Program-made: the position numbers and the translations under genes
Virus record (IMG/VR): IMGVR_UViG_3300021440_000005
Coordinates: 1-56,416 of that record
DNA: 56,416 nucleotides
DNA from: a virus
Taxonomy: Duplodnaviria > Caudoviricetes
Strand: one strand, 5' to 3'
The notes under the pieces: model-generated
Databases searched by the model: none
What the model was told of the DNA's origin: nothing
The model's input: the letters and a program-made list of their open reading frames with translations, nothing else
In this document: piece after piece, positions 1 to 56,416 of the stretch
How positions within the stretch are numbered: position 1 is the stretch's first letter
Layout of the letters: each line of letters begins with the position of its first letter

Positions 1-105
1 CTCCGCTAGAAACTGCTCCAGAAGAAGTAACCGAAGTAGCAGAAACGCTAGCCAGCGTTGAATTTCCGTTTACAGAAAGAGTACCAGAAACAGTCTCGTT
101 GCCGG
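1..105. repeat. Terminal direct repeat (left copy); circular contig overlap
   Basis: Bases 1-105 (ctccgctaga...gttgccgg) are identical to 56312-56416; unit genome length is 56,311 bp. Confidence 0.97.
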
Positions 106-559
106 TCAGAGCTAGCGTAGAAGCAGTAATGTTAGTATTTCCTGATCCTGCATTAACAACAAAATTAGTGTTATTTGTCGATATGTCGAAATCAAGTGTT
201 GGATTTCCAGATGAATTAGTATGGAAAATACCTGCTGAAGTTAAAGGAAATGCGCTGATGTTTGCTTCACCAGTTATCGGACTGTTAATTAAAATGTTTT
301 TTGTGTTATCAGCCCCGACCGCCCCAATATTAATTGAGGCTGGAAGCGTACCTATTTCATCAGTTGCCGTAAGATAAGTTTGATTGACTATATCTGGGGA
401 AACGCCTGCCATAGAGGACAAAAGTTGTCCCCCAATAGCTCCGCGGTAGGTCGAATTATCTGTAAAAAGATAAAAAGTGTTTGGATCAAGATTTGGTAAC
501 AATGAATTGTATTGCTCAGTCGTTATCTCTTGATAAGCTAAAAATTGAGTATTTTTCAT
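1..559 (-). CDS. Tail fibre, N-terminal part; continues across the circular junction into 56311..55641 (about 409 aa in total)
   Basis: ATG at 559 with GGAG RBS (MKNTQFLAYQEITT...); frame is open to base 1 and joins the 55641..56309 ORF in frame; T/S/N/G-rich. Confidence 0.85.
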   Translation of the reverse strand, partial: MKNTQFLAYQEITTEQYNSLLPNLDPNTFYLFTDNSTYRGAIGGQLLSSMAGVSPDIVNQTYLTATDEIGTLPASINIGAVGADNTKNILINSPITGEANISAFPLTSAGIFHTNSSGNPTLDFDISTNNTNFVVNAGSGNTNITASTLALTGNETVSGTLSVNGNSTLASVSATSVTSSGAVSSG

Positions 560-569
560 GTTACAGCTC

Positions 570-2402
570 CTATGTAGCCAAATAAATAAATGATGGAGTC
601 CCGATGTTGACTGAATCAAGTCCATCCAATTGGGAAACAATCACACCAGTCATTCCAATTTGATTGATTGCGGCTGACAAAATATTTGCACCATTCGCAG
701 CTGGTAAAGTAACACTGCGGTACGAATATCCTGCCGTATTCCTTAGAACTAATAAGAAAGTAGTACTTTCGGTAAAGTTTGAACTATCCGCCATGTCAAG
801 ATTAATTAACCTTAAAATGCTTTGAGTGCCAGTTGGGAAAAACTCATTTTCAGAAGAATCAGCTGTCATTAACTTAACGTCTTGCAAAACCATCGGCGTG
901 GGCACTGTAAGAGAAGTAATTTCTGTTTCAAGTTCGATTTCATAGCCTGCAACACCAGTTTTTGAAAGGGGAACTGTCAATGATGCAAAATCAACAGGAG
1001 GTGTAAAAGTCATGTAATAATGACCAGGGAAATTCTGCGTATGGGAAGCACTTAAAGAAGTAAAATTAGTCACATTAGTGAAAGTTATCGCCAATGGCAC
1101 GGACATTCTGTCTGTCCAATCCGTGAAAATTACATTGTAAATGTCTGTTGCGGTGTCTTGCGCGGTGAATACGGCGTATAGATTACCTGTTGAAGTAGGA
1201 GGTGTGGAAGCTGAATCGATATTTAATCCGTTCACAAAGAAATAGATTTCCCCATTAATTCTATAAACTTCCATCACGTCACCAGCTGTAGGAGTAACTC
1301 CTGCAATTGTAGTTGCTGTGCCCGCAATAACTTTTTGGTAAATCGCATTACTTCCGTCGTAAGTTGCGGAAAGCTGGAAGTTCGGAGTGCCTGCTGCGTT
1401 AGTGGTTTTAAATCCAATAGTGAAACGATTAGTTGTAGCTGTTGGAATGGCAACGATTGTTCCCGAAACGATACAATCTGCTGCGCATGCTACATTTGAT
1501 GCAGCAAACGCAGATGTTCCGGAGGAAGCTAAGGAATAACGGGCGAAAGTTTGAGAGTTTGAAGCAGTTAGACCATTTGATGTATCCGACAAAGGAGTCA
1601 AATTACCAAATGTTCCATCTACCTTACTGTATTTATAATTTACTGTTCCGTCAGTAAAAGGATTTGTATAGGTCAAAATTGCACAATAGGGAATCGAACT
1701 TGAAGAAATAAATAATCCATCTCCAGTTTGAGGCAAAAGATTATTGTAAGGATTGAAGAAAGGTGGGTTAGCAGTGCCATCTTCGGATTCCTCAATGACT
1801 CCAGTAACTTCCCAACCTCCAGTAATTTCTAGTTGAGTTGAAATTGTAGCTCCATCAAGAATTCTTAAACGAAGCCATTTCTCTTTCGGGACGTTTGCAC
1901 CAATGTTCGTAGCTACCCAATCAGTAGGAGGTGTAAATGTAATTGTTGAAAGTCCAGATACAGTATAAAAATCAGGTGAATATGTCGCACTGGTTAAAGT
2001 TGAATAACCCGTTGCAGTTGAATATTCCGCTACAAAAATAATGTCAGTTCCTGCAATCGGCGTTGAAACATTAAATGTGAAACCAGTAATTGTTTCACGC
2101 ACTGCATAATACATATATGGGATACTAGTCGCAGTAATCGGACCTGGACCTGGACCAGCTGGTGGATCGTATGGCGCTACAGCAATAGAATTGTTGAACG
2201 AGTCTTGAAGTTCAGTCCAAACCACAGTTTCTGGAATGGAGGAAAATGTTGCGGATTGAACAGCATAATTAATTTGATGAGTTTTGGTGTAATACTTCAT
2301 CGCTGAAGGTTCAAGATGCGCGACAGAACCAATAATCACACCATCAGATTTTGCACCGAAATTTGTACCGATAGTTTGTGGAATAGGAAGAGTTATATCC
2401 AT
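570..2402 (-). CDS. Virion tail or receptor-binding-like protein
   Basis: 610 aa, T/S/G-rich beta-type composition; lies between endolysin and tail fibre. Confidence 0.55.
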   Translation of the reverse strand: MDITLPIPQTIGTNFGAKSDGVIIGSVAHLEPSAMKYYTKTHQINYAVQSATFSSIPETVVWTELQDSFNNSIAVAPYDPPAGPGPGPITATSIPYMYYAVRETITGFTFNVSTPIAGTDIIFVAEYSTATGYSTLTSATYSPDFYTVSGLSTITFTPPTDWVATNIGANVPKEKWLRLRILDGATISTQLEITGGWEVTGVIEESEDGTANPPFFNPYNNLLPQTGDGLFISSSSIPYCAILTYTNPFTDGTVNYKYSKVDGTFGNLTPLSDTSNGLTASNSQTFARYSLASSGTSAFAASNVACAADCIVSGTIVAIPTATTNRFTIGFKTTNAAGTPNFQLSATYDGSNAIYQKVIAGTATTIAGVTPTAGDVMEVYRINGEIYFFVNGLNIDSASTPPTSTGNLYAVFTAQDTATDIYNVIFTDWTDRMSVPLAITFTNVTNFTSLSASHTQNFPGHYYMTFTPPVDFASLTVPLSKTGVAGYEIELETEITSLTVPTPMVLQDVKLMTADSSENEFFPTGTQSILRLINLDMADSSNFTESTTFLLVLRNTAGYSYRSVTLPAANGANILSAAINQIGMTGVIVSQLDGLDSVNIGTPSFIYLAT

Positions 2403-2477
2403 GGAAAAACCTTATTTTTATTGTTATTAAACACATTATAATAGAATAAGGGTTCTTCCGAAATGTCTAAGATTGAG

Positions 2478-3155
2478 CTAAGGTGTGCGGAAAACGCGCG
2501 CAATCCATCCCATAAGAAATATTGATTGATTGGGTTTCGATTTTACAAGCTGATGAAAGAAGTTTATGGTCTCAGCTCGGAGTGCCCAGAGTAAACCCTC
2601 ATGATTTTTTATGGCTTTTATAGCTTCAAAAGTTTGTTCTCCAATTTCACCGTCTACAACAATTTGATGTCCGCATGCAATAATGGCTCTTTGAAGAATA
2701 ATGCCAGCCTGTTTTTCACCCATCATGACGCAATTATCGAAAGTTTTAATGGCTATTACTCGATTTGGAATTTCCCCATATCTGCCTACGTCCCAATAAT
2801 TCTTTTTGTAGATATTTTTAGCCTCATTGAGAGAAAGTTTTTTAACATCTACTCCTGGATTAAAATTAGATGCAATTCCATAATTTGTTTCCCCCCCCGC
2901 GTCTAAATCAGAGTTTGAATACCCCCCCTCGTTTTTAAGAACATATTTGAACGCTTCGTCGAAAGAGGGGTATGTTTCAGATTTATATGAGCTCTGAATA
3001 TGGATCGAGCTATAGGCGATTAAAATAATTATCCCTAGTACCAAAAATGTTTTAAAAGAATTCTTAGTTCCAGAAAGAAAATGGATCATTCGGATCAATG
3101 GTTGTTTTTTGGGGCTCATTTTCATTTTCCTTTTCTGACGTCTCGTTTTTAACAA
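2478..3155 (-). CDS. Endolysin, glycoside hydrolase family 108 with peptidoglycan-binding domain and N-terminal hydrophobic segment (start may be 3089)
   Basis: EGGYSN..D.GGETNYGI motif; VDGEIGEQT; FLMGWIARV C-terminus; FLVLGIIILIAYSS hydrophobic stretch. Confidence 0.9.
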   Translation of the reverse strand: MLKTRRQKRKMKMSPKKQPLIRMIHFLSGTKNSFKTFLVLGIIILIAYSSIHIQSSYKSETYPSFDEAFKYVLKNEGGYSNSDLDAGGETNYGIASNFNPGVDVKKLSLNEAKNIYKKNYWDVGRYGEIPNRVIAIKTFDNCVMMGEKQAGIILQRAIIACGHQIVVDGEIGEQTFEAIKAIKNHEGLLWALRAETINFFHQLVKSKPNQSIFLMGWIARVFRTP

Positions 3156-5358
3156 GTTTTCTTAATGCCTGAACATTTTTTGCAGTTGGAAGGTAAGACT
3201 CAAGTGTTGGGTTTTTAACTAATTCCTTTAATCCTCCTGGTTTTAAAACAGTTTCTTCAGAAATCATTGTCTTGAGTATACTTTTAGCGAAGTTAATTAA
3301 CGTTTTCTTTGGCATTCCCCCCAACGCAATAATAGCTGGAGCAGAGGCCACATTATCAATGGTATTCAAAGTATCTGAAGTCGGAGCCGTAAAAGATGTA
3401 TTTGCAGTTCGATGAGCATTCTTGTTATGAAGTAATGCTTCTCGATAATCTTCTAGAGAACCTTTTGCATCCGGATTTGCTTTCTTCCAAAAATGCTCTA
3501 AAACTGGCATTGAAGTATTTTTATCCAAGTTGCCTACAGCATTAAAAAAACGTGAAGCATTGAACTTGTCTCCTGCGCTATGACCCATAGAATACATAAG
3601 TTCATTAATATATTCCTTGAAGTTTTCACCCCCTGCAAACTTATTTATAGCAGGCGTATCAGCTTTCTTGGCATCCTTCTCAACTATTCGTTTTTTAGGC
3701 TTACCAGTTTCAGGATCAATCTTCTGATCTAACAACTCATTTTCCAAGAACTTTACACGCTTAGTTGGGGAAGTTGGTGGTTCGGAAACTTTTTGATATT
3801 GATCCCAATTGTTACGTGAAGTTTCATTAAAAAACTTAGTATAGTCTTCGTTTGTTTTAACCCATTTAGCTAAGTCTTCCTGAAGATTTAACCTTTCCAT
3901 GTTTGTTTTAAAATCTGAATTAACAGCATCGCGAATTAACCCTAATTGATTTTTATTAAGAACTTTTGTTGAAGAATCAGGATGGTTTTTCTTTTGTAAA
4001 ACTTTATATTTTTCATCCCAAGTATTAAAATCAATAGGTTTTGATAAATCATTTTTTAATTTCAGGAATGAAGAATCATCAACACCTCTAGCAATTTCCT
4101 GAAATGCTTTATGAGTATTCTTCATATTAAAAGCTTTGGGATCTGTAACACCTTCCGCTCCTTTTTTTGCATCGTATCCAAACATTTCTAGAAGTTGAGA
4201 TTTATCGTTTGGGTATTTTGCTGATAACTCCGTAAATTGTTTAAAATTATTTGGATTGGTTTGTTCCAGGTTTTTTAGAAACCCTTCTGCATTATCGATT
4301 GTACCTAAATCAGTTTTAAGCTTTTCACGTATTGGATTCCTAACTTTTTGTTGCTCACTGTGAAAAGCATCTCGAAAGTCTTTTATTTCATTAAGCATTT
4401 TATCTGTGGCTGATTCAATATTTGGATTTCCTCTAGTTCTTCCAGCTATTGATTCACCAATATTTTCAAGGAATTTATCTGCATTAAGTCTTGCAGCAGT
4501 ACCTTCATTTGTTTGTCCCAAAGCAGTTATGAGTTGTTTTAGTCTTGCTGCTCCTACCGATTCATCTTTGAGAACTGACCCAAGATCAGGGTTTAAATCA
4601 AGCTTTTCGAAGAGCTTAACCTTTTCTGGATCCACATGTTTATTGATATATTTTTTTGTTCCACCATTAATGCTTCTTTGTGCGGCGCTTGTTGCCAAAG
4701 GAGTTAAAGAAGTAGCTAACCGTCCTAACATTGATTCTTGGTCAAAGTTTTCTGAAGCTAATTTAGAGCCTATATGTGCAGGCAAATACTTTAACAATGT
4801 TTCACGTAATAATTTAGTATCTTTAGTAGGAATTTTGCTCATCTCTGCGACAAAATCAAATAAGCCCTTACCGTATTTATTGGTAATTTTACTGCTTAAA
4901 AGATTCTGAACTTTTTCTACTGGAAGGTTGTATTTGTTAATTATTCCCGCGATTTTAGGGGATTTTGAAGCAGCCTTTCCAGCAGCCAGAGGAGCAACAA
5001 ATGAAGCGAATTCATTAGTAAAATTTTTGAGATTTTTTTCCTCTTCCGAAAGATTTTTATCTGCATATTCTTCATTGGTCAACCAATCTATACCCTTTTC
5101 AGCCATATCTTCAAAAGGTCGAGCTGATTTACCTTTACCATAAGCGGTATATCCATAAATATTTCCTAACATATCTACAAGGGATAAAACGCTATCCAAA
5201 ATACTTGCTGCGCCCAAAGCACCGCCTTTTAAGGCTGCAGGTAATCTTTTATCTGGTTTTCCTATTCTACTAGTGTCGTAGTCATATTCTCCTGCAGATT
5301 GCTGAATATCCTTCCCTAAATTTGCAGCTAATTTAGCCAAATACCCGTAATAGCTCAT
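3064..5358 (-). CDS. Putative DNA ejection / internal virion protein
   Basis: 764 aa, helical and K/A-rich; in a run of large ORFs after the tail genes; contains the spacer-6 match at 3553-3583. Confidence 0.5.
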   Translation of the reverse strand: MSYYGYLAKLAANLGKDIQQSAGEYDYDTSRIGKPDKRLPAALKGGALGAASILDSVLSLVDMLGNIYGYTAYGKGKSARPFEDMAEKGIDWLTNEEYADKNLSEEEKNLKNFTNEFASFVAPLAAGKAASKSPKIAGIINKYNLPVEKVQNLLSSKITNKYGKGLFDFVAEMSKIPTKDTKLLRETLLKYLPAHIGSKLASENFDQESMLGRLATSLTPLATSAAQRSINGGTKKYINKHVDPEKVKLFEKLDLNPDLGSVLKDESVGAARLKQLITALGQTNEGTAARLNADKFLENIGESIAGRTRGNPNIESATDKMLNEIKDFRDAFHSEQQKVRNPIREKLKTDLGTIDNAEGFLKNLEQTNPNNFKQFTELSAKYPNDKSQLLEMFGYDAKKGAEGVTDPKAFNMKNTHKAFQEIARGVDDSSFLKLKNDLSKPIDFNTWDEKYKVLQKKNHPDSSTKVLNKNQLGLIRDAVNSDFKTNMERLNLQEDLAKWVKTNEDYTKFFNETSRNNWDQYQKVSEPPTSPTKRVKFLENELLDQKIDPETGKPKKRIVEKDAKKADTPAINKFAGGENFKEYINELMYSMGHSAGDKFNASRFFNAVGNLDKNTSMPVLEHFWKKANPDAKGSLEDYREALLHNKNAHRTANTSFTAPTSDTLNTIDNVASAPAIIALGGMPKKTLINFAKSILKTMISEETVLKPGGLKELVKNPTLESYLPTAKNVQALRKLVKNETSEKENENEPQKTTIDPNDPFSFWN

Positions 5359-6263
5359 CTGTTTACTCCTACCGCATTATCTAAAAATTCTTTTCGTTTT
5401 TTTGGATCACTTATTTGACGAGCTGCTCTTAAGACTTCTTCAGATTTTTGATACGCTGCTTTCTCGTTCAGTCCTTGATCAAGCAATATTTGAAAAACAG
5501 TTCCCTGAGTTAAGATCCATTTATTAGTTTCTTCCAATTGATTTACTTCTGCTTTGTTGATTGAAGGGTTAAATAGAAATGAGAATGTTGGCTCATTGAT
5601 ATATTTTCCCCCTTTAGGTAGCTGCCCAGCTATGGCTTTTTTATCCCGGATATGAGTGTTAGGATTAGTCATTCTTTTGATTAATTCTTGCTCTTCCTTC
5701 GCTTTGGTATAATCCTGAATAAGTTTATTAATTTTATGTCTTTCTATTGCATTCGGCTGCATACCTTCCGATGCCATCTTCTGTCTACCTATATCTTCCA
5801 TTGCGCCATGGTGACGAATGTTTTCTTCTAGCCCTTGAGATTTAAGCATAAAATCTTGACCATGACTTTGATCAAGAATGTCTAATTCCCTTGATTTAAG
5901 TGAATTCTGCTCTTTGTATTGTTCAACACTCATAATTGTGTTGATCATTTTTTGCTTCAATTCTTCTCGAGAGACTTCTTGAAGCATTTTATTTTTTCGC
6001 AAAGAATCTTGAGCTGCTACACCAGCATTATGGGATGCGCCCATGCGAGACAAAACGGATTGGTCATAATTTCCTCTGCCGGCTAAGGATCCATAAGCTC
6101 CCGAATCATATGCATTCTGAAGTTCTTCATCAGATGGATCTGAAAAAGGAATTTGTTGAGATGATGGATTAGCTGATTCATACCCTTGAGGAGATTGATT
6201 TGCAGCCATAAAATTCTGCATTATTTGATTTAAGAAATTTTGAGCTAAAGCACTACCTTGCAT
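5355..6263 (-). CDS. Putative internal virion protein
   Basis: 302 aa, Q/E-rich helical; coupled to neighbours by overlapping stop/start. Confidence 0.45.
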   Translation of the reverse strand: MQGSALAQNFLNQIMQNFMAANQSPQGYESANPSSQQIPFSDPSDEELQNAYDSGAYGSLAGRGNYDQSVLSRMGASHNAGVAAQDSLRKNKMLQEVSREELKQKMINTIMSVEQYKEQNSLKSRELDILDQSHGQDFMLKSQGLEENIRHHGAMEDIGRQKMASEGMQPNAIERHKINKLIQDYTKAKEEQELIKRMTNPNTHIRDKKAIAGQLPKGGKYINEPTFSFLFNPSINKAEVNQLEETNKWILTQGTVFQILLDQGLNEKAAYQKSEEVLRAARQISDPKKRKEFLDNAVGVNR

Positions 6264-9022
6264 TATTTGCTTCCTCCGAAGATATTTTTTGCTAAATCAA
6301 CAGCTGGTCCAACCCAATCCACTGGGTTGACACGTTGTTGCTGAGCCTGCTGAGGCATCCGATTTATATCCCTAACGTCTTGCCCCATTGAATTAAGTGG
6401 TTTTGGTGTCGGCAAAGGTGCGGCACTATATGGCAGATTGGGAATTGGAGCTCCTTGCAATTGACCAAAGAGATCAGCTGGTCTTCTTCTGTTCGCTTCT
6501 TCCATTGCACGTTTTTGTTGTAATCGTGCATTAAGTTTATTTTGTGCATCTTGAGTCTGTGCTTGTCCAAGCGTTCTTCGAGTATCTAAGGCACCAAGAT
6601 GCTTTGATTCCTGCATGTCGTTAAACGCTTGCATATTAGCCGCAGCGGATGCCCGAGCAATGTTGGAAACCGAAGCAAGTTTACCCATTTGGTCAGCCCC
6701 AGTTAAGTTACGCTGACGCTCTTCCGAAAGAAGTTTTGCACCTAGATTCCTCTCTTCCGTTTCACGCATTCTTTCTTCACGCATTAGCCTATCGTCAAGA
6801 TCTCTTCTCATTTTACGTTCCTGATTCTCGAACTGTTTCTGTTTTTCACGTCGCAGAGAGTTGAACCAATTAAATCCACCAAACTGATTTCTCAGGTTGT
6901 TTTCAAAACTCTCTCTTCTTTCTTGAGCTTCCTCTTCGAATCTTTCAAGAGCCTGTCGTCGAAAAACATCGTTAAGCGCTCGAGTATTTTGAGATGAATA
7001 CGCATTAATATCTTCAGGGGAAATAGGTCTTACACCCTCCCTTAAATAAGGGTCGGACTTTCCTAAAATACTATCTTCATTCATTAACTCTTGATATGTT
7101 TTTCCTATAGACGCATCGCGTTGATGTGATCGGTCCATGAATCTTTGAAGTTTTGCAGGATCGTTTAAATTATATCTAGCCTTCAAAAAATCAACAATTT
7201 GTTCTTCAGCTAAAAGTTTATTTGGATCGTCTGCCGCAAACATTTGTTCAATTGGGAAGTCCTCTTCATGATGATTTATAAGATTTAACATCATTTTGAT
7301 TGCTTGTTCCCTCGCCGCAGCTTCAGTATCAACTCCCGCAGGGATAGATTGGACATTGTGCCGTACATATTCTGGTGCAATGTCATTCAGTAATTGACCT
7401 TGAACGTCATCATCGGCTTTGCGTAATTCAGTTCTCACAGCTCGCATTGCAGGAGCGTTTTTCTGGTAAAGTCTTTGTGTATAGGGATTAGTTTCGTTTA
7501 ACCTTTCTTCCCTTTTCATATTAGCCAAAGCTCTTGCTGCAGCATCGCGTTCGCTACTACGCATAGTTCGGTATGCTGTTGAAGCAGTTTCAACATCTGG
7601 GTCATATCCCGAGCCTCTTTGTGCTTGAGCTGCTCTCAAGTTTTCTTGAGTTAAATCAGAAAAATCAGAAGGTTCATCACCCGGACCTCGTTCAGTTTGT
7701 GTGGATATAGATTCTGGTGCAGGAGGTGAAGCTTGAGGTGCTCTCACATTTTCCTGATTCATGTCTGATATATCATATCGTTCGACATCTGGAATTCCTT
7801 CTTCACGAGGCTCTGGAGAAGTTTGAATACCTCTAATCGCCTCTTCATATGGGGCACGTCTTTCGCTATTTCCGAGAGCGTTTTCAGATGGTCTGTATCC
7901 CCTTGTAAAAGATTTTTGAAAATATTCACGTGCTTTAGATGGATCTTCAGCAATCCCTTCTCGACCTAATTGGAGGATTCTCCCTATAGTAAATGGAGCA
8001 TGACGACTTCCTAACGAATCAGCTAAATTTAAAAGTTCAAACCCTTTCTCAGGAGATTTGATTTTCCCATTTAATCCATAAAAATAGTCTCTTCCCAAAT
8101 TATATATTTCATTAGGTTGTAGGTTTCTCAAGTCATCTTCAACTTCTTGCGCGCGTAAAGTACCTTGTGCGGTCGTAGCTGGTGGTGCTGCTTGAGCTTG
8201 CTCCGTTCTAGCTGGTGAAGAAGCTCTAGTTGCATCAGTTATTCTCCTTAAATCTTGTTCAGCTGAACTCGCTTCACGTGCATTTTGGACTGCCGTGGTT
8301 GTGGCCTCCTGTCTATTTTGTCTTCTTGCTTGATCTTCAATTGATCTGGCAGCAGCTGTGCTTTGTCGGTCAATCATTTGATTCGCCGAATGCTCTAAAG
8401 CTGCTTTTCGATTCTCATCCACATGAGCTTTAGCTTCACGACTTACCTCTTGAAGTAAAGATTGAACTGCTTGAGGATTGGATAAGTCGACTTGTGCTGT
8501 AGGAGGTGTTTGTTGCACAGCAGCAGAAGATGCTCCCCTTGCTGTTTGAGCTGACTGAGGGTTTGAAGTATCACCTCTTCGACTTCCTACCATATCTTCA
8601 AATGTAACATTACTCTTCTTCATTCCTTTTGCTCGAGCGGGTTGAGCAGGTTCAGTTTGAGTTTGGATTGACTCAGAAGGTTTTGCTTCTAATGCTGATG
8701 TTTTTACTAAATCTTTGAATTTTTCATTAGCTAATTTGAGAAATTCTTTTCTTTCGTTAACCCTCTTTCGGTTAGCTTCTAATGAAGTGTCAGCAAAATG
8801 AGATAGCAATGTGCCTTTATAACCATATTTATCTTTTGGTGAATTAATAAATTCCTCTAAATAATTTAAATCTTGTGAATTTAATTCAGAGGGATTACTA
8901 ATAAGCTTTCTAAGAGATGCATCATATTTTGGTTGTAACCACATCGATGGAGGTAAAGTCTCCATCACATGGATAAGTGGAATTACCCTTTCTAAGTAAC
9001 CTAAAAGTTCATTGTTTTTCAT
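6263..9022 (-). CDS. Putative internal virion/ejection protein with Sel1-like repeats
   Basis: 919 aa coiled-coil-rich; YNLGRDYFYG..G..KSPEKGFELL and FTIGRILQLGREGIAEDPSKAREYFQKS fit Sel1 repeats. Confidence 0.55.
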   Translation of the reverse strand: MKNNELLGYLERVIPLIHVMETLPPSMWLQPKYDASLRKLISNPSELNSQDLNYLEEFINSPKDKYGYKGTLLSHFADTSLEANRKRVNERKEFLKLANEKFKDLVKTSALEAKPSESIQTQTEPAQPARAKGMKKSNVTFEDMVGSRRGDTSNPQSAQTARGASSAAVQQTPPTAQVDLSNPQAVQSLLQEVSREAKAHVDENRKAALEHSANQMIDRQSTAAARSIEDQARRQNRQEATTTAVQNAREASSAEQDLRRITDATRASSPARTEQAQAAPPATTAQGTLRAQEVEDDLRNLQPNEIYNLGRDYFYGLNGKIKSPEKGFELLNLADSLGSRHAPFTIGRILQLGREGIAEDPSKAREYFQKSFTRGYRPSENALGNSERRAPYEEAIRGIQTSPEPREEGIPDVERYDISDMNQENVRAPQASPPAPESISTQTERGPGDEPSDFSDLTQENLRAAQAQRGSGYDPDVETASTAYRTMRSSERDAAARALANMKREERLNETNPYTQRLYQKNAPAMRAVRTELRKADDDVQGQLLNDIAPEYVRHNVQSIPAGVDTEAAAREQAIKMMLNLINHHEEDFPIEQMFAADDPNKLLAEEQIVDFLKARYNLNDPAKLQRFMDRSHQRDASIGKTYQELMNEDSILGKSDPYLREGVRPISPEDINAYSSQNTRALNDVFRRQALERFEEEAQERRESFENNLRNQFGGFNWFNSLRREKQKQFENQERKMRRDLDDRLMREERMRETEERNLGAKLLSEERQRNLTGADQMGKLASVSNIARASAAANMQAFNDMQESKHLGALDTRRTLGQAQTQDAQNKLNARLQQKRAMEEANRRRPADLFGQLQGAPIPNLPYSAAPLPTPKPLNSMGQDVRDINRMPQQAQQQRVNPVDWVGPAVDLAKNIFGGSK

Positions 9023-10603
9023 CTATACCCCCACTGCTTTTAGGTTAATTTTAATATAATGAGAGAGTTCTTTAGTTGGCTTTGGAATTCTTTTAGTATT
9101 CATATCCTTATACTTTCGAATCTTTTTAACGAATTCGTCCAGAATTTTAGTACCCTTTTCGAGGTTTCCATTCCCTATAACAGTTACATGCTCAGGAGAA
9201 ATCTTGAATTCTCCCGCTGAAAGAGCGCAAGCAACCATTGGCTTTTTATCTTTCTTCAAAGTTTTTGATGGTAACTTTTCAAGGAACTCCTCTAAGCGTT
9301 TAGCACCATTCTCTGAACAACCATCGCCAATTTGTGAAACCGTAGAGGCGTCGATAATGTATGAACCGTGAGGGACATCCACATAAATATTGTCTTCTTG
9401 TCCCCCCTCATATCCATCTATATATTGAGACTTTTTTAACGGTGCTAAGTGTCTAACTTTTCCACCTTCCTTAAATGCATTAAGTGGTCGAGCAAAGTTA
9501 ATCCTTCTTGAATTCTCACTTTTTTCTAGTTCAGGATTCATTGGATTATAGCCACTAGTTGGATGAAATCTGTTCATGAAATGGTCATAAAGCGTCTTAT
9601 TATAAAGACGATTCTCAAGAGCATCTTCGCGTAATTTTTGTTGGTATTTCCTCTGATTTTTACGTTCAGATTTCATCTCTTTGATTGCTTTTTTTCTATC
9701 ATCGGTCTTTCCACCAAGTCCAAAAATATCCAGTCCAGTAGTAATAATGTCAGCAATTAGATCTTGCGTGCTTCCTTTTCCAAATTCTAAGATGGAACTT
9801 GATGTGCCTTTGTTATCAAGACCTCGTTTCTCCATAGCTGGTTTTTTTATGAAATGATCATGTGCTTTAGTAATGCCCATCCCTAATGCGTCCATTAATG
9901 CCCTGGAATAGTCTGTCTCCTCATCCCCATATTCATCTTCATCATATTCGTAGCCATCGGAATGTATTCTTGGTTGCGATGATTCATTACCTCCTCCAAA
10001 CATTGCCGAGCCTAATGCTTCCGCGCCTCCTCCAATTGCTGCGCCTAATGAGGTACCTACAACAGGGATAAATGAACCGACTATTCCTCCGATTAATGGT
10101 CCCCAAAAAGCAAATTGAGGAAAACCAGTTTCCTTATTAACTTCATGATATTCTTCTGGAACGTTGTCCCAAAAAAATTCGAACAAAGTTTTAGGCATTA
10201 ATACTATCTGGTTGTCTGATCCCTCCCCCATTTCTGCTAATGCAGCTGCCTCAGGTGCTTCTACGGCTTCAGGAATATCTATTTCCTGTTCAGGAGGTAA
10301 GAACTTTGACTTAATGTCAGAAGATTTTTTTTGGATATTTTTTTTATCAGATGAACTGCCCCCTACAAAATTATGAATAGCTCCAGCAACCTGATTTTTA
10401 ATTTCAGGATTAGAAAAAATGATATCGTTCAGCTCATGAAACTCTGGAATATTCCATGGGTTATTTCGTGAGACACCGGAAGGTTGAATGCTAGAAAGCT
10501 CCTCGACCTCCTTTGTGTTCATGTGAGCAAATATATCATTATCGCTTGGCTCTTGACCCAATCTTTCCTCTTCCAGAGGTAAACCATTCTCTTCGGGGTT
10601 CAT
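9023..10603 (-). CDS. Putative internal virion (pilot-like) protein
   Basis: VNKETGFPQF motif followed by a Gly-rich hydrophobic segment; C-terminal GGKV...GGQEDNI...LSAGEFKI domain. Confidence 0.55.
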   Translation of the reverse strand: MNPEENGLPLEEERLGQEPSDNDIFAHMNTKEVEELSSIQPSGVSRNNPWNIPEFHELNDIIFSNPEIKNQVAGAIHNFVGGSSSDKKNIQKKSSDIKSKFLPPEQEIDIPEAVEAPEAAALAEMGEGSDNQIVLMPKTLFEFFWDNVPEEYHEVNKETGFPQFAFWGPLIGGIVGSFIPVVGTSLGAAIGGGAEALGSAMFGGGNESSQPRIHSDGYEYDEDEYGDEETDYSRALMDALGMGITKAHDHFIKKPAMEKRGLDNKGTSSSILEFGKGSTQDLIADIITTGLDIFGLGGKTDDRKKAIKEMKSERKNQRKYQQKLREDALENRLYNKTLYDHFMNRFHPTSGYNPMNPELEKSENSRRINFARPLNAFKEGGKVRHLAPLKKSQYIDGYEGGQEDNIYVDVPHGSYIIDASTVSQIGDGCSENGAKRLEEFLEKLPSKTLKKDKKPMVACALSAGEFKISPEHVTVIGNGNLEKGTKILDEFVKKIRKYKDMNTKRIPKPTKELSHYIKINLKAVGV

Positions 10604-10612
10604 TTTTTCCTC

Positions 10613-11896
10613 CTATACAGCAGAGCGTCTGTTGAAATAATTACGTGTATTGTTCATAGCATTATTGTAATACTGTGGATTCACAGACCCAAAACCATTT
10701 GCCATAGCTTGAAATGGCGACTGCCCACCCATATAATTTTGCATGGTGTTAAAGCCGCCTTGTGCCCCTAAACGGGCATATGGATTTGACAATTGATTAA
10801 TCCCACCTTGGGTTCCAGCCATCAAAGCTTGGGCGGGTGACGCATTGTTTCCATATGCTTGCATGCCTTGACCAACCGCTGCACCCATTGGTGTATTTCC
10901 GTAATTATTGTTAATAAAGTTACCAGCTGACGATGCAACGTTTCTGCCTGCGCCTTGCATAGGAGCATTATTATTAGATATGTTTCCGCTTACATGTCGC
11001 ATTAAATTTCCTATCGCGTCCGCACCCATATTAGATAGAGATGAAGCGGCATTACCTGCCAGCCCCGACATAGCAGCTCCAATTTCTGGTGCGCCCAAAG
11101 CCGTACCTAATCCCATTGCTGCATCCGATGCCATTCCTCCTATCATAGGAGAAAGTGAATGAATTCCGTGCTGTACTTGATTTGCTGCCGCATTAATGGC
11201 TGGTGAAAGATATGGTTTCACTCCGCCGGCTAAAGCAGAAATACCATGATTCATTAAAGAGGAAGGATCGAGACCACCATTTTGTAGTTGGGATGCCCCC
11301 ATTTGTCCTACTGAATTTACTGCATTTCCTACCGCGCCTCCAATTCCAGCACCCAAATCTCCCATACCAATCGAATTACCCAACTTGCCTATACCTTCTG
11401 AAATCGCGTTGCCAGCCATCGGCGCAAGTTTTGAAATTAATCCTCCAGCGGCAGGTGCAAGCGCACTACCTATCGACGAAACCGCCTTAGTAACCGGACT
11501 AAAAAGGTTACCGATCGACCCTAATAAATTTCCTAGGAAATACTCGCGTTTACCAGTATGAGGATTGACTGAGGGCTTTCCTTTATTAAGCATCATGTCA
11601 AAAAAATCTGCTAACTCTCTTGGCAAGACTGCTGCCTTAGAATCTCCAAATCGACCGCTATCTTCAATAAATTGAGCGATTCCTTCTTTTGAAGGTGATT
11701 CATGCGGTAATTGAGAAATTTTTTCCATAATTTCGGGTTGCATTAGCATCTGAAGTAAAGGAAGAAATGACGGTAGCCCTGTCGCCTCGTCTTTGTGTTC
11801 TCCATTTTGGAGAAAGTTAAGATCTTCAATTTCTTTGGGGGAAAAATGAGCAATGATAGTTTCATCATTGTCATCAAAATCATGAGAATTTGACAT
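10613..11896 (-). CDS. Putative internal virion (pilot-like) protein, Gly/Ala-rich
   Basis: GRFGDS and SVNPHTGKREYFLG motifs followed by a long G/A/S-rich region. Confidence 0.55.
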   Translation of the reverse strand: MSNSHDFDDNDETIIAHFSPKEIEDLNFLQNGEHKDEATGLPSFLPLLQMLMQPEIMEKISQLPHESPSKEGIAQFIEDSGRFGDSKAAVLPRELADFFDMMLNKGKPSVNPHTGKREYFLGNLLGSIGNLFSPVTKAVSSIGSALAPAAGGLISKLAPMAGNAISEGIGKLGNSIGMGDLGAGIGGAVGNAVNSVGQMGASQLQNGGLDPSSLMNHGISALAGGVKPYLSPAINAAANQVQHGIHSLSPMIGGMASDAAMGLGTALGAPEIGAAMSGLAGNAASSLSNMGADAIGNLMRHVSGNISNNNAPMQGAGRNVASSAGNFINNNYGNTPMGAAVGQGMQAYGNNASPAQALMAGTQGGINQLSNPYARLGAQGGFNTMQNYMGGQSPFQAMANGFGSVNPQYYNNAMNNTRNYFNRRSAV

Positions 11897-11950
11897 GTAA
11901 AACCTATTTATTTTTATTATTAGTTAGTGTTATTTTACATGTTTTTCGAA

Positions 11951-11973
11951 AGGGGGGCTACAAAAACCCCCTT
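11951..11973. terminator. Hairpin, probable intrinsic terminator
   Basis: aggggggctacaaaaaccccctt directly after the stop of 11977..12555. Confidence 0.5.
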
Positions 11974-11976
11974 GTA

Positions 11977-12555
11977 TTAATAGTAAGTACTTTGGGCAAA
12001 ACTTGTCATATCAGAATCTGCCTGTATTTGCATACGCATACCGAATTGGTTAGCCTCGGAGTTAAATCCTTTTTCAGTAGTTTTCATTGAATGAGCAATG
12101 ACCGGTGCGTGGATTCTATTTTCATATTCGCGTTGCGCGTCAGCGTCTTTTTCCATTAAGACTAAACCATTTCTCTTGATTAACTCATCGTCAGTATCAA
12201 ATTCATACATTTGTGACAAACCACGAGATGGTGATCGATTATCTTGAAAACGCATTTTCGTATCGTCACTAACCGTCGGTAATTCTTTATGGCGGCATTT
12301 GTGAACGTAGGACCATCCATTATCCTTGTGCCGCTCAATATTTTCATACATCACAGCTTGCCGCGATTCATTCCAATATTCGACATCCCCGTATTCCATA
12401 TTGTCCGGTTTATACTTCATATCAATGGGAGATTCCCAAAATTGGCTTGGTCGATGCTCGAAAGCTCCGATTCGTGATGAGTTTTTAGCTCTTAAATCTC
12501 TTTTAGCTGTAGATTTTAGATATCTTTCAATATCTTCTTGCGGAATATCATACAT
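11977..12555 (-). CDS. Conserved phage head-module hypothetical protein
   Basis: 192 aa directly after the scaffold-like gene; GW.YV and GLVLMEKD..AQREY motifs. Confidence 0.5.
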   Translation of the reverse strand: MYDIPQEDIERYLKSTAKRDLRAKNSSRIGAFEHRPSQFWESPIDMKYKPDNMEYGDVEYWNESRQAVMYENIERHKDNGWSYVHKCRHKELPTVSDDTKMRFQDNRSPSRGLSQMYEFDTDDELIKRNGLVLMEKDADAQREYENRIHAPVIAHSMKTTEKGFNSEANQFGMRMQIQADSDMTSFAQSTYY

Positions 12556-12572
12556 ATTTTATCTTTCTATTA

Positions 12573-13469
12573 TTATATTTTATAGATATTTGGACTTTCG
12601 TAGTTTTGCTTCTTTGCATTCAAAAATCTTTTGCGAATAAACTCTTTGTGTTTGTCGTTCAACGCATGGTTCATGAAACCTTCGAAAGTTTTTTGCTCTT
12701 CAGCAGACATGGTTAAGTTTTTTTGCTTGTGCCGCGATTGATAATTGTTTACTGGAGCCGAAAAACTATTTCTTCTTGTGTTATGTTCCATGGGCGAATC
12801 GCCTCCTTCTATTTCGGAATTGATCATATTTTCTAAATCTTCAAAATAAGCAGGAGAGAATTCTTCGTCACCGCGTCCCTGTCGTTTGTACTGCATCGAT
12901 AATTTTGAAGATAATTTCTGAGCTAAATTGTAGGCTCCTTGCGAAAAGTTAGGGTTTGTTTGATCGAAATGATTAATGAAAGGGTTTCGCTCTAAAAATT
13001 CTCTATAGTTTGCATCTGCTTCCGAATTAACATATTGAGCAGTTTGTTGCTCAGATACATAACGGTTCAACTCTTCTTTTTCCTTTTGGATTTGATACTT
13101 TTTCAACTTCAATTCCATCAGAGCATCTTCTGCCTCTGTTTTTGCCTTCAGGTCATTTTCAGCCTCAGCAGTCATCTTTGCAAATTTGATATTTGTATTT
13201 ACGAGCTCCAGCGTTGATTCATCTTTTTCCAGGGAAGCTTTTTTTAGCTCATTCAATAAACGTTTTTGCTCGTTCAATTCGTTGAGAAGTTGTATTTTCT
13301 CCTGTTCGAGTCGTGCCGATTTAGAAGGTCGACTTTTCCTAGATTCGTTTTTTTCTTGAGAATCTTCTTCTGCACTTTCAAACAAATTGTGTTTTGCATT
13401 ATCCTGTATTCCATCTCCGGACAATGTTTCGTTTAACGAGGTGTAGAAATCTATGTGTTCTTTTTCCAT
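12573..13469 (-). CDS. Capsid scaffolding-like protein
   Basis: Acidic N-terminus, coiled coil, FLERNPF motif, C-terminal LTMSAEEQK helix. Confidence 0.6.
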   Translation of the reverse strand: MEKEHIDFYTSLNETLSGDGIQDNAKHNLFESAEEDSQEKNESRKSRPSKSARLEQEKIQLLNELNEQKRLLNELKKASLEKDESTLELVNTNIKFAKMTAEAENDLKAKTEAEDALMELKLKKYQIQKEKEELNRYVSEQQTAQYVNSEADANYREFLERNPFINHFDQTNPNFSQGAYNLAQKLSSKLSMQYKRQGRGDEEFSPAYFEDLENMINSEIEGGDSPMEHNTRRNSFSAPVNNYQSRHKQKNLTMSAEEQKTFEGFMNHALNDKHKEFIRKRFLNAKKQNYESPNIYKI

Positions 13470-13480
13470 TTTTTTTATCC

Positions 13481-13948
13481 TTATGTATGTAAAAAGTCAG
13501 TCGGATCTTTAAAAAATCCTATAATATCCCTATCTTTGACAATAATTAAGCGGTGCGTCGAAGTATTTTTTTCTTGTGATCGAAGCAAATCATACACAAC
13601 AAAGTCCCCGTACGAAGCAGTCGCGCCACAACGAAAGTTTACTTTGTCAAAACACTCTTTGCCCATTTTTATTATTTTACCTGCATAAATCGTATCTTCT
13701 TTATATTTTTCTGGAGAGATAAAATCAGCATATTCATTGCGATTTAATTCAGCTAAAACAACTTCGTTAAAAGCAATTTCAAAATCTGAGTCGCAATATT
13801 CAGAAAATAATTTGTCAAGCTCCTCTTGAGATCTTTTTTTCCGGTTTTGATTTCGCCAATCAGTTTCATCAAAAAAGGGAAGAGGCTCTTCAATTCCGTT
13901 CTTACAAGATGAAGAAATTACAGGGAAATACTTAACGATTGATGCCAT
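13481..13948 (-). CDS. GroES-like co-chaperonin (paralogue 2)
   Basis: GKIIKMGKECF....F..G.....GDFVVY...LIIVKDRDIIG fits the Cpn10 fold. Confidence 0.7.
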   Translation of the reverse strand: MASIVKYFPVISSSCKNGIEEPLPFFDETDWRNQNRKKRSQEELDKLFSEYCDSDFEIAFNEVVLAELNRNEYADFISPEKYKEDTIYAGKIIKMGKECFDKVNFRCGATASYGDFVVYDLLRSQEKNTSTHRLIIVKDRDIIGFFKDPTDFLHT

Positions 13949-14487
13949 TAAGAATTCACCAATGAAAATGGATTTCCAACTAATCCCTTAATATTCACGT
14001 CCTGAACTAAACAGATTGGATTATTTTTCGTACGAATTCTTATAACATTCGAGCCATCAATCATGACGTAGTCCCCAATTGAAGCTTCTGCCCCCAGCGG
14101 GAAACGATCAGTTGAAAAACAGCCTAAACCTAGACGAATTATTTTGCCAATCGTCCAGTTTCTTGCTCCAGAAGAATCTGGGTCTTTAACATTAAGAATG
14201 CTTCCATCCCAACTTTTTACTACTGTTTGGTGTGTTGCTGAATATTCTTCCAAAACTACCCAAAACTGGGCAGGTTGGAAATACTCAGTACCGAAAGCTT
14301 CCCTCATCATCTCATTCTCTTCTTCAGTTGTGCGAAGAATACGATTTTTGTTTTGCCATGCATTCTCTTCATAAAATGGTAAAGGATGATAAACGCCTAA
14401 CTTGTGCTCTTTTTCGACTACAGGGTAGACAATATGGTTAGGTTTAGAGTCAAAAAACTCTTTAATTTTCTGAGTTCGATCCGTCAT
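13948..14487 (-). CDS. GroES-like co-chaperonin (paralogue 1)
   Basis: GKIIRLGLGCFSTDRFPLG...IGDYVM...LVQDVNIKG; shares PLPF.E..W.N.NR with its neighbour. Confidence 0.7.
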   Translation of the reverse strand: MTDRTQKIKEFFDSKPNHIVYPVVEKEHKLGVYHPLPFYEENAWQNKNRILRTTEEENEMMREAFGTEYFQPAQFWVVLEEYSATHQTVVKSWDGSILNVKDPDSSGARNWTIGKIIRLGLGCFSTDRFPLGAEASIGDYVMIDGSNVIRIRTKNNPICLVQDVNIKGLVGNPFSLVNS

Positions 14488-14749
14488 TTTCTATTGTGTC
14501 CTTATTGTTTTTTTTATTGGGTACAAAAAGCCTTGATCTGATGAAGTCTTCTAAGCCAGATTTCAAAAAGAAAATCTGACCGTATTTACCAGCAGGTTGT
14601 GAATGTATAAATTGATCTTTTTTTGCGCGTAAAGTGTGGACAGAGAAGCCAGTGTACTTTGCTGCCTCTTCGGCAGTTAGAAGAATTGGATTAAAATCGG
14701 ATTTATCAGATAAACCAACTTTTTTTTCCATCTCAGTTATATCAATCAT
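14462..14749 (-). CDS. Helix-turn-helix DNA-binding protein, excisionase-like (likely start 14749)
   Basis: LLTAEEAAKYTGFSVHTLR....GQIFFLKSGLEDFI pattern. Confidence 0.75.
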   Translation of the reverse strand: MIDITEMEKKVGLSDKSDFNPILLTAEEAAKYTGFSVHTLRAKKDQFIHSQPAGKYGQIFFLKSGLEDFIRSRLFVPNKKNNKDTIENDGSNSEN

Positions 14750-14809
14750 TTGAGACTCGAGGTTATTATTGTTATTATTGTCAGATAATAATAACAAAAA
14801 AAAATTAAA

Positions 14810-16984
14810 ATGTATCAAAAAAATGATCCCAGTTTAGAAAATCAAAATTTAGTCGATGTTTTGGACAAAGATTATGTGAATGAACTTGGTAGACAGTTAA
14901 AACGTAGGACTGATGACGAATATTCAGCACGTTCAAACTTCATGGAAATTATTCATTCTTCATTGTCGGCATTAGGCTTAACCCAATATCAAAAGGGGAG
15001 AGGCACTGACTCAGGACTTGAATCAGACATTGTCGACTCGACATTTCTGCAGACATGGATTCAAATTAAAAATGAATTTGCTGCAGAGTTACTTGCTCCG
15101 TTTAAGATTGCAAAAACCGACATAGCTCATCGCAATTTACTTAACGCATCGCCCAATGGGAATGAGATGATTTCTCAGTTGGACGTTTATGCTCAAATAG
15201 TTGAAGAAGATATTAACAATAAACTCAATTGCGAATGGTCAGATTGGTTATTTGAAATTAAAAAGGCAATAGGAGCAGCATTTTTAACTGGTTCATCTAT
15301 TAGTAAAGTCTACATGGATCCAGTAATAAACAGACCAGTTTTAAAGATGATTAGTCCTGAAAATATTTTAATTGGTGAACACGAAAGCTCGATAGAAAAA
15401 GCTCGCTGGATCGGTCACATTTATACTCTTACGGAAGAAGAGTTAGATATCTATCAAGCGAAAGGTGTTTTTGCGGCAGTAGATATTCCTCCCGATAATT
15501 CCTACAACGAGCAAAACACTATATCCATTTCTGAACTAGAAAATAGAATTTCAGGTATCGATAGTGCGGCAAAAGATAACGATACAATTAAAAATTATAC
15601 TTTTGTCGAGGTACAGTTTTGGGAATGTGCAGCCAACAACGACGACCCTGCTATATTCACTGGTTCTGAAGAAACGGATTTCACATATTATCCTTACACA
15701 GCACATATCCATAAAGAAACTGGGACTGTTATGGCGATAGATCATGCATGGGATTTAGTTGATGGAGAAATTGTTAAACGTCAAACAATGTTTAAGATGA
15801 CATTTCTTGAGGCTAATGATTTTTGGGGTATCGGTCTAGCCCAGACATGTATTGGACTCCACAAAACCGCAACAAATATCCTTAGAAATCTTACCGATTC
15901 GTTAGCAATTGCGAACTCTCAAACTCTTGTTATGTCGCAGAATTTAGCTCCTCAACAGTCAACTATAACCTTGAGGAATGGTGAAGTGAACTCAATTGCT
16001 TCGCCGAGTGCAGATATAAACGACGCTTTGATGAGGTTGCCTTTTGAACAACCTAGCCCAATGTATATGGATTTTTGGGGACAGTTAAAAGAATCGATAT
16101 CAAAGATGGCTGGGCTTTCATCGGTAACTTTGCAGAACCTTCCACCTAACATGCAGGGGAATTTCCTTTTAGCTTTAATGGATAAAGAAAGCAAACCAAT
16201 GTCTGTTGTTTTGCAAAATTTCCAGTTTGCTTTCAACCAAATGTTTAAATTATTGCACAAGTTGTTAAGAACTGAATGGGCAAATAAACCAATTGCTCCA
16301 AGAGTTTCACCTTTAACTTACGGTGAGGTTTATCACGAATCTATAAATATTATTTCTGCTCTTGATCCGTCAATGTCGAGTTCGGCTGCACAATTAGTCA
16401 GGATGCAAACATTGCTGGATTGTGCTCTTCAATCTCCGCAACTACATGATCTTTCGGCTGTTTATGAGCGTTTGTATAAAATTATGAAGATTGATAACTA
16501 TAAGCAATTATTGCTTCCGCCAGAGGTTCTTCAACAACAACAAGAGCAGGCAATGCAAGCGCAACAGCAAGAACTTGCTGCGCAACAGCAACAACAACAG
16601 GAACAAAACCAAATTCTTATGGCTGACATTGAGAATAAGAAGATGGCAAATGAACAGGAAATAAACCTAAAATTTGAAAAACTTATGTCTGATAATGAAT
16701 TGAACCGGTTGAAAATAATACTTGAGAAAGAAAAGAGCCTGAACAATTTTAGACTCCAGCTTTTAAAAGAAAAAGGTGCAGTCGTTAAACAGAAGAATGT
16801 TGAAATTGCTCAATTGGATAAAGCTAAGAGAGAATATCTAGTAGATAGTGCTGAAATGAAGGCAGCACATGGAATAAGTTTACCAAATATTCCTGAACCT
16901 AAATTAGAGAATTACGATATCGAAGACATGCCTTTGCATGTTGATGATAATAATACTGTTTCAGGCGAACCCAAATTGGGGTAA
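14810..16984 (+). CDS. Portal protein
   Basis: 724 aa; GSSISKVY.DP and DFWGIGLA motifs; C-terminal Q-rich barrel helix typical of P22-like portals. Confidence 0.8.
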   Translation: MYQKNDPSLENQNLVDVLDKDYVNELGRQLKRRTDDEYSARSNFMEIIHSSLSALGLTQYQKGRGTDSGLESDIVDSTFLQTWIQIKNEFAAELLAPFKIAKTDIAHRNLLNASPNGNEMISQLDVYAQIVEEDINNKLNCEWSDWLFEIKKAIGAAFLTGSSISKVYMDPVINRPVLKMISPENILIGEHESSIEKARWIGHIYTLTEEELDIYQAKGVFAAVDIPPDNSYNEQNTISISELENRISGIDSAAKDNDTIKNYTFVEVQFWECAANNDDPAIFTGSEETDFTYYPYTAHIHKETGTVMAIDHAWDLVDGEIVKRQTMFKMTFLEANDFWGIGLAQTCIGLHKTATNILRNLTDSLAIANSQTLVMSQNLAPQQSTITLRNGEVNSIASPSADINDALMRLPFEQPSPMYMDFWGQLKESISKMAGLSSVTLQNLPPNMQGNFLLALMDKESKPMSVVLQNFQFAFNQMFKLLHKLLRTEWANKPIAPRVSPLTYGEVYHESINIISALDPSMSSSAAQLVRMQTLLDCALQSPQLHDLSAVYERLYKIMKIDNYKQLLLPPEVLQQQQEQAMQAQQQELAAQQQQQQEQNQILMADIENKKMANEQEINLKFEKLMSDNELNRLKIILEKEKSLNNFRLQLLKEKGAVVKQKNVEIAQLDKAKREYLVDSAEMKAAHGISLPNIPEPKLENYDIEDMPLHVDDNNTVSGEPKLG

Positions 16985-17013
16985 AATAAAACAAATAATA
17001 ACAATAAAGGTTA

Positions 17014-17334
17014 ATGAAAATGTCTAACCACAACAAAGTAGAATTTGCAACCAAAGAAGGTATTACTTATGAAACTTCTTTGACTGATTTCGCAAATCGT
17101 CATAATCTCACCAATGACGAATTTTTACGCGGCAGCGGTCGCACCCATCGCGCAACTGGCGGCAATGTCGAAGCTACTGGAACTATGCCAAATTGGGCTC
17201 AAGGAGAACAACAACAAGGCGCAAATACGGGGGGTAAAATTCGTTTTGAATGGAAGGGTGGTTCCAACAACAAACGTATTATTCGGAAAGATGGCGGTAC
17301 AGTCATGAAGAAAATTTTAGGCTCACTTTATTAA
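17014..17334 (+). CDS. Hypothetical protein with repeated GG-x-(V/I) motifs
   Basis: 106 aa directly after portal; TGGNV, TGGKI, DGGTV. Confidence 0.55.
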   Translation: MKMSNHNKVEFATKEGITYETSLTDFANRHNLTNDEFLRGSGRTHRATGGNVEATGTMPNWAQGEQQQGANTGGKIRFEWKGGSNNKRIIRKDGGTVMKKILGSLY

Positions 17335-17345
17335 AAAAATGTGCA

Positions 17346-17374
17346 AGGGGGGGGTAAGAACACCTCCCCTTTTT
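17346..17374 (+). terminator. Intrinsic terminator
   Basis: G-run/C-run hairpin followed by a T-run. Confidence 0.55.
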
Positions 17375-17388
17375 AAAAGGTAGAAAAA

Positions 17389-18048
17389 ATGAGCAAAGAA
17401 ACGGTAAACGTTCCAGAAGTAATAAAAGCTAAAACCCAAATAATCTCTGATATCAATAAACTTGGAATTAAAAAAGACATCACGATAAGCTATAAAGAGC
17501 GATCATTCAAGGGCAGATCGACTGAAATTATCGTTAAAAGAGTTGCGGAATTAATCGCAAAATACCATCTTTCACTTTCAAACAATATTCGTGAATTCAA
17601 GGCTGAAAACAACCGTTATTTCATTATTATGGAATATACACTGACTTCATCTTTAGATAATTCCTCCACTATGGGGATTGGATTAGGAGTAGGTGAGAAC
17701 GCAAATCCAGATCGAGCAATTCAGAATGCTTGCACCTATGCCTTCAAACATTTTCTGACTCAAACATTTTTTATAGCTGAAGGTGGAGGTGAGGAAGAAG
17801 AGGAATTAGCAGAGCCAATAGATCCTGAAGAAGAAAAGAAAGAAAAGTTCAGAGCGGCGGCAGTGAGATTACGCGATGACATGAAATCACGATTTGATCA
17901 ATCGCCTAACGATGTCGATGCAAACACAGAAATATTTCAAAGGGAATATCTCCCGAAAATTAACAACGAAGCTTTTCCTCAAGAAATTCGGGCTCAATGT
18001 TTTGCGCTGGCAAGGGCTAGAAATATTGTCACGCACACTGTCATATGA
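17389..18048 (+). CDS. ERF-family single-strand annealing protein
   Basis: G.G.....DRAIQNACTYAFKHFLTQTFFI matches the ERF signature. Confidence 0.75.
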   Translation: MSKETVNVPEVIKAKTQIISDINKLGIKKDITISYKERSFKGRSTEIIVKRVAELIAKYHLSLSNNIREFKAENNRYFIIMEYTLTSSLDNSSTMGIGLGVGENANPDRAIQNACTYAFKHFLTQTFFIAEGGGEEEEELAEPIDPEEEKKEKFRAAAVRLRDDMKSRFDQSPNDVDANTEIFQREYLPKINNEAFPQEIRAQCFALARARNIVTHTVI

Positions 18049-18251
18049 GTGAAGTTAATTATAGAAAATATCTCAAGAGGAGAATTGATGAAGAAATTAA
18101 TTCTCTCCTTGAACTATTGGTGAAAGAAAAGAAACTTGAATCCATATATGAACTTCAGGGTAAGATAGTTGGCTTAAAGCTCACTTTAGTGTTTATGGCT
18201 GAAATTGAAGAACATTTTAGAAAAATGTTTGAGCCAAATTACGAATTGTAA
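18045..18251 (+). CDS. Small conserved phage protein
   Basis: 68 aa; Y.LQGKIVGL motif; overlaps the ERF stop. Confidence 0.6.
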   Translation: MSEVNYRKYLKRRIDEEINSLLELLVKEKKLESIYELQGKIVGLKLTLVFMAEIEEHFRKMFEPNYEL

Positions 18252-18490
18252 AGTTGGATGAAATAGATAGCCCATTCTCTCCAGGCTTCTTCGGTTTTAT
18301 AGACCTTTTTATCTGGGATAGGTGCATCCCTAAATTTTGGAAGTTGAATGAGAACTTCCACCCATCCCCACCAATTCTTAACTGGATAGGCTACTGGTAT
18401 ATTATCTTCTGGGAATGCTGCAATTAACAATGCAACCCAAGTTGAAAATTCAATGCCGAACGGAAGAGCTATAGTATTGGGAATTGCCAC
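18239..18490 (-). CDS. Hypothetical virion protein
   Basis: 83 aa, Trp-rich (WREWA); coupled to the upstream tail gene. Confidence 0.6.
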   Translation of the reverse strand: MAIPNTIALPFGIEFSTWVALLIAAFPEDNIPVAYPVKNWWGWVEVLIQLPKFRDAPIPDKKVYKTEEAWREWAIYFIQLYNS

Positions 18491-20028
18491 TAAGGTTTCA
18501 CTGCTCCAAGTTGATAATTTATTTGATTTACCCCCATTTGGAAAAAGCCATTTAAACAGTTGGAACTGAATTTAAAGGATATGTATCTTCCCTGGTCAGA
18601 TAACGAAAGTTGTGTATCAGATTCCAGGAAAACTTTACTTGAAGAAACAGAGGGTTGGGACTTTGGGTAATCATAATTTAGTATTTCAATATTGAGTGGT
18701 CCAGATTGGATTATATCTATTTCCATTTTTCGAATAATCATCTCAAGGTTTATCTGTGGATTTTGTTGAAATGCATCAAACAATTTTGTCTGAAAATAGG
18801 ATTCAATCGGATATGAAAAATTATCATTTACGACGTTATACCCAACTTCGTGTGCCCATACTGCATAGGTTTGCGAACCAGAGTAAATATTTTGGTTAGA
18901 ATCTGCCATTAAAGGATAATTTAATAGTTTCTTCTTCAGTCCACATGTTCTCGCCATTATGGTATCGTACCACAGGTTTTCGTCGAGCTTATAAATCACT
19001 GCATCAGAACATTCAGTTTTATTCCCTCGGGGGTAAAAGAACCAAATTTCTTGGAAATTACCTACGTATAATCCCCATACTTTTCCTTTGTAGTTTAAGT
19101 TTATATTATCAAAGAAATAGTTATGGTTAGTTGTATTTGGGATGGGATTTGCTACTCCATTGTATAAATAGAATTGGTCGTTACCGACCCAAACGAACCC
19201 GTTTTGATGAGTTTCGACAATACTGGAAGGAGAGAGAAGAGATATTTGTGGAGCTGCTTCGCCAGAAGTAAATCCTCCTCCAGTTGTGTTTGGCACAACA
19301 TTAAACAATGTATCTATTGACCAAACCAACAATCCACCACGGAATCTTCGCGCAGCAAGAAGCTTTGAATTTGATACGGGAATGGTGTAGCAGCCTGTTC
19401 CAGTCCATACTAATGGTGATTCACCGTTATTCGAATACATGACGCCGTTATTACCAAAAGTAAAAATATACGGCACTGAAACTACGATTCCGCCTGCCGT
19501 AGTTTGATTTGCAAAGATGAACCTATCAGTAGAATTTGATGGAGCAAAATATACATTTGCAACTGTTGTTTGGGAAGGATTCTCTGAGTTAGGAGGTGCT
19601 GCAAAAATAATGACTTCCGAAGTTTCCTGGGTATCTTCTGCAAAAATTGTATACGAATCAACGCTAAATGTTAGCGATGGTGATCCAGGAGTAGGTACAA
19701 CCCAGTCGATTGGAGTTCGATCAACTTCGTTTCCAATGGAACCATTCGGTAGAAAATCAACGTGTGACACGCCAGTATCTCTAAACAAAAAAACTCGCGT
19801 AAAATCATCAATTGCAACCTGGAACATTGCTCTAACGGGATATTGGTTACCAGTAATATATTTTTCGAATCCTCCCATTTTTCTTGGCTTGGAAGCGTAA
19901 AATCGACAGTGCTGCATATCTAAATATGTTTTTCCATCTAAAGGAGGTGTATCACGATTAGAACCTGGTTCAGTCTCAAAAGCTTGGTTGATATACCCAT
20001 ATTCAAGCGAATAAACGTCTGACATCAC
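18490..20028 (-). CDS. Tail nozzle / head-closure protein (P22 gp10-like)
   Basis: 512 aa beta-propeller-like; QFYLYNG and EIWFFYP....TECSDAVIY motifs. Confidence 0.7.
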   Translation of the reverse strand: MMSDVYSLEYGYINQAFETEPGSNRDTPPLDGKTYLDMQHCRFYASKPRKMGGFEKYITGNQYPVRAMFQVAIDDFTRVFLFRDTGVSHVDFLPNGSIGNEVDRTPIDWVVPTPGSPSLTFSVDSYTIFAEDTQETSEVIIFAAPPNSENPSQTTVANVYFAPSNSTDRFIFANQTTAGGIVVSVPYIFTFGNNGVMYSNNGESPLVWTGTGCYTIPVSNSKLLAARRFRGGLLVWSIDTLFNVVPNTTGGGFTSGEAAPQISLLSPSSIVETHQNGFVWVGNDQFYLYNGVANPIPNTTNHNYFFDNINLNYKGKVWGLYVGNFQEIWFFYPRGNKTECSDAVIYKLDENLWYDTIMARTCGLKKKLLNYPLMADSNQNIYSGSQTYAVWAHEVGYNVVNDNFSYPIESYFQTKLFDAFQQNPQINLEMIIRKMEIDIIQSGPLNIEILNYDYPKSQPSVSSSKVFLESDTQLSLSDQGRYISFKFSSNCLNGFFQMGVNQINYQLGAVKP

Positions 20029-21020
20029 ACACCTAACAAATCTTTTATGTACGGATACGGCTCTCCCGCTAGCTGAATGGAATTAACATTTCCAGTAACT
20101 GCGTTTACTCCATTACTATTGAATTCCAGTGTGTTAGTTCCATTAATAGACACTTCGATATTAGGTGAATTGAGAAAAAACCCTGTATTTGTTGCACTAG
20201 AGAAATAATACGGAGGTGAAATAGAACTGCCAGATATTACTTCTATACCTTGGGAAGTAATTGTTGCGCCAAGATTGGTATTATTAAACCCTAATCCTTC
20301 AGTAAACCAATTCGAGCCGTCGGTGTATATCATACATGATTGATTTTTAGAAATTGAGAGACTGGCTCCGTTATCAATTAAATTTGGACTTGTTGGAATT
20401 ATTGAAATTAAACCGTTATCGACATATGAAGTGTTTTTTATAAAGAAAAAGAATCCATCATAAAGCGAACTTATTGAAGGAAGAGCAATTGAAGAAGTTC
20501 CCCCTACCCAATTAATAATTTGTGAAAGGTAAGTTTCATCGAGAGTAAAAGTTGAAGATTTGGTCACTACAAGCATGTTCTGGTTTAGTTTTGAATCTAA
20601 AGCTTTTAGGCCTGCCCCAGCTAATTCGGAGGCATTCGCGGCCGAAGTAGTTGAGCCCATTTGAAGGGTTGTCCATATATTGTTATTCGTGAGCACAACC
20701 TGCCAAACCGTTCCAGGAGATAACGTTACAATTTCATTACCCTCAAAACTCTTTATTTTAATATTTGCATTGGACTTATTTGAAAAAGTCGCAGCATTTC
20801 CAGGTGCACCTAAATTTGTATCTGGCAGATTAATTATTCCTTGGAACGAACCAGTTTGAATGATTATGGTATATGCGGAGAAATAATTGGTCGAAGGAAC
20901 AAACGTTCCAGGAAATACCAATGTAGCTGATTGATTCGTTGTAGTCAGGTTTATAAGGTTGTAAAAAGAATACGCGGGGGTTACCCCGTTGTTTATCGGA
21001 GAATAAGGTAGAAATGCCAT
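20025..21020 (-). CDS. Tail fibre-like virion protein
   Basis: Repeated I.LP......G.....N and IYTDGSNWF modules; T/S/N-rich. Confidence 0.55.
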   Translation of the reverse strand: MAFLPYSPINNGVTPAYSFYNLINLTTTNQSATLVFPGTFVPSTNYFSAYTIIIQTGSFQGIINLPDTNLGAPGNAATFSNKSNANIKIKSFEGNEIVTLSPGTVWQVVLTNNNIWTTLQMGSTTSAANASELAGAGLKALDSKLNQNMLVVTKSSTFTLDETYLSQIINWVGGTSSIALPSISSLYDGFFFFIKNTSYVDNGLISIIPTSPNLIDNGASLSISKNQSCMIYTDGSNWFTEGLGFNNTNLGATITSQGIEVISGSSISPPYYFSSATNTGFFLNSPNIEVSINGTNTLEFNSNGVNAVTGNVNSIQLAGEPYPYIKDLLGV

Positions 21021-21067
21021 GTCTTTTTTCTTATTATTTTACTTAGTATAATAAGAAAAAAGACAAC

Positions 21068-21457
21068 ATGATACCCCCTATTGATCTTTCAGAAGATGAG
21101 ATTTGTATTTTATTTATTGGTCACCTTGAAGATCTGAAACGAATGAATTTATTGGATTTTATGTACCTTCATATTCCTAATGAAATCTCATCAAATAAAA
21201 ACCCATTTTTTGGCAAAAAACTTAAACGCATGGGGAAAATTAACGGCGCGGCTGATTATTTGATAGCTTGGGAAGGAGGGTATGGATTTATTGAATTTAA
21301 GACCCAAAAGGGTAAGCAAAACGATTCTCAAAAACAATTTGAGAAGGATTGCAAAGCCATGAATATTAAATATGAAATAGCCCGTAGCGTGAGTGATGGT
21401 ATAAAAATACTAAGAGATTGGGGACTTCTTAAGCTAGTTAACTTCAACATTTGCTGA
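21068..21457 (+). CDS. VRR-NUC family nuclease
   Basis: HIPNE...KRMG...GAADY...FIEFKT.KGKQ.DSQK (PD-(D/E)xK). Confidence 0.85.
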   Translation: MIPPIDLSEDEICILFIGHLEDLKRMNLLDFMYLHIPNEISSNKNPFFGKKLKRMGKINGAADYLIAWEGGYGFIEFKTQKGKQNDSQKQFEKDCKAMNIKYEIARSVSDGIKILRDWGLLKLVNFNIC

Positions 21458-22093
21458 TCGATCAGTTCTATTCATTAAATCGGTATTCAATGTATCTTGA
21501 ATAGCTTGAGCTAAAGTTTCTTTGTAAAAGTTAATATAATATGAGTCTTTAAGATAAATATACATTTGTAGTAACGCACCGTAAGACAACACATCCATTA
21601 ATCTTTGGGTAAAGTAATTTGACTGGTTAGTAGGACTTAATGGCTGATATAATTCGTGGAAAATGAATTGAAACCCAAATCCATCATAATTTGGTGAAAG
21701 ATCTACCGGTGTAGGTGTTACAAATAGAGTGTTAACGTCTAGCTCGGAATAATCAGAGGGAATTCCATTAGCTTCATTGGTTGAAGTTACACTTTGGGCA
21801 TATTCATTCAAACGATAAGTTAAAACATGAGCTTCGTTCGAACTTCTTGGGTCATAGAATGTTAGAGAAATAGGTCGAATATACAAATTGGGTAGCTGAA
21901 TAGTCGATTGTCCTTGTCCCCAGGTGCCAATTAAAATTTTCTGCGTTCCAAAAATATTTAATCTTCTAGATAGATCTAATTGTGCAAGCAGAATGAAGTT
22001 TGGCATTTGATCAATCAAATCGGTGTCATTTGGTCTTGCAGAGATCTTGGTCATATAATCGACCAACCCATCATATGTATAAAGAGGGATCAA
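21434..22093 (-). CDS. Head-tail adaptor / tail tubular protein A-like
   Basis: TYDGL....FILLAQ..LSRRL, PTP and DVLSYGAL motifs. Confidence 0.7.
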   Translation of the reverse strand: MIPLYTYDGLVDYMTKISARPNDTDLIDQMPNFILLAQLDLSRRLNIFGTQKILIGTWGQGQSTIQLPNLYIRPISLTFYDPRSSNEAHVLTYRLNEYAQSVTSTNEANGIPSDYSELDVNTLFVTPTPVDLSPNYDGFGFQFIFHELYQPLSPTNQSNYFTQRLMDVLSYGALLQMYIYLKDSYYINFYKETLAQAIQDTLNTDLMNRTDRSANVEVN

Positions 22094-22761
22094 TTAGTTA
22101 TCCTCAAATTAATATAAAAACTAATAGGAGGCGGAGAGGGCGAGATAATATTAGCCCCAATTGAATATCCCGCAGGAAGAAAAAAAGAAATTGTTTTTTC
22201 CGGGTCGGTTGTAGTTGGAGAAATAAATTTAGCAACCGTCAAAAATTTCGTAGGGTTTGTAATGTAAATTTCAACAGGAACTGGTCCGGATAAAATACTT
22301 AGGTTTTTAACAAGATATGAATTAGTTTGACTGGCAAGAAGAGTAATATTTCCTGCTCCAGTGGGGGAAATTAAACCTCCATAAGTTGTTGAACCCGCCA
22401 AGATATTTTGTTGTACAAATTGATAATCAATTTTTATATTAATTACGTTACCTGTTGGAGCAATCGTTAAAACTTGTAACCGACCTACAGGTGATAAAAT
22501 CAGCGGATTATCAAAATTGTTCAATAACAAAGTTGTGCCGGTAGGATCGTTTACAGAAAATAAAGATATTGTCGTAGTAGCTGGTACATAGTTTAATTTA
22601 ACGGTAGTATTTGCATCTGTAGCGTTGCTTGCATATACGGATCTAATAATTAGAACTTTTGCCGCATCATACCCGGCTAGACTGTTGATTTGAATGTTTA
22701 CAGTATCAACATCATTGTTATTCACTTGCGTATGTGCAATTGTTCTATTAAAAAATGCCAT
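22090..22761 (-). CDS. Hypothetical virion protein
   Basis: 223 aa beta-rich ORF in the structural operon. Confidence 0.5.
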   Translation of the reverse strand: MAFFNRTIAHTQVNNNDVDTVNIQINSLAGYDAAKVLIIRSVYASNATDANTTVKLNYVPATTTISLFSVNDPTGTTLLLNNFDNPLILSPVGRLQVLTIAPTGNVINIKIDYQFVQQNILAGSTTYGGLISPTGAGNITLLASQTNSYLVKNLSILSGPVPVEIYITNPTKFLTVAKFISPTTTDPEKTISFFLPAGYSIGANIISPSPPPISFYINLRITN

Positions 22762-23033
22762 TAGTCTAATGTCCCTCTAGGAAAAGGTCTTGCGTTCATT
22801 ACTGGTCTTGGATCACGGAATATGCGTGGTGTTTTACCAACTGGGTTTGGGATATCAACGTGGTCTTTATGGGCTAATAAACCTGTATTAACTAATGCAT
22901 TTCCTGCCCATTGGTAAACTGGACGTAAGTCTTTATGTAGACATATCATGCCAGTTAAGTCGCACTGAGCGGATGGGGAAAAATTATCCATTGTAACGGA
23001 TATTTTTGATGGACCGAAAATAGAGAAGCTCAT
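22761..23033 (-). CDS. Conserved phage hypothetical protein
   Basis: 90 aa; CD.TG...DP.PV.NARP pattern. Confidence 0.6.
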   Translation of the reverse strand: MSFSIFGPSKISVTMDNFSPSAQCDLTGMICLHKDLRPVYQWAGNALVNTGLLAHKDHVDIPNPVGKTPRIFRDPRPVMNARPFPRGTLD

Positions 23034-23069
23034 TTTTTTTCTTATTATTTTATTAAAGTATAATCTTTT

Positions 23070-24176
23070 TTAACTTGGATATGAAGGCTTTTGAATCTTT
23101 AAACCTCCAAGATCATTGTTGCTTAGCTTAGCTTTTTGGAATTCCATCTCTGCTATGCCCATCAAAACTTGAGCCTGGTCAGCTCTTGATGATTTCAAAG
23201 CTAATTTATAAGCAAGTTCATATTCCAGGGCAGGAATAAATAACCGATTTATAGGTATTTCATCGCTTAAAAAGTTAACTGTTAATGGATATTTCACTGC
23301 TCGCATTAAACCAAAGTTATTATAGTTCGCTTCATTCGCATAATCTTGAATCAAAGGGAGGTCGGATGGTGCTTGATAAATATTAACAATAATATTTTGC
23401 TTCTGCTTTTCCAAAGAATAAAGAGTTGGGGAAGATTTATTTTCTCTTGCAGACAATTGCATATACGCTGATCGACCAATATTTGATCGATATATACTCT
23501 GTATATACTGTTCAAAATATAGTTCCCTTATATTCAGTGTGTTGCCCCCAATCTCACGTATTTGAAGATACTTAAATGCTTGAGGCTGATTGATTTGAAA
23601 CCATTGAGTTGAAAGTTGCGAAGGGAAACCTATAAATTTGGTAGGGCGATCCATTTTATAAAGCGTTAACCAATTAGTCTGGTCGTTTGAACCCTCTAAA
23701 ACTAATTGATATTCCGTATCTTTCGCGGAACATACTCCGAAAAAATCCGATTTATACGGACCATCATCCCAGTTAAAGTTTATTCCAATTGTTCCATTTG
23801 GTGAAGTTTGCTCGCAAGAAGTGGTGATGTTCTCATCGAAGGCAGCGGCCGGACTGCCCCCCGCTGACGAATACGGTATACCAGACCTTCTTCTTCCAAG
23901 AGTTGCCAGGTTAAAGTCGTATACGTCGTAAAATCCATCTGGCAGTTCATATCGAATCAAACCATTCTGGAATTTTATTAATGTCTGTGTTTCGTTAAAT
24001 TGTATGACTCCTGAGTTAGCCCAACTCGAAAGAATACTATTAATTGAAAATAAAGCAGTTTTGATTAGAAACCCACCTATCTTTTCTGGTGGGATTCCAA
24101 TGAGCATGCATGATTGATCTATCAAATCACGCGCTTTAATCGAATTAAAGTTATTATTTGGGTTAACCAAAGCCAT
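23070..24176 (-). CDS. Adaptor-like virion protein with an inserted discoidin-like domain
   Basis: ILSSWAN.G N-terminus; AAAFDEN..T and LEGSND.TNW discoidin motifs; RLFIPALEYELAYKLA C-terminus. Confidence 0.6.
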   Translation of the reverse strand: MALVNPNNNFNSIKARDLIDQSCMLIGIPPEKIGGFLIKTALFSINSILSSWANSGVIQFNETQTLIKFQNGLIRYELPDGFYDVYDFNLATLGRRRSGIPYSSAGGSPAAAFDENITTSCEQTSPNGTIGINFNWDDGPYKSDFFGVCSAKDTEYQLVLEGSNDQTNWLTLYKMDRPTKFIGFPSQLSTQWFQINQPQAFKYLQIREIGGNTLNIRELYFEQYIQSIYRSNIGRSAYMQLSARENKSSPTLYSLEKQKQNIIVNIYQAPSDLPLIQDYANEANYNNFGLMRAVKYPLTVNFLSDEIPINRLFIPALEYELAYKLALKSSRADQAQVLMGIAEMEFQKAKLSNNDLGGLKIQKPSYPS

Positions 24177-24463
24177 TATTTACTTACTTTGCCGCCATTT
24201 CGTTTTACCATTCCTGCTTTGCAGTCCTTTTCCATCTTCCCACCATTAATATAATCTGGTGAAACCGAACCACCTTTTCGGAATTTCAAGATTTCCATCT
24301 TTCCACCGTTGTTTCCAAATGCATGGTTCATTTTATTGTTCAAATCTTTAACAAATGAACCACCACTTTCATCTGCACTGCAAATTGTTACTTTTTTCAT
24401 AGTCATTATGAGTCTCCTAATTGAATAAAGATTGTAAATTAATAGTATATGAAATTTCTGCAT
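24176..24463 (-). CDS. Small protein with repeated GG-(K/S)-(V/M) motifs (true start probably downstream)
   Basis: NGGKM twice, KGGSV, NGGKV. Confidence 0.55.
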   Translation of the reverse strand: MQKFHILLIYNLYSIRRLIMTMKKVTICSADESGGSFVKDLNNKMNHAFGNNGGKMEILKFRKGGSVSPDYINGGKMEKDCKAGMVKRNGGKVSK

Positions 24464-25139
24464 CCTGTGTTTCGATGTACAGGTAGAAATAGTTTACTGG
24501 TTGTTGATAGTAAAAAGGGCTCGTCATCGAAGTAGTGAGGTTTACGAGGCTCGCATCCAAAGGAAAAGGATTAAATTCAGAAGCAGTTGTTTTGGAGTTG
24601 ATATCCGATAACACTGAACCCTCAATTGTATACCGCGTCCCCCCAGTGTCAGTAGATAAAGTAACAAAATGAGAAGATTTGGCTCCATTCGATAATGCGA
24701 TAGCCGTTTGACCTTTCGCGGCGAATCCAATACTAAACGAAGGGATCGCTACAAAATTAGACGCATACACACCATTTAACCCCGTATAGGCATTCACTGA
24801 CTGAACGATAGTATCTCCTGCTACTATGGTTATTTCTTCCGTGATTGGTTGCCCAAAAACATTAAATCCATCCAATACAACATTAAAATTATCTACATAA
24901 GCAGCTCCTAAAGTAATAGTAACGTTTCTTGCATTACATATTTCTCCATCAATCGAAGGTGTAGGAACGATTAGATTTACTGGAGAAATAAATGGATACC
25001 CAGTCAATGTCTGGTTTGTTGGATATATTGAAATACCATTTGCAAAGAATGTTGGATTAGCAATCGGATAAGTGTAGCGATTACTAATTATATAATTATA
25101 CATTAGAAGCCTCCCAATTAGTTGAGATTGGGGGTGCAC
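24417..25139 (-). CDS. Virion structural protein, paralogue family member 4
   Basis: ARNVTIT...LDGFNVFGQPITEEI motif. Confidence 0.55.
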   Translation of the reverse strand: MHPQSQLIGRLLMYNYIISNRYTYPIANPTFFANGISIYPTNQTLTGYPFISPVNLIVPTPSIDGEICNARNVTITLGAAYVDNFNVVLDGFNVFGQPITEEITIVAGDTIVQSVNAYTGLNGVYASNFVAIPSFSIGFAAKGQTAIALSNGAKSSHFVTLSTDTGGTRYTIEGSVLSDINSKTTASEFNPFPLDASLVNLTTSMTSPFYYQQPVNYFYLYIETQDAEISYTINLQSLFN

Positions 25140-26172
25140 CTATGACAACAGGAGGATAATTGGAAAGAACTGATACGCCAGGTTCCTCTGTTCCGTCTTG
25201 AGGTATGTTTTGATCTAGCCAATATTTTGGTAAAGACGTTCCGAATCCGAACACATTTTGGACTACAGTTAGATAGAAATCATTCAATTGTTCTTCTGTT
25301 ATTTTCCCAGATTGAAGCAATGAGATCACAATTTGGGATGGATTAACTATAGGTCTAGGATTGTTTACAGGAGCGGAAAGCTGAACTAAAGGATTTGTGA
25401 TAAATGCTCCACCTAACCCTGTCGGAGTGAAATATTCAGCGTTGCTTGCAGGAGCACCTGTATAACAAGGAAAGTTAAAATTATTTAACTGTTCTTGTGC
25501 AGTAGGGGTTGATCTCCTCATGGCTAAATTCATAGTCATAAGATTTGCAGATGTACCAAGATTATAATACGGCAGTTCTACTGAACCCCAAATTCCTACA
25601 TACAGATTATATGGAGTGGTATCATTATTAGTAATTCTTAATTGATAAAGATCATAAACACATATCGGGGAAACCCAGACGCCATTTGCCGCGATTGAAA
25701 TATTGTTTATATTTAATGTGCCATATTGACCATAGCGATCTATATAAGAAATTTTAATTTGTATGTTGTCTACGTTAACCCGAGAGGTTATGAATAGTTG
25801 GGTTGGGTTAGCAAACCTTAAAAATGAGTTTTCGCTATTAGCAAAATATTGTGTATAGCTTACTCCAGAAGAATTAGCTGGAGATATATATTTTGATAAA
25901 GGGAATTCTGATGTGGCTCCTGCACCCACAATCAATTCGTTAGAAGAATACGTCGTAATATTCAATACATCAGATGCGCAAACCCAATTTACTGTTGGAA
26001 TTGCTTGTCCGATCCCTACTCCTTGGTTTACACCGAATTTTCCAGGTAAAGCAAAATCACCAGAACTTACATATCCTTCAGAAGTATTTGTTCCGACATT
26101 TGCTGTAGAATCGATAATGGAATCTAAAGCTGAATTACTGAAAATTTGACTCATTGTGACCAACCTTTCCAA
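25096..26172 (-). CDS. Virion structural protein, paralogue family member 3
   Basis: PTQLFIT...ISYIDRYGQ...ELPY..L...PRP motifs. Confidence 0.55.
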   Translation of the reverse strand: MERLVTMSQIFSNSALDSIIDSTANVGTNTSEGYVSSGDFALPGKFGVNQGVGIGQAIPTVNWVCASDVLNITTYSSNELIVGAGATSEFPLSKYISPANSSGVSYTQYFANSENSFLRFANPTQLFITSRVNVDNIQIKISYIDRYGQYGTLNINNISIAANGVWVSPICVYDLYQLRITNNDTTPYNLYVGIWGSVELPYYNLGTSANLMTMNLAMRRSTPTAQEQLNNFNFPCYTGAPASNAEYFTPTGLGGAFITNPLVQLSAPVNNPRPIVNPSQIVISLLQSGKITEEQLNDFYLTVVQNVFGFGTSLPKYWLDQNIPQDGTEEPGVSVLSNYPPVVIGAPPISTNWEASNV

Positions 26173-27146
26173 TTAGTAACATTGTTTTGTCTACCGTATA
26201 CTGAAAATACGGAGGCTCCAAAGACAGGCGCATCATCCCCAACATACGCTCCATTAATTAATTGGTTATCGATGGGGTAGGTTTCTGTTTGGAAGGTATT
26301 TAATTGTTCAACCGTATTATCGATACCCCATATAATTTGAGTTACAACACTGTTGGATGGAGAACTTTGATTATTTGGACTCATTAGAAGCAAAGGCCTA
26401 GGACGACCCTCAAAATATCCAACATTCTTATTCCATGAAGCAGGGTAATAATTTAGGGTAGAAAAAAGAGTTTCAGAAGAAAATTCAACATCTTCTACAG
26501 CTTGTGGTCCGAGAAAGTCAGGAGTACTAGTTCTTTCCCGTGTAACAGAGATTAAATTTCCCGAATAACTACAATCAGTATAAAGTAGTTCGGCATAACC
26601 TGAAGTAGATAGTATGAAAGTACAATCATCTGCAAGAGGTGCTGCTAACTCGATTTCTGCATGTGTTAGGATAAATATGCCGCTATCAATTAATAATGTT
26701 TCAAGTCCTGTAGAAGTGAATGTTCTTCCAAAGGATATTTGGTTATAGAATCGGTCGAAACCACTAATATTAATTGTAAAAACAACAGCCGCGGAAACAC
26801 TAACTTCTAAAGCTCTGGGATAATCAAACTTTATCCCTTTTACATTGTTTTGTATTTGAATTGGATTAGCGAAGTCAGTGAATGGAAAAATTCCTGTAGA
26901 GGTTTCAGGCAGCCCTAAAGTTGATAGTTCAGATTTTCCCAATAAATTAATAGGATAACTCTGAACTAAACCCGAAGGAATACCAGAGTTAGGAAATGAC
27001 GTGGGAGATACATTTCCTTCGCGAATACCGTCCGGACGGTTAGTTCCTGAGAACGAATATGAATTTATTAAGTAGTCGATTTGATTTTGTTCCATTTTTT
27101 TATCCCTGCCAATCCACCCATCCAACCGAATATGGCTCTTCACCAA
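26151..27146 (-). CDS. Virion structural protein, paralogue family member 2
   Basis: YPRALEVS...ISGFDRFYNQI...ELLY...RPRP motifs. Confidence 0.55.
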   Translation of the reverse strand: MVKSHIRLDGWIGRDKKMEQNQIDYLINSYSFSGTNRPDGIREGNVSPTSFPNSGIPSGLVQSYPINLLGKSELSTLGLPETSTGIFPFTDFANPIQIQNNVKGIKFDYPRALEVSVSAAVVFTINISGFDRFYNQISFGRTFTSTGLETLLIDSGIFILTHAEIELAAPLADDCTFILSTSGYAELLYTDCSYSGNLISVTRERTSTPDFLGPQAVEDVEFSSETLFSTLNYYPASWNKNVGYFEGRPRPLLLMSPNNQSSPSNSVVTQIIWGIDNTVEQLNTFQTETYPIDNQLINGAYVGDDAPVFGASVFSVYGRQNNVTNWKGWSQ

Positions 27147-27981
27147 TAACTTTCGTTATATCGTTCGGAAATGGGTCTGTACTTGTAATTGGGTTAGAGT
27201 TAAAGCTCCAACCGGCGCCCGAAACTGCCATCCAGACAGTGAGAGGGAAAGTTACGTCATCTGGATTTGCTTCCAAATTTAACCTTGGTCTAAGTAAATT
27301 AGATGTTAAGGTTACTGGATTAGCTGGATTTGGTGAATCGGGTCTTCCATCTGTACCTAAACTAAACTGAGTTTCATATGGAGTTGCTGACTGAGCAAAA
27401 AGGTATAGATTCGGCCTTGTAGCATCACTCATAGAAATTAATCTTACGTTTTCCCCTTGATTTGTGAATGGGAAGTCATAATACCCTTTTACAGTTACTG
27501 TTACAGTTAAAGGGAAAACATCTGACTCAATATAAATCGCAGTTATACTTCTGTATGGGCGAAGAATTGATGGATCTCCTCCAATCGAAGTGGCTAAAGA
27601 ACCTTGTGTGGTCATTTTTCTGTTGTAAAATTCATAACCAGATACAGTTGCAAAAGAGTTCGTGGTCGCTTCTGGAGCAGAGATTGAAATACACCTTGGT
27701 ACGTTAAGCTCTAAAAGATTATTCGCAATTGCAGAAACAGGATTTGTAATAAAATTAGATGCAATTGGGACGTATCCATTTGCATTCATTGTAACCGTAA
27801 CGACATTTACAGCAGTATTTATAACTCCATCAAAAGTATATGGACGCGGTGAGCCCACGCCAACTCCCATTGACGTCCAAGCACCAGGCGTTTGGAAATT
27901 ACCGACACTCAAACCCTGGATATAATCAGTTCCAGGGTTATCGTTTAAATCAATTATCATATCAATGGGATTGACAGCCAT
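27100..27981 (-). CDS. Virion structural protein, paralogue family member 1 (decoration-like)
   Basis: VPRCISIS...VSGYEFYNRKMT...DFPF...RPR motifs; directly after the capsid gene. Confidence 0.55.
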   Translation of the reverse strand: MAVNPIDMIIDLNDNPGTDYIQGLSVGNFQTPGAWTSMGVGVGSPRPYTFDGVINTAVNVVTVTMNANGYVPIASNFITNPVSAIANNLLELNVPRCISISAPEATTNSFATVSGYEFYNRKMTTQGSLATSIGGDPSILRPYRSITAIYIESDVFPLTVTVTVKGYYDFPFTNQGENVRLISMSDATRPNLYLFAQSATPYETQFSLGTDGRPDSPNPANPVTLTSNLLRPRLNLEANPDDVTFPLTVWMAVSGAGWSFNSNPITSTDPFPNDITKVIGEEPYSVGWVDWQG

Positions 27982-27989
27982 TTTAACTC

Positions 27990-28913
27990 CTAACCTAAGT
28001 TTTCGACTAAAGGTGCACGCGCGGCGTACATTGATCGCCAGTTGTCGAAACTTATTACCAAACGCATAAATGAGGAAATAATTAGTGACCAGTTTTGTGG
28101 ATCTGGAGCCTGCAACGTTTTCAAAGTTTCGCGCATATATTCCTTGAATCCAATAATTCGTGTTCTGAAGAAATAACCATTAGGAATGATGAAACGGTTA
28201 GATTGAATTCCTTCTTTTGCATACTGCAATTCGTTAGCAGGGTTCAACTCGAAAGACGAAGTACCAGGCTTAGTTACTGAGTTCATTACTACTGTGGCTT
28301 GAGGAAGCATTGGAGGAGCAACGATTAAAAGTTTAAAGTGGTTTTCAGGAACTGGCATACCATTTGCAGCTTTCAGATACCAAAGTCTGCTCATCAATTT
28401 GTTCAAAGATTGCATATGAAGTGGTGAAGCATAAGGTAGAGTATTTGATTGAACGCCGTCAGCAATCGGGTGTACTTCAGAGAAGTAAGGTAAATTGTCC
28501 CAGCCAACTGTTGCATTTGTCCAACCTTCGTTTAAGACTTTTGCAGCTAATAAATTCTGTCGCAAAATATGACTTTGCATAAATGCTGTACCGTAAGCTG
28601 GCGTCATTTGCTCACGATACAAGTTGTCTGCGATCTGCTCTTCTGTTGGAGCGATTTGTAAGGTGTATTTTTTAACATAAAAATATTTTTGTCCGCGACC
28701 TTGAATCGTGTCGGAATATGATGCAGCACCCTCTGGGGTATATTGCGAAGCACCCATCATGGCAATTTCCGAGGTTACCTCATATGAACGTTCCGTTCTT
28801 AACATATCGGTGAACGATTCGTATTCTTTGGCTACCGTAGGATATACGTCCGTAAAACTTTCGAAGCCTGGTTGCGTAAGAGCGATGATGGTACTTGTGG
28901 TAATTAACTTCAT
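27990..28913 (-). CDS. Major capsid protein
   Basis: 307 aa; ERSYE, PEG....D, TEEQIADNLY, AAKVLN.G, HP, LIVAPP and DNWRSMY motifs of HK97-fold capsids. Confidence 0.8.
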   Translation of the reverse strand: MKLITTSTIIALTQPGFESFTDVYPTVAKEYESFTDMLRTERSYEVTSEIAMMGASQYTPEGAASYSDTIQGRGQKYFYVKKYTLQIAPTEEQIADNLYREQMTPAYGTAFMQSHILRQNLLAAKVLNEGWTNATVGWDNLPYFSEVHPIADGVQSNTLPYASPLHMQSLNKLMSRLWYLKAANGMPVPENHFKLLIVAPPMLPQATVVMNSVTKPGTSSFELNPANELQYAKEGIQSNRFIIPNGYFFRTRIIGFKEYMRETLKTLQAPDPQNWSLIISSFMRLVISFDNWRSMYAARAPLVENLG

Positions 28914-28952
28914 TTGGTATTTCCTTTATTATTTTTTTTTTTAAATACTTAT

Positions 28953-29729
28953 TTAAGTTGTTAGAGGTTGTACTATGGTAAAAGATTGCGCGTTTGTTGC
29001 GTCAATTCTCACTTTAACCTGGGGGTTTATCACAGGATTTGAACTTGTGGAGTAATCGTCTGGGTTGACACATCCTATTAAACGGGCGGAAATACGCGTT
29101 CCGTTTCCTAAATCATCAAATGCATTTTGCCAGTAAACCCCTGACAATCCATCCACCGCTGTATTTCCCATCGGGAAAGCTAGACTATTAACGGGATTTG
29201 GAGTTGGACTATTTGGCACATCAGGCAAATTAACTTGATAGGTGTTTAATGAAATCAGTGGGCCTTTTGTAAGGATGTCCTGATATTCTACAATTACGCC
29301 TTCATCATTGACCCCACCTGCCTGAACCTGGAATACTCCTTGTAAATCAACGCGGACAACAGCCATCACTTGTGTTTCTGGTTCAATTAAAGTTCCAGGA
29401 ATGAAGTTTGTCGATTGTTTTATATATCCGGGTTGTCCCAAAGGTGTGTACTTGAAACCTTCAAAAACTCCTATAACTGGGGCATAAATCGTTTGAACTA
29501 CTCCCGTCGGAAGCGGATAAACATATCCAGTTGGAGCTTGTGGAACATAATTATTAAATGAGTCGGGTGGAACGGATGCAACGTAGAAGTTTAAAACTGC
29601 CACGTCTCCAGCAAACCCGTACCAACCTCCTGTTGTGGGGAATGGAAACTCTTCGACGCCAGATTGGGCTAATGAAGAGTTGGAATGGCTATATAGAGAT
29701 CGTAAGCCATAAGGTGAAAGAGCTGCCAT
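28953..29729 (-). CDS. Capsid-associated protein, copy B
   Basis: MAALSPYGLRSL...; close paralogue of the upstream gene. Confidence 0.6.
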   Translation of the reverse strand: MAALSPYGLRSLYSHSNSSLAQSGVEEFPFPTTGGWYGFAGDVAVLNFYVASVPPDSFNNYVPQAPTGYVYPLPTGVVQTIYAPVIGVFEGFKYTPLGQPGYIKQSTNFIPGTLIEPETQVMAVVRVDLQGVFQVQAGGVNDEGVIVEYQDILTKGPLISLNTYQVNLPDVPNSPTPNPVNSLAFPMGNTAVDGLSGVYWQNAFDDLGNGTRISARLIGCVNPDDYSTSSNPVINPQVKVRIDATNAQSFTIVQPLTT

Positions 29730-29753
29730 AGGTATAACCTTTCTTATTATTTT

Positions 29754-30542
29754 TTAAGAAGTTAGAGGTTGAACAATTGCAAAAGATTGAGCGTTGATCG
29801 CATCAATTCTTACTTTAACCTGTGGGTTATAAACAGTCTTAGAACTTGTGGTGTAATCATCGGGGTTTACACAACCAATTAAACGGAAAGGATATGTTAT
29901 TCCTAGTCCATTTGATTGAAACGGTAAGTTATTATCTGAATCAAAGTACAAACTTGACATTCCGTTTTCTCCAGTATTTCCCATCGGGAAAAGCAGAGCG
30001 TTCACTGGGTTTGGAGTTGGACTATTTGGCACATCTGGTAACGTCACTTGATAGTAGGCTAGCGCAGAAAGATAGGATTTTGTTAAAATATATGGTCTTT
30101 CAACGACTCCTTGGCCATCAGAACGCCCTGCTTGCACTTGGTATACACCTTGCATATCAACTCGAACCACAGCCATTACCTGCGTTCCAGGTTGAATTAA
30201 GGTTCCGGGAATGAAGTTTGTCGATTCTTTGATATAACCTGGCTGCCCAAGAGGGGTGTATTTAAATCCTTCGAATACACCGATAACTGGTGCATAAACC
30301 GTATTATTTTGACGTACAGTAGGATAAGGATAAACATATCCAGTTGGAGCTTGTGGAACATAATTATTAAATGGGTCGGCTGGAACGGATGCAACGTAGA
30401 AGTTTAAACATGCTACGTCTCCAGCGAATCCGTACCATCCTCCTGTTGTGGGGAATGGAAACTCTTCGACGCCAGATTGCGCTAAAGAAGAGTTAGAATG
30501 GCTATATAGAGAACGTAAGCCATAAGGGGCAAGAGCTGCCAT
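29754..30542 (-). CDS. Capsid-associated protein, copy A
   Basis: MAALAPYGLRSL...; tandem duplicate. Confidence 0.6.
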   Translation of the reverse strand: MAALAPYGLRSLYSHSNSSLAQSGVEEFPFPTTGGWYGFAGDVACLNFYVASVPADPFNNYVPQAPTGYVYPYPTVRQNNTVYAPVIGVFEGFKYTPLGQPGYIKESTNFIPGTLIQPGTQVMAVVRVDMQGVYQVQAGRSDGQGVVERPYILTKSYLSALAYYQVTLPDVPNSPTPNPVNALLFPMGNTGENGMSSLYFDSDNNLPFQSNGLGITYPFRLIGCVNPDDYTTSSKTVYNPQVKVRIDAINAQSFAIVQPLTS

Positions 30543-30782
30543 AGGTGTAACCTTTCTTATTATTTTTATATTATTTTAATTGTATCGAAAAAAAAGTTGA
30601 CGTGAAATAAAAAAAAGGACTACTACTTCGTTAACTTTTTTATTTTTATTTCGAAGTAAGTCGCCCTAGAAAGGTTTATTTGGCTGGATGAACCATCGCC
30701 ATATTAAGCATAGTAATTTAAAAGTTGTGTTACAACATAAATCGTGTAACTATTTTACGGGATATAAAAAAGATATAAAAAT

Positions 30783-30968
30783 ATGGCTTATATTATTGAA
30801 ATAATTGCTCTCGTTTATGTTTACTATTTAATCTTCAAATCGGTTGCACGAAAGTTAAAACTTCAACGGCGACGCAACTATTTGTACAATTTGACTATTA
30901 TTCCAAAAGGGTTAATAAAACGACATGATTTACCGTTTTCTGAAAATATTAAAATTAAAAATTATTAA
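30783..30968 (+). CDS. Small membrane protein
   Basis: Hydrophobic N-terminus and basic tail. Confidence 0.4.
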   Translation: MAYIIEIIALVYVYYLIFKSVARKLKLQRRRNYLYNLTIIPKGLIKRHDLPFSENIKIKNY

Positions 30969-31055
30969 ATTTTTTGAACGAAAAAAGTGTGAAACGAACC
31001 CCTTTAAATGCACGGGAAAAGTTAAACACCCCTATCAAAGAAATAAGAACAAACG

Positions 31056-31442
31056 TTAGTCTTGTAAAGCTTTGGTATAAAATGAAAGGTCGATCTTTTT
31101 GTTATCCTCGACCTTCTCCTCTTTAATATTAATTGGTAGGTCGTTCACCGAGCAAAGCATTCTTGCTTTGTCCGTCAAATCTATTACGTTCGAAGAAATA
31201 TCCTCAATTTTTACTTTTTCAAGAATATCGCCATACATTTTTAATGACGTTAAAATTTTATTTAAGAGTGAAGGTGTTAACTGCTTTTTAGCTAATAAAT
31301 TAAACGCTTTCTCATGCGCGACTTGAACATCGTGTAAATTTCTCATCCGCATTAAAAAGGATAAGTTAGCCTCCTCGAACATTCTATTTTCGAGTAATTG
31401 CATGCGCATTGAATCGATAAGCATATTTTTGGAGGCAGTCAT
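31056..31442 (-). CDS. Hypothetical protein
   Basis: 128 aa ORF closely following the upstream gene. Confidence 0.6.
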   Translation of the reverse strand: MTASKNMLIDSMRMQLLENRMFEEANLSFLMRMRNLHDVQVAHEKAFNLLAKKQLTPSLLNKILTSLKMYGDILEKVKIEDISSNVIDLTDKARMLCSVNDLPINIKEEKVEDNKKIDLSFYTKALQD

Positions 31443-31445
31443 TTA

Positions 31446-31949
31446 TTACATCCCGTTAAATTTTGTTAGCCCGCGAATAGTTGAATATAGTACTTCGTCA
31501 AAGCATTCTGTTTTTAGTGACCATTCGAATTCTTCACAGAAATCAGCGTACTTTTTAAATATGGGGTGAGTTAATATTTCACGTTTCCAGACTGCAAAAC
31601 GTTCAACTTCAACCCGGAAGTCTTTGTTATCACGGATAAAAGAATACTCTGGTGGGTCTACAAACAAGAAAATAAATGTTTTTTTACAGGCAATAGGTTT
31701 CATTTCCTGGTTGTTTTGGACTACTGACAATTTGATGGGAACGTGTACAAAGAAAGGGAAGATTACATTATCGATTTCGCCTTCTAAACCAATGGGACGA
31801 TAGTTCATTGGCTCGACATATATTCCTTTATCAATTCTACTTATCAAGTGAGCCATGATTTGAAATCTTTGTTCTTTTGTAAATGCTGGCGCATTTTCGG
31901 CTACGTCTTGTTTATATTGATTTTCTGTTATTTCAGGTTTCTTCGACAT
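31446..31949 (-). CDS. Hypothetical protein
   Basis: 167 aa ORF with AGGA RBS. Confidence 0.6.
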   Translation of the reverse strand: MSKKPEITENQYKQDVAENAPAFTKEQRFQIMAHLISRIDKGIYVEPMNYRPIGLEGEIDNVIFPFFVHVPIKLSVVQNNQEMKPIACKKTFIFLFVDPPEYSFIRDNKDFRVEVERFAVWKREILTHPIFKKYADFCEEFEWSLKTECFDEVLYSTIRGLTKFNGM

Positions 31950-32005
31950 ATTTTCTTCCTATTATTATGGAAAAATAATATCACGTTTGGATTTTCTTAC
32001 ACTAG

Positions 32006-32068
32006 AAAAAAAGATAGTAGGGATTTTTCCCTACTAGAGCTTTACAGCACAAGGTGCTTTGTCGATAC
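32006..32068 (-). ncRNA. Candidate minimal tracrRNA
   Basis: Minus-strand RNA GUAUCGAC-AA-AGCAC.CUU.GUGCU-GUAAAGCUC-UAGUAGGGA.AAAA.UCCCUACUA-UC-U7; its 5' end can pair with the repeat start GUUAUAC; divergent from cas9. Confidence 0.65.
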
Positions 32069-32074
32069 AAAATG

Positions 32075-32103
32075 ATCATAAAACAAAATATCATGCTATG
32101 CAA
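32075..32103 (-). promoter_or_regulatory. Sigma70-like promoter for the tracrRNA candidate
   Basis: TTGCAT (32103-32098), 17 nt, TATGAT (32080-32075). Confidence 0.65.
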
Positions 32104-32111
32104 GATATTTC

Positions 32112-32139
32112 TTGAACATTTTTCAAACTAGTTTAAAAT
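32112..32139 (+). promoter_or_regulatory. Sigma70-like promoter for cas9
   Basis: TTGAAC, 16 nt, TAAAAT; TAAGGAG RBS before the ATG at 32181. Confidence 0.55.
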
Positions 32140-32180
32140 CACTCTAGATAATATGTTTTTTTTAAAAATAAGGAGTGTAA

Positions 32181-35100
32181 ATGAACAGTTTAGGTTTAAA
32201 AATATCATCTAATTTCGTTGCATATTCTCTAATACAAAAGGGGGAAGAGAATAAATTTCTTAGCACTGGTATACACATGTTTAAGGCTAATGAAGATCCA
32301 AAGCTTGGAGGTTCGCTTCAAATAGCCCGTTCTGGATTCAGAAGACGCCGTGCTTGGTTGAAGCGACGAATAAAGCGGTCGATTAATATTAGAAATATAT
32401 TCAAAACTTTAGGAGTTTCTACTTCTCCTAGTTCTGAAGAACTTAGAAAAGTTTGGGATTTGAGAGCAAAGGGATTGGACGAGAAACTTTCCATCCGTGA
32501 ACTTCAGATAATCATAGTTTACATGTCAAAAAAACGTGGGTATAAGTCCAACCGCCTTTCTAACTCACCAGCTAATGAAAATGGGAAGATCCTCGAAGCT
32601 ATTGCACGAACTAAAAACGAGATTAAAGAAGCTGGGGCTCGTACTTTTGGTGAGTTCCTGAAAGACAAACGTCAGAAGCGTAATCGTAAAGGCGAGTATT
32701 TGTTTTTCGCTGACAGAGAGATGATTGAAAATGAATTTGATTTGATTCTTGCTAAACAGCTTGAGTTAGGTTTAGAGGGCATAACTGAAGATCTTGTTGA
32801 GAAGATTCGTGAAGTATTGTTCTATCAAATTCCCATGAAGACTTTAGGTCACTTTGGTAAGAAATGTTACATTTACCCAGAAGAGAATGTACTTCACCGC
32901 GATACTTTTACTGCCAATATTTTTAATCTTTTGCGCAAAATTAATGACCTCAACATTTATCGATACAAACCTGAGTACGAAACCTACACACTTAACACTC
33001 GTCAGATCGGTGAGATTGTCCTCAAGGTATTTGATAAAAAAACTTTAACATATAAAGCTCTTAGAAAGATGTTAGGTCTTTCCATAGACTGGATAATTAA
33101 TATTGAAGAAGAAACTTTAGATAAATCTTTCTTTAATTTCACTTCTTTTCATGACTTATATCCCATATTCTCGAAAGTGGCATCATTTCCTTATGTTTTG
33201 GATAAGGACTCTCCTGAAGATATTTTAGATAACCCGAAAGCGATCAAATTCTATGACGAATTAATTAACTGTTTAGCCATTAACTTTGAACGAGATGAGT
33301 TACTGCATGAAGTTATTAAAGTCTTTGAAGACAATGGAGTTTCTGAATTTTTGGATCTTTATGACAAGGAAGAGGATGACGAGAAGTTTGATATTTATGA
33401 CATAGTTTCTTTAGAGAACTTCACTACTATGCATTCTCTTTCAAAGAAGGCCATGGAATTCTTTATAGAGCATTTCCAATATGGAAAAAGCTATGCAAGT
33501 ATTTTCAATGAACATTTCGCTAAAAACTCTGGTCTTGAAAAGTTGGTTAAGCTTCCACGTTTTGAAGAAACTAACAACTCTGTCATTAACCGAACTTGTG
33601 CCGAAGTACGTAAAGTTATTAACGCACTTAAGCGTGAGCATGAGATTGATGAAATTTATTTCTATTCAGTTCCTGATTTTGGATTAAACATGTCTGACAG
33701 ACGCCGATTAGCTTTCCTTGAGCGCGAACATAAGAAGGTCCGTACTTCACTGGTTGAGCTTTTGAAAGAGATTTGCATTAACGATCTTTCTGAAGAAACC
33801 ATTCAAAAGGCTGTGCTTTGGAAAGAGCAAGGTGAGCGTTGTATCTACACTGGTAAGTTTATAGCCCCAGATTTGCTAAATACTGATCAAGTTTCTATTA
33901 TTAATATTTTGCCTTATGGTGCTACTTTTGATAATAGCTCTGACAACAAGGCTCTCATTTATACTAATCATGACATTAAACGGAAGTCTAAATCCTTAGC
34001 TTTGTTAGCTAAAACAGACGAAAGGATCAATGCAGCTACATTCTTCTCTGATATTCAGAACATGTATAACGACAAGGTTTTGAGACATAAGAAGTATGAA
34101 CGATTGATGACCCTTGAGTTTGATGAAGCTGAGTTAAAACTAAAGAATCGTATGGATAACAGAGTAGTTAACCGAAGAATTATTAACCACTTCTCTTCAT
34201 ATCTTGTCCCACGCGAAAATGTCTTTTCAATTCGCAACAGTGTTGTTGATAACCTGAAAGAATATTTGTCTCTTAATCAATTAGAGTTTAAAGATTCTCG
34301 AGATAAAGTTGATTCAAAATACGAACATATCTTGGACGCAATGATTGTGAACTTCGCATCCAAAGACCTTCTTGAGAAGTCAGCTGCATATTTTGATTCA
34401 GTTGATAAGACGCAGGATTTCACTTATTCCGTGAGTTTTGTCGAGGAGTTAGAAAATGCAAAGATAAACCGTATGATTTCATGTGACGCTTCAGGTTCTT
34501 TGCATGGTAGCACGATTTACAAGCTCCCTAAGAAACTTCGTCACAAATACAAAGAAAATGAAACATTCATGTTATCAGTCAATGAATATTTGGATGAAGA
34601 GAACAGAATAATCAAACGTGTTCCACTTGAAACTATTGATAAAAAGAGCTTGAAAAATTTAGTGTGTAAGCTAGATCCAGGCAAACATTTATATTCAGAA
34701 ATCGTGAAACGTTTAGATAATGAGCCAGATCCAGAGAAGGCTTTTGTTGCCCCTATCTTCTTGAATGATAAGTTTAATCATCCAAAAAGAGTTAAAGAAG
34801 TTGAGATTTTCGTTGAAACACGTTCTGGAATTTTTAAACATCAGGGGGTTGCTGCTAACGGTGACTTCATACGTTTAGACTTGTTTAAGGACACGGATGG
34901 TAATATTTTGAGTTGTCCAATATATGCAATGGACGTTATTCGAGGTAAGCTACCTAATTTCCATATTACTGAAGATGGCTATGAACCGCTGAACTATACT
35001 CATAAGTTTTTGGCATCAATTAACAAAAACCAGAAGGTACTGTTTACGAAGACTAAGAAAGATTCGAAGATGGAAATCACTGGTTTTTTCCTGAACTACA

Positions 35101-35300
35101 ACCGTTCAAACAACGGCGTTCTGCTTACAGACATTATTGTTAAGACTTATAATCATCAGGGTGTATTGCAGGAAAAAGTAAGCATTCTTGAAAATGTCTT
35201 CTACTTGAAATCAGTTGATAATGTGCAGGTATTCCACTACGATATTCTAGAGTCTAAACACCTCATCGACTTTAAGGGTAACCAACCTCAATTCAAATAA
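32181..35300 (+). CDS. cas9: Type II-C Cas9 homologue with substituted RuvC and HNH catalytic residues (natural dCas9)
   Basis: 1039 aa. Intact Arg-rich bridge helix, WDLRAKGLDEKLS..KKRGYKSNR, N.VINR...VRKVINAL, LWKEQGERCIYTG and NG..IRLDLF....PIY motifs. RuvC-I is GLKIS (canonical GLDIG); RuvC-II is IYFYSVP (IHIELAR); HNH is SIINILP (EIDHILP); RuvC-III is YEHILDA (HHAxDA). Confidence 0.92.
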   Translation: MNSLGLKISSNFVAYSLIQKGEENKFLSTGIHMFKANEDPKLGGSLQIARSGFRRRRAWLKRRIKRSINIRNIFKTLGVSTSPSSEELRKVWDLRAKGLDEKLSIRELQIIIVYMSKKRGYKSNRLSNSPANENGKILEAIARTKNEIKEAGARTFGEFLKDKRQKRNRKGEYLFFADREMIENEFDLILAKQLELGLEGITEDLVEKIREVLFYQIPMKTLGHFGKKCYIYPEENVLHRDTFTANIFNLLRKINDLNIYRYKPEYETYTLNTRQIGEIVLKVFDKKTLTYKALRKMLGLSIDWIINIEEETLDKSFFNFTSFHDLYPIFSKVASFPYVLDKDSPEDILDNPKAIKFYDELINCLAINFERDELLHEVIKVFEDNGVSEFLDLYDKEEDDEKFDIYDIVSLENFTTMHSLSKKAMEFFIEHFQYGKSYASIFNEHFAKNSGLEKLVKLPRFEETNNSVINRTCAEVRKVINALKREHEIDEIYFYSVPDFGLNMSDRRRLAFLEREHKKVRTSLVELLKEICINDLSEETIQKAVLWKEQGERCIYTGKFIAPDLLNTDQVSIINILPYGATFDNSSDNKALIYTNHDIKRKSKSLALLAKTDERINAATFFSDIQNMYNDKVLRHKKYERLMTLEFDEAELKLKNRMDNRVVNRRIINHFSSYLVPRENVFSIRNSVVDNLKEYLSLNQLEFKDSRDKVDSKYEHILDAMIVNFASKDLLEKSAAYFDSVDKTQDFTYSVSFVEELENAKINRMISCDASGSLHGSTIYKLPKKLRHKYKENETFMLSVNEYLDEENRIIKRVPLETIDKKSLKNLVCKLDPGKHLYSEIVKRLDNEPDPEKAFVAPIFLNDKFNHPKRVKEVEIFVETRSGIFKHQGVAANGDFIRLDLFKDTDGNILSCPIYAMDVIRGKLPNFHITEDGYEPLNYTHKFLASINKNQKVLFTKTKKDSKMEITGFFLNYNRSNNGVLLTDIIVKTYNHQGVLQEKVSILENVFYLKSVDNVQVFHYDILESKHLIDFKGNQPQFK

Positions 35301-35311
35301 TTGCTAGTTTT

Positions 35312-35340
35312 CCCCTTCCTTAATAAGAAGGGGTTTTTTT
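35312..35340 (+). terminator. Intrinsic terminator after cas9
   Basis: ccccttc...gaagggg hairpin followed by T7. Confidence 0.75.
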
Positions 35341-35418
35341 CCTTGTTTGGATAAACACTTAAAGTATGGCAAACATTATTTATTACTCTTTTAGCAAATT
35401 TAAACATTTTAGATCCCC

Positions 35419-35874
35419 TTAGTGACATGTAAACGAATGATGTTCCTTGAAGGGTCGTTCGAGCTTAACGTCTTTATCTGGGGCGGAAATCACCGTCCGA
35501 CAAATCGTTACCCGGGACTTCTTAGTATTCTTCTTACTCATTCTTTTCCCATCAGCAATCAAGTTCTCTCTGAGCTCATATGTGTTGTGGGCAACTAGGG
35601 TCTCAAGCATTTCGTTGTCGATTTCAGTCATCTTGAACGTGTTTATGAAGTTTTCATATTCAAATTCATACTTGATTAAGGTATTAAAATTTTGTTTAAA
35701 AACAATCCCTATAAACACTGTCTTTGGATAGCCTTGAACGTCAATAACCCCAAACCTGATAGATACTTCTTTGAAGTGAAGATACTTGCCAACCAAACTC
35801 ATATAATCTTTAGGAGTAAAGTTCACATCCGGGTTATCAGTTAAAAACTTTTTTACATCCATTTCATTGTACAT
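35419..35874 (-). CDS. Hypothetical protein
   Basis: 151 aa; overlaps the stop of the upstream gene. Confidence 0.6.
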   Translation of the reverse strand: MYNEMDVKKFLTDNPDVNFTPKDYMSLVGKYLHFKEVSIRFGVIDVQGYPKTVFIGIVFKQNFNTLIKYEFEYENFINTFKMTEIDNEMLETLVAHNTYELRENLIADGKRMSKKNTKKSRVTICRTVISAPDKDVKLERPFKEHHSFTCH

Positions 35875-36967
35875 TTATTATTCCTTTTAAAATATTTCCT
35901 ATCGAGAACGCGGACGAGATATGATTTTTCGCGCGGCGCTCCTCGTTACTCATCTCATCAAGGCGCTGAGCATTTCGAATCCGATTCTGATAGTTCATTT
36001 TACGCAGGTAGTTTTTGGCTATGCAAGCGCAAAAGTTGAGGAAATGCTGATCGTTTTTGAATTCCTTATCTTTTATCTGCTGAGAAAACGTATTAATCAC
36101 ATAGTCGAAGGTTCGTTCAACTTTCGAGCAAAATGAACTGTAATTTCGTTTAGACCATGCGTTTTTAAATCTGATTTTCAAATTGTCCAGGTATTCTCGT
36201 TCGAGATGTTTATACTGCCAAGCCTTCTTCGGGGCTTGGAAAAGGTCTTTGTAGTATCGTTTCTTCTCCTCTAAGCTTTTTTTTCTCAAAACATATTTAA
36301 GAGTTTTGTTTAAATTTATAAATTTAATTAACTGTGCGACAAATTCATTTTTGTTATTCACAGCCTTGTTTTTACTTGGCTGTCGCAGCTTCATAACGTA
36401 CTTCGGAGCAAGACGGGTGATCTTAACTTTGAAGCCATTTCTTATCTCAACAGTCTGAGTTAAATATCCTTTTGTAATGAGTTTTTGGCAGTATTCAGAA
36501 ATTGTCTCTCGAGGAATGCCAATTTTCTTAGATATTTCCTGGTAAGATGGGAATTTAAGTGTCGAATAGGCTTGGTAAACGTATACCATATACAATTCCG
36601 CGACATTAATTGTCAGATCGGCTGGGATTTTAGCATTAATATAGACTCCTTGAGTTGGATTAGCGTATTTTTCTGCTAATTTTATAGCAGTATGCGCTTT
36701 TCCATTGAAAACCATAGAGATATACCCTTTTTTCTCGAGGTCATGGAGGTGTTTTTTAACCTGGCTAGTCAGTTGAGTCTTGGTTTTGCTCATATTCCAG
36801 CGTCTAGCGAGCGAAACTATAGGAATTACTCCCTGAAGTTGGATCATAGAAAGAAAAACCATGATCATTCGTTGCGTTTTAGACAGATTTTTGTCATTTA
36901 GCAAACTATTTTCAACGAATTTGAATTTTTCAGTTGACGAAGTGTTATGAAATGGTTTAGAAGTCAT
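35864..36967 (-). CDS. Winged-HTH protein, possible replication initiator
   Basis: Two HTH-like repeats (NLSKTQR...LHDLEKKGYI; FPSYQEISKKIGIPRETIS...LITKGYL); SIGNIL C-terminus. Confidence 0.6.
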   Translation of the reverse strand: MTSKPFHNTSSTEKFKFVENSLLNDKNLSKTQRMIMVFLSMIQLQGVIPIVSLARRWNMSKTKTQLTSQVKKHLHDLEKKGYISMVFNGKAHTAIKLAEKYANPTQGVYINAKIPADLTINVAELYMVYVYQAYSTLKFPSYQEISKKIGIPRETISEYCQKLITKGYLTQTVEIRNGFKVKITRLAPKYVMKLRQPSKNKAVNNKNEFVAQLIKFINLNKTLKYVLRKKSLEEKKRYYKDLFQAPKKAWQYKHLEREYLDNLKIRFKNAWSKRNYSSFCSKVERTFDYVINTFSQQIKDKEFKNDQHFLNFCACIAKNYLRKMNYQNRIRNAQRLDEMSNEERRAKNHISSAFSIGNILKGIINVQ

Positions 36968-37392
36968 GCAACAACGCCTTTCTTCTTCTGCTGCTGCTGC
37001 TTCTTGTTGTGCTTCTTGTTGTTAAGGTTCTTCTACTTGAAGTTCTTGTTGTTGAAGAAGTAAGGTTTAAAGCTTGGCGGCTAATATGTTGTAAAAAAAG
37101 ATCTTCCACCCTTAGTTTAACTACTGAGGGTTTTTTTATCTCTATATTTTGATTACAAGTATATAGCATCGATTTATTATTCTTATTTATAATATTTATA
37201 ATATTGATAAGAAAATTAACTTTTCTCATTTTTCCTGTTGACACAGGTTCGATAAATTCGTTATATTCAACTTGCATTAAGTTTTCCTCGATTCTAACCA
37301 GTCGGGGAATTTTCTTTTCCACGACCTAATTTCAAAAAAAAAGTTCAGAAATATTGTTATCAACCCAGTTTGATAAAGTCAAGGATATTAAT

Positions 37393-37989
37393 ATGCGTTA
37401 CGGATATATTTTGAGTACTAGGTTACCGAAGGATGCATTAGATCAAGAAAGAGTCTTGAAGGGGTGCGACTGTTACGAGATTTTAATTGAGTCTTTAGAG
37501 GACAATTTTTACTTACTTAGACGGTTCATTGCGAGTATGACACCAAAAGATGTTTTGATAGTATCACGAGCAAGTTCATTAGGTAACACTGCTAAGCAGA
37601 TTATCGAGCATATTACGTCACTTCTAGATAAAAATGGGCACATCATATCTATGGATGGGTTGTTAGATTCCCGCAAACCTGATTTTAAAAAGCAGCTGGA
37701 TGCTATGCTTGCTTTGGTAAACCAGATGCTGTATAGAAAGTTCGTCTATGCAAAAAAACCGAGACCTAAGAACTTAGAGCGTCTTCGTTACGCTTATAAG
37801 ACGTTAGAGCGACTTCCCATATTAATTAGAATGCTTAAAGAAGGTCAAACCTTCAATTTTATTTCATACAAGACTGGGTATGATATTAAAACCATGCAAA
37901 AACTCATCCATCATTTAAAAGAAGATGAAGATGGGTTAATGGAACTTTACAAAACTTTCTTAGCAAGGAAGAAGATGTTTAAAAGGTAA
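37393..37989 (+). CDS. Serine recombinase (resolvase)-like protein lacking the catalytic motif
   Basis: MRYGYILST in place of YARVS; DVLIVSRASSLG in place of DxLVVxKLDRL; C-terminal HTH. Confidence 0.65.
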   Translation: MRYGYILSTRLPKDALDQERVLKGCDCYEILIESLEDNFYLLRRFIASMTPKDVLIVSRASSLGNTAKQIIEHITSLLDKNGHIISMDGLLDSRKPDFKKQLDAMLALVNQMLYRKFVYAKKPRPKNLERLRYAYKTLERLPILIRMLKEGQTFNFISYKTGYDIKTMQKLIHHLKEDEDGLMELYKTFLARKKMFKR

Positions 37990-38087
37990 GAAATTCTGCA
38001 AAGTAGGATTTTCAAACTGACCCATTTTTTTACCCTCACTAGTATGATTTTCTCTTGACTGGTTTCAATTCTATGATATATTGGCGA

Positions 38088-38182
38088 AATAGTTGTTGTG
38101 TTACATCGTAAATATGTAAAAGCTAAGCCTTAGCTTAGCGAGACAGCCTGGGTGGGACTTATCCCACTTGGGTTGTTTTTTT
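38088..38182 (+). ncRNA. Small structured RNA 1 upstream of the CRISPR array
   Basis: TTGACT(38055), 16 nt, TGn-TATATT(38077) promoter; hairpins TTACAT/ATGTAA and GCTAAGC/GCTTAGC; long GC stem followed by a T-run. Confidence 0.55.
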
Positions 38183-38220
38183 CTATTGAATCCTTTTTTT
38201 CTAACAACTATACTATTTAT

Positions 38221-38293
38221 GAAACTTTTTTATTCATTCTGTTTCAATTTACGATCTCCTCAACCCCAGTTTTTCAAATTTCTGGGGTTTTTT
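38221..38293 (+). ncRNA. Small RNA 2 upstream of the CRISPR array
   Basis: TTGAAT(38186), 17 nt, TATACT(38209) promoter; AACCCCAG/CTGGGGTT hairpin plus T-run; contains repeat-like TACGATCT. Confidence 0.45.
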
Positions 38294-38325
38294 AATATCT
38301 TTGTTTAATTTTACGCTATAACGCA

Positions 38326-38757
38326 ATTATATGATCTAGAGATATCGGAAGGTAATATACCCGCCGAAGTTTATTACTGCAAACCCAACTGGTTATACAA
38401 TATAGAGATTTTAGTAGGTAATATACCTTCTAACATCCTTCATAAAGAGCTTTCACAGTTTTACGATATAGATATTTTAGTAGGTAATATACCGGGGGTC
38501 TTGGTGAAGTGAACTCAATTGCTTGTTATACGATCTAGAGATTTCAGAAGTTCAAATACCCCCTCATTAGTTATACGCGGGTCGATGAGTTATACGATCT
38601 AGAGAAAGTAGTAGGTAGTATACCCATAAAATGCGGATATATGTTACCACCTAGGTTATACAATCTAATGATTTTAGTAGGTAGTATACCTGAAGCCTTG
38701 AACTTGTCTCCGTCACTATGAGTTATACGATATAGAGATTTTGTTAAGGAGTATTCC
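38326..38757 (+). CRISPR. Degenerate type II CRISPR array: 7 x 36-bp repeats and 6 spacers of 28-31 nt
   Basis: Consensus GTTATACGATCTAGAGATTTTAGTAGGTAATATACC; repeats start at 38326, 38392, 38458, 38525, 38589, 38655 and 38722; each has 2-7 mismatches to consensus. Confidence 0.93.
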
Positions 38758-38794
38758 CTATAAATGGATCATTACTAGAGGAATTGATTATACA

Positions 38795-39391
38795 CTAAGC
38801 ATCTTGTCCAGATTTAAGTGGGTCTACGTTAATCTTAATCTCAGGGTCGTGAAGACGTTTAGGTACACCTAACGAATCCTTAATCTGAATACTCTTGTCA
38901 TGATATTCACTAGCAGCCTTCTTGGATTGATTAGATCCCCATATGCACACTCCCGATATCATGCCAAACACAACGCCTAGCATGTTAGCTAATCGTGCTT
39001 CCATGAAACCAGCTGCACCTATTGCTGACACTAACATAGATCCAAAAGTCGAAAGTGCTCCTAACACACTAGAACAAACATTAATTTTATGACAACAGCT
39101 GGCACTATCCGATAAACTCTTTTCTTCTTTTATCAGATCTTCAACTTGATTCTTCAAGTATGCGTGCCTGTCGAACAACGTCTTAGGGTCAACCGGATCA
39201 AACGAGTGCATCGACTTCGGACGGGGAGAAGAAGGAATTGTCTCGCTTGACCTTCTTGTTTCTTTACCTGGATGTTCGGGGACTAACTCTTGTGAGTCGA
39301 ATGGCTCAGCAGCTGCTAAAGAAGTAATGCATACCGATAAAATTAAAGGAGTAGTCTTCATTTGGGCCTGTATTATTATTATTCGAACCAA
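38795..39391 (-). CDS. Hypothetical exported/membrane protein (likely start 39361)
   Basis: Signal-peptide-like MKTTPLILSVCITSLAAA; two hydrophobic helices. Confidence 0.6.
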   Translation of the reverse strand: MVRIIIIQAQMKTTPLILSVCITSLAAAEPFDSQELVPEHPGKETRRSSETIPSSPRPKSMHSFDPVDPKTLFDRHAYLKNQVEDLIKEEKSLSDSASCCHKINVCSSVLGALSTFGSMLVSAIGAAGFMEARLANMLGVVFGMISGVCIWGSNQSKKAASEYHDKSIQIKDSLGVPKRLHDPEIKINVDPLKSGQDA

Positions 39392-39419
39392 TAATATTAT
39401 ACCACTAATTGAGATATTG

Positions 39420-39980
39420 TTTTCATATTTAATCCTCGTATCCTGCGTATAAAAATCGTCCCTATAGCTTCATACTAGCAGACAGAAATTTTTACCTACT
39501 GAATTATATAAATCGTAAGTTATAAACTTTATTTGAATATGCGAGTCTTACCTACTGAGTCATTGCCCCACAAGACTGCACCTTCTTAAATATTCATAGT
39601 ACTTACTAAACAATACAAAAGTTATACTTTTGTTTTACACCCCATAAGTTTTATCCCTATTCAACGATTAATCATACAAATAATGTTCATGTTGTTGTAC
39701 TGATTTATAGTCAACCCTGTAAGGTCATACAGTTCAAAAAGAATGCTCAAATTTTACAAAACAGGATTTATAGTCATACATGTAATTACTTGAGATTAAT
39801 TAAAACGACTTTTCCGTCTCTATATAGCAATAAATGTACTTTACTTGAGAATACTTTTATTAGCTATACATGTTAACTCTTTATATCCAGGTTTTAATGT
39901 TAGTATTATTGATACAATATTTAAAAGAGGTGTTTATACTCTTCATACGCTTGAAAATTAAATGAAACATTAATAGGAGA
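39420..39980 (+). repeat. Non-coding tract with dispersed, strand-polar GTYATAC mini-repeats (left)
   Basis: Exact copies at 39621, 39724 and 39773; one-mismatch copies at 39469, 39632, 39671, 39694, 39863, 39933 and 39942. Confidence 0.6.
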
Positions 39981-39986
39981 CTATAC

Positions 39987-41894
39987 ATGACTTCAAAAAA
40001 AGTAATTGGTATTGACTTAGGAACTACAAACTCGTGTGTTGCGATCATGGATGGCAGTCAGGCTAAGGTGATTGAGAACACAGAAGGACGTCGCACGACG
40101 CCATCGATTGTTGCCTTCACAGAAAGCGGCGAACGTTTAGTGGGTGATGGCGCAAAGCGTCAAGCGGTAACGAACCACGAAAATACATTCTTTGCGATTA
40201 AGCGTTTAATCGGACGTCGTTTCGAAGACGAAGCTGTGCGCAAGGATATCGATCTGGTTCCTTATAAAATTGTAAAGAGTGACAATGGTGATGCGTGGGT
40301 GAAATCTCGCGATAAGAATTACAGCCCCAGCGAAATCAGCGCATTCACATTGATCAAAATGAAAGAAACTGCTGAAAAGTTCTTGGGTGAGACGGTGTCT
40401 CAGGCTGTGATTACAGTGCCTGCGTACTTTAACGACGCTCAACGTCAAGCGACTCGGGATGCGGGTAAGATTGCAGGATTGGAAGTCTTGCGTATCGTGA
40501 ACGAGCCAACAGCTGCGGCATTAGCGTACGGCTTGGATAAAAAAGAATCTGGCGTTATCGTGGTATACGACTTGGGTGGTGGTACGTTTGACGTGTCTAT
40601 CCTTGAAGTCGGTGAAGGTGTGTTTGAAGTTAAATCCACAAATGGGGATACGTTCCTGGGTGGTGAAGACTTTGATGGGCGCATTGTTCAGTACTTAATT
40701 GATGAATTCAAAAAGGAAACAGGCGTAGATATTTCCAAGGATAAAATGGCTTTGCAACGCTTGAAAGAAGCTGCGGAAAAGGCAAAGATTGAACTGTCCA
40801 GCAGTATGCAAACTGAGGTTAACTTGCCCTTTATCACGGCTGATGCAACTGGTCCAAAGCACTTGAACATCAAGCTTTCCCGTGCGAAATATGAGACATT
40901 AGTGGATGATTTAATCCAACGCACCATGAAACCATGCGAGAAAGCTTTAAAAGATGCGGGCTTAAAAGCTTCAGATATCGACGAAGTTATCTTGGTTGGT
41001 GGTATGACACGTATGCCCAAGGTGATTGAAGAAGTTAAACGCTTCTTTAACAAAGAACCTCATCGTGGGGTGAACCCTGATGAAGTTGTGGCGATTGGTG
41101 CTGCGATTCAAGGCGGTGTGTTAACGGGTAATGTTAAAGACGTTGTGTTGTTGGATGTGACGCCATTGTCATTGGGTATCGAGACATTGGGCGGTGTGTT
41201 TACACGATTGATTGATCGCAACACAACAATTCCAACCAAGAAAAGCCAAACGTTCTCTACGGCTGAGGACAACCAAACAGCTGTGACAATTCGTGTGTTC
41301 CAAGGTGAGCGTGAAATGGCTGCGGATAACAAAATATTGGGTCAATTTGATTTGGTAGGATTGCCGGCGGCTCCACGCGGAATGCCACAAATCGAAGTTA
41401 CCTTTGATATCGATGCCAATGGTATCGTGCATGTGTCTGCAAAAGACAAGGCAACGAACAAAGAGCAGCAAATTCGCATTCAGCCCTCAGGTGGATTGAG
41501 TGATGCCGATATCGAAAAAATGGTGAAAGATGCCGAAGCCAATGCCGAAGCTGATAAAAAACGCCGTGAATTGATTGAGGCTCAAAACCAAGCGGATACG
41601 TTGTTGTATACGACTGAAAAGACGCTGAAAGAGCATGGCGATAAGATTTCTGCAGCGGACAAAGACGCCGTCGAAAAAGATCTGGCTGCGTTGAAAGAGG
41701 TTGCAAAGTCTGAGGATCTGGAGACAATCAAAGCTAAAACAGACGCGTTGATGCAGTCATCGATGAAACTGGGCGAGGCAATGTATAAGGCGGCTCAAGA
41801 GGCTCAGCCATCAGCTGAATCAGGAGAAACTTCAAAAGACGATACCGTGGTTGATGCAGAGTTTAAAGAAGTCGACGAAGACGACAAAAAATAA
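39987..41894 (+). CDS. dnaK: Chaperone DnaK (Hsp70), alphaproteobacterial type
   Basis: [24 protein letters not shown] and DLGGGTFD motifs; VVDAEF C-terminus. Confidence 0.99.
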
Positions 41895-41994
41895 GACTTA
41901 AAGTGATAAAGCTCCGTGTTCAAAAGTGGAAACTGATTGAATGCGGGGCAATTTTTAATTATGAACATATTTGAGTTTCTGTTGAGGAAGAAGA

Positions 41995-43131
41995 ATGACA
42001 TCAAAAAAAGATTATTACGAATTGATGGGAGTTGCTAAAAACATTTCACCAGAAGGGTTGAAAAAAGCGTATCGTAAGCTGGCAATGAAATACCACCCCG
42101 ATCGGAATCAGGGCGATAAAGACGCCGAAGCAAAATTTAAAGAAATTAGCGAAGCATATGAGGTATTGAGCGACGAACAAAAACGAGCAGCTTATGATCA
42201 ATATGGTCATGGTGCCTTTGATGGTAGCATGGGTGGCGACGCAAGCGGCTTCTCTAACTTTTCAAATATTTTTGAAGAGGTTTTTGGGCGAGGGTTCGGA
42301 GGAACAGGTGGGCAACGGGCTCATTCTCAAGGACAGCCGGGATCTGATTTACGATATGATGTGACCATTACCTTAGAACAAGCTCACCAAGGAATGTCTG
42401 AAAACGTATCCCTACGTAAGAGCGAAAAGTGTAGCGAATGTAATGGTTCAGGGGCTTCTAAAGGTACTAATTCTTCAACCTGTGACCAGTGTTATGGCGC
42501 GGGAACAATGCGATTCCAACAAGGTTTTTTTACTCTGGAACGTATGTGTACAAAGTGCGGTGGAGCAGGTCAAACGATAAAAGATCCCTGTAAACCCTGC
42601 GGTGGGTCTGGACGAATTCAGAAACAAAAAACAATCTCAATCACAATTCCCGTGGGTGTCGAAGATGGTACGCGTTTACGTGTTGCCGGCGAAGGTGATG
42701 CCGGAATGCGCGGTGGACAAGCGGGGGATTTATACATCTTTATTTCTGTAAAACCTCATGAATTGTTTATTCGACATGGCGACGATATTCATTGTCAGGT
42801 GCCTATTCCCATGACTACTGCCGTGCTGGGGGGTGAGGTTGAAATTCCAACAATTGATGGAACAAAAGCAAAAGTGACTATTCCTGCGGGATCACAACCA
42901 GGTGAGAAGTTAAGGCTAAAATCAAAAGGAATCAACGTAATGCGTACCACCCGACGGGGGGATATGATAGTTCATGCAATGGTCGAAATTCCCGTGAATT
43001 TAAATGCTGAACAGCAAAAACTGATGAAAGACTTTAAGGATTCAGACAAAGGTAAACCTAACGATCATCACCCAAAAACAAAAAGCTTTTTCGATAAAGT
43101 CAAAGGGTTTTGGGATAATATGAAGAAATGA
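41995..43131 (+). CDS. dnaJ: Chaperone DnaJ
   Basis: J-domain HPD, G/F-rich region, four CxxCxGxG zinc motifs. Confidence 0.99.
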
Positions 43132-43139
43132 GTTGGGTG

Positions 43140-43930
43140 TAGTCAAACAAACTGAAGTTGCATCATTAGATCATTTCTGAAAAAGAATCTTACTCTAGCA
43201 TAGTATGTTATACATTTAGTCTGCTTCTTGTTATACACTTGTTCGAATAGATGACGTACTTCTAAAAAAGACGTGTAATAGACATACCCTTTCCAGATTA
43301 GAACTTACTTGAGTAAAGGTCATATAAATATTTGACATGTAGAAATACATACAACTGGTTTCAACTTATTGCGTTATACAATTAGTCTAACTCTAATTGG
43401 TAACATAGATCTGAATTCATACAATACATTTAGTTATATTAATACACTTTGTAATAATACATATATTTTCATACAGTACCCCATTATACAGATTTTAGTT
43501 AAATAAGGACTCAAGCATGTACATTTTAATATGCCTGTTAAATTATACAGATCACTGCGGCTAACCGTCATACAAATGTAAATAAAACTCCATTATTATA
43601 TAAAAATAGTAGGAAAGATGTGTCTCAGACATACAGATTTAAGGGAAAAACCGCATGGATGCTGGCGGGATTCGGGTCTTTGGATTATACTTAAAAAAAT
43701 CCTGGGTGTGTGAGGGGGGACAAGCGCGTTACGCGCAAAGCGAGGGGGGTCAACTCGGAATTCCCAGCATGCTTCGCCTTTTCTCACCAAACCCTTTTAA
43801 CAAAAGTAATAATGTCATACGCTTAAATTTGTTTTACATATTCTTTATGATCCATCCTACACCATACCCCCTACCATTTATTCAATAATTACAGAGAGTA
43901 TCCCGATTCAAGATGAACATTATACATCCA
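43140..43930 (+). repeat. Non-coding tract with dispersed, strand-polar GTYATAC mini-repeats (right)
   Basis: Exact copies at 43207, 43230, 43373, 43567 and 43814; one-mismatch copies at 43142, 43281, 43319, 43416, 43433, 43468, 43483, 43542, 43628, 43684 and 43919. Confidence 0.65.
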
Positions 43931-44010
43931 CTATCTTTATAATCTTTTTATTTGACTTTGTAGTAGTACTACCAATACTTTAGGGATGATAAATTATATA
44001 GGAGTACAAG

Positions 44011-44592
44011 ATGAAGTTTGGCTATGCACGCGTATCAACAACGAACCAGGATTATGAGATCCAGTTGGAATCCCTTAAGTCATACGGATGTGAACGAATC
44101 TACGATGAGAAGATAAGTGGTAAGACGAATGAGAGAGAGCAACTGCAGGCATTACTGTTAAGCCTACGCGAAGGTGACATAGTGGTGGTGTATAAGTTAG
44201 ATCGTCTAGCAAGAAGTCTTAAAGGTATGTTGGAGATCGTGGAGACTATTAATAAGAGAGGCGCAGGACTTGTGTCCTTAAACGCTGGAGACATGTGCGA
44301 TACCACAACTGCGATGGGCAGAGCATTCCTTCAAATCGCTGGCGTGTTCGCAGAGCTGGAGCGAAGCATGATTGAAGAAAGAACTAGTAAAGGACGTGAG
44401 GCAGCACGCGCGCGTGGCGTAGTGTTTGGGAAACCTCGAGGCAGTTCAAACAAGGCGACCGCGGCAAAACTTGAGAGGATAAAGATATACCTTAAGGCTG
44501 GGCAGAGCTGGTCATGGATTGGAAAAGAGGTAAAATGCTCGCAAACACTGGTTAGTCGAGCGGCAAAAGAGTTGAAAGAAATAGAAGAATAG
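44011..44592 (+). CDS. Serine recombinase (resolvase/invertase family), intact
   Basis: GYARVST, VVYKLDRLARS and FAELERSMI.ERT..G...A..RG..FGKP motifs; C-terminal HTH. Confidence 0.95.
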   Translation: MKFGYARVSTTNQDYEIQLESLKSYGCERIYDEKISGKTNEREQLQALLLSLREGDIVVVYKLDRLARSLKGMLEIVETINKRGAGLVSLNAGDMCDTTTAMGRAFLQIAGVFAELERSMIEERTSKGREAARARGVVFGKPRGSSNKATAAKLERIKIYLKAGQSWSWIGKEVKCSQTLVSRAAKELKEIEE

Positions 44593-45075
44593 GGTAGGAA
44601 AGAATGTAAAAATAGGGTAATATATTTACCCTTTTTACTGCAACTACCATTCTATCACAATTAACTTCTCTATCTTCTTCATCTTCTTCATCACTAACTT
44701 CATCACTATCTATATTAGTTTATCGAATATCATTACAAGTACTAAAATTTGCATCTCTAGTGTAAGCGTAATCTGAATTTTCATCTATGTCTATCTCTGG
44801 TTTTTAACTTAAATCTGGCTTAAATTTATGGCTGAGTGTCAACGAAGTCATAAATTTATTATAATGAAAAAAACAATGTCATACGTTATCAATATATATT
44901 TTTTTATACAAACCAATCTAATTCAAATACTCTATAAAATAGATGTGGTAATGCAATACCTCAAATATAATTTTTCACTAGACAATACTATTATTAAATA
45001 TATATTTTGTCAAAATGGAATCTCAAACATTCCAATACGTGAGTTTTAAAGTTAATTCAATGAAGAGGAAATGAA

Positions 45076-45144
45076 ATGGAAGCAATTGGTTTCGCAGCAC
45101 TATTTATAGGGTTATTTTGGGTTTTCATGCATTACACAAAATAA
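45076..45144 (+). CDS. Small hydrophobic peptide (22 aa)
   Basis: GAGG RBS; MEAIGFAALFIGLFWVFMHYTK. Confidence 0.4.
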   Translation: MEAIGFAALFIGLFWVFMHYTK

Positions 45145-45165
45145 ATATGAAAAGGCAATAGTTAT

Positions 45166-45318
45166 ATGTCTAATTTAATCAAAAAGCTACTCCTGACAGC
45201 ATTTATTCTGTTAGGTTGTACAGTTATATACACAGAAGCACGAGATTACACTGATGAGAAGTTTGAAAAATTTTCACGTGAATGTGTGTTAATGTTAATA
45301 AAGCGTAAATATGCATAG
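45166..45318 (+). CDS. Small protein with hydrophobic N-terminus (50 aa)
   Basis: MSNLIKKLLLTAFILLGCTV...; open frame between neighbours. Confidence 0.4.
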   Translation: MSNLIKKLLLTAFILLGCTVIYTEARDYTDEKFEKFSRECVLMLIKRKYA

Positions 45319-45336
45319 AAAGTAATAAGAATAATA

Positions 45337-45825
45337 ATGGATGAAGAAAAAGCATTGGATACATTAAATTTTTACAAGGATAAAGGCAGTGCGTCCTTAA
45401 TCCTGATTACAGGTAAAAAGCAGAAACGTGAAGATCTAATATCCAAGTTTATAGATAGTGAACCAATATTTATTTTCAAGGCTACTCCTCAAACAACACT
45501 AAAGGATTTTGCAGACGAGTATTACAATTGGATTGGCTACGACAAAGGGGTACCGAAGAACTGGATGGATATGTTTTCAAAAATGAAAAATGTTCAGCTA
45601 ATACCAGATATCAGATTAATATTTGATGAAGTAAGCTACATGGAATTCCCAGATTCTATGTTTATCCCATCTCTAAAATATGCTTGGGATAATATTTTCA
45701 GCGAGAACCCAGATTTAATCCTAATCCTTGGTTGTACCGATGAGACTTGGATGAGAGAACGAGTTTCTTTCAATCCTGCATTTGTAGGGAGGATCTCTCA
45801 ACTCATAAGGCTTGAAAAAAATTAA
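45337..45825 (+). CDS. Truncated P-loop ATPase-like protein with degenerate Walker A
   Basis: LILITGKKQKREDLI (no GKT/S); LIFDEV Walker B; LILILGC...W....FVGR. Confidence 0.6.
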   Translation: MDEEKALDTLNFYKDKGSASLILITGKKQKREDLISKFIDSEPIFIFKATPQTTLKDFADEYYNWIGYDKGVPKNWMDMFSKMKNVQLIPDIRLIFDEVSYMEFPDSMFIPSLKYAWDNIFSENPDLILILGCTDETWMRERVSFNPAFVGRISQLIRLEKN

Positions 45826-45848
45826 ACGTTAGTTATATGGATGAATAA

Positions 45849-46343
45849 ATGGAAATTTCAGAAGACGAATATCAAGATAGATTAAAAAGTTATTCTGACG
45901 CCAAAACAATATGGGATTTAAGAGATTCGATAATTCAAGAAGGTGGAAGAATGGGTAAATTAATGGAGGAATTGAAAGCATTCGAAATAAAGGAATATAA
46001 AAGAAATAAAAAGAGAGAAGAAGAAAAAGCAGAAGCAGAAACGAGAATGAAAGAAGAAAGCTTTATCGCTATTTCGCCAAGTTCTGACAAAAAACAATCA
46101 CTCAATGAAATTAGAGATCTTTTTAAGGGTCATTTGATTTGTGCTCTATTCGCAATAGAAATGAAATTTGAGCCTAAAACGCGTGATGATTTGAAAGATT
46201 CTATCATGAAATATTTATTTAAAAATTGTAGTTACTTAGATGAGAAATTTTACTCGAGATTCTCACACGATGAAAACTTTAGAGAAGATGTGATGAATTA
46301 TTTAACTATTGAGTTTATGAACGTTTACCCAACAGAGGATTAG
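45849..46343 (+). CDS. Hypothetical protein
   Basis: 164 aa ORF in a co-oriented cluster. Confidence 0.6.
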   Translation: MEISEDEYQDRLKSYSDAKTIWDLRDSIIQEGGRMGKLMEELKAFEIKEYKRNKKREEEKAEAETRMKEESFIAISPSSDKKQSLNEIRDLFKGHLICALFAIEMKFEPKTRDDLKDSIMKYLFKNCSYLDEKFYSRFSHDENFREDVMNYLTIEFMNVYPTED

Positions 46344-46464
46344 TGAAAAAAACGAATGTACTCAAAGATTATGAATGAAAAAGGGTTATACTCTAACGAT
46401 CAAAAATGAATGAAAATGATCGCTAGTTTTATTAACGATCATAAATGAAAGTAAGGAGAAATAG

Positions 46465-46941
46465 ATGGAATATATAATAGTAATCTCATGCGGAATAACG
46501 ACCTCAATTATCGTAACTTTTATTTTTAGGAGAATGATCAATAAACGTTTGGAGAATTTAATGCGAGCATCAGAATCACTCGAAAGTTTACTAATTCAAT
46601 TGGAACGCATAGAAAAAAGAAATGTACAATTTGATCAACAATTACCTGAAGTACTGCCTTATACGACGCCTAAACTGACTCAAACTGAAGGGCATACCAT
46701 TCACAAGTCTGGGTTTATAAATCTATTTCATAGCTTGGAAGCAGGTATTTCTGGTGAGATTTTAAAGAATAACCCCACTAATAAGGAAGATTTATGGCTT
46801 GCGATTAAAACATGGTTCCGTAATCCAAAATGTTTCGATAAATATTTCGGAATGTTTAAAAATGAAAGCGAAGCTTTAATCCAGTCTGCAGCTCTGTACG
46901 TATTTGAATACTTTTCTAATAAATACTTTCCTGGAGAATAA
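46465..46941 (+). CDS. Hypothetical membrane-anchored protein
   Basis: AAGGAG RBS; N-terminal TM followed by coiled coil. Confidence 0.65.
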   Translation: MEYIIVISCGITTSIIVTFIFRRMINKRLENLMRASESLESLLIQLERIEKRNVQFDQQLPEVLPYTTPKLTQTEGHTIHKSGFINLFHSLEAGISGEILKNNPTNKEDLWLAIKTWFRNPKCFDKYFGMFKNESEALIQSAALYVFEYFSNKYFPGE

Positions 46942-46946
46942 ACTTT

Positions 46947-47210
46947 ATGGAATATACATTAATACTTTTTTTAGTATTAGGAATTATTTTAGCTAAGCGA
47001 TATCAACTTAAAAAAGTTGAAGAACAACGTCAGTACAATGAACGTTTAAATAAAAGCCTAGCCTGGGATAATTATTTTATAGATAAACGAATTAAATGGA
47101 ATGAAATGTATAATAAAATAGAAGACGAGCGCCGGCTGAGGGAGTGGAAATGCCCGGAAAGTCTAAAGCATTTGTTTAATACTGAAAATCAAAAAAGGAA
47201 TAAACTTTAA
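46947..47210 (+). CDS. Hypothetical membrane-anchored protein
   Basis: N-terminal TM (MEYTLILFLVLGII). Confidence 0.6.
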   Translation: MEYTLILFLVLGIILAKRYQLKKVEEQRQYNERLNKSLAWDNYFIDKRIKWNEMYNKIEDERRLREWKCPESLKHLFNTENQKRNKL

Positions 47211-47394
47211 TCCATCATAGGGCAGGTTGACAGGACCTGCTTTACTCCCATTTATTCACTCCTTTATATTCTTTTTATATCCTTATTCTTTAAATTCCCA
47301 ATAAACACTGGTGTTTTCGTCATAAATATAAAAGCAATTTTATTAGTTTTTTTAACCTACCTAGCATAATATTTAAGTGTAAGTTGAAAGGAAT

Positions 47395-47850
47395 TTGAAA
47401 ATGAATACAGTTTTAAAAACAATACAAAAACTAAAAATACCATGTCAGGTAAGCCATGATTTCATGCCGAGATTGAATGATCGCAACGAATATTCGATGA
47501 CTCGTACTGAAGAATTTTTCGACGAACTTAAAATGGTGAAAATGTTAGCTTTGGACTTAAAAAGGACATTCCTATCCTTCACTTTATTTGAAGACGATCC
47601 CGAATTTGAAACAGTGATTCCATCTCTTTTGGAAAAACAATTGCAATCAATCTTTAAAATAAGAGCAAATATCGAACACTCATGGTTCTTGAACGATGTC
47701 GCATTGTATATGGTTGGAACTTTTTTATATATGAAACATATTATTGTGAAATATTTGCCCGAACGCGAGGAATACGATTTATCCCAGTTTTGCTTAGAAT
47801 GTGCTGACTTTTGGGCAGACTTCCACAAACGTCTATGTGATGGAATATAG
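47395..47850 (+). CDS. Hypothetical protein
   Basis: 151 aa ORF. Confidence 0.55.
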   Translation: MKMNTVLKTIQKLKIPCQVSHDFMPRLNDRNEYSMTRTEEFFDELKMVKMLALDLKRTFLSFTLFEDDPEFETVIPSLLEKQLQSIFKIRANIEHSWFLNDVALYMVGTFLYMKHIIVKYLPEREEYDLSQFCLECADFWADFHKRLCDGI

Positions 47851-47859
47851 GAGGTTCAG

Positions 47860-47982
47860 ATGAACTTAATTAAAATGAACTGGTTAAAGGTTATTAAGCG
47901 TTGTGTCGCAGAGAAAGACTGGCAATACGACTTAATGAAAAAATGTATAGAACGATTTGCACAAGTTAAAATAGAAGGATAG
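47860..47982 (+). CDS. Small hypothetical protein (40 aa)
   Basis: GGAGG RBS; fills the gap between neighbours. Confidence 0.45.
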   Translation: MNLIKMNWLKVIKRCVAEKDWQYDLMKKCIERFAQVKIEG

Positions 47983-47993
47983 GAGTACGTAAA

Positions 47994-48428
47994 ATGACAG
48001 AGTTAAAATTGAAAAAGCTGACAGAATTAGACAAAAAAATTATATACACTTGTGTAGGAAAACGTCCAAAAGGTGTGAGTTTTGACCTTATGGCTGAATG
48101 GTTAATTGAATATTATGGATTACCTAAAGAAGAAATATTTTCGAGTTGGAATGATATAAGATTGAGCGGTTTTAAAGCAAATACTTCTCTACTCCCAACG
48201 GCTTTAGTAAATTTCTTTAAAGTTAAGAGTGATGATTTGAACGATCCTACGCGTACTCCATATAATAAAATTGAGGTGAAAAGAAATAAAATAAACAAGG
48301 AAGAATCGTCATCAGATCTAGAGCTTTTGAGACGTGAGAATGCCGAGTTAAAAGAAAAGATTGGTAAGCTTGAACTTGAGCTACAGGCTAATAAAGTCCT
48401 AGGCGACAAACTATCTTTTCAATTCTAA
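47994..48428 (+). CDS. Hypothetical protein with C-terminal coiled coil
   Basis: AGGAG RBS; LRRENAELKEKIGKLE. Confidence 0.6.
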   Translation: MTELKLKKLTELDKKIIYTCVGKRPKGVSFDLMAEWLIEYYGLPKEEIFSSWNDIRLSGFKANTSLLPTALVNFFKVKSDDLNDPTRTPYNKIEVKRNKINKEESSSDLELLRRENAELKEKIGKLELELQANKVLGDKLSFQF

Positions 48429-48438
48429 AGATAGCAAA

Positions 48439-48462
48439 CACCCCCTCACTTTGGAGGGGGTG
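48439..48462. terminator. Hairpin terminator
   Basis: caccccctc-actttg-gagggggtg directly after the stop. Confidence 0.55.
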
Positions 48463-48755
48463 ATCTAAAATCTTTGCGTTTCTCTCGTGTTTAAAACAGT
48501 CCTAGAACTCTTCATTCTTTCGAAAACATTTTTAGGACGTTGTGGCTTTTTCATATCTCATTTAAACTTATCTCTAGAAAAATGGAAGTGGTTGGGATAT
48601 ATTCATAGTGGTTCACCCTTCTTCTAAAAATTCAAGAACTCACTTTTTAGTGGGGAACAGGGGTTTATATCCCCTAGGGTGAGCTTTCCTATATACATTT
48701 TTCACTTTTTAATACTAAAATAGTTTGCTATAGATTCTTTTTTAGGAGTTTTAAA

Positions 48756-49328
48756 ATGAAACCAGTTGAAAATCTTTTATTAACATTTGGAATGTTCATA
48801 AGCCTTCTCGTCTTAAGTATTGCGAATGGAGCAAGTATTGCCGACCAAGACTCAACCATAAATTCCGTGACTTCAAGTTCAGACGAGTCAATCGAATTAA
48901 TCAATGCGCAGAGATTAATATTAAGAGAAGAGAGATGGGTTTCAAACCATGATGGAAGTTTATTAACTCTTCAAGTACATGGTAGAGTCAAAAATTATAG
49001 AAAAATCAGACGATTCATAGATGAAGGTAAATCAAATCGAGCTATACGATTACTGAATTCTATTTCCACGAAAGACAGGATTGTTCTGCCGATTGATATT
49101 TTGATTTTGTCAGAATATTATACATTTCTAGGGAATTACGAAAAAGTATTTCACCTTCTTTTTCTCTTACAACAATATCCAGTACACGTCAATCAAAACA
49201 CATGGCTTTATGCCTATAATTTACTTCAACGATTAGGGGAAGTAGATCTGAGTGTATTTTTTGAACCCTTCCTGCCCGAAAACGAACCACAAGATATTTT
49301 TGAATCTATCGAAGACTTTACACTATAA
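48756..49328 (+). CDS. Hypothetical exported protein
   Basis: AGGAG RBS; signal-peptide-like N-terminus; helical C-terminal half. Confidence 0.6.
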   Translation: MKPVENLLLTFGMFISLLVLSIANGASIADQDSTINSVTSSSDESIELINAQRLILREERWVSNHDGSLLTLQVHGRVKNYRKIRRFIDEGKSNRAIRLLNSISTKDRIVLPIDILILSEYYTFLGNYEKVFHLLFLLQQYPVHVNQNTWLYAYNLLQRLGEVDLSVFFEPFLPENEPQDIFESIEDFTL

Positions 49329-49389
49329 GGGTTAGGTCAAATATTTGTGTTTCAAGGAAAGAAATTCCCCGTTATTACGGGGATTTGAC

Positions 49390-49836
49390 TTAAAATGGGA
49401 TATCATCATCAATATTAAATGCAGATTTAGTTTTTGTAGATTTTACCACATTCTGTACTGCTGATTTCGCCTCCGTAATTTGATTTGCGCCTGCAACTTT
49501 GCCAAAAAGTATTATCGCTCCTCCAAATTTATTAACGTTGATCGCATACTTTTCTATCCATTCACCCTTTTGGTTTTTCCATTTCTTGTTAGAAAGATTT
49601 CCCCTTACCATTGCGTATGAGTTCAACCCTTGATTCAACAAATCATCCATTACTCCGTCATCAGAACATTCAATGTTGTGTACTTCTTCTTTGACTTTTT
49701 CTTCCCCTGTTTTTTTGTCAATCCAGCGATCCTCTGTGACAAGTTGGAATTTGCATATTTTGAAGTTGTTAAGGTCTAAAATTTCGGGAGTGGTGGCTAT
49801 TCGCCCTGAAAGTATTACTAAATTTGTTGATTTCAT
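49390..49836 (-). CDS. ssb: Single-stranded DNA-binding protein
   Basis: N.VILSGRI...PE and W.DKKTGE motifs; DDDIPF C-terminal tip. Confidence 0.93.
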   Translation of the reverse strand: MKSTNLVILSGRIATTPEILDLNNFKICKFQLVTEDRWIDKKTGEEKVKEEVHNIECSDDGVMDDLLNQGLNSYAMVRGNLSNKKWKNQKGEWIEKYAINVNKFGGAIILFGKVAGANQITEAKSAVQNVVKSTKTKSAFNIDDDIPF

Positions 49837-49910
49837 TTTTTATTTTTTTTCTTATTACTACTATGATAAATTATTAACCAGGTTGAAGAAAATAGCAAGA
49901 GTAAATTATA

Positions 49911-50549
49911 ATGACCATCGAGATAGGCAAGAAATTTAACAAAATTCTAGCATATGTTCCAATAACAGGCGCAATCGAAGAAATGGATGAAACATGTGCA
50001 GAGTTCATGGCATGGTGTAAAGGTGAAAAAATTAAAGTACACCGTCTTTTCGTTGAACCAAATTTAATCGATTACCCAATTCTTCAAGAGCTTAAGGAAT
50101 ATATTGAAGAAAACGACCTAGTTGTTTTACCAACCCTGGATGGTTTGTTTAAAACTTCTGGTGAGCTCTTAGAAGCAATACAAAATCTTTGTGATCGGAA
50201 GTGTAGCTTTTATACTCGAGACGAAGACTTGTTTTTGAATTTCTTTGATCCTTCTGAAAAGCAAAAAAATATTAACGAAACTACTCTTCTTGGTATTCGA
50301 AAAGCAGCAACTTTTGAAGACTCAATTAAACTAATTCGGATGCGTAAGGATTTATTGGATAGAAAGTTAAGCGGTAAACGCATTGCTAATCGATTCGTTT
50401 TGTCTAGGGAGGCTAAGAAAGAAATCGTGGCGCAAAAAAGAGCTGGGATAAAAGTTACTGAAATTGCCAAACACTATTGTATAAGTAACGACAAAGTTAT
50501 GGAAGTTATTACGAAACAAAATAAAGCAGAATTGAGTTGTTGGATATAA
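49911..50549 (+). CDS. Serine recombinase-like protein lacking the catalytic motif
   Basis: ILAYVPIT in place of YxRVS; ENDLVVLPTLDGL; C-terminal HTH (KVTEIAKHYCIS). Confidence 0.6.
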   Translation: MTIEIGKKFNKILAYVPITGAIEEMDETCAEFMAWCKGEKIKVHRLFVEPNLIDYPILQELKEYIEENDLVVLPTLDGLFKTSGELLEAIQNLCDRKCSFYTRDEDLFLNFFDPSEKQKNINETTLLGIRKAATFEDSIKLIRMRKDLLDRKLSGKRIANRFVLSREAKKEIVAQKRAGIKVTEIAKHYCISNDKVMEVITKQNKAELSCWI

Positions 50550-50550
50550 A

Positions 50551-50572
50551 AAGGAGTCCCGAAGGACTCCTT
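50551..50572. terminator. Hairpin terminator between convergent genes
   Basis: aaggagtcc-cgaa-ggactcctt. Confidence 0.7.
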
Positions 50573-50614
50573 AATTATACACCCAAGAATTATGACCAAA
50601 TGGTTCATCGAAGG

Positions 50615-52348
50615 TTATCTTACAGCTTGACTCGCTAATTTCAAAGCAATTTCGCGCTGAATTTCTTCATATTCGTTATCTTCGGATATCAGAACATTAG
50701 TATTCATCATCAATCCTACAATTTCGATAGCGTTTGTAATCGTTTCAATTGCTACATTGACTGGGTCGAGAACTCCGTTCTCAAATAAATTTACTTGATT
50801 ATCTTCCACGCTCTTAGTTGGATCAAGCATTTTCAAGTTATAACCCTTCCAAGTTTTCAAATCTTCAGAATTATTTTCTGGTAAACGAAGATTTTCATTG
50901 TAGTTTATGGTAATCGATTTGTACAAATCGTGCACAGTTTTTACAAATGCATTGCTAATTATGGACTTTAAAGAAGGATATTCTTCTTTTAGCTGGTTAG
51001 CTAAATAACTGAAAACGGTACATCCACCTGGAACTACGCCATGTTTTCTTGCAGATTGAACCGCACAAATTGCATCTTCAACTCGATCTTTTGTTTCTTT
51101 CGTGGACTGGGATGTTTTACCTCCAACAGAAATAATTGCTACGCCATCCGCAAGTCTCGCCAATCGTGAGCCTTGATACGCAGCTTCAGAATCTTCAGTA
51201 GTTTTGTCCATCAAGTCGCGAATTTTAGTAGATTGTTCTTTGATAATGTCAGCTCGATCTGGACTTGGCAAAATAACTGTCTTGTCCATTTTACATATAA
51301 TTCGCTTAGCTGAACCCATATGCTTGACCCTAGCTGCGTTTCTCCCTGAAAGTGGTCCTAACTCTAATGCGTTCTTATTAGAAATAACTTTGCCACCAAA
51401 CACTATTTCGAGGTCGGTGTAAATATCATTAATTTGATATTCGTCCAAACCATGAAACATTTTGTTTAAAGAAATGCAGCAGCAACGGAAGAAATTCCCG
51501 TTTTCTTTGATGTTTGTAACCAAACCTGCTTCTGCGATAAAGGAAATATCTTTTGCAATAAGAACGAATGGTCTTCCAATAATCTTTGGATCTTCAGAAG
51601 AGAAGAAGTCAGCGAAAATATGTTTAATTTGCTCCCAGGAGCGAATCTCAATATCAGTCAAAACTATAGCTGGATCGTCGAGCGAGCATTCGATTTTACC
51701 TGCTTGGTTTGAATAATATTGAGATGTCATTCCCACAGGGAGGTATACTCCCTCACTAGAAAATACGGTAGTCTCTTTGTTTTTTGATTCCTCCATAACA
51801 AAGTTTCCATCTTTCCCAAGTTTCGATAATCCTTCTGCGATAATTTTTACTATCTCCTCATCTCCATTTGAAGAGGTGTAGGCTACCTTCTTTAGGATTT
51901 CTTTATCTTCTTCGACGTCTATTTTAATCTCTTCAAGCTTATCAACCAGACGTTTCCCAATATTCTTCATTTCTGCCACTTCTTGTGTAGAGAATGGGAT
52001 AGATTCGCCGGAATTCATACCCTCGAAAGTTCTTGAATCCAGAGCGGAGTTTAAAAGATGACGAGCAAATATAATAGCCGTTGTTGTTCCGTCCCCAACT
52101 CGATCAACTGTTTTTAACGAAACTTCTTTAAGAGAATTTAAACCCATGTTCATAAAAGTGTCCCGAACATTAGTTTCACGCGCAACCGAAACACCGTCTT
52201 TAGTTGATTTAGGCAAACCCATACGTGTTTCAATCATTACGTTCGCTCCGCAAGGGCCGAACGTTGATGAAACAGTTTTGTAAAGCGTTTCCACGCCTGC
52301 TCGTAATGCTTCACGAGCTTCTGAACCGTATAAATATTTTTTAGCCAT
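50615..52348 (-). CDS. groEL: Divergent phage GroEL-like chaperonin
   Basis: TFGP.G.NV, TKDGVSVA, GDGTTTA, ETKDRVEDA..A, GVVPGG and GVLDP motifs; no GGM tail. Confidence 0.93.
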   Translation of the reverse strand: MAKKYLYGSEAREALRAGVETLYKTVSSTFGPCGANVMIETRMGLPKSTKDGVSVARETNVRDTFMNMGLNSLKEVSLKTVDRVGDGTTTAIIFARHLLNSALDSRTFEGMNSGESIPFSTQEVAEMKNIGKRLVDKLEEIKIDVEEDKEILKKVAYTSSNGDEEIVKIIAEGLSKLGKDGNFVMEESKNKETTVFSSEGVYLPVGMTSQYYSNQAGKIECSLDDPAIVLTDIEIRSWEQIKHIFADFFSSEDPKIIGRPFVLIAKDISFIAEAGLVTNIKENGNFFRCCCISLNKMFHGLDEYQINDIYTDLEIVFGGKVISNKNALELGPLSGRNAARVKHMGSAKRIICKMDKTVILPSPDRADIIKEQSTKIRDLMDKTTEDSEAAYQGSRLARLADGVAIISVGGKTSQSTKETKDRVEDAICAVQSARKHGVVPGGCTVFSYLANQLKEEYPSLKSIISNAFVKTVHDLYKSITINYNENLRLPENNSEDLKTWKGYNLKMLDPTKSVEDNQVNLFENGVLDPVNVAIETITNAIEIVGLMMNTNVLISEDNEYEEIQREIALKLASQAVR

Positions 52349-52360
52349 GTTTTTATCCTT

Positions 52361-52825
52361 TTATATAATTGTTTTCTTCAACTCAAACTTTTCAAAATCT
52401 TCGTCAACCAAAACATAAACATAGTCTTGGTCGTGACGTAGTCGAAACCATTCGGTCGCCTGAATCATGATGATTAAATCTGAGTGTTGCTTTTCTTTCA
52501 ATCCCGCAATTACGTTTTTAATCCAATTTTCGAGGTCTGCCCGAGGATCGGGTATTTCCTCATAAAATATAATTTCTTGGATTGCATTGAAAACTGGTGT
52601 GTTGATTAATGTTGAGGTGTTTTTTGAAAAGTTAACGATCTTTTTTTTAAAGGTTTCACACTCAATCCCATTAGAAGAGATTATAAATTTATCGTGAAAT
52701 AGATTACCTCCATTGGATTTCCGCCATAAACATTCCATCAAAAATAATAATTTCATGTAATGCGCAGAGCTTATGGGCATCTCGAAATCTACTAAATATT
52801 TGACTGGAATCAACGTACTAACCAT
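52361..52825 (-). CDS. Panacea (DUF4065/SocA-like) domain protein, divergent
   Basis: ISSAHYMKLLFL......GGNLFHDKF....NG resembles ITxLKLQKLLYY...LF.....GPV. Confidence 0.5.
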   Translation of the reverse strand: MVSTLIPVKYLVDFEMPISSAHYMKLLFLMECLWRKSNGGNLFHDKFIISSNGIECETFKKKIVNFSKNTSTLINTPVFNAIQEIIFYEEIPDPRADLENWIKNVIAGLKEKQHSDLIIMIQATEWFRLRHDQDYVYVLVDEDFEKFELKKTII

Positions 52826-52835
52826 AACCTCTAAA

Positions 52836-53225
52836 CTATTTCTCCATTATTTGTTTAAAAGTATAAGGGCACTCACTCGGGTAATTCTCTAAAAATCCTT
52901 CGTCATATTTCATAAGAATAGTTAATGCTCCGTAGTAGTAATCCTTGACTACTTGATCTAAGTTTACTTCTTCCTTCGACAGTAGTTTTTTAAGATATTT
53001 CTTAACTTCCTTTCTTGCTAAAAGAAATCTTTCCTCATTAAAATAATTTTTGTCGATTATTTCATTTCTAAATTCTTTTAGTAATTTATAAGCAACCAGA
53101 TAAATAATATTTTGGTTAAAAACATAAGTGTTATAAGCTTGCTTACCTTCCGATTGAGATGGTGGGAAAGAAGGCTCCGAGTATTTAAGAATAGATTGTA
53201 ATGTAATAAGTTGTAGTTTCATCAA
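52836..53225 (-). CDS. DUF29-like protein, copy B
   Basis: YPSECPYTFKQIM C-terminal motif. Confidence 0.6.
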   Translation of the reverse strand: MMKLQLITLQSILKYSEPSFPPSQSEGKQAYNTYVFNQNIIYLVAYKLLKEFRNEIIDKNYFNEERFLLARKEVKKYLKKLLSKEEVNLDQVVKDYYYGALTILMKYDEGFLENYPSECPYTFKQIMEK

Positions 53226-53301
53226 AGATCATCTATTTCTTATAATTTTTATATAAGTTTAACTAAAACTGGTTCTAAAGCAATGGATTTTTATCAATAA
53301 A

Positions 53302-53682
53302 CTATTTCTCCATTATTTGTTTAAACGTATATGGACACTCTTCTGCATAGTCTGAGCGAGATCCTTCTTCTTTTTTCATTAATTCAATTAATGCTCCGAA
53401 ATAGTAATTTTTAACTAGTTCATCAGGATTAACTTCTTCCTTCAAAAGAATTTTCTTAAGATATTTTTTGGCAAGCTTTCTTACAGAAAGAAATGTATCT
53501 GTATTGAAATATTCTGTATTTTTTATTTCATTTCTAAATTCTTTCACGAGTTTATATGCTATAAGATAGGTGATATTTTGGCAAAAAACATAAGTATTAT
53601 ATGCATGTTCACCTTGCGATTTAGGAGGAGGAGAGGGAGTCTGTGTGAGAGCCATTATTCTATCAAACGAAACAAATTCCAC
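53302..53682 (-). CDS. DUF29-like protein, copy A
   Basis: YAEECPYTFKQIM; paralogue of its neighbour. Confidence 0.6.
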   Translation of the reverse strand: MEFVSFDRIMALTQTPSPPPKSQGEHAYNTYVFCQNITYLIAYKLVKEFRNEIKNTEYFNTDTFLSVRKLAKKYLKKILLKEEVNPDELVKNYYFGALIELMKKEEGSRSDYAEECPYTFKQIMEK

Positions 53683-53748
53683 AGCATGTGACCTTTAATT
53701 AAAATTTATATTTAGTTTAAACGAAACTGGTTCCAAAGCAATGAATTT

Positions 53749-55455
53749 TTATCTATCTAGGCGCATTTTATCGCGATAATCGTAGTCTTTTAACTTATAA
53801 ATTGTTGCCTCCATAGCTTCTTCATATCTTTGTGGCTTGTAGTGTTCCTCGGTTCCGATATATTTTCTATCAGCTAACCAGTCGATCGTCATGGTAAAGG
53901 TGTCCATCAGATCGCGAGCTTCCCCAACTACATGGGGGAACTGTGTGCAAATATCGATAAATCTTTCTCCAAAATAATCAGCTTTCCCGATATAGGGATA
54001 TTTGCCCATAACATAAACTCTGCCAGATTCAACGTACGGTTGCGTTAAACGAGCACGCATAGTTTTACCGTCTTCCGTCTTCCCATACTTGGTTGTTCCA
54101 AGCGCGGGAGGAGTGTACTGCAACGCGTTTAATCCAATTTCTCTTAACGATTGCGCTAGCGAAATACCGTTCGCTTTGGCTTCAATAAGTAAATGCGTGC
54201 ATGGGTAACTACCTTCCATGGGATTGGCTAAGTCAGTATCAAAAATATTTTTAGACATACGAATAACCATTTTTCTTAGGTCATTCCATTCCACCCTTCC
54301 ATACCAGAATGATAACAACATAACGTTGTACACTCCACGTTCGTCGCGGAATAGTCCGTAGCTCGAACATGCAGAAAATGAGGCTGTTGAAGATGTCGAA
54401 ATTGCTGTGTCCCAAGAAGTAATGATAAATTCGAATGGAGGAAGTTCACCGTGATTCCAAACCTTAAACCAGTTTCTCTCGAAGATACCACCCGAAGTAG
54501 GCAACGGTTCACATTGATAAAGTGACGAATAAGCTAGGGGTGACATTGTTGAACGAATGAATTCGTGTTGTTCGACGGAATGTCTTTCCGGGTTTATGTA
54601 TTCATTTTCGAATGTTCGGGGGTCTTGCCATAAAATTTTATCTGAACCAGGAAGATACGTCGTGCATCTTCTTGCAGATTTGAATTGAAAAGGTATTTCA
54701 ACACAAACTGTTCCGGGCAAATTCTTAGCTTTAACGTGTCCAAACAAATCATTCGGATGCACTCTGTGCTGACCAATTAAAAAACGTGTTGTTTCGGGGT
54801 CGATTTGACGATGGATAAAAATATTATCAAAATCTTCGCAAACTTTTTCGATTGAAGCTACATTATTTTTGTCTTTAATGTTGTTCGGGTCGTCGAAAGA
54901 TATAATCGTCCCTCCTCCGGAGGTGATCTGCCCACCATAAGAAGCAGCAATTCTTTCTCCACCTAGGTTGTTTTGGGTGATCATGCGATTTTGTTTTGTT
55001 AGGTAGAAATCCATTCCGAATAATTGTTGAAATGCAGGATGACGAATAATGTTCTGCATATACTCATTATCTCGTGTCGCATATCTTTCCGCGTAACAAG
55101 TATTTAAAAAACGTTCTTTGGGATTTTTTATCCATATCCAAGCTGGATAGATTACGTTCCAAAAAGTGGATTTTCCTTCTTTGGGGGGTTCCGTCCAAAG
55201 AAGAAACTTAATTTTGTTTTCCTGGAAAGCTTTTCCGTGTATGACACGGGCTTCAAATGAGTAACCCTTTTTTAAAGGAGTAGATGTTCCAGCATAAGGC
55301 CAAAAATCTTCCGTGAATGCGCCTAGATCGTTTCGGTACTTTTCTTTCAATTCATTAATTAATGGATCAACCGCTCCGTTAAGGAGTTTCTCAATACCAT
55401 TATATTTTGATTTGATACGATTTACTTCCGCGTTTAACGCTTTTAAATTAGCCAT
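53749..55455 (-). CDS. terL: Terminase large subunit
   Basis: Walker A PPKEGKST, Walker B IISFDDP, YQCEP, and nuclease motifs SWDTA, IEAKANG, DLMD. Confidence 0.93.
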   Translation of the reverse strand: MANLKALNAEVNRIKSKYNGIEKLLNGAVDPLINELKEKYRNDLGAFTEDFWPYAGTSTPLKKGYSFEARVIHGKAFQENKIKFLLWTEPPKEGKSTFWNVIYPAWIWIKNPKERFLNTCYAERYATRDNEYMQNIIRHPAFQQLFGMDFYLTKQNRMITQNNLGGERIAASYGGQITSGGGTIISFDDPNNIKDKNNVASIEKVCEDFDNIFIHRQIDPETTRFLIGQHRVHPNDLFGHVKAKNLPGTVCVEIPFQFKSARRCTTYLPGSDKILWQDPRTFENEYINPERHSVEQHEFIRSTMSPLAYSSLYQCEPLPTSGGIFERNWFKVWNHGELPPFEFIITSWDTAISTSSTASFSACSSYGLFRDERGVYNVMLLSFWYGRVEWNDLRKMVIRMSKNIFDTDLANPMEGSYPCTHLLIEAKANGISLAQSLREIGLNALQYTPPALGTTKYGKTEDGKTMRARLTQPYVESGRVYVMGKYPYIGKADYFGERFIDICTQFPHVVGEARDLMDTFTMTIDWLADRKYIGTEEHYKPQRYEEAMEATIYKLKDYDYRDKMRLDR

Positions 55456-55640
55456 TTTTCTTATTATTTTTAAGCTAATTGAATTTTGGCTTAAAATTTG
55501 AATATAGTCAATTAATTAGGCATTTTATATAAATCTGGGCTTGAAAAAATGAACCCCCCCTATGGCAGAGCCGTAGGAGGGTGTTGTCCTTTTTAGGGGA
55601 CAGAATAAATTATATTAAATATTGCTTACACAATCAAGCC

Positions 55641-56416
55641 TTAAATTCTTGCTTCTAAGTCATCAATTCTACTTTTTAACTTTTTCATCTCATTTAGTAA
55701 TAGAACACTCAACATACTGTAGTTAATAGAGAATGGTTTTTTTTCATTATAGCAGACGAGCTCCGGAATTATTTTATCGACTTCTTCAGCAATCATACCA
55801 AAACATTTTTCTCCCGAATCTATATGCGTATAATTGACGGGACGTAAATCATAAATCTTGTTAGTATCAATAGTTAAGTCGACTATATTCTTTTTGAACT
55901 TTTTACTGGAAGCCAACAAGTAAATGCGATTTCCTGATCTTACCAAAGCTGTGCCTGTTCCACTGGTAGTGATATTAGGCATATTGATGTCTTGTTGGTT
56001 AAGATACAGGGATGTACCAAAAAGACTGGTCGTTGCAACCCCAGTATTAATGTTAACATCCTGGTTATTCGAAACGACGTTTAACGCACCTGTCAAACTT
56101 AGATTCGCAGTAGTCAGAAAAGTAGCCGCTGTTCCTGTATTTATAACTCCGGCTGCATTGTTAGTAGTAAAGTTGAACGCGTTATTGACATAAAAAGTTC
56201 CACAAGTAACGTTAAAATTCGCTGTTCCATTAAAATATGACGCTGTGTTTCCAAAATTTACTTGAAAACCACCTGTTGTTTGCGAATAACCGTTACTCGC
56301 AGTAAGCAACCCTCCGCTAGAAACTGCTCCAGAAGAAGTAACCGAAGTAGCAGAAACGCTAGCCAGCGTTGAATTTCCGTTTACAGAAAGAGTACCAGAA
56401 ACAGTCTCGTTGCCGG
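55641..56416 (-). CDS. Tail fibre C-terminal part with peptidase S74 intramolecular chaperone domain
   Basis: SSKKFKKNI..L......LRPVNY......GMIAEEV...PELV......INY...C-terminal coiled coil; frame is open to the window end. Confidence 0.9.
   Translation of the reverse strand, partial: GNETVSGTLSVNGNSTLASVSATSVTSSGAVSSGGLLTASNGYSQTTGGFQVNFGNTASYFNGTANFNVTCGTFYVNNAFNFTTNNAAGVINTGTAATFLTTANLSLTGALNVVSNNQDVNINTGVATTSLFGTSLYLNQQDINMPNITTSGTGTALVRSGNRIYLLASSKKFKKNIVDLTIDTNKIYDLRPVNYTHIDSGEKCFGMIAEEVDKIIPELVCYNEKKPFSINYSMLSVLLLNEMKKLKSRIDDLEARI
56312..56416. repeat. Terminal direct repeat (right copy)
   Basis: Identical to 1-105. Confidence 0.97.

What the first reader, a model, noticed from the sequence alone, without database searches (positions are those of the whole stretch)
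32006..32103. Ultra-short tracrRNA candidate with an ~8-nt anti-repeat that reads only GUYAUAC
Seen: divergent from cas9, a near-consensus promoter (TTGCAT-17-TATGAT) puts the likely start at G32068. The RNA would be GUAUCGAC, AA, a 5-bp hairpin (AGCAC/GUGCU), a linker, a 9-bp terminator hairpin and U7. GUAUCGAC pairs with the first 7 nt of the repeat (GUUAUAC) with one bulged C and one G:U pair, so GUCAUAC pairs at least as well. Established: tracrRNAs have the order anti-repeat, nexus, terminator, but anti-repeats are normally about 20-30 nt to form an RNase III substrate. Inference: this one keeps only the lower stem, so an RNA containing GUYAUAC could become a guide. That would explain the array's repeat decay and the mini-repeat tracts.
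Basis: partly seen in the sequence, partly recalled or inferred. Interest (0 to 1): 0.9.

Follow-up and report, generated by a model that had tools for sequence, protein, structure and literature searches.

The report
Short-handle tracrRNA of a phage dead Cas9
Next to a phage's non-cutting Cas9 gene lies a small RNA gene that looks like the usual Cas9 helper RNA but can pair with only the first 7 letters of the CRISPR repeat, which suggests this Cas9 picks up its guides through a very short tag.

Summary
A stand-alone small-RNA gene lies on the minus strand at 32068-32006. It has an 8-nt 5' tail, AA, a 5-bp hairpin, a 9-nt linker, a 9-bp terminator and U7. The promoter is only 8 of 12, not near-consensus. 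The window is a complete 56-kb freshwater phage. Its Cas9 is type II-C-like, with RuvC and HNH catalytic residues replaced and no cas1/cas2.

The only close relative found is a second phage (Cas9 36% identical). It has the same RNA gene in the same place. The -10 box, start, 10-nt linker block and terminator are kept, and the terminator stem is fully compensated. Its 5' tail instead carries the exact complement of positions 2-8 of that phage's different repeat. Those are the only columns identical in all 23 repeat copies.

Neither phage genome holds a longer anti-repeat. Guide-to-own-genome matches (23 nt and 17 nt) end exactly at the handle.

I read it as a tracrRNA reduced to the lower stem (confidence about 0.55). 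There are no RNA or binding data, only two genomes, and a weak duplex. This is a new variant of a known kind. This scan noted repeat-tip boxes with a phage dead Cas9 before, on other DNA (e1-6078159).

The parts
32075..32103 (-). Candidate promoter of the small RNA: TTGCAT (32103-32098), 17 nt, TATGAT (32080-32075)
   Evidence: Read. It scores 8 of 12 to consensus and is not listed by the promoter scan. The block TATGAT-N-ATT-N-T-GTAT, meaning the -10, 6 nt and then G, is conserved in L003.
32061..32068 (-). 5' tail GUAUCGAC, the proposed 8-nt anti-repeat
   Evidence: It pairs with repeat positions 1-7 (GUUAUAC) with a bulged C and one G:U, at -4.6 kcal/mol at 37 C and -8.7 at 15 C. It is unpaired in the MFE fold.
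32046..32060 (-). AA followed by the hairpin AGCAC-CUU-GUGCU (nexus-like)
   Evidence: Present in the MFE and centroid folds. It sits in the same position as the AA plus small hairpin of the L005 tracrRNA.
32037..32045 (-). Linker GUAAAGCUC. With the first base of the terminator stem it forms the 10-nt block GTAAAGCTCT.
   Evidence: The block is 10 of 10 identical between the window and L003, in an otherwise poorly conserved intergenic region.
32006..32036 (-). Intrinsic terminator: 9-pair stem, AAAA loop and U-run
   Evidence: Called by the terminator scan. The L003 counterpart has a completely different but still complementary stem. Strain variants X1 and X4 differ here only by a loop flip at 32024-32027, among the differences listed.
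32112..32139 (+). Candidate cas9 promoter TTGAAC-16-TAAAAT, back to back with the small-RNA promoter
   Evidence: L003 has TTGATA-16-TATAAT (11 of 12) at the same place.
32181..35300 (+). Cas9-like gene (1039 aa), type II-C-like, catalytic residues replaced
   Evidence: Best PDB matches are NmeCas9 chains, E 6e-99. The aligned motifs are LGLDIG to GLKIS, IHIETA to IYFYSV and EIDHALP to IINILPY. The arginine-rich helix (R50, R54, R57, R62, R66) is invariant in 9 of 9 aligned homologues.
38326..38757 (+). CRISPR array: 7 non-identical 36-nt repeats and 6 spacers of 28-31 nt
   Evidence: GTTATAC is exact in 5 of 7 repeats. The guide-target matches abut the repeat 5' end, so the array is read on the + strand.
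39392..39986 (+). Left tract of 7-nt handles (mini-repeats)
   Evidence: GT[TC]ATAC on +: 3 exact and 10 with one mismatch. On -: 0 and 1. Background is about 2.1 per kb per strand.
43132..44010 (+). Right tract of 7-nt handles (mini-repeats), 879 bases with no long ORF
   Evidence: On +: 5 exact and 12 with one mismatch. On -: 0 and 1. ATAC occurs 20 times against GTAT 2.

Best explanation
The 63-nt minus-strand RNA (32068-32006) is the tracrRNA of this phage's Cas9, reduced to the part that forms the lower stem.

Proposed mechanism, with the status of each step:

1. The RNA is made from its own promoter, divergent from cas9, and ends at its own terminator. This is inferred from the conserved -10/start block and the terminator.
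2. Cas9 holds the RNA by the AA-hairpin (nexus-like), the conserved linker and the terminator hairpin. This is inferred by analogy with type II-C tracrRNAs.
3. Plus-strand transcripts of the array and of the mini-repeat tracts carry the 7-nt handle GUYAUAC. The handle pairs with nt 1-8 of the RNA inside the protein. The roughly 17-24 nt just 5' of the handle then act as the guide. The complementarity, its covariation, and guide matches that end at the handle are shown. The loading itself is inferred.
4. A 7-bp duplex is no RNase III substrate, so guide ends must be made another way. Type II-C systems can do without RNase III (established knowledge, recalled). How the ends are made here is unknown.
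5. The RuvC site is lost in both phages, and the HNH histidine as well in this window. The complex would therefore bind DNA without cutting it. It would silence rival phages or the phage's own genes (inferred).

Only the handle is under pairing constraint. The rest of the repeat has therefore decayed, and bare handles could spread.
For: - Same gene in the only close relative: the L003 minus strand, about 9916-9837. The -10, the 6-nt spacing to G, the GUAU start, the 10-nt block GTAAAGCTCT and the AUCUUUU tail are conserved. The terminator stem is wholly different yet still complementary. The flanking gene is homologous at 43% identity.
- Covariation of handle and tail. In the window, GUAUCGAC pairs with GUUAUAC. 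In L003, UCUAUUA pairs with UAAUAGA (7 Watson-Crick pairs). In both, the tail sits directly 5' of AA(A) plus a hairpin.
- Cognate duplexes are -4.6 and -5.6 kcal/mol. Swapped partners give -3.9 and -0.7. Shuffles that reach the observed value are 291 of 5000 and 61 of 5000.
- The paired columns are the constrained ones. In 23 L003 repeats, columns 2-8 are identical in all copies, columns 1 and 9 in at least 90%, and the rest vary with no consensus structure.
- There are 31 exact 9-mers, all on the cas9 strand within 2.35 kb, and 0 elsewhere. Several units keep only the 9-mer.
- Window tracts of GUYAUAC are polar and enriched about 10-fold.
- There is no longer anti-repeat in either complete phage genome.
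- The guide geometry fits. The window spacer 3 matches the phage's own portal gene over its last 23 nt. The L003 17-nt match lies in its own cas9. Both end exactly at the handle.
- The canonical relative L005 has its tracrRNA at the same divergent position with the same module order. Its anti-repeat is about 14-15 bp.
- The system is kept by selection. Two intact ORFs of about 1040 aa at 36% identity share a conserved arginine helix. Spacer content differs between strains that are 97-98% identical.
Against: - There is no evidence that the RNA is made. The one RNA run laid covers only 31619-31869.
- There are no binding data.
- Only two genomes carry the system, so the covariation rests on one comparison.
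- The window's own pairing needs a bulge and a G:U and is reached by 5.8% of shuffles.
- The duplexes are weak for free RNA at 37 C.
- The promoter is 8 of 12 in the window, and I saw no -35 in L003 by eye.
- The L003 tail (GUAUAUC) also pairs fairly well with the window's repeat, at -3.9.
- A host-encoded tracrRNA cannot be excluded because the host is unknown.
- A second scaffold-like RNA, at about 38086-38183, could be the real partner.
- No Rfam family matches.
- For Cas12c, a 'short-complementarity' RNA later proved to pair more extensively (PMC9522604, passages read). The same could hold here.
Confidence: 0.55

Rival explanations
1. The RNA is the Cas9 scaffold, but pairing with the repeat is longer and discontinuous. 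The 5' tail would pair with both conserved ends of a full repeat, with the repeat middle looped out. 'Ultra-short' would then be an underestimate, as happened with scoutRNA.
For: In L003 the first 5 nt of the RNA (GUAUA) complement the conserved 3' end of the repeat (UAUAC). The next 7 nt complement positions 2-8, which gives 12 contiguous paired nt on the RNA. Both phages' repeats end in TATACC and both RNAs start with GUAU. There is a precedent: the Cas12c scoutRNA was found to pair at further sites (PMC9522604).
Against: The mini-repeats keep only the 5' handle. In the window no RNA sequence is left 5' of the handle-pairing tail if the start is G32068. The window's 7-mer match between the terminator arm and the repeat (CCUACUA/UAGUAGG) has no L003 counterpart. 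That last point is a reading by eye, with no formal test.
Confidence: 0.15
2. The working tracrRNA is a different RNA: a host-encoded tracrRNA, or the scaffold-like RNA upstream of the array (about 38086-38183). The RNA at 32068-32006 would then have another job. It could be a decoy scaffold that ties up a host Cas9, or a regulator of the neighbouring genes.
For: A phage II-C Cas9 with a tracrRNA aimed at host repeats is described in Altae-Tran 2023 (PMC10910872, passage read). Phage sgRNA-like decoys are described in Feussner 2026 (abstract and outline read). The RNA at about 38086-38183 folds strongly, with z -5.0. It has its own promoter at 10 of 12 with TG, and a terminator. Spacer turnover without phage cas1/cas2 suggests use of host machinery.
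Against: In L003 the repeat middles are too variable for any single long anti-repeat to pair with most copies. Any tracrRNA could therefore use only the short conserved ends. The 21-nt repeat core was not found in metagenome or viral contigs (exact match only). The pre-array RNA is not structurally conserved in L003, where z is -0.98. The divergent RNA stays linked to cas9 in both phages, and its tail tracks the cognate repeat.
Confidence: 0.15
3. The locus is a decaying remnant. The RNA is the leftover 3' half of a tracrRNA that lost its anti-repeat, and the 7-nt match is chance.
For: All 7 repeats differ. There is no cas1/cas2. Catalytic residues are lost. The window pairing alone has p of about 0.06.
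Against: Full-length cas9 is kept in two phages at 36% identity. The 9-mer is strictly invariant in 31 of 31 copies. The tail changed together with the repeat. The linker and terminator are maintained with compensatory changes. Spacers differ between near-identical strains. No indel within cas9 is listed for X1 or X4, although that list is truncated.
Confidence: 0.07

Closest known systems
tracrRNA of type II-C CRISPR-Cas9 (NmeCas9-like; canonical relative seen here in L005, a Cloacimonadales MAG)
   Same: It is encoded beside cas9; in L005 it lies at the same divergent position directly upstream of cas9. The module order is the same: anti-repeat, AA, small hairpin, short linker, terminator hairpin, U-run. 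Type II-C systems do not depend on RNase III (recalled).
   Different: The anti-repeat is 7-8 nt instead of about 14-15 bp (L005) or the usual 20 or more. No upper stem can form. The repeats have decayed outside the handle. Cas9 has lost its catalytic residues, and there is no cas1/cas2.
scoutRNA (short-complementarity untranslated RNA) of type V-C/V-D Cas12c/d
   Same: It is a trans RNA that docks on the repeat by only a few nucleotides (3-5 nt 'dock/anchor') and needs no RNase III (PMC9522604, passages read).
   Different: The effector family is different (Cas12, not Cas9) and the fold is unrelated. The Cas12c structure later showed more pairing than predicted.
Phage-encoded type II-C Cas9 with inactivated RuvC ('variant II-C2'; Altae-Tran 2023, Makarova 2025)
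   Same: It is a phage-borne II-C Cas9 with a dead RuvC site and a nearby putative tracrRNA (PMC10910872 and PMC12669027, passages read).
   Different: That variant is SNF2-linked, has no array, keeps HNH active, and has a tracrRNA with a perfect anti-repeat to host repeats. Here there is no SNF2. Both phages carry their own arrays. The HNH histidine is lost in the window protein. The anti-repeat is short and matches the phage's own repeats. Their sequences are in supplements I could not open, so relatedness is untested.
Viral sgRNAs, tracr-L and scaRNAs (Feussner et al., bioRxiv 2026)
   Same: They are phage-encoded compact Cas9 guide scaffolds that work through binding and silencing rather than cutting (abstract read).
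   Different: Those act on the host's Cas9 as counter-defence and are single fused guides. Here the RNA sits with the phage's own Cas9 and would accept many guides in trans.
Reprogrammed tracrRNAs and non-canonical crRNAs (PMC9001733, search listing only)
   Same: They share the idea that any RNA able to pair with the anti-repeat can be turned into a Cas9 guide.
   Different: Those use engineered long anti-repeats and RNase III. Here a natural 7-nt tag would do the job.

Membership tests
tracrRNA (type II) | Encoded in the cas9 locus | tested here: met
   It lies 113 nt upstream of and divergent from cas9 in the window. It lies 85 nt upstream in L003. L005 shows the same arrangement.
tracrRNA (type II) | Anti-repeat of about 20 nt or more that forms an RNase III substrate with the repeat | tested here: not met
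   Only 7 pairs form in each phage. No longer complement exists anywhere in either genome.
tracrRNA (type II) | Anti-repeat covaries with the repeat between loci | tested here: met
   Window: GUAUCGAC with GUUAUAC. L003: UCUAUUA with UAAUAGA. That is 2 of 2 loci, with swapped pairs weaker. The paired columns are the invariant ones.
tracrRNA (type II) | 3' scaffold of nexus hairpin, linker and terminator hairpin | tested here: met
   Folds and terminator scans. The modules match those of L005. The resemblance is in layout only, and no Rfam model matches.
tracrRNA (type II) | Expressed, bound by Cas9 and required for guide function | not testable with these tools
   The one RNA run (X15) has no contig over the RNA.
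Type II-C CRISPR-Cas | Cas9 of the II-C lineage | tested here: met
   The profile of the two phage proteins hits NmeCas9 chains best, at E 6e-99.
Type II-C CRISPR-Cas | Active RuvC and HNH sites | tested here: not met
   RuvC-I Asp is replaced by K (window) and N (L003). RuvC-II Glu is replaced by Y and T. The HNH Asp-His pair is IN in the window and TH in L003. Which residues are catalytic is established knowledge, recalled.
Type II-C CRISPR-Cas | cas1-cas2 adaptation module | tested here: not met
   PF01867 and PF09827 are each found in 0 of 2 phage genomes.
Phage variant II-C2 (Altae-Tran 2023) | SNF2 helicase linked and no CRISPR array | tested here: not met
   PF00176 is found in 0 of 2 genomes. 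Arrays are present in both.
Phage variant II-C2 (Altae-Tran 2023) | RuvC inactivated, HNH apparently active | tested here: inconclusive
   RuvC is lost in both. The HNH His and Asn are kept in L003 but lost in the window protein.
scoutRNA | Serves a Cas12c/Cas12d effector | tested here: not met
   The effector here is a Cas9 homologue. The likeness is in principle only.

The most novel reading that the evidence does not exclude
This phage Cas9 has given up the CRISPR repeat as such. A 7-nt tag (GUYAUAC here, UAAUAGA in the sister phage), read by an 8-nt tracrRNA tail, is enough to turn any tagged transcript into a guide for a non-cutting Cas9. The polar tag tracts would then be guide factories of irregular spacing. 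Tagged host or rival-phage RNAs could also be captured. That would be a natural counterpart of engineered reprogrammed tracrRNAs and a programmable silencing system run by a virus.
Probability: 0.3. Interest if true: 0.9.

Novelty: new variant of a known kind. Interest (0 to 1): 0.75.

Why it matters
Every characterised Cas9 uses a long repeat:anti-repeat duplex. If a 7-bp handle is enough in nature, three things follow.

- It sets a natural lower limit for guide loading.
- It shows a route by which CRISPR arrays can dissolve into bare tags.
- It offers a very small two-part guide design, a roughly 63-nt scaffold plus guide plus 7 nt, for a DNA-binding Cas9 of about 1040 aa.

It also adds a case of a virus keeping a non-cutting Cas9 with its own guides. 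That bears on how phages fight each other or time their own genes.

Tried and rejected
- **Longer anti-repeats in the window.** Three stretches looked promising by eye: 39477-39536, 32117-32176 in the cas9 promoter, and the pre-array RNA at about 38086-38183. Their Smith-Waterman scores of 27 and 21 fall at or below the maxima of shuffled genomes, 23-27. An earlier RNAduplex sweep gave only chance-level hits outside the array.
- **Rfam.** There were 0 matches at E up to 1 in 30000-41000.
- **More relatives.** I ran three protein searches of viral contigs and one of metagenome contigs. I also ran a DNA pattern of the RNA gene, a neighbouring-gene profile and GenBank phages by tblastn (one hit at 21.7% identity). 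All returned only the one sister phage or distant canonical Cas9s.
- **Repeat core.** The 21-nt core, exact with one IUPAC letter, gave 0 hits in metagenome and viral contigs.
- **Expression.** The RNA run X15 gave one contig at 31619-31869 only, so it says nothing about the small RNA.
- **Covariance model.** I did not build one. The MAFFT alignment of the three RNAs was not structurally sensible, and two sequences give no power.
- **Conserved hairpin inside the repeat as an upper-stem substitute.** Rejected. RNAalifold finds 0 pairs on 23 L003 repeats.
- **Array read on the minus strand.** The repeat end also looks like a -10 on that strand. I rejected this reading because the guide matches abut the plus-strand 5' end of the repeats.
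- **PAM.** Three flanks (CGCCGAGT, CCCATAGA, CATCTGTC) share only the first C, which is too few to call.
- **Variant spacers.** I did not test the spacers seen in X1 and X4 against the phage genome, because I did not type those letters.
- **Supplements.** Supplementary files of Altae-Tran 2023 (Fig. S19, tables) were closed. They may hold the sequences needed to tell whether this clade is theirs.

Full report
**What is in the sequence**

The window is a complete virus record of 56,416 bp with direct terminal repeats. A 1039-aa Cas9-like gene lies at 32181-35300 on the plus strand.

- TTGCAT at 32103-32098, a 17-nt spacer, and TATGAT at 32080-32075.
- G32068 seven bases after the -10.
- GUAUCGAC, then AA, then the hairpin AGCAC-CUU-GUGCU.
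- The linker GUAAAGCUC, a 9-pair terminator stem at 32036-32015, and a U-run to 32006.

The terminator is called by the scan, 1 found against 0.1 expected. The RNA folds as described, with its first 10 nt free, z -3.96, and 1 of 200 shuffles folding as well.

The promoter is weaker than 'near-consensus'. It scores 8 of 12 and is not listed by the scan.

The gene that follows on the minus strand (31949-31446) has a −10-like box with an upstream TG after the terminator, read by eye. The RNA therefore looks like a stand-alone unit rather than a leader.

**The Cas9 and its array**

A profile of the protein and its one close homologue matches NmeCas9 chains best, at E 6e-99. This is a type II-C-like Cas9. 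The alignment, together with the pairwise one, shows these replacements:

| Site | NmeCas9 motif | Window | Sister phage |
|---|---|---|---|
| RuvC-I aspartate | LGLDIG | K | N |
| RuvC-II glutamate | IHIETA | Y | T |
| HNH Asp-His | EIDHALP | IN | TH |

Which residues are catalytic is established knowledge that I recall, not a tool result. More distant homologues keep the canonical motifs. The arginine-rich helix is invariant in 9 of 9 aligned proteins, so RNA binding is probably retained.

Neither phage has Cas1, Cas2 or an SNF2 helicase; each family is found in 0 of 2 genomes.

The array at 38326-38757 has seven 36-nt repeats, no two alike, and six spacers of 28-31 nt.

**The decisive comparison**

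All searches found only one close relative, a 59,936-bp phage (L003 = G001) whose Cas9 is 36% identical. The locus is syntenic, and the gene to the left is 43% identical.

A homologous RNA gene lies on the minus strand upstream of its cas9. The following are kept:

- TATGAT and the same 6-nt spacing to a G.
- The GUAU start.
- The block GTAAAGCTCT, 10 of 10 identical.
- The tail AUCUUUU.
- The terminator stem, which is entirely different in sequence but still complementary.

The segment just 5' of AAA plus hairpin is different. It reads UCUAUUA. That phage's repeats are also different and begin GTAATAGAA. UCUAUUA is the exact complement of repeat positions 2-8.

In 23 aligned repeat copies, columns 2-8 are the only ones identical in every copy. 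Columns 1 and 9 are at least 90% conserved. The rest vary, and RNAalifold predicts no pairs.

The 9-mer occurs 31 times, all on the cas9 strand within 2.35 kb. It occurs nowhere else and not on the other strand. Several units consist of the 9-mer alone.

The part of the repeat that can pair with the RNA is therefore exactly the part under strict constraint.

**How strong is the pairing**

| Pair | Energy at 37 C |
|---|---|
| Window repeat with window RNA | -4.6 kcal/mol |
| L003 repeat with L003 RNA | -5.6 kcal/mol |
| Window repeat with L003 RNA | -3.9 kcal/mol |
| L003 repeat with window RNA | -0.7 kcal/mol |

Both cognate pairs are about -8.7 kcal/mol at 15 C. Shuffled tails reach the observed value in 291 of 5000 trials for the window and 61 of 5000 for L003.

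The window alone is not significant. The case rests on the two loci together, on the fixed position of the tail next to the AA-hairpin, and on the match with the invariant columns.

**No alternative anti-repeat**

The best similarity of the repeat, either strand, to the rest of the window scores 27 against 23-27 in five shuffled genomes. In G001 it scores 22 against 24-28. Rfam finds nothing.

The middles of the L003 repeats are so variable that no single long anti-repeat, phage or host, could pair with most copies.

**Orientation and guides**

I found two self-matches before reading the earlier notes, which report the same:

- The last 23 nt of spacer 3 equal 15979-16001 in the portal gene.
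- Spacer 6 matches 3553-3583 at 27 of 31.

In G001 the 17 nt before one unit equal a site inside its own cas9, E 6e-5. In the exact matches (spacer 3 and the G001 17-mer) the matching stretch ends exactly at the handle. This is the geometry of a Cas9 guide followed by the repeat, and it fixes the plus strand as the one that is read.

**Mini-repeat tracts**

GT[TC]ATAC, exact or with one mismatch, was counted in three regions:

| Region | Length | Plus strand | Minus strand |
|---|---|---|---|
| 39392-39986 | 595 nt | 13 | 1 |
| 43132-44010 | 879 nt | 17 | 1 |
| Rest of the genome | 54,467 nt | about 2.1 per kb | about 2.1 per kb |

**A canonical yardstick**

L005 is a Cloacimonadales MAG with cas9-cas1-cas2 and a regular array. 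Its tracrRNA lies at the same divergent position directly upstream of cas9. It has a 14-15-bp anti-repeat, AA, a small hairpin, a short linker, a terminator and U7. The phage RNA has the same layout with the anti-repeat cut down.

**Population data**

Contigs of three DNA runs were laid. One run is identical to the window and two are about 97-98% identical.

- Within the RNA gene the only listed difference is a flip of the terminator loop at 32024-32027. The list is truncated, with 333 differences not shown.
- The variants carry other spacers between the same repeats. The array therefore turns over although the phage has no cas1/cas2.
- The RNA run gave no cover of the RNA gene.

**Reading**

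The best explanation is a tracrRNA reduced to the lower stem, serving a non-cutting phage Cas9 (confidence about 0.55). Shown here are:

- the gene's anatomy;
- its conservation;
- covariation of the tail with the handle;
- constraint limited to the paired columns;
- absence of a longer anti-repeat;
- guide matches that end at the handle.

Inferred are transcription from G32068, binding by Cas9, guide loading through 7 pairs, maturation without RNase III, and silencing as the outcome.

The rivals are:

- a longer, discontinuous pairing, as later found for the Cas12c scoutRNA (PMC9522604, passages);
- a different tracrRNA, from the host or the RNA at about 38086-38183;
- a decaying remnant.

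**Known relatives**

Altae-Tran 2023 (PMC10910872, passage read) and Makarova 2025 (PMC12669027, passages read) describe a phage II-C Cas9 with dead RuvC. It is SNF2-linked, has no array, and its tracrRNA perfectly matches host repeats. They read it as anti-CRISPR mimicry.

The present system differs on SNF2, on arrays, on HNH in the window protein, and on the anti-repeat. Their sequences are in supplements I could not open.

My searches found no paper describing a Cas9 tracrRNA with an anti-repeat this short. That is a statement about those five searches only.

Earlier notes of this scan describe repeat-tip boxes with a dead Cas9 in a peat-soil phage (e1-6078159, e1-6078160). I did not test them.

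Noticed in passing
window 38055-38183 (+): A second small RNA lies just upstream of the array. It has a promoter TTGACT-16-TATATT (10 of 12, with TG). It then has about 16 nt, a 6-bp hairpin GUUACAU/AUGUAA that resembles handle plus tail fused in cis, AA, a 7-bp hairpin, a linker, a strong terminator and a U-run. MFE is -38.3 and z is -5.0. It may be a natural single-guide-like RNA. Its 11-mer ATAGTTGTTGT also stands before the array of the sister phage and is unique in both genomes, but the fold is not conserved there (z -0.98).
   Followed up: partly
window 38494-38524 and 15979-16001; window 38691-38721 and 3553-3583: Spacer 3 matches the phage's own portal gene over its last 23 nt, while the first 8 nt match at only 2 of 8. 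Spacer 6 matches an unannotated 764-aa gene at 27 of 31, with three mismatches near the repeat end. With a non-cutting Cas9 this could mean self-regulation, or targeting of close rival phages.
   Followed up: partly
G001 (L003 phage), reverse-complement coordinates 49276-49292 and 41513-41529: A 17-nt guide that ends at a handle equals a site 315 nt inside that phage's own cas9 gene. Four nt of the match come from the end of the preceding decayed repeat.
   Followed up: partly
window 38326-38800 in runs X1 and X4: Near-identical strains carry different spacers between the same repeats, and one variant skips 38550-39554. Spacers therefore turn over without phage cas1/cas2.
   Followed up: no
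window 32181-35300 versus L003 10001-13150: The sister phage's Cas9 keeps the HNH histidine and asparagine (VTHIIPYS...KKKNK), while the window's has lost both (IINILPYG...KRKSK). One may still nick DNA, and the other probably cannot.
   Followed up: partly
window 32117-32156: The cas9 promoter region holds a repeat-like stretch on the minus strand (ATCTAGAG, 2 extra nt, ATTTTA). It scores at chance level (21), but it sits over the -10 and start of cas9. It could be a docking site for autoregulation.
   Followed up: partly
Both sit between the two handle tracts.
   Followed up: no
window 44011-44592: A serine recombinase / DNA invertase gene (PHROG 125, E 9e-60) lies directly after the right handle tract.
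   Followed up: no
window 29317-30567: Two tandem paralogous genes, 28953-29729 and 29754-30542, have DNA 76-92% alike over their length (repeat families D1, D3, D4, D5).
   Followed up: no

What the first reader, a model, noticed from the sequence alone, without database searches (positions are those of the whole stretch)
38494..38524. Spacer 3 matches the phage's own portal gene over its 3' 23 nt
Seen: TGGTGAAGTGAACTCAATTGCTT in spacer 3 is identical to 15979-16001. The 5' 8 nt largely differ and the 3' flank is CGCCGAGT. Established: Cas9 crRNAs keep the 3' 20-24 nt of the spacer, so this is a full-length match including the seed. Inference: with a valid PAM an active Cas9 would cut here, but a dead Cas9 could bind to regulate late genes, exclude relatives or mask the site. 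The guide would pair with the template strand, which is the weaker CRISPRi orientation.
Basis: partly seen in the sequence, partly recalled or inferred. Interest (0 to 1): 0.85.

Follow-up and report, generated by a model that had tools for sequence, protein, structure and literature searches.

The report
Phage dead-Cas9 spacer matching own portal
A freshwater phage carries a Cas9 that has lost its cutting residues plus a fast-changing CRISPR array, and one spacer really does copy 23 bases of the phage's own portal gene, as part of a wider habit of these arrays to hold pieces of the phage species' own genome.

Summary
Spacer 3 (38494-38524) is identical over its last 23 nt to 15979-16001 in the portal gene, and only 2 of its first 8 nt match. 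Shuffled spacers never exceeded 16 nt (200 shuffles).

Context:
- The window is a complete 56.4-kb phage genome.
- It encodes a full-length type II-C-like Cas9 whose RuvC-I, RuvC-II and HNH catalytic residues are replaced.
- It has no cas1 or cas2, and I found no convincing tracrRNA.
- Its array has seven 36-nt repeats, all different.

Contigs of three other metagenome runs carry the same locus with about 97-98% identical flanks but different spacers. Two of 8 of those spacers match this genome (30/30 and 29/30). A 31-nt variant of spacer 3 also exists. Spacer 6 matches the genome at 27/31.

So kin- or self-derived spacers are a trait of this phage population, tolerated because the Cas9 cannot cut. 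Targets lie mid-gene on either strand, and spacer content differs between near-identical strains. The related phage shows 0 of 17 self-matches. This argues against dedicated regulation of late genes. It favours binding-type interference with close relatives, or an anti-CRISPR (masking or decoy) role.

Reading direction (plus strand is moderately favoured), PAM and binding remain unshown. Phage-borne RuvC-dead II-C Cas9 is published (Altae-Tran 2023). The array, the dead HNH and the kin-matching spacers are new.

The parts
38494..38524 (+). Spacer 3 (31 nt). The last 23 nt (38502-38524) are identical to the portal gene. The first 8 nt (GGGGGTCT) match at only 2 of 8.
15971..16001 (+). Place in the portal gene that corresponds to spacer 3. 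15979-16001 is identical to it; 15971-15978 differs. The 3' flank 16002-16009 is CGCCGAGT. The site begins at codon 388 of the portal.
14810..16984 (+). Portal protein gene (724 aa).
   Evidence: Pfam SU10_portal; PHROG 1216 portal; distant tblastn hits to podovirus portal and head-tail connector genes
38326..38757 (+). CRISPR-like array: 7 repeats of 36 nt, no two alike (24-33 of 36 positions shared pairwise), and 6 spacers of 28-31 nt.
32181..35300 (+). Cas9 homologue (1039 aa), type II-C-like and full length, with catalytic residues of RuvC motifs I and II and of HNH replaced. The RuvC-III H and D and the arginine-rich helix are kept.
   Evidence: NCBIfam TIGR01865 295.8 bits over residues 3-993; Pfam HNH_4; alignment to NmeCas9 chains; motif table; invariant arginines
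38691..38721 (+). Spacer 6, which matches the phage's own genome at 27/31.
3553..3583 (+). Place matched by spacer 6, inside ORF 3064-5358 (-), a 764-aa protein with no family. Mismatches are at spacer positions 7, 22, 23 and 25.
13081..13110 (-). Place matched 30/30 by a spacer found only in a sibling strain's array (run X6). It lies inside ORF 12573-13469 (-).
51342..51371 (+). Place matched 29/30 by a spacer found in sibling strains (runs X3, X4). It lies inside the Cpn60-like chaperonin gene 50615-52348 (-).
38055..38190 (+). Promoter-like site, a strongly folded small RNA and a terminator directly upstream of the array. It is a possible guide-partner or mimic RNA. Its pairing to the repeats is no better than that of random genome windows.

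Best explanation
Spacer 3 is a genuine copy of portal-gene DNA from this phage lineage. It sits in a phage-borne CRISPR array that serves a Cas9 unable to cut.

In this phage population the arrays turn over quickly and repeatedly hold pieces of the species' own genome. The self-match is therefore a by-product of spacers taken from close relatives or from the phage itself. It is tolerated because the effector only binds.

If the array is read on the + strand (inferred), the guide's PAM-proximal 23 nt pair perfectly with the template strand of the portal gene. dCas9 could then sit there, given a suitable PAM.

The most likely use of such guides is non-destructive interference with co-infecting close relatives, by blocking their replication, transcription or packaging. 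Fine control of the phage's own portal expression is less likely.

Shown: the match, the loss of catalytic residues, the lack of cas1/cas2, the spacer turnover and the kin matches.
Inferred: the reading strand, the binding and the purpose.
For: 1. The match is far beyond chance.
2. The Cas9 is full length (TIGR01865 295.8 bits), but D16, the RuvC-II E and the HNH D-H of NmeCas9 align to K, Y and I-N. The two closest homologues (42% and 37% identity, on 57.5-kb and 60-kb contigs) also lack the RuvC-I D and RuvC-II E. The loss is therefore old, and the long ORF has been kept.
3. No Cas1, Cas2 or SNF2 profile hit in this genome or in the related complete phage G001.
4. Contigs of runs X3, X4 and X6 match the flanks at about 97-98% but carry other spacers between like repeats.
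5. Two of the 8 such spacers I tested match this genome: 30/30 at 13081-13110 and 29/30 at 51342-51371.
6. X4 carries a 31-nt variant of spacer 3 that differs at 4 places. Spacer 6 matches at 27/31.
7. The window's own two matching spacers are imperfect (25/31 and 27/31), while the sibling spacers hit it at 30/30 and 29/30. This is expected if guides are aimed at other strains.
8. Plus-strand reading is supported by three points. The repeats begin GTT-. In G001 the first 9 nt of 23 full repeats are 99% conserved against 68-78% elsewhere, and 31 copies of that 9-mer all lie on one strand. The four 3' flanks all fit N4-[G/T]-A, while the 5' flanks share nothing.
Against: - No RNA data: none of the 22 runs listed is RNA.
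- No tracrRNA with a credible anti-repeat. The best duplexes of the repeat handle with the candidate RNAs rank 531 of 2088, 731 of 2218 and 1040 of 2013 genome windows.
- The PAM-like motif rests on 4 sites and is also met by the repeat's own first bases, so it cannot separate target from array.
- In the related phage G001, none of the 17 spacers I picked matches its own genome, the window or G002 at 70% or more beyond chance level.
- I found no relative carrying the exact 31-nt protospacer.
- The first 8 nt of spacer 3 would encode G-G-L, where all three related portals have L-(R/K)-(N/Y). Their origin is unexplained.
- I could not see whether sibling strains match or mismatch their own spacers.
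- How a phage without cas1/cas2 renews spacers is unknown.
Confidence: 0.45

Rival explanations
1. Anti-CRISPR by mimicry. The dead Cas9, the many degenerate and truncated repeats and perhaps the upstream small RNA exist to derail the host's own type II-C system, by soaking up host crRNA or tracrRNA or by sitting on protospacers so the host's active Cas9 cannot cut them. Under this reading the phage-matching spacers were first acquired by the host against this phage. They then entered the phage array by recombination, or by host Cas1-Cas2 acting in trans.
For: - Altae-Tran et al. [quoted passage not shown] The review PMC11656645 repeats it (passages).
- There is no cas1/cas2.
- No anti-repeat to the phage's own repeats was found, as expected if host RNAs are the partners.
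- There are truncated repeat copies in both phages.
- Spacers match the phage species on either strand, as host immunity spacers would.
Against: - The published family has an active HNH, an SNF2 helicase neighbour and no arrays. Here the HNH His is lost, no SNF2 is present and an array is present.
- All repeats differ, which is odd for units recently copied from a host array.
- The host and its repeats are unknown, so the key pairing could not be tested.
- Supplementary figures of that paper were closed, so I could not check whether this Cas9 belongs to their family.
Confidence: 0.25
2. Self-regulation. dCas9 guided by spacer 3 binds the phage's own portal gene to tune late gene expression, as a natural CRISPRi.
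For: - The Cas9 is dead.
- The 23-nt match is perfect at the end that would hold the seed under plus-strand reading.
- All four mapped targets lie in virion-related or chaperonin genes.
- Natural binding-only RNA-guided repressors exist: TldR, dCas12f and Cas12m (search listing; review passages).
Against: - The site is 1161 nt inside a 2175-nt gene, not at a promoter. The only promoter-like hit there is at chance level.
- The guide would pair with the template strand.
- The four targets split 2 sense and 2 antisense.
- Spacer sets differ between strains with near-identical flanks, whereas regulators are normally fixed.
- 0 of 17 picked spacers self-match in the related phage.
Confidence: 0.12
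3. The array is read on the minus strand. This concerns direction only and can combine with any of the functions above. The eight largely mismatched bases then fall next to the PAM, in the seed. The phage's own portal is not bound, and only relatives carrying the full 31-nt allele are.
For: - Six of 8 mismatches cluster at one end, and a second spacer variant keeps that end. This is what self-avoidance in the seed would look like.
- A TAAAAT box lies at the same place on the minus strand of the repeats of both phages (read from the consensus).
- Shared spacers sit at the left end of the arrays. In most CRISPR types that end is the old, leader-distal end.
Against: - The conserved 9-nt end of the repeats would then be the discarded end.
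- The 5' flanks, which are the PAM side in this reading, share no motif in 4 sites.
- Spacer 6 would have only one mismatch in its PAM-proximal 20 nt, so self-avoidance would not hold for it.
- All three related portals encode L-(R/K)-(N/Y) where the spacer reads G-G-L, so a portal allele with the full 31 nt is doubtful.
Confidence: 0.2
4. Relic. The locus was captured from a host and is decaying. The match is a leftover of old host immunity and has no present use.
For: Catalytic residues are lost, repeats are degenerate, there are no adaptation genes and no tracrRNA was found.
Against: - A 1039-aa ORF with no stops is kept in three lineages at 37-42% identity, with the arginine-rich helix and many invariant positions.
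- Spacer content is actively changing between close strains.
- The 5' 9 nt of the repeats in G001 are nearly invariant.
Confidence: 0.08

Closest known systems
Phage-encoded type II-C Cas9 with inactivated RuvC ('Cas9c', biomimicry anti-CRISPR; Altae-Tran et al. 2023 Science, PMC10910872, passages read; review PMC11656645, passages read)
   Same: It is encoded by a phage, is type II-C-like, has RuvC catalytic motifs replaced and has no adaptation genes. Spacers that match the phage are part of that story too, although there they sit in the host array.
   Different: That family is described with an active HNH, an SNF2 helicase neighbour, no CRISPR array and a tracrRNA that pairs perfectly with host repeats. 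Here the HNH His is also lost (it is kept in the two relatives), no SNF2 is present, and an array with phage-matching spacers sits 3 kb from cas9. No clear tracrRNA was found. I could not test whether the proteins are the same family, because the supplements were closed.
Virus-borne CRISPR mini-arrays used in conflicts between related viruses (as summarised in PMC11656645, passages read)
   Same: A virus carries spacers that match closely related viruses, and there is no viral cas1/cas2.
   Different: Those arrays have 1-2 spacers, repeats identical to the host's, and rely on the host's active Cas proteins. Here the phage brings its own Cas9, which is dead, all repeats differ, and the array is longer (6 spacers here, over 20 units in G001).
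NmeCas9 and other type II-C Cas9 (best PDB matches 8ja0, 6kc8, 6jdq)
   Same: The domain order and length agree, the repeats are 36 nt and the spacers about 30 nt. The 23-nt matched part equals the guide length usual for II-C enzymes (that length is recalled, not tested).
   Different: Catalytic residues are replaced, there is no cas1/cas2, no anti-repeat was found, and the repeats are not uniform.
Natural binding-only RNA-guided proteins: Cas12m (V-M), type IV-A, TldR and dCas12f (PMC11656645 passages; search listing)
   Same: The effector is nuclease-dead and sits on a mobile element. The expected action is blocking rather than cutting, and the targets are rival elements.
   Different: The protein lineage differs (Cas9). 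Those systems have fixed or promoter-directed guides, or plasmid targets. Here the targets are mid-gene in the phage's own species.
Self-targeting spacers against resident prophages in bacteria (PMC7708048, search listing only)
   Same: A spacer matches DNA on the same replicon as the array.
   Different: There it is accidental autoimmunity of an active system in a cell. Here the replicon is the phage itself and the effector cannot cut.

Membership tests
Type II-C CRISPR-Cas9 system | Cas9 with the RuvC-HNH-RuvC split, REC lobe and PAM-interacting end | tested here: met
   TIGR01865 295.8 bits over residues 3-993 of 1039. phmmer to NmeCas9 chains gives E 1e-55, with two stretches covering 4-724 and 804-980.
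Type II-C CRISPR-Cas9 system | Catalytic residues of RuvC (D, E, H, D) and HNH (D-H, N) | tested here: not met
   RuvC-I D is K, RuvC-II E is Y and the HNH pair D-H is I-N. The RuvC-III H..D and the HNH N are kept.
Type II-C CRISPR-Cas9 system | Adaptation genes cas1 and cas2 | tested here: not met
   There are no hits to PF01867 or PF09827 at E<=1 in the complete genomes G000 and G001. In the control genomes the profiles rang in 9 and 10 of 14.
Type II-C CRISPR-Cas9 system | tracrRNA with an anti-repeat to the array's repeats | tested here: inconclusive
   There were no Rfam hits. The best genome-wide duplex to a whole repeat is another repeat copy at 43373-43408, not an anti-repeat with a folded tail. 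Candidate short anti-repeats are no better than random windows.
Type II-C CRISPR-Cas9 system | Array of uniform repeats with unique spacers | tested here: inconclusive
   The period is 64-67 nt with 36-nt repeats and 28-31-nt spacers, but all 7 repeats differ.
Type II-C CRISPR-Cas9 system | PAM next to protospacers that is absent from the repeat | tested here: inconclusive
   Four 3' flanks fit N4-[G/T]-A, but so does the start of the repeat.
Phage RuvC-dead II-C Cas9 (Altae-Tran 2023) | Phage-encoded, with RuvC motifs inactivated | tested here: met
   The genome is a complete phage genome with terminal repeats. RuvC-I and RuvC-II are replaced in all 3 clade members.
Phage RuvC-dead II-C Cas9 (Altae-Tran 2023) | Active HNH domain | tested here: not met
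   The window protein has I-N in place of D-H. The two relatives have T-H.
Phage RuvC-dead II-C Cas9 (Altae-Tran 2023) | SNF2 helicase neighbour and no CRISPR array | tested here: not met
   PF00176 is absent from G000, G001 and G002. Arrays are present in G000 and G001.
Phage RuvC-dead II-C Cas9 (Altae-Tran 2023) | Phage tracrRNA pairs with the host's repeats, and host spacers match the phage | not testable with these tools
   The host was not identified. DnaK look-alikes point only to Pseudomonadota.
Viral mini-arrays for inter-virus conflict | Spacers match closely related viruses | tested here: met
   Sibling-strain spacers hit this genome at 30/30 and 29/30. The window's own spacers 3 and 6 hit it at 25/31 and 27/31.
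Viral mini-arrays for inter-virus conflict | Repeats identical to those of the host system, and reliance on host Cas proteins | not testable with these tools
   The host is unknown. The phage has its own Cas9 homologue.
Natural CRISPRi-type regulator (fixed guide for a promoter of its own or a host gene) | The guide is conserved among strains and aimed at a promoter or 5' region | tested here: not met
   Spacer sets differ between strains. The targets are mid-gene on either strand. There were 0 of 17 self-matches in G001.

The most novel reading that the evidence does not exclude
A small lytic-type phage runs its own RNA-guided, non-cutting 'kin recognition' system. A fully nuclease-dead Cas9 is loaded from an array that keeps sampling the phage species' own genome, without phage cas1/cas2. 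The system binds the DNA of co-infecting close relatives, or shields its own protospacers from the host's Cas9. Spacer 3 would then be a working guide whose 23 PAM-proximal bases are all that is needed.
Probability: 0.3. Interest if true: 0.85.

Novelty: new variant of a known kind. Interest (0 to 1): 0.62.

Why it matters
Natural Cas9 proteins that bind but do not cut are barely documented. The one published phage case was described without arrays and was read as a sponge for host crRNAs.

Here a complete 56-kb phage genome shows a doubly inactivated Cas9 together with an array. The array's spacers change between near-identical strains and are repeatedly drawn from the phage species' own genes.

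If it is functional, three things follow:
- Cas9 was turned into a binding-only tool by phages.
- Spacer renewal can happen on a phage that has no adaptation genes.
- 'Self-targeting' can be a normal state for a CRISPR array.

Each of these is testable with small-RNA sequencing, binding assays and strain competition. It would also provide a natural dCas9 with its own guide rules.

Tried and rejected
**Sources of the exact spacer**
- GenBank phages searched with the whole array by blastn gave only chance-level hits.
- IMG/VR exact scans for the 23-mer, for a pattern covering both spacer variants and for the repeat's 3' half found nothing.

**More family members with DNA**
- IMG/VR scans with P0001, the alignment A2 and P0036 gave only the one related phage.
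- Two metagenome scans found none.
- The genome-collection scan gave two unrelated weak hits.
- The portal-based scan added G002, which has no Cas9.

**tracrRNA**
- Rfam at gathering and E-value thresholds gave nothing.
- The 39492-39517 'anti-repeat' and the small RNAs upstream of both arrays pair with the repeat handle no better than random windows.
- The upstream RNA of G001 does not fold better than shuffles (z -0.79).
- The motif shared by the two upstream regions has no second site in the window.
- A DNA alignment of the two upstream regions was uninformative.
- The strong duplex at 43365-43408 is a stray repeat copy with no folded tail.

**G001 short-spacer match.** A 17-nt match of a short spacer of G001 to its own cas9 gene (E 0.037) does not carry the N4-[G/T]-A flank. 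I treat it as possibly chance.

**Expression.** No RNA holder was listed among 22 runs.

**Earlier notes of this scan.** Look-ups by sequence and by words gave nothing on this family.

**Things I could not do**
- Read laying allows one call, so I could not lay the same runs on the portal site or the other targets.
- Supplementary files of papers were closed. Fig. S19 and the tables of PMC10910872 may show whether this Cas9 is in their family.

Full report
**The observation**

The array runs from 38326 to 38757. It has seven 36-nt repeats and six spacers of 28-31 nt. Spacer 3 is 38494-38524. Its last 23 nt are identical to 15979-16001 on the same strand. Of its first 8 nt only 2 agree with 15971-15978, giving 25/31 overall.

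In 200 shuffles of the six spacers, the longest exact match to the rest of the genome was 10-16 nt. The target lies in ORF 14810-16984 (+), a portal protein. It starts in frame at codon 388. A contig from a different run and study covers 38247-38634 without a single difference. The array as given is therefore real.

**What the window is**

The window is the whole record: 56,416 bp, with direct terminal repeats, rated complete. It looks like a podovirus. Its portal is distantly like those of Pelagibacter, Roseobacter and cyanobacterial phages. It also carries dnaK, dnaJ and a Cpn60-like gene. All 22 sequencing runs listed as holding part of the array region are on record as DNA, and most are labelled freshwater metagenomes. 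The nearest DnaK clusters are labelled Pseudomonadota, which is only a lead.

**The Cas9**

ORF 32181-35300 encodes 1039 aa that match the Cas9 equivalog model end to end (295.8 bits). NmeCas9 structures are its best PDB matches (E 1e-55). In that alignment:

| Motif | NmeCas9 | This protein |
|---|---|---|
| RuvC-I | LGLDIG | LGLKIS |
| RuvC-II | IHIETARE | IYFYSVPD |
| HNH | VEIDHALP | VSIINILP |
| RuvC-III | HHALDA | EHILDA (H and D kept) |

A search of 1.84 billion representatives found two close homologues: P0036 (42% identity) and P0002 (37%). Both lack the RuvC-I Asp (N) and the RuvC-II Glu (S, T), and both have T-H in HNH. They sit on contigs of 57.5 and 60 kb.

This is therefore a small clade of phage-sized elements that has kept a long Cas9 ORF for a long time after losing RuvC. 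The window's member has lost the HNH His as well. The arginine-rich helix is invariant across dead and active relatives. This fits retained guide-RNA binding, which is an inference.

Neither this genome nor the related complete phage G001 has Cas1, Cas2 or SNF2 profile hits.

**The related phage**

G001 (59,936 bp, complete) is syntenic with the window. Its portal is 58% identical and its Cas9 37%. Downstream of cas9 it has a 2.4-kb tract with at least 23 full 36-nt repeats, all different, and many truncated copies.

The first 9 nt of the repeat occur 31 times, always on one strand. They are 99% conserved among the 23 full repeats, against 68-78% for the rest of the repeat.

I picked 17 spacers of 25-34 nt from that tract. 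None matched G001 itself, the window or a third related phage beyond chance level; the best were 20-22 of 30. A third relative, G002 (56,272 bp), has no Cas9.

**Population data**

I laid contigs of four runs on 37300-39990.
- X2 is identical.
- X3, X4 and X6 match the flanks at about 97-98%. Inside the array they jump between repeats, with 24-57 other letters in between. They carry different spacers.
- The window's spacer 1 and one extra spacer to its left are shared by several of these strains. To the right of spacer 1 the arrays differ.

I searched 8 of these foreign spacers in the window with up to 3 mismatches. Two hit:
- 30/30 at 13081-13110 (- strand), inside ORF 12573-13469;
- 29/30 at 51342-51371 (+), inside the Cpn60-like gene.

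The other six found nothing.

X4 also carries, behind a different repeat, a 31-nt variant of spacer 3. It differs at 4 places, two in the first 8 nt and two in the 23-nt part. The window's spacer 6 matches 3553-3583 at 27/31.

Matching the phage species' own genome is therefore a recurring property of these arrays, not a peculiarity of spacer 3.

- The four mapped targets are mid-gene. Two have the sense of the mRNA and two are antisense. This is what random sampling of phage DNA gives, not what a transcription regulator would show.
- Spacer sets differ between near-identical strains, and G001 has no self-match.
- The window's own spacers match it imperfectly, while sibling spacers match it at 30/30 and 29/30. 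This fits guides aimed at other strains, but rests on four cases.
- The first 8 nt of spacer 3 are shared by both variants. They would encode G-G-L or W-G-L, where all three related portals have L-(R/K)-(N/Y). They are not simple drift of an unused end, and probably do not come from a normal portal allele. Their origin is unexplained.

**Direction, PAM and partner RNA**

Plus-strand reading is favoured by:
- the GTT- start of the repeats;
- the strong conservation of the repeat's first 9 nt in G001. In type II systems this is the part kept in the crRNA (established knowledge, not tested here);
- the four 3' flanks all fitting N4-[G/T]-A, while the 5' flanks share nothing.

That motif is also present at the start of the repeat, so I do not regard it as an established PAM.

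I found no tracrRNA:
- there were no Rfam hits;
- no long anti-repeat was found;

The upstream small RNA is nevertheless real-looking. It has a promoter-like site and a terminator, and it folds with z -5.9.

**Comparison with what is known**

Altae-Tran et al. 2023 (passages read) reported phage-encoded II-C Cas9 with inactive RuvC, active HNH, an SNF2 neighbour, no arrays and a tracrRNA matching host repeats. They proposed that it hijacks host crRNAs. A 2024 review repeats this. That review also summarises viral mini-arrays aimed at related viruses, and binding-only effectors such as Cas12m.

My four literature searches listed no paper whose title or abstract start describes a phage Cas9 with both nuclease domains inactivated together with an array of phage-matching spacers. 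I read only listings, apart from the two papers named.

Two recent preprints seen only in the listing may bear on the small RNA and the truncated repeats:
- a phage small RNA that mimics a chimeric guide to inhibit Cas9;
- phage CRISPR-like regulatory RNAs.

**Verdict**

The finding belongs to a new variant of a known kind.

My best reading (0.45) is that spacer 3 is a kin- or self-derived spacer in a binding-only phage CRISPR-Cas9 module aimed mainly at close relatives. An anti-CRISPR masking or decoy role (0.25) is a serious rival. Dedicated control of portal expression is unlikely (0.12). Whether the guide is made, which strand it comes from, and whether it binds all remain untested.

Noticed in passing
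window 38055-38190: There is a promoter-like site (10 of 12), then a strongly folded RNA of about 100 nt (z -5.9) ending in an 18-bp terminator, directly upstream of the array. Its 5' 11 nt recur upstream of the array of the related phage. A preprint on a phage small RNA that mimics a chimeric Cas9 guide (seen in the search listing only) may be relevant.
   Followed up: partly
window 39987-43131 and 50615-52348: This 56-kb phage carries full-length dnaK (HSP70, E 5e-278) and dnaJ, plus a Cpn60-family chaperonin gene.
   Followed up: partly
window 43373-43408 (also 39621, 43207, 43230): Stray repeat-like copies and GTTATAC motifs lie on the + strand on both sides of dnaK-dnaJ. There are 16 GTTATAC copies in the genome against 5.6 expected. 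Spacer 4 itself contains a repeat start at 38570.
   Followed up: partly
L001 17980-20400 (phage G001): This is a 2.4-kb tract with at least 23 full repeats, all different, and many truncated ones. Thirty-nt spacers are always preceded by a full repeat and followed by at least the 9-nt repeat start. Some 'spacers' are only 13-17 nt.
   Followed up: partly
L001 18078-18094 and 10315-10331: A 17-nt exact match links a 13-nt short spacer (plus 4 nt of repeat) with the phage's own cas9 gene. The match ends exactly at the spacer-repeat junction (E 0.037). It may be chance or self-regulation.
   Followed up: partly
proteins P0042 and P0038: More distant Cas9 relatives (27-29% identity) also show replaced catalytic residues. 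P0042 has RuvC-I N, RuvC-II K and HNH D-Y. P0038 has HNH N-H. Loss of cutting may have happened several times in this part of the II-C tree.
   Followed up: no
G002 (L014, L016-L018): A third related phage of 56,272 bp (portal 57% identical) has no Cas9 homologue, so the module is not universal in this phage group.
   Followed up: partly
window 44011-44592, 37354-37989: An intact serine resolvase (E 1.4e-42) is present. A weak resolvase-like ORF (E 0.003, below the cut-off) lies between the replication-type genes and the array.
   Followed up: no
window 15962-15990 (- strand): A promoter-like site (9 of 12) overlaps the spacer-3 target on the opposite strand. The count in this region is not above shuffles.
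   Followed up: yes

Follow-up and report, generated by a model that had tools for sequence, protein, structure and literature searches.

Organization of the array and its neighborhood

The window analyzed here, meaning the whole stretch of 56,416 nucleotides, comprises a phage genome in full (56.4 kb), including a terminal repeat of 105 bp. A short CRISPR array lies 3 kb downstream of a gene encoding a Cas9 homologue and on the same strand, with a possible tracrRNA on either side of the array (Table 1). The repeats, about 61–76% identical to the reference copy when compared in a 49-nt register, are conserved at both ends and vary in the middle, a pattern that is also found in G001, a distantly related 59.9-kb phage. 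Among the spacers, number 4 is composite, with a truncated repeat start inside it. A Cas13b-like system, suggested by the 36-nt repeats and 30-nt spacers, was dropped once the 1039-aa ORF proved to be Cas9; it is also opposed by the finding that spacers 3 and 6 have opposite senses relative to their respective target mRNAs.

Table 1. Features of the phage genome discussed in the text (window coordinates)
Feature	Position	Strand	Remarks
cas9 homologue	32181–35300	+	1039 aa, type II-C-like, full-length
Candidate A, possible tracrRNA	38055–38190	+	small structured RNA just upstream of array
CRISPR array	38326–38757	+	7 degenerate 36-nt repeats and 6 spacers of 28–31 nt
Repeat starts	38326, 38392, 38458, 38525, 38589, 38655, 38722	+	
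Spacer 3	38494–38524	+	3' 23 nt (38502–38524) identical to own portal gene, 15979–16001
Spacer 6	38691–38721	+	31 nt, between repeat 6 (38655–38690) and repeat 7 (38722–38757)
Candidate B, alternative tracrRNA candidate	39486–39521	+	anti-repeat-like stretch downstream of array
Near-protospacer of spacer 6	3553–3583	+	inside ORF 3064–5358 (-); spacer antisense to that mRNA
Virion-module protein, no named family	3064–5358	-	764 aa; possible ejection protein, lead only
Portal site matched by spacer 3	15971–16001	+	in portal gene 14810–16984 (+); spacer same sense as mRNA

Genes for spacer acquisition were searched for in the two complete genomes, G000 and G001, using the profiles PF01867 and PF09827 for cas1 and cas2; neither genome was matched, while the positive controls were. 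Likewise, the SNF2 profile PF00176 matched neither of these genomes. The array gave a single weak match (E = 0.04) when compared by BLASTN with 50,697 phage records, and window positions 36000–42000 gave none against phage records by megablast. The first-pass annotation had suggested that the same repeat might be sought in candidate hosts. When one genome per species was scanned for exact copies of the 19-nt repeat core, only six single matches were obtained, about the number expected by chance; none of them has a second copy nearby, and no bacterial array was found; in viral contigs, the core matched once, in a giant-virus contig.

The two tracrRNA candidates have different strengths. Candidate A has a promoter-like site with an extended -10 (38055–38082) and a terminator hairpin (38140–38179) followed by a T run, folds with a z-score of -5.96 (none of 200 shuffles is equally stable), and shares the motif ATAGTTGTTGT with G001 at the same place. 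Its pairing with the 5' end of the repeat spans about 10 bp and is non-significant, with 11% of random windows doing as well. Candidate B is predicted to form duplexes with repeats 1–7 at -10.5 to -24.5 kcal/mol, the best being with repeat 3, and has about 26 nt paired; its own fold is not unusual (z = -0.95), and no counterpart was found in G001. The strongest repeat complement, at 43364–43416 on the minus strand, is better read as a plus-strand repeat-like unit and has no stable fold. Overall, a tracrRNA scan by duplex energy produced no clear winner in either the window phage or G001.

The phage Cas9 has lost catalytic residues in both nuclease sites

The assignment of the 1039-aa protein to Cas9 is supported by several comparisons. 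It matches TIGR01865 with 295.8 bits (cut-off 100) over residues 3–993, is called Cas9 by PADLOC, and aligns with Nme Cas9 chains at E = 1e-55; in a Foldseek search, the top 50 matches are all Cas9, the best being Nme1Cas9 (E = 1e-49). Homology extends over the full length, in the order RuvC-REC-HNH-RuvC-PI. The RuvC-I Asp is replaced by lysine (K7) and the RuvC-II Glu by tyrosine (Y495), while H716 and D719 of motif III are kept; in the HNH domain, I574-N575 stand in place of Asp-His and N589 is kept. Two independent alignments agree on K7, Y495 and I574-N575. With three catalytic positions replaced across both nuclease sites, the phage Cas9 should not cut. Because the effector should be unable to cut, a guide would be expected to direct binding alone.

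Among 18 aligned Cas9 proteins (alignment A5), the RuvC motif-I Asp is kept in 13 and absent in P0001, P0036, P0002, P0042 and P0052, and the bridge-helix arginine columns R54, R57, R62 and R66 are invariant in all 18. The two closest homologues of the phage protein are P0036 (42% identical, on a 57.5-kb contig) and P0002 (37% identical, encoded by G001). Both have N at the RuvC-I position, S or T at RuvC-II, and Thr-His at the HNH position. Across these three lineages, cas9 is an intact ORF of 1039–1054 aa at 36–42% identity, which is about the median of the core genes.

Spacer 6 resembles a virion gene of the same genome

The first-pass annotation had singled out spacer 6 as a 27/31 match to the phage's own ejection-protein gene, with mismatches in the seed. 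The match itself was readily reproduced: 27 of 31 bases agree between the spacer and positions 3553–3583, both on the plus strand. By comparison, the best matches of 200 shuffled versions of the spacer, searched for on either strand of the window with the array masked, averaged 19.3 and peaked at 21, and no shuffle reached 27. The mismatches fall at spacer positions 7, 22, 23 and 25 (38697, 38712, 38713 and 38715, opposite 3559, 3574, 3575 and 3577), which places them 25, 10, 9 and 7 nt from the 3' end, the last three as originally reported. The clustering of these three within 4 nt is only weakly non-random (P = 0.069). With a crRNA read from the plus strand, the orientation that we favor, all three lie in the PAM-proximal 10 nt, consistent with the seed position first ascribed to them.

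The translations also agree with those given earlier. On the minus strand and in frame with ORF 3064–5358, the spacer reads HSDGDKFKAS where the gene reads HSAGDKFNAS; the spacer's reading is thus open, in-frame and conservative, as a real allele would be. The target site falls within a conserved protein block, NEL.YSMGH...KFN.S. At mismatch position 7, the genome base is the one also found in G001, and the spacer base at this position is therefore the derived one.

The identity of the target as an ejection protein is only a lead. The protein had no match in PHROGs, Pfam or NCBIfam, and its G001 orthologue is 23–24% identical; in a language-model look-up, its position was close to a cluster with Phage_P22_gp16 in 63% of the members (score 0.95), in line with the name that it was first given. 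Searches for a perfect protospacer, which had been proposed as a check on where the spacer came from, returned none. With the four mismatched bases of spacer 6 set to N, its pattern had 0 matches in viral contigs; a codon-degenerate pattern had 0 matches in metagenome contigs, and protein-guided contig scans gave G001 alone or nothing. In all four runs compared, contigs, among them those of diverged relatives, span 3553–3583, and the rows listed from them lie outside the four mismatch positions. Nor was anything found with the C-terminal 264 aa of the target protein in the protein collection, or with the target protein in phage records by TBLASTN.

Spacer 3 matches the portal gene, and the flanks share little

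A second spacer also matches the phage's own genome. The 5' 8 nt of spacer 3 are unrelated to the portal site (6 of 8 mismatch), while the remainder is identical to it; the probability that all six mismatches would fall in the first 8 nt is 3.8e-5. The portal gene was assigned by PHROG 1216 and Pfam SU10_portal. The seed mismatches of spacer 6 had been offered as a means of self-escape, and spacer 6 does carry three of them; however, this is no general rule, as spacer 3 is exact over 23 nt, the part expected to serve as the guide. For spacers 1, 2, 4 and 5, neither the window nor G001 offers a convincing match. The best match of spacer 1 is 21/30, with a marginal shuffle fraction of 0.025, and the 3' 22 nt of spacer 2 had 0 matches in viral contigs.

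The 3' flank of the spacer 6 protospacer is CCCATAGA, as had been quoted. Its proposed likeness to the spacer 3 flank amounts to agreement at 4 of 8 positions, no more than expected by chance, and the pattern is absent from two further flanks that were inferred from a relative and whose register is uncertain. The comparison of flanks, suggested as a route to the PAM, yielded none, the four flanks (two with uncertain register) having only one position in common.

The module is shared with relatives, and spacers appear to turn over

G000 and G001 have 41 ORFs in the same order at 23–67% identity, and their Cas9 proteins are 36% identical over 1040 aa. The array, cas9 and the small structured RNA occur in the same order in G001 as in the window phage. 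In parallel with their genomes, the two phages have diverged in repeat sequence, and no spacer is common to both. The cas9-array module is, judging from gene order and homology, inherited vertically in a lineage of 52–60-kb freshwater phages and not freshly captured, because the same order is found in a phage with 23–67% protein identity and because this distant syntenic phage and a third homologue also have RuvC losses. The alternative raised initially, an array captured from a host, finds no support in this arrangement. Retention of Cas9 at 36% identity over 1040 aa also argues for selection on the full-length protein.

Spacing in the G001 array is irregular (49–418 nt), and about 43 repeat-start motifs lie within 2.4 kb. 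One 13-nt spacer unit has a 17-nt repeat-proximal exact match inside the phage's own cas9, and none of 860 shuffles exceeded 14; among the regular 30-nt spacers of G001, none matches the phage itself when up to 5 mismatches over 24 nt are allowed. We take the cas9 self-match to resemble short-guide autoregulation by the long-form tracrRNA or scaRNA.

A relative about 5% diverged from the window phage was found in run X4, where two contigs run from window sequence into repeat sequence (at 5546 and 15627). These contigs appear to represent the relative's array with other spacers, against gene 5355–6263 and against the portal, and the slot behind an R6-like repeat appears to hold a spacer different from spacer 6. 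Both contigs have identical non-window letters at 5526, 5529 and 5532, and because they agree at these positions, the spacer in this relative seems to correspond to the allele of its own genome. Since a relative only about 5% diverged appears to hold a different spacer in the slot of spacer 6, that slot probably turns over quickly. Such turnover among spacers that all match virion genes of the lineage looks like a conflict system.

Taken together, these observations support the view that spacer 6 is a genuine spacer derived from a virion gene of its own lineage. The donor was likely a genome other than the present one, because the spacer base at position 7 is derived and because the relative appears to hold a different spacer in that slot; this accords with the original suggestion of a close relative or ancestor.

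A proposed model of interference by binding alone

The explanation that we favor, with a probability of roughly 40%, is binding-only, RNA-guided interference among related phages, with spacer 6 copied from a relative's allele. Spacer 6 would have been copied from the lineage's virion (ejection-protein-like) gene, most likely that of a co-circulating relative with a different allele. The dead Cas9 would load a crRNA consisting of the spacer and the 5' end of the repeat, bind the allele that it matches when a co-infecting or superinfecting relative carries it, and block that relative's transcription or replication without cleavage, while the three mismatches in the PAM-proximal 10 nt would prevent spacer 6 from directing binding to the phage's own copy. 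We infer that the Cas9 still binds guide and DNA, and likewise the orientation and length of the crRNA, the origin of spacer 6 in a particular donor and a role in exclusion. The perfect self-matches (spacer 3, the X4 relative and the G001 cas9 match) fit self-regulation or self-acquisition better than they fit exclusion, unless the phage's own copy is without a PAM. A wider formulation, possible if somewhat doubtful, is that in a lineage of freshwater phages of ordinary size a fully nuclease-dead Cas9 has its own array continually refreshed from virion genes of the lineage, and that its binding either silences co-infecting kin or shields the phage's own protospacers from the cutting Cas9 of a host.

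Engineered dCas9 is a human invention, and the natural binding-only effectors so far known to us are relatives of Cas12 and TnpB. The literature searched yielded no naturally occurring Cas9 that has an array of its own and in which both nuclease sites are degenerate. What is new is a phage Cas9 with both nuclease sites degenerate together with lineage-derived guides, the RuvC-dead, HNH-active and arrayless case being already in print. If our reading is true, the phage protein would be the first dCas9 found in nature together with an array of its own, and self-matching spacers would follow a new logic. If the Cas9 still binds, phage-phage conflict or regulation without cutting would become testable on a small complete genome, as would the gain of spacers without Cas1 and Cas2 and the tolerance of perfect self-matching spacers. 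The protein could also serve as a compact natural dCas9 scaffold.

Comparison with known systems

The nearest published protein is a phage type II-C Cas9 with an inactivated RuvC and an active HNH, described as linked to an SNF2 helicase and as having no array (PMC10910872). Such RuvC-dead phage Cas9 has been termed a 'biomimicry anti-CRISPR' (Altae-Tran et al. 2023, PMC10910872), and it appears as Cas9c in PMC11656645. The window phage's protein resembles it in being phage-encoded, type II-C-like and RuvC-inactivated, with no adaptation genes and a putative tracrRNA nearby. As far as that description goes, it is set apart by Ile-Asn in the HNH (Thr-His in two relatives), by the absence of SNF2 and by the presence of an array (PMC10910872).

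CRISPR-Cas loci of huge phages include class 2 systems, type II among them, and are described as almost always without Cas1, Cas2 and Cas4 (Al-Shayeb et al. 2020, PMC7162821). According to the same account, their arrays are short (a median of six repeats), some spacers match structural genes of other phages in an analysis that tolerated 2–3 mismatches, and repression without cleavage was suggested for an effector missing a catalytic residue. The present locus is similar in being a phage-borne class 2 system with a short array, no Cas1 or Cas2 and structural-gene matches. However, the phages in that description exceed 200 kb and most of their effectors are catalytic, whereas here the genome is 56 kb, three Cas9 positions are replaced, and what the spacers match is the genome and lineage of the carrier itself (PMC7162821).

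Spacers directed at the carrier's kin, which would be the case here too, and a proposed role in exclusion are a property of the mini-CRISPR arrays of SPV1 and SPV2, in which spacers aimed at close relatives were proposed to exclude co-infecting kin (PMC11656645). As described there, mini-arrays have one or two spacers, repeats identical to those of the host, and use host Cas proteins; in contrast, this array has six spacers, degenerate repeats for which the scan of one genome per species gave no host match, and its own effector. With respect to targets outside the carrier, a mark of mini-arrays, four of the 31 bases of spacer 6 depart from the phage's own copy, the searches gave no relative with a perfect match, and spacer 3 has a 23-nt self-match. 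The mechanism proposed here, a block of transcription, has parallels in natural nuclease-dead, RNA-guided DNA binders on mobile elements, namely the type V-M effector Cas12m, for which binding-only interference is described (PMC11656645), and TldR, nuclease-dead TnpB relatives that are in some cases phage-borne (PMC10705468). As those sources present them, these belong to different families (Cas12 and TnpB) with RuvC alone.

Alternative explanations

We consider it rather unlikely that the locus is an anti-CRISPR decoy, in which the dead Cas9 and a phage tracrRNA would soak up the crRNAs of a host type II-C system so that the host's cutting complexes never form. Many phage crRNA-like units may, in addition, soak up host Cas9 and tracrRNA, with spacer content being secondary; a host system immunised against the phage would have supplied the lineage-matching spacers, either through recombination or by acquiring them in trans. 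Such a function was proposed for phage type II-C Cas9 with RuvC inactivated and a tracrRNA nearby (PMC10910872; PMC11656645). The locus has no cas1 or cas2, yet its spacers seem to turn over between close relatives, so an outside route of acquisition is needed; the seed-clustered mismatches of spacer 6 resemble escape mutations, and the roughly 43 repeat-start motifs of G001 exceed the needs of a guide set. However, the published case, as described, has an active HNH, an SNF2 partner and no array, while here the HNH His is lost, SNF2 is absent and an array is present. In addition, the scan of one genome per species turned up no bacterial array with the repeat core (six chance-level single matches), and the repeats diverge with the phage genomes, which fits long vertical descent better than the tracking of one host's repeat. 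There is also little chance that the array is an orphan mini-array whose guides, together with an active host Cas9, cut competing relatives, the phage's dead Cas9 being irrelevant. Virus-borne mini-arrays that work with host Cas against related viruses are described as established (PMC11656645), and the seed mismatches of spacer 6 would protect the phage's own DNA, but with an active nuclease the 23-nt self-match of spacer 3 would be suicidal unless its flank is not a PAM. Such an account also leaves the co-inherited cas9 unexplained, and no host array with the repeat was found in the one genome per species scanned.

A once-active phage CRISPR-Cas9 that has lost its nuclease and adaptation genes and is now drifting, with spacer 6 taken from the phage's ancestor or from itself and its mismatches due to neutral decay, is to us decidedly improbable. 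The degenerate repeats, the composite spacer 4, the irregular spacing in G001 and the lost catalytic residues all have the look of decay, and the derived base at position 7 could mean that the spacer itself mutated. Against this, cas9 has stayed intact at close to the median core-gene identity in three lineages, the repeat ends are conserved in both phages while the middles vary, the mismatches of spacer 3 are far from randomly placed, and the set of spacers seems to change from one close relative to another. Self-regulation, in which the dead Cas9 would act as a natural CRISPRi on the phage's own genes, is also unlikely in our view; guides such as spacer 3 (portal) would then tune the expression of late genes or of cas9, and spacer 6 would be a former or weakened guide. 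The repeat-proximal 23-nt self-match of spacer 3, with its unrelated 5' end, and the match of the 13-nt G001 unit to its own cas9 are what such guides would look like. Nevertheless, the matched sites are within coding regions rather than at promoters, spacer 6 carries three seed mismatches, and spacer 3 pairs with the template strand, a weak orientation for dCas9 to block elongation. Spacers that seem to differ between relatives about 5% diverged, with none in common with G001, are also unlike a fixed circuit. Phage-carried, nuclease-dead RNA-guided repressors are known from another family (TldR; PMC10705468). For Cas9 itself, tracr-L, scaRNA and vsgRNA are described as partial or short guides that make it bind without cutting (10.64898/2026.06.01.729453), and the 13-nt spacer unit by which G001 matches its own cas9 is similar to these. 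As described, with those RNAs it is an active Cas9 of the host that is guided to its own promoter, whereas here the Cas9 is a dead phage protein and the targets lie inside ORFs (10.64898/2026.06.01.729453).

Spacer 6 matches a gene of the same genome

Spacer 6 of the array (38691-38721) matches positions 3553-3583 on the same strand at 27/31 bases, with mismatches at spacer positions 7, 22, 23 and 25 (25, 10, 9 and 7 nt from the 3' end). As shuffled versions of spacer 6 reached no more than 21/31 in the array-masked window (200 shuffles, both strands), the match is real. Both sequences and their identity are as given in the first-pass annotation, and translation of the reverse strand likewise reproduced its peptides, HSDGDKFKAS for the spacer and HSAGDKFNAS for the gene, both in frame with the minus-strand ORF 3064-5358. 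The product of this ORF, which had been called an ejection protein, had no family match in protein-family profile searches, and a language-model look-up placed it near clusters partly carrying the P22 gp16 ejection-protein family; the name is thus only a lead.

At mismatch position 7, the distant syntenic phage G001 has the base of the window genome, so that the spacer base there is the derived one, an indirect clue to the donor allele. The perfect protospacer whose search in viral metagenomes had been proposed was not found in the collections searched: no match to the donor allele was found in viral contigs, metagenome contigs, phage records and a protein collection, in none of which the diverged relatives of the 2025 runs turned up.

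Array structure and the remaining spacers

The repeats of the array (see table) are non-identical, the first ~10 and last ~6 bases being kept and the middle variable. The phage's own portal gene is matched as well: positions 15979-16001 recur exactly in the 3' 23 nt of spacer 3 (38494-38524), a second self-match, while the spacer's 5' 8 nt mismatch the portal site at 6/8 positions, as expected of unrelated sequence (P = 3.8e-5 for all six mismatches falling in these 8 nt). Within the window, nothing convincingly matches spacers 1, 2, 4 or 5, the best match for spacer 1 being marginal (21/30). Spacer 4 (38561-38588), of only 28 nt, contains an internal truncated repeat start (GTTATACG) and has the appearance of two short pieces linked by it. 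We favour the plus strand as the crRNA strand because cas9 and tracrRNA candidate A lie on it, because the repeat begins with GTT, as other type II repeats do, because in both phages conservation of the repeat is highest at its start, and because the matching part of spacer 3 adjoins the downstream repeat.

Features of the CRISPR-Cas9 locus and residues at Cas9 catalytic positions
Feature	Position	Strand	Description
cas9	32181-35300	+	1039 aa; 3 kb upstream of array
RuvC motif I	Lys7		canonical Asp
RuvC motif II	Tyr495		canonical Glu
HNH	Ile574-Asn575		canonical Asp-His
HNH	Asn589		canonical Asn, kept
RuvC motif III	His716, Asp719		canonical His, Asp, kept
tracrRNA candidate A	between cas9 and array	+	promoter-like site 38055-38082, extended -10; strong terminator 38140-38179
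CRISPR array	38326-38757	+ (favoured crRNA strand)	7 repeats of 36 nt, 6 spacers of 28-31 nt
tracrRNA candidate B	39486-39521	+	complementary to ~26 nt of repeats, -10.5 to -24.5 kcal/mol

A phage Cas9 predicted to lack both cutting centres

The cas9 product scores 295.8 bits against NCBIfam TIGR01865 (cut-off 100; residues 3-993) and is called Cas9 by PADLOC. Among solved structures it is closest to Neisseria meningitidis Cas9 chains (E = 1e-55), and the top 50 matches of its AlphaFold model (mean pLDDT 73.5) are all Cas9, with Nme1Cas9 first. The catalytic positions come out the same in two MAFFT alignments (of 10 and 18 sequences) and in the alignment to Nme Cas9 made with HMMER. From the substitutions at these positions (see table) we infer that nuclease activity has been lost. 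In 18/18 aligned Cas9 sequences the arginine-rich bridge-helix columns do not vary, and by sequence the protein would be a scaffold that binds a guide but has neither cutting centre.

A word-indexed search returned one close homologue, P0002, the Cas9 of G001 (a complete 59.9-kb phage record). An exhaustive HMMER search with the window Cas9 gave 2783 matches at E <= 0.001, including P0036 (42% identity; longest contig 57.5 kb) and P0002 (about 36-37%), the remaining matches all lying at <=32%. In both homologues, Asn replaces the RuvC-I Asp, the RuvC-II Glu is Ser or Thr, and the HNH Asp-His reads Thr-His. Among the 18 sequences aligned, three others likewise had degenerate catalytic motifs: P0042, whose four sites read N, K, Y and M; P0052, with RuvC-I occupied by K, an HNH interrupted by gaps and a phage-sized longest contig (52.4 kb); and P0038. 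Such degenerate Cas9s may form a wider group.

RuvC-inactivated phage Cas9 is already known. The description in PMC10910872 is of a phage type II-C Cas9 with inactivated RuvC and active HNH, an SNF2 partner and a tracrRNA nearby, presented there as lacking an array and proposed to be an anti-CRISPR decoy, a proposal repeated in a review (PMC11656645). Compared by description only, that protein and the window clade may be one family. No description of a natural Cas9 that combines two degenerate nuclease sites with an array of its own was found in the full-text library searched. Profile searches with positive controls found Cas1, Cas2 and SNF2 helicase in 0/2 genomes each (window and G001); the huge-phage type II systems described in PMC7162821 mostly lack Cas1 and Cas2 and have short arrays.

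Candidate tracrRNAs

Three tracrRNA candidates were obtained, none of which could be assigned with confidence. In candidate A, the promoter-like site and terminator frame an RNA of ~100 nt whose fold is far more stable than those of shuffles (z = -5.96), and the motif ATAGTTGTTGT recurs at the equivalent place in G001. A stretch of ~10 nt can pair with the conserved repeat start with equal geometry in both phages, a pairing that alone is not significant, as 11% of random windows pair as well. Candidate B, downstream of the array, has neither an unusual fold nor a counterpart in G001. The strongest repeat complement in the genome, 43364-43416 on the minus strand, has no stable fold and is more simply read as a solitary repeat-like unit on the plus strand.

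An 11-nt complement of the 3' part of the repeat occurs twice, 60 nt apart (39488-39498 and 39548-39558), and the two copies could be left over from an inverted two-repeat unit or belong to a tracrRNA. Three repeat-start-like motifs (43207, 43230 and 43373; plus strand) follow dnaJ in intergenic sequence. The 43373-43408 unit looks like an entire repeat, with surroundings loosely like the spacer 5/repeat 6 junction.

Inheritance of the cas9-array module

The window and G001 have 41 common ORFs, colinear and 23-67% identical (Cas9, 36% over 1040 aa), and at the equivalent position downstream of its cas9 G001 has a stretch of ~2.4 kb in which the 9-nt repeat start occurs 43 times. Given this synteny, with an array at the equivalent position, the module is old and vertically inherited in the phage lineage. 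Capture of the array from an immunised host, one of the two readings offered in the first-pass annotation, is unlikely because cas9 is co-inherited and synteny with G001 is kept.

The regular spacers of G001 have no match to its own genome. A unit with a 13-nt spacer (L010:18082-18094, in G001 coordinates) has a 17-nt exact, repeat-proximal match to its own cas9 coding region (L010:10316-10332; 0/860 shuffles exceeded 14) and may be a short autoregulatory guide. The G001 array (L010:17980-20400) is very irregular, with repeat-start spacings of 19-157 nt; many units consist of a full repeat followed by a 30-nt spacer and a truncated repeat, as though each were transcribed separately, as a small unit. 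Adjoining it is a minus-strand ORF of the ProQ/FinO RNA-chaperone family (L010:20887-21366; Pfam E = 7e-15), a family with no match seen in the window.

Spacers and targets in natural populations

Seventeen public sequencing runs, mostly freshwater, contained the target gene in whole or in part, and contigs from four (X1-X4) were mapped on window positions 1-20000. X1 and X2 hold near-identical genomes, X3 and X4 relatives ~4-5% diverged. Array contigs of X2 sit on both self-matches and run on into repeat 7 and repeat 3, thus reproducing spacers 6 and 3. One X4 contig runs past 5546 into the reverse complement of a repeat like repeat 6, and a second past 15627 into a repeat like repeat 5. These loose ends are 30-32 letters long and each comes from a single contig; on the simplest reading, the array of the X4 relative carries two other spacers, one against the portal and one, in the slot of spacer 6, against gene 5355-6263. 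Both X4 contigs have identical non-window letters at 5526, 5529 and 5532, so the latter spacer seems to match its own carrier's allele.

In the X3 and X4 relatives, 3945-4160 of the spacer 6 target gene is replaced by diverged or different sequence of equal length, and 116 other letters stand in place of 4277-4385; the gene is thus mosaic among close relatives.

Possible roles of the array

Our best reading, to which we give a probability of about 40%, is interference between phages by binding only. Phage-versus-phage targeting, as proposed in the first-pass annotation, is here retained with one change: the effector would be the phage's own Cas9, which by sequence can only bind. For this reading, the spacers match virion genes of the lineage and seem to change from one close relative to another, and spacer 6 has seed mismatches to the copy in its own phage. 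Some huge-phage spacers, according to PMC7162821, match structural genes of other phages. Against it, however, spacer 3 and the short guide of G001 are perfect self-matches over their matched parts, the X4 spacer seemingly likewise, and a perfect foreign target was found in none of the collections searched.

Self-matches would be lethal with an active nuclease and are explained by a dead one; they are also compatible with self-regulation and with a protective or decoy role. A decoy we consider unlikely, and self-regulation somewhat less likely again; nuclease-dead RNA-guided repressors carried by phages are described for the TnpB family in PMC10705468. That the system is a relic appears slightly more doubtful than self-regulation. 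Use of a host nuclease we regard as very improbable. Viral single-guide RNAs that redirect host Cas9 are reported in a 2026 preprint (10.64898/2026.06.01.729453).

Genome context

The window, a whole virus record classed as complete in IMG/VR, has a direct terminal repeat of 105 bp. It encodes a terminase, portal and adaptor proteins of SU10-like type, tail-fibre proteins, a GH108 lysozyme-domain protein, ERF and SSB. The GH108 lysin and the ProQ/FinO gene of G001 hint at Proteobacteria as host. A full chaperone set is present (DnaK, DnaJ, GroEL and GroES-like; loci 39987-43131, 50615-52348 and 13481-13948), with a DnaK 65% identical to bacterial DnaK and a DnaJ that has all three domains. Contigs of X2 and X3 join 2429 to 14762/14763, both ends of a 12.3-kb minus-strand virion block, with letters between; the joint could reflect an inversion or another arrangement, and the window genome encodes two small serine recombinases.
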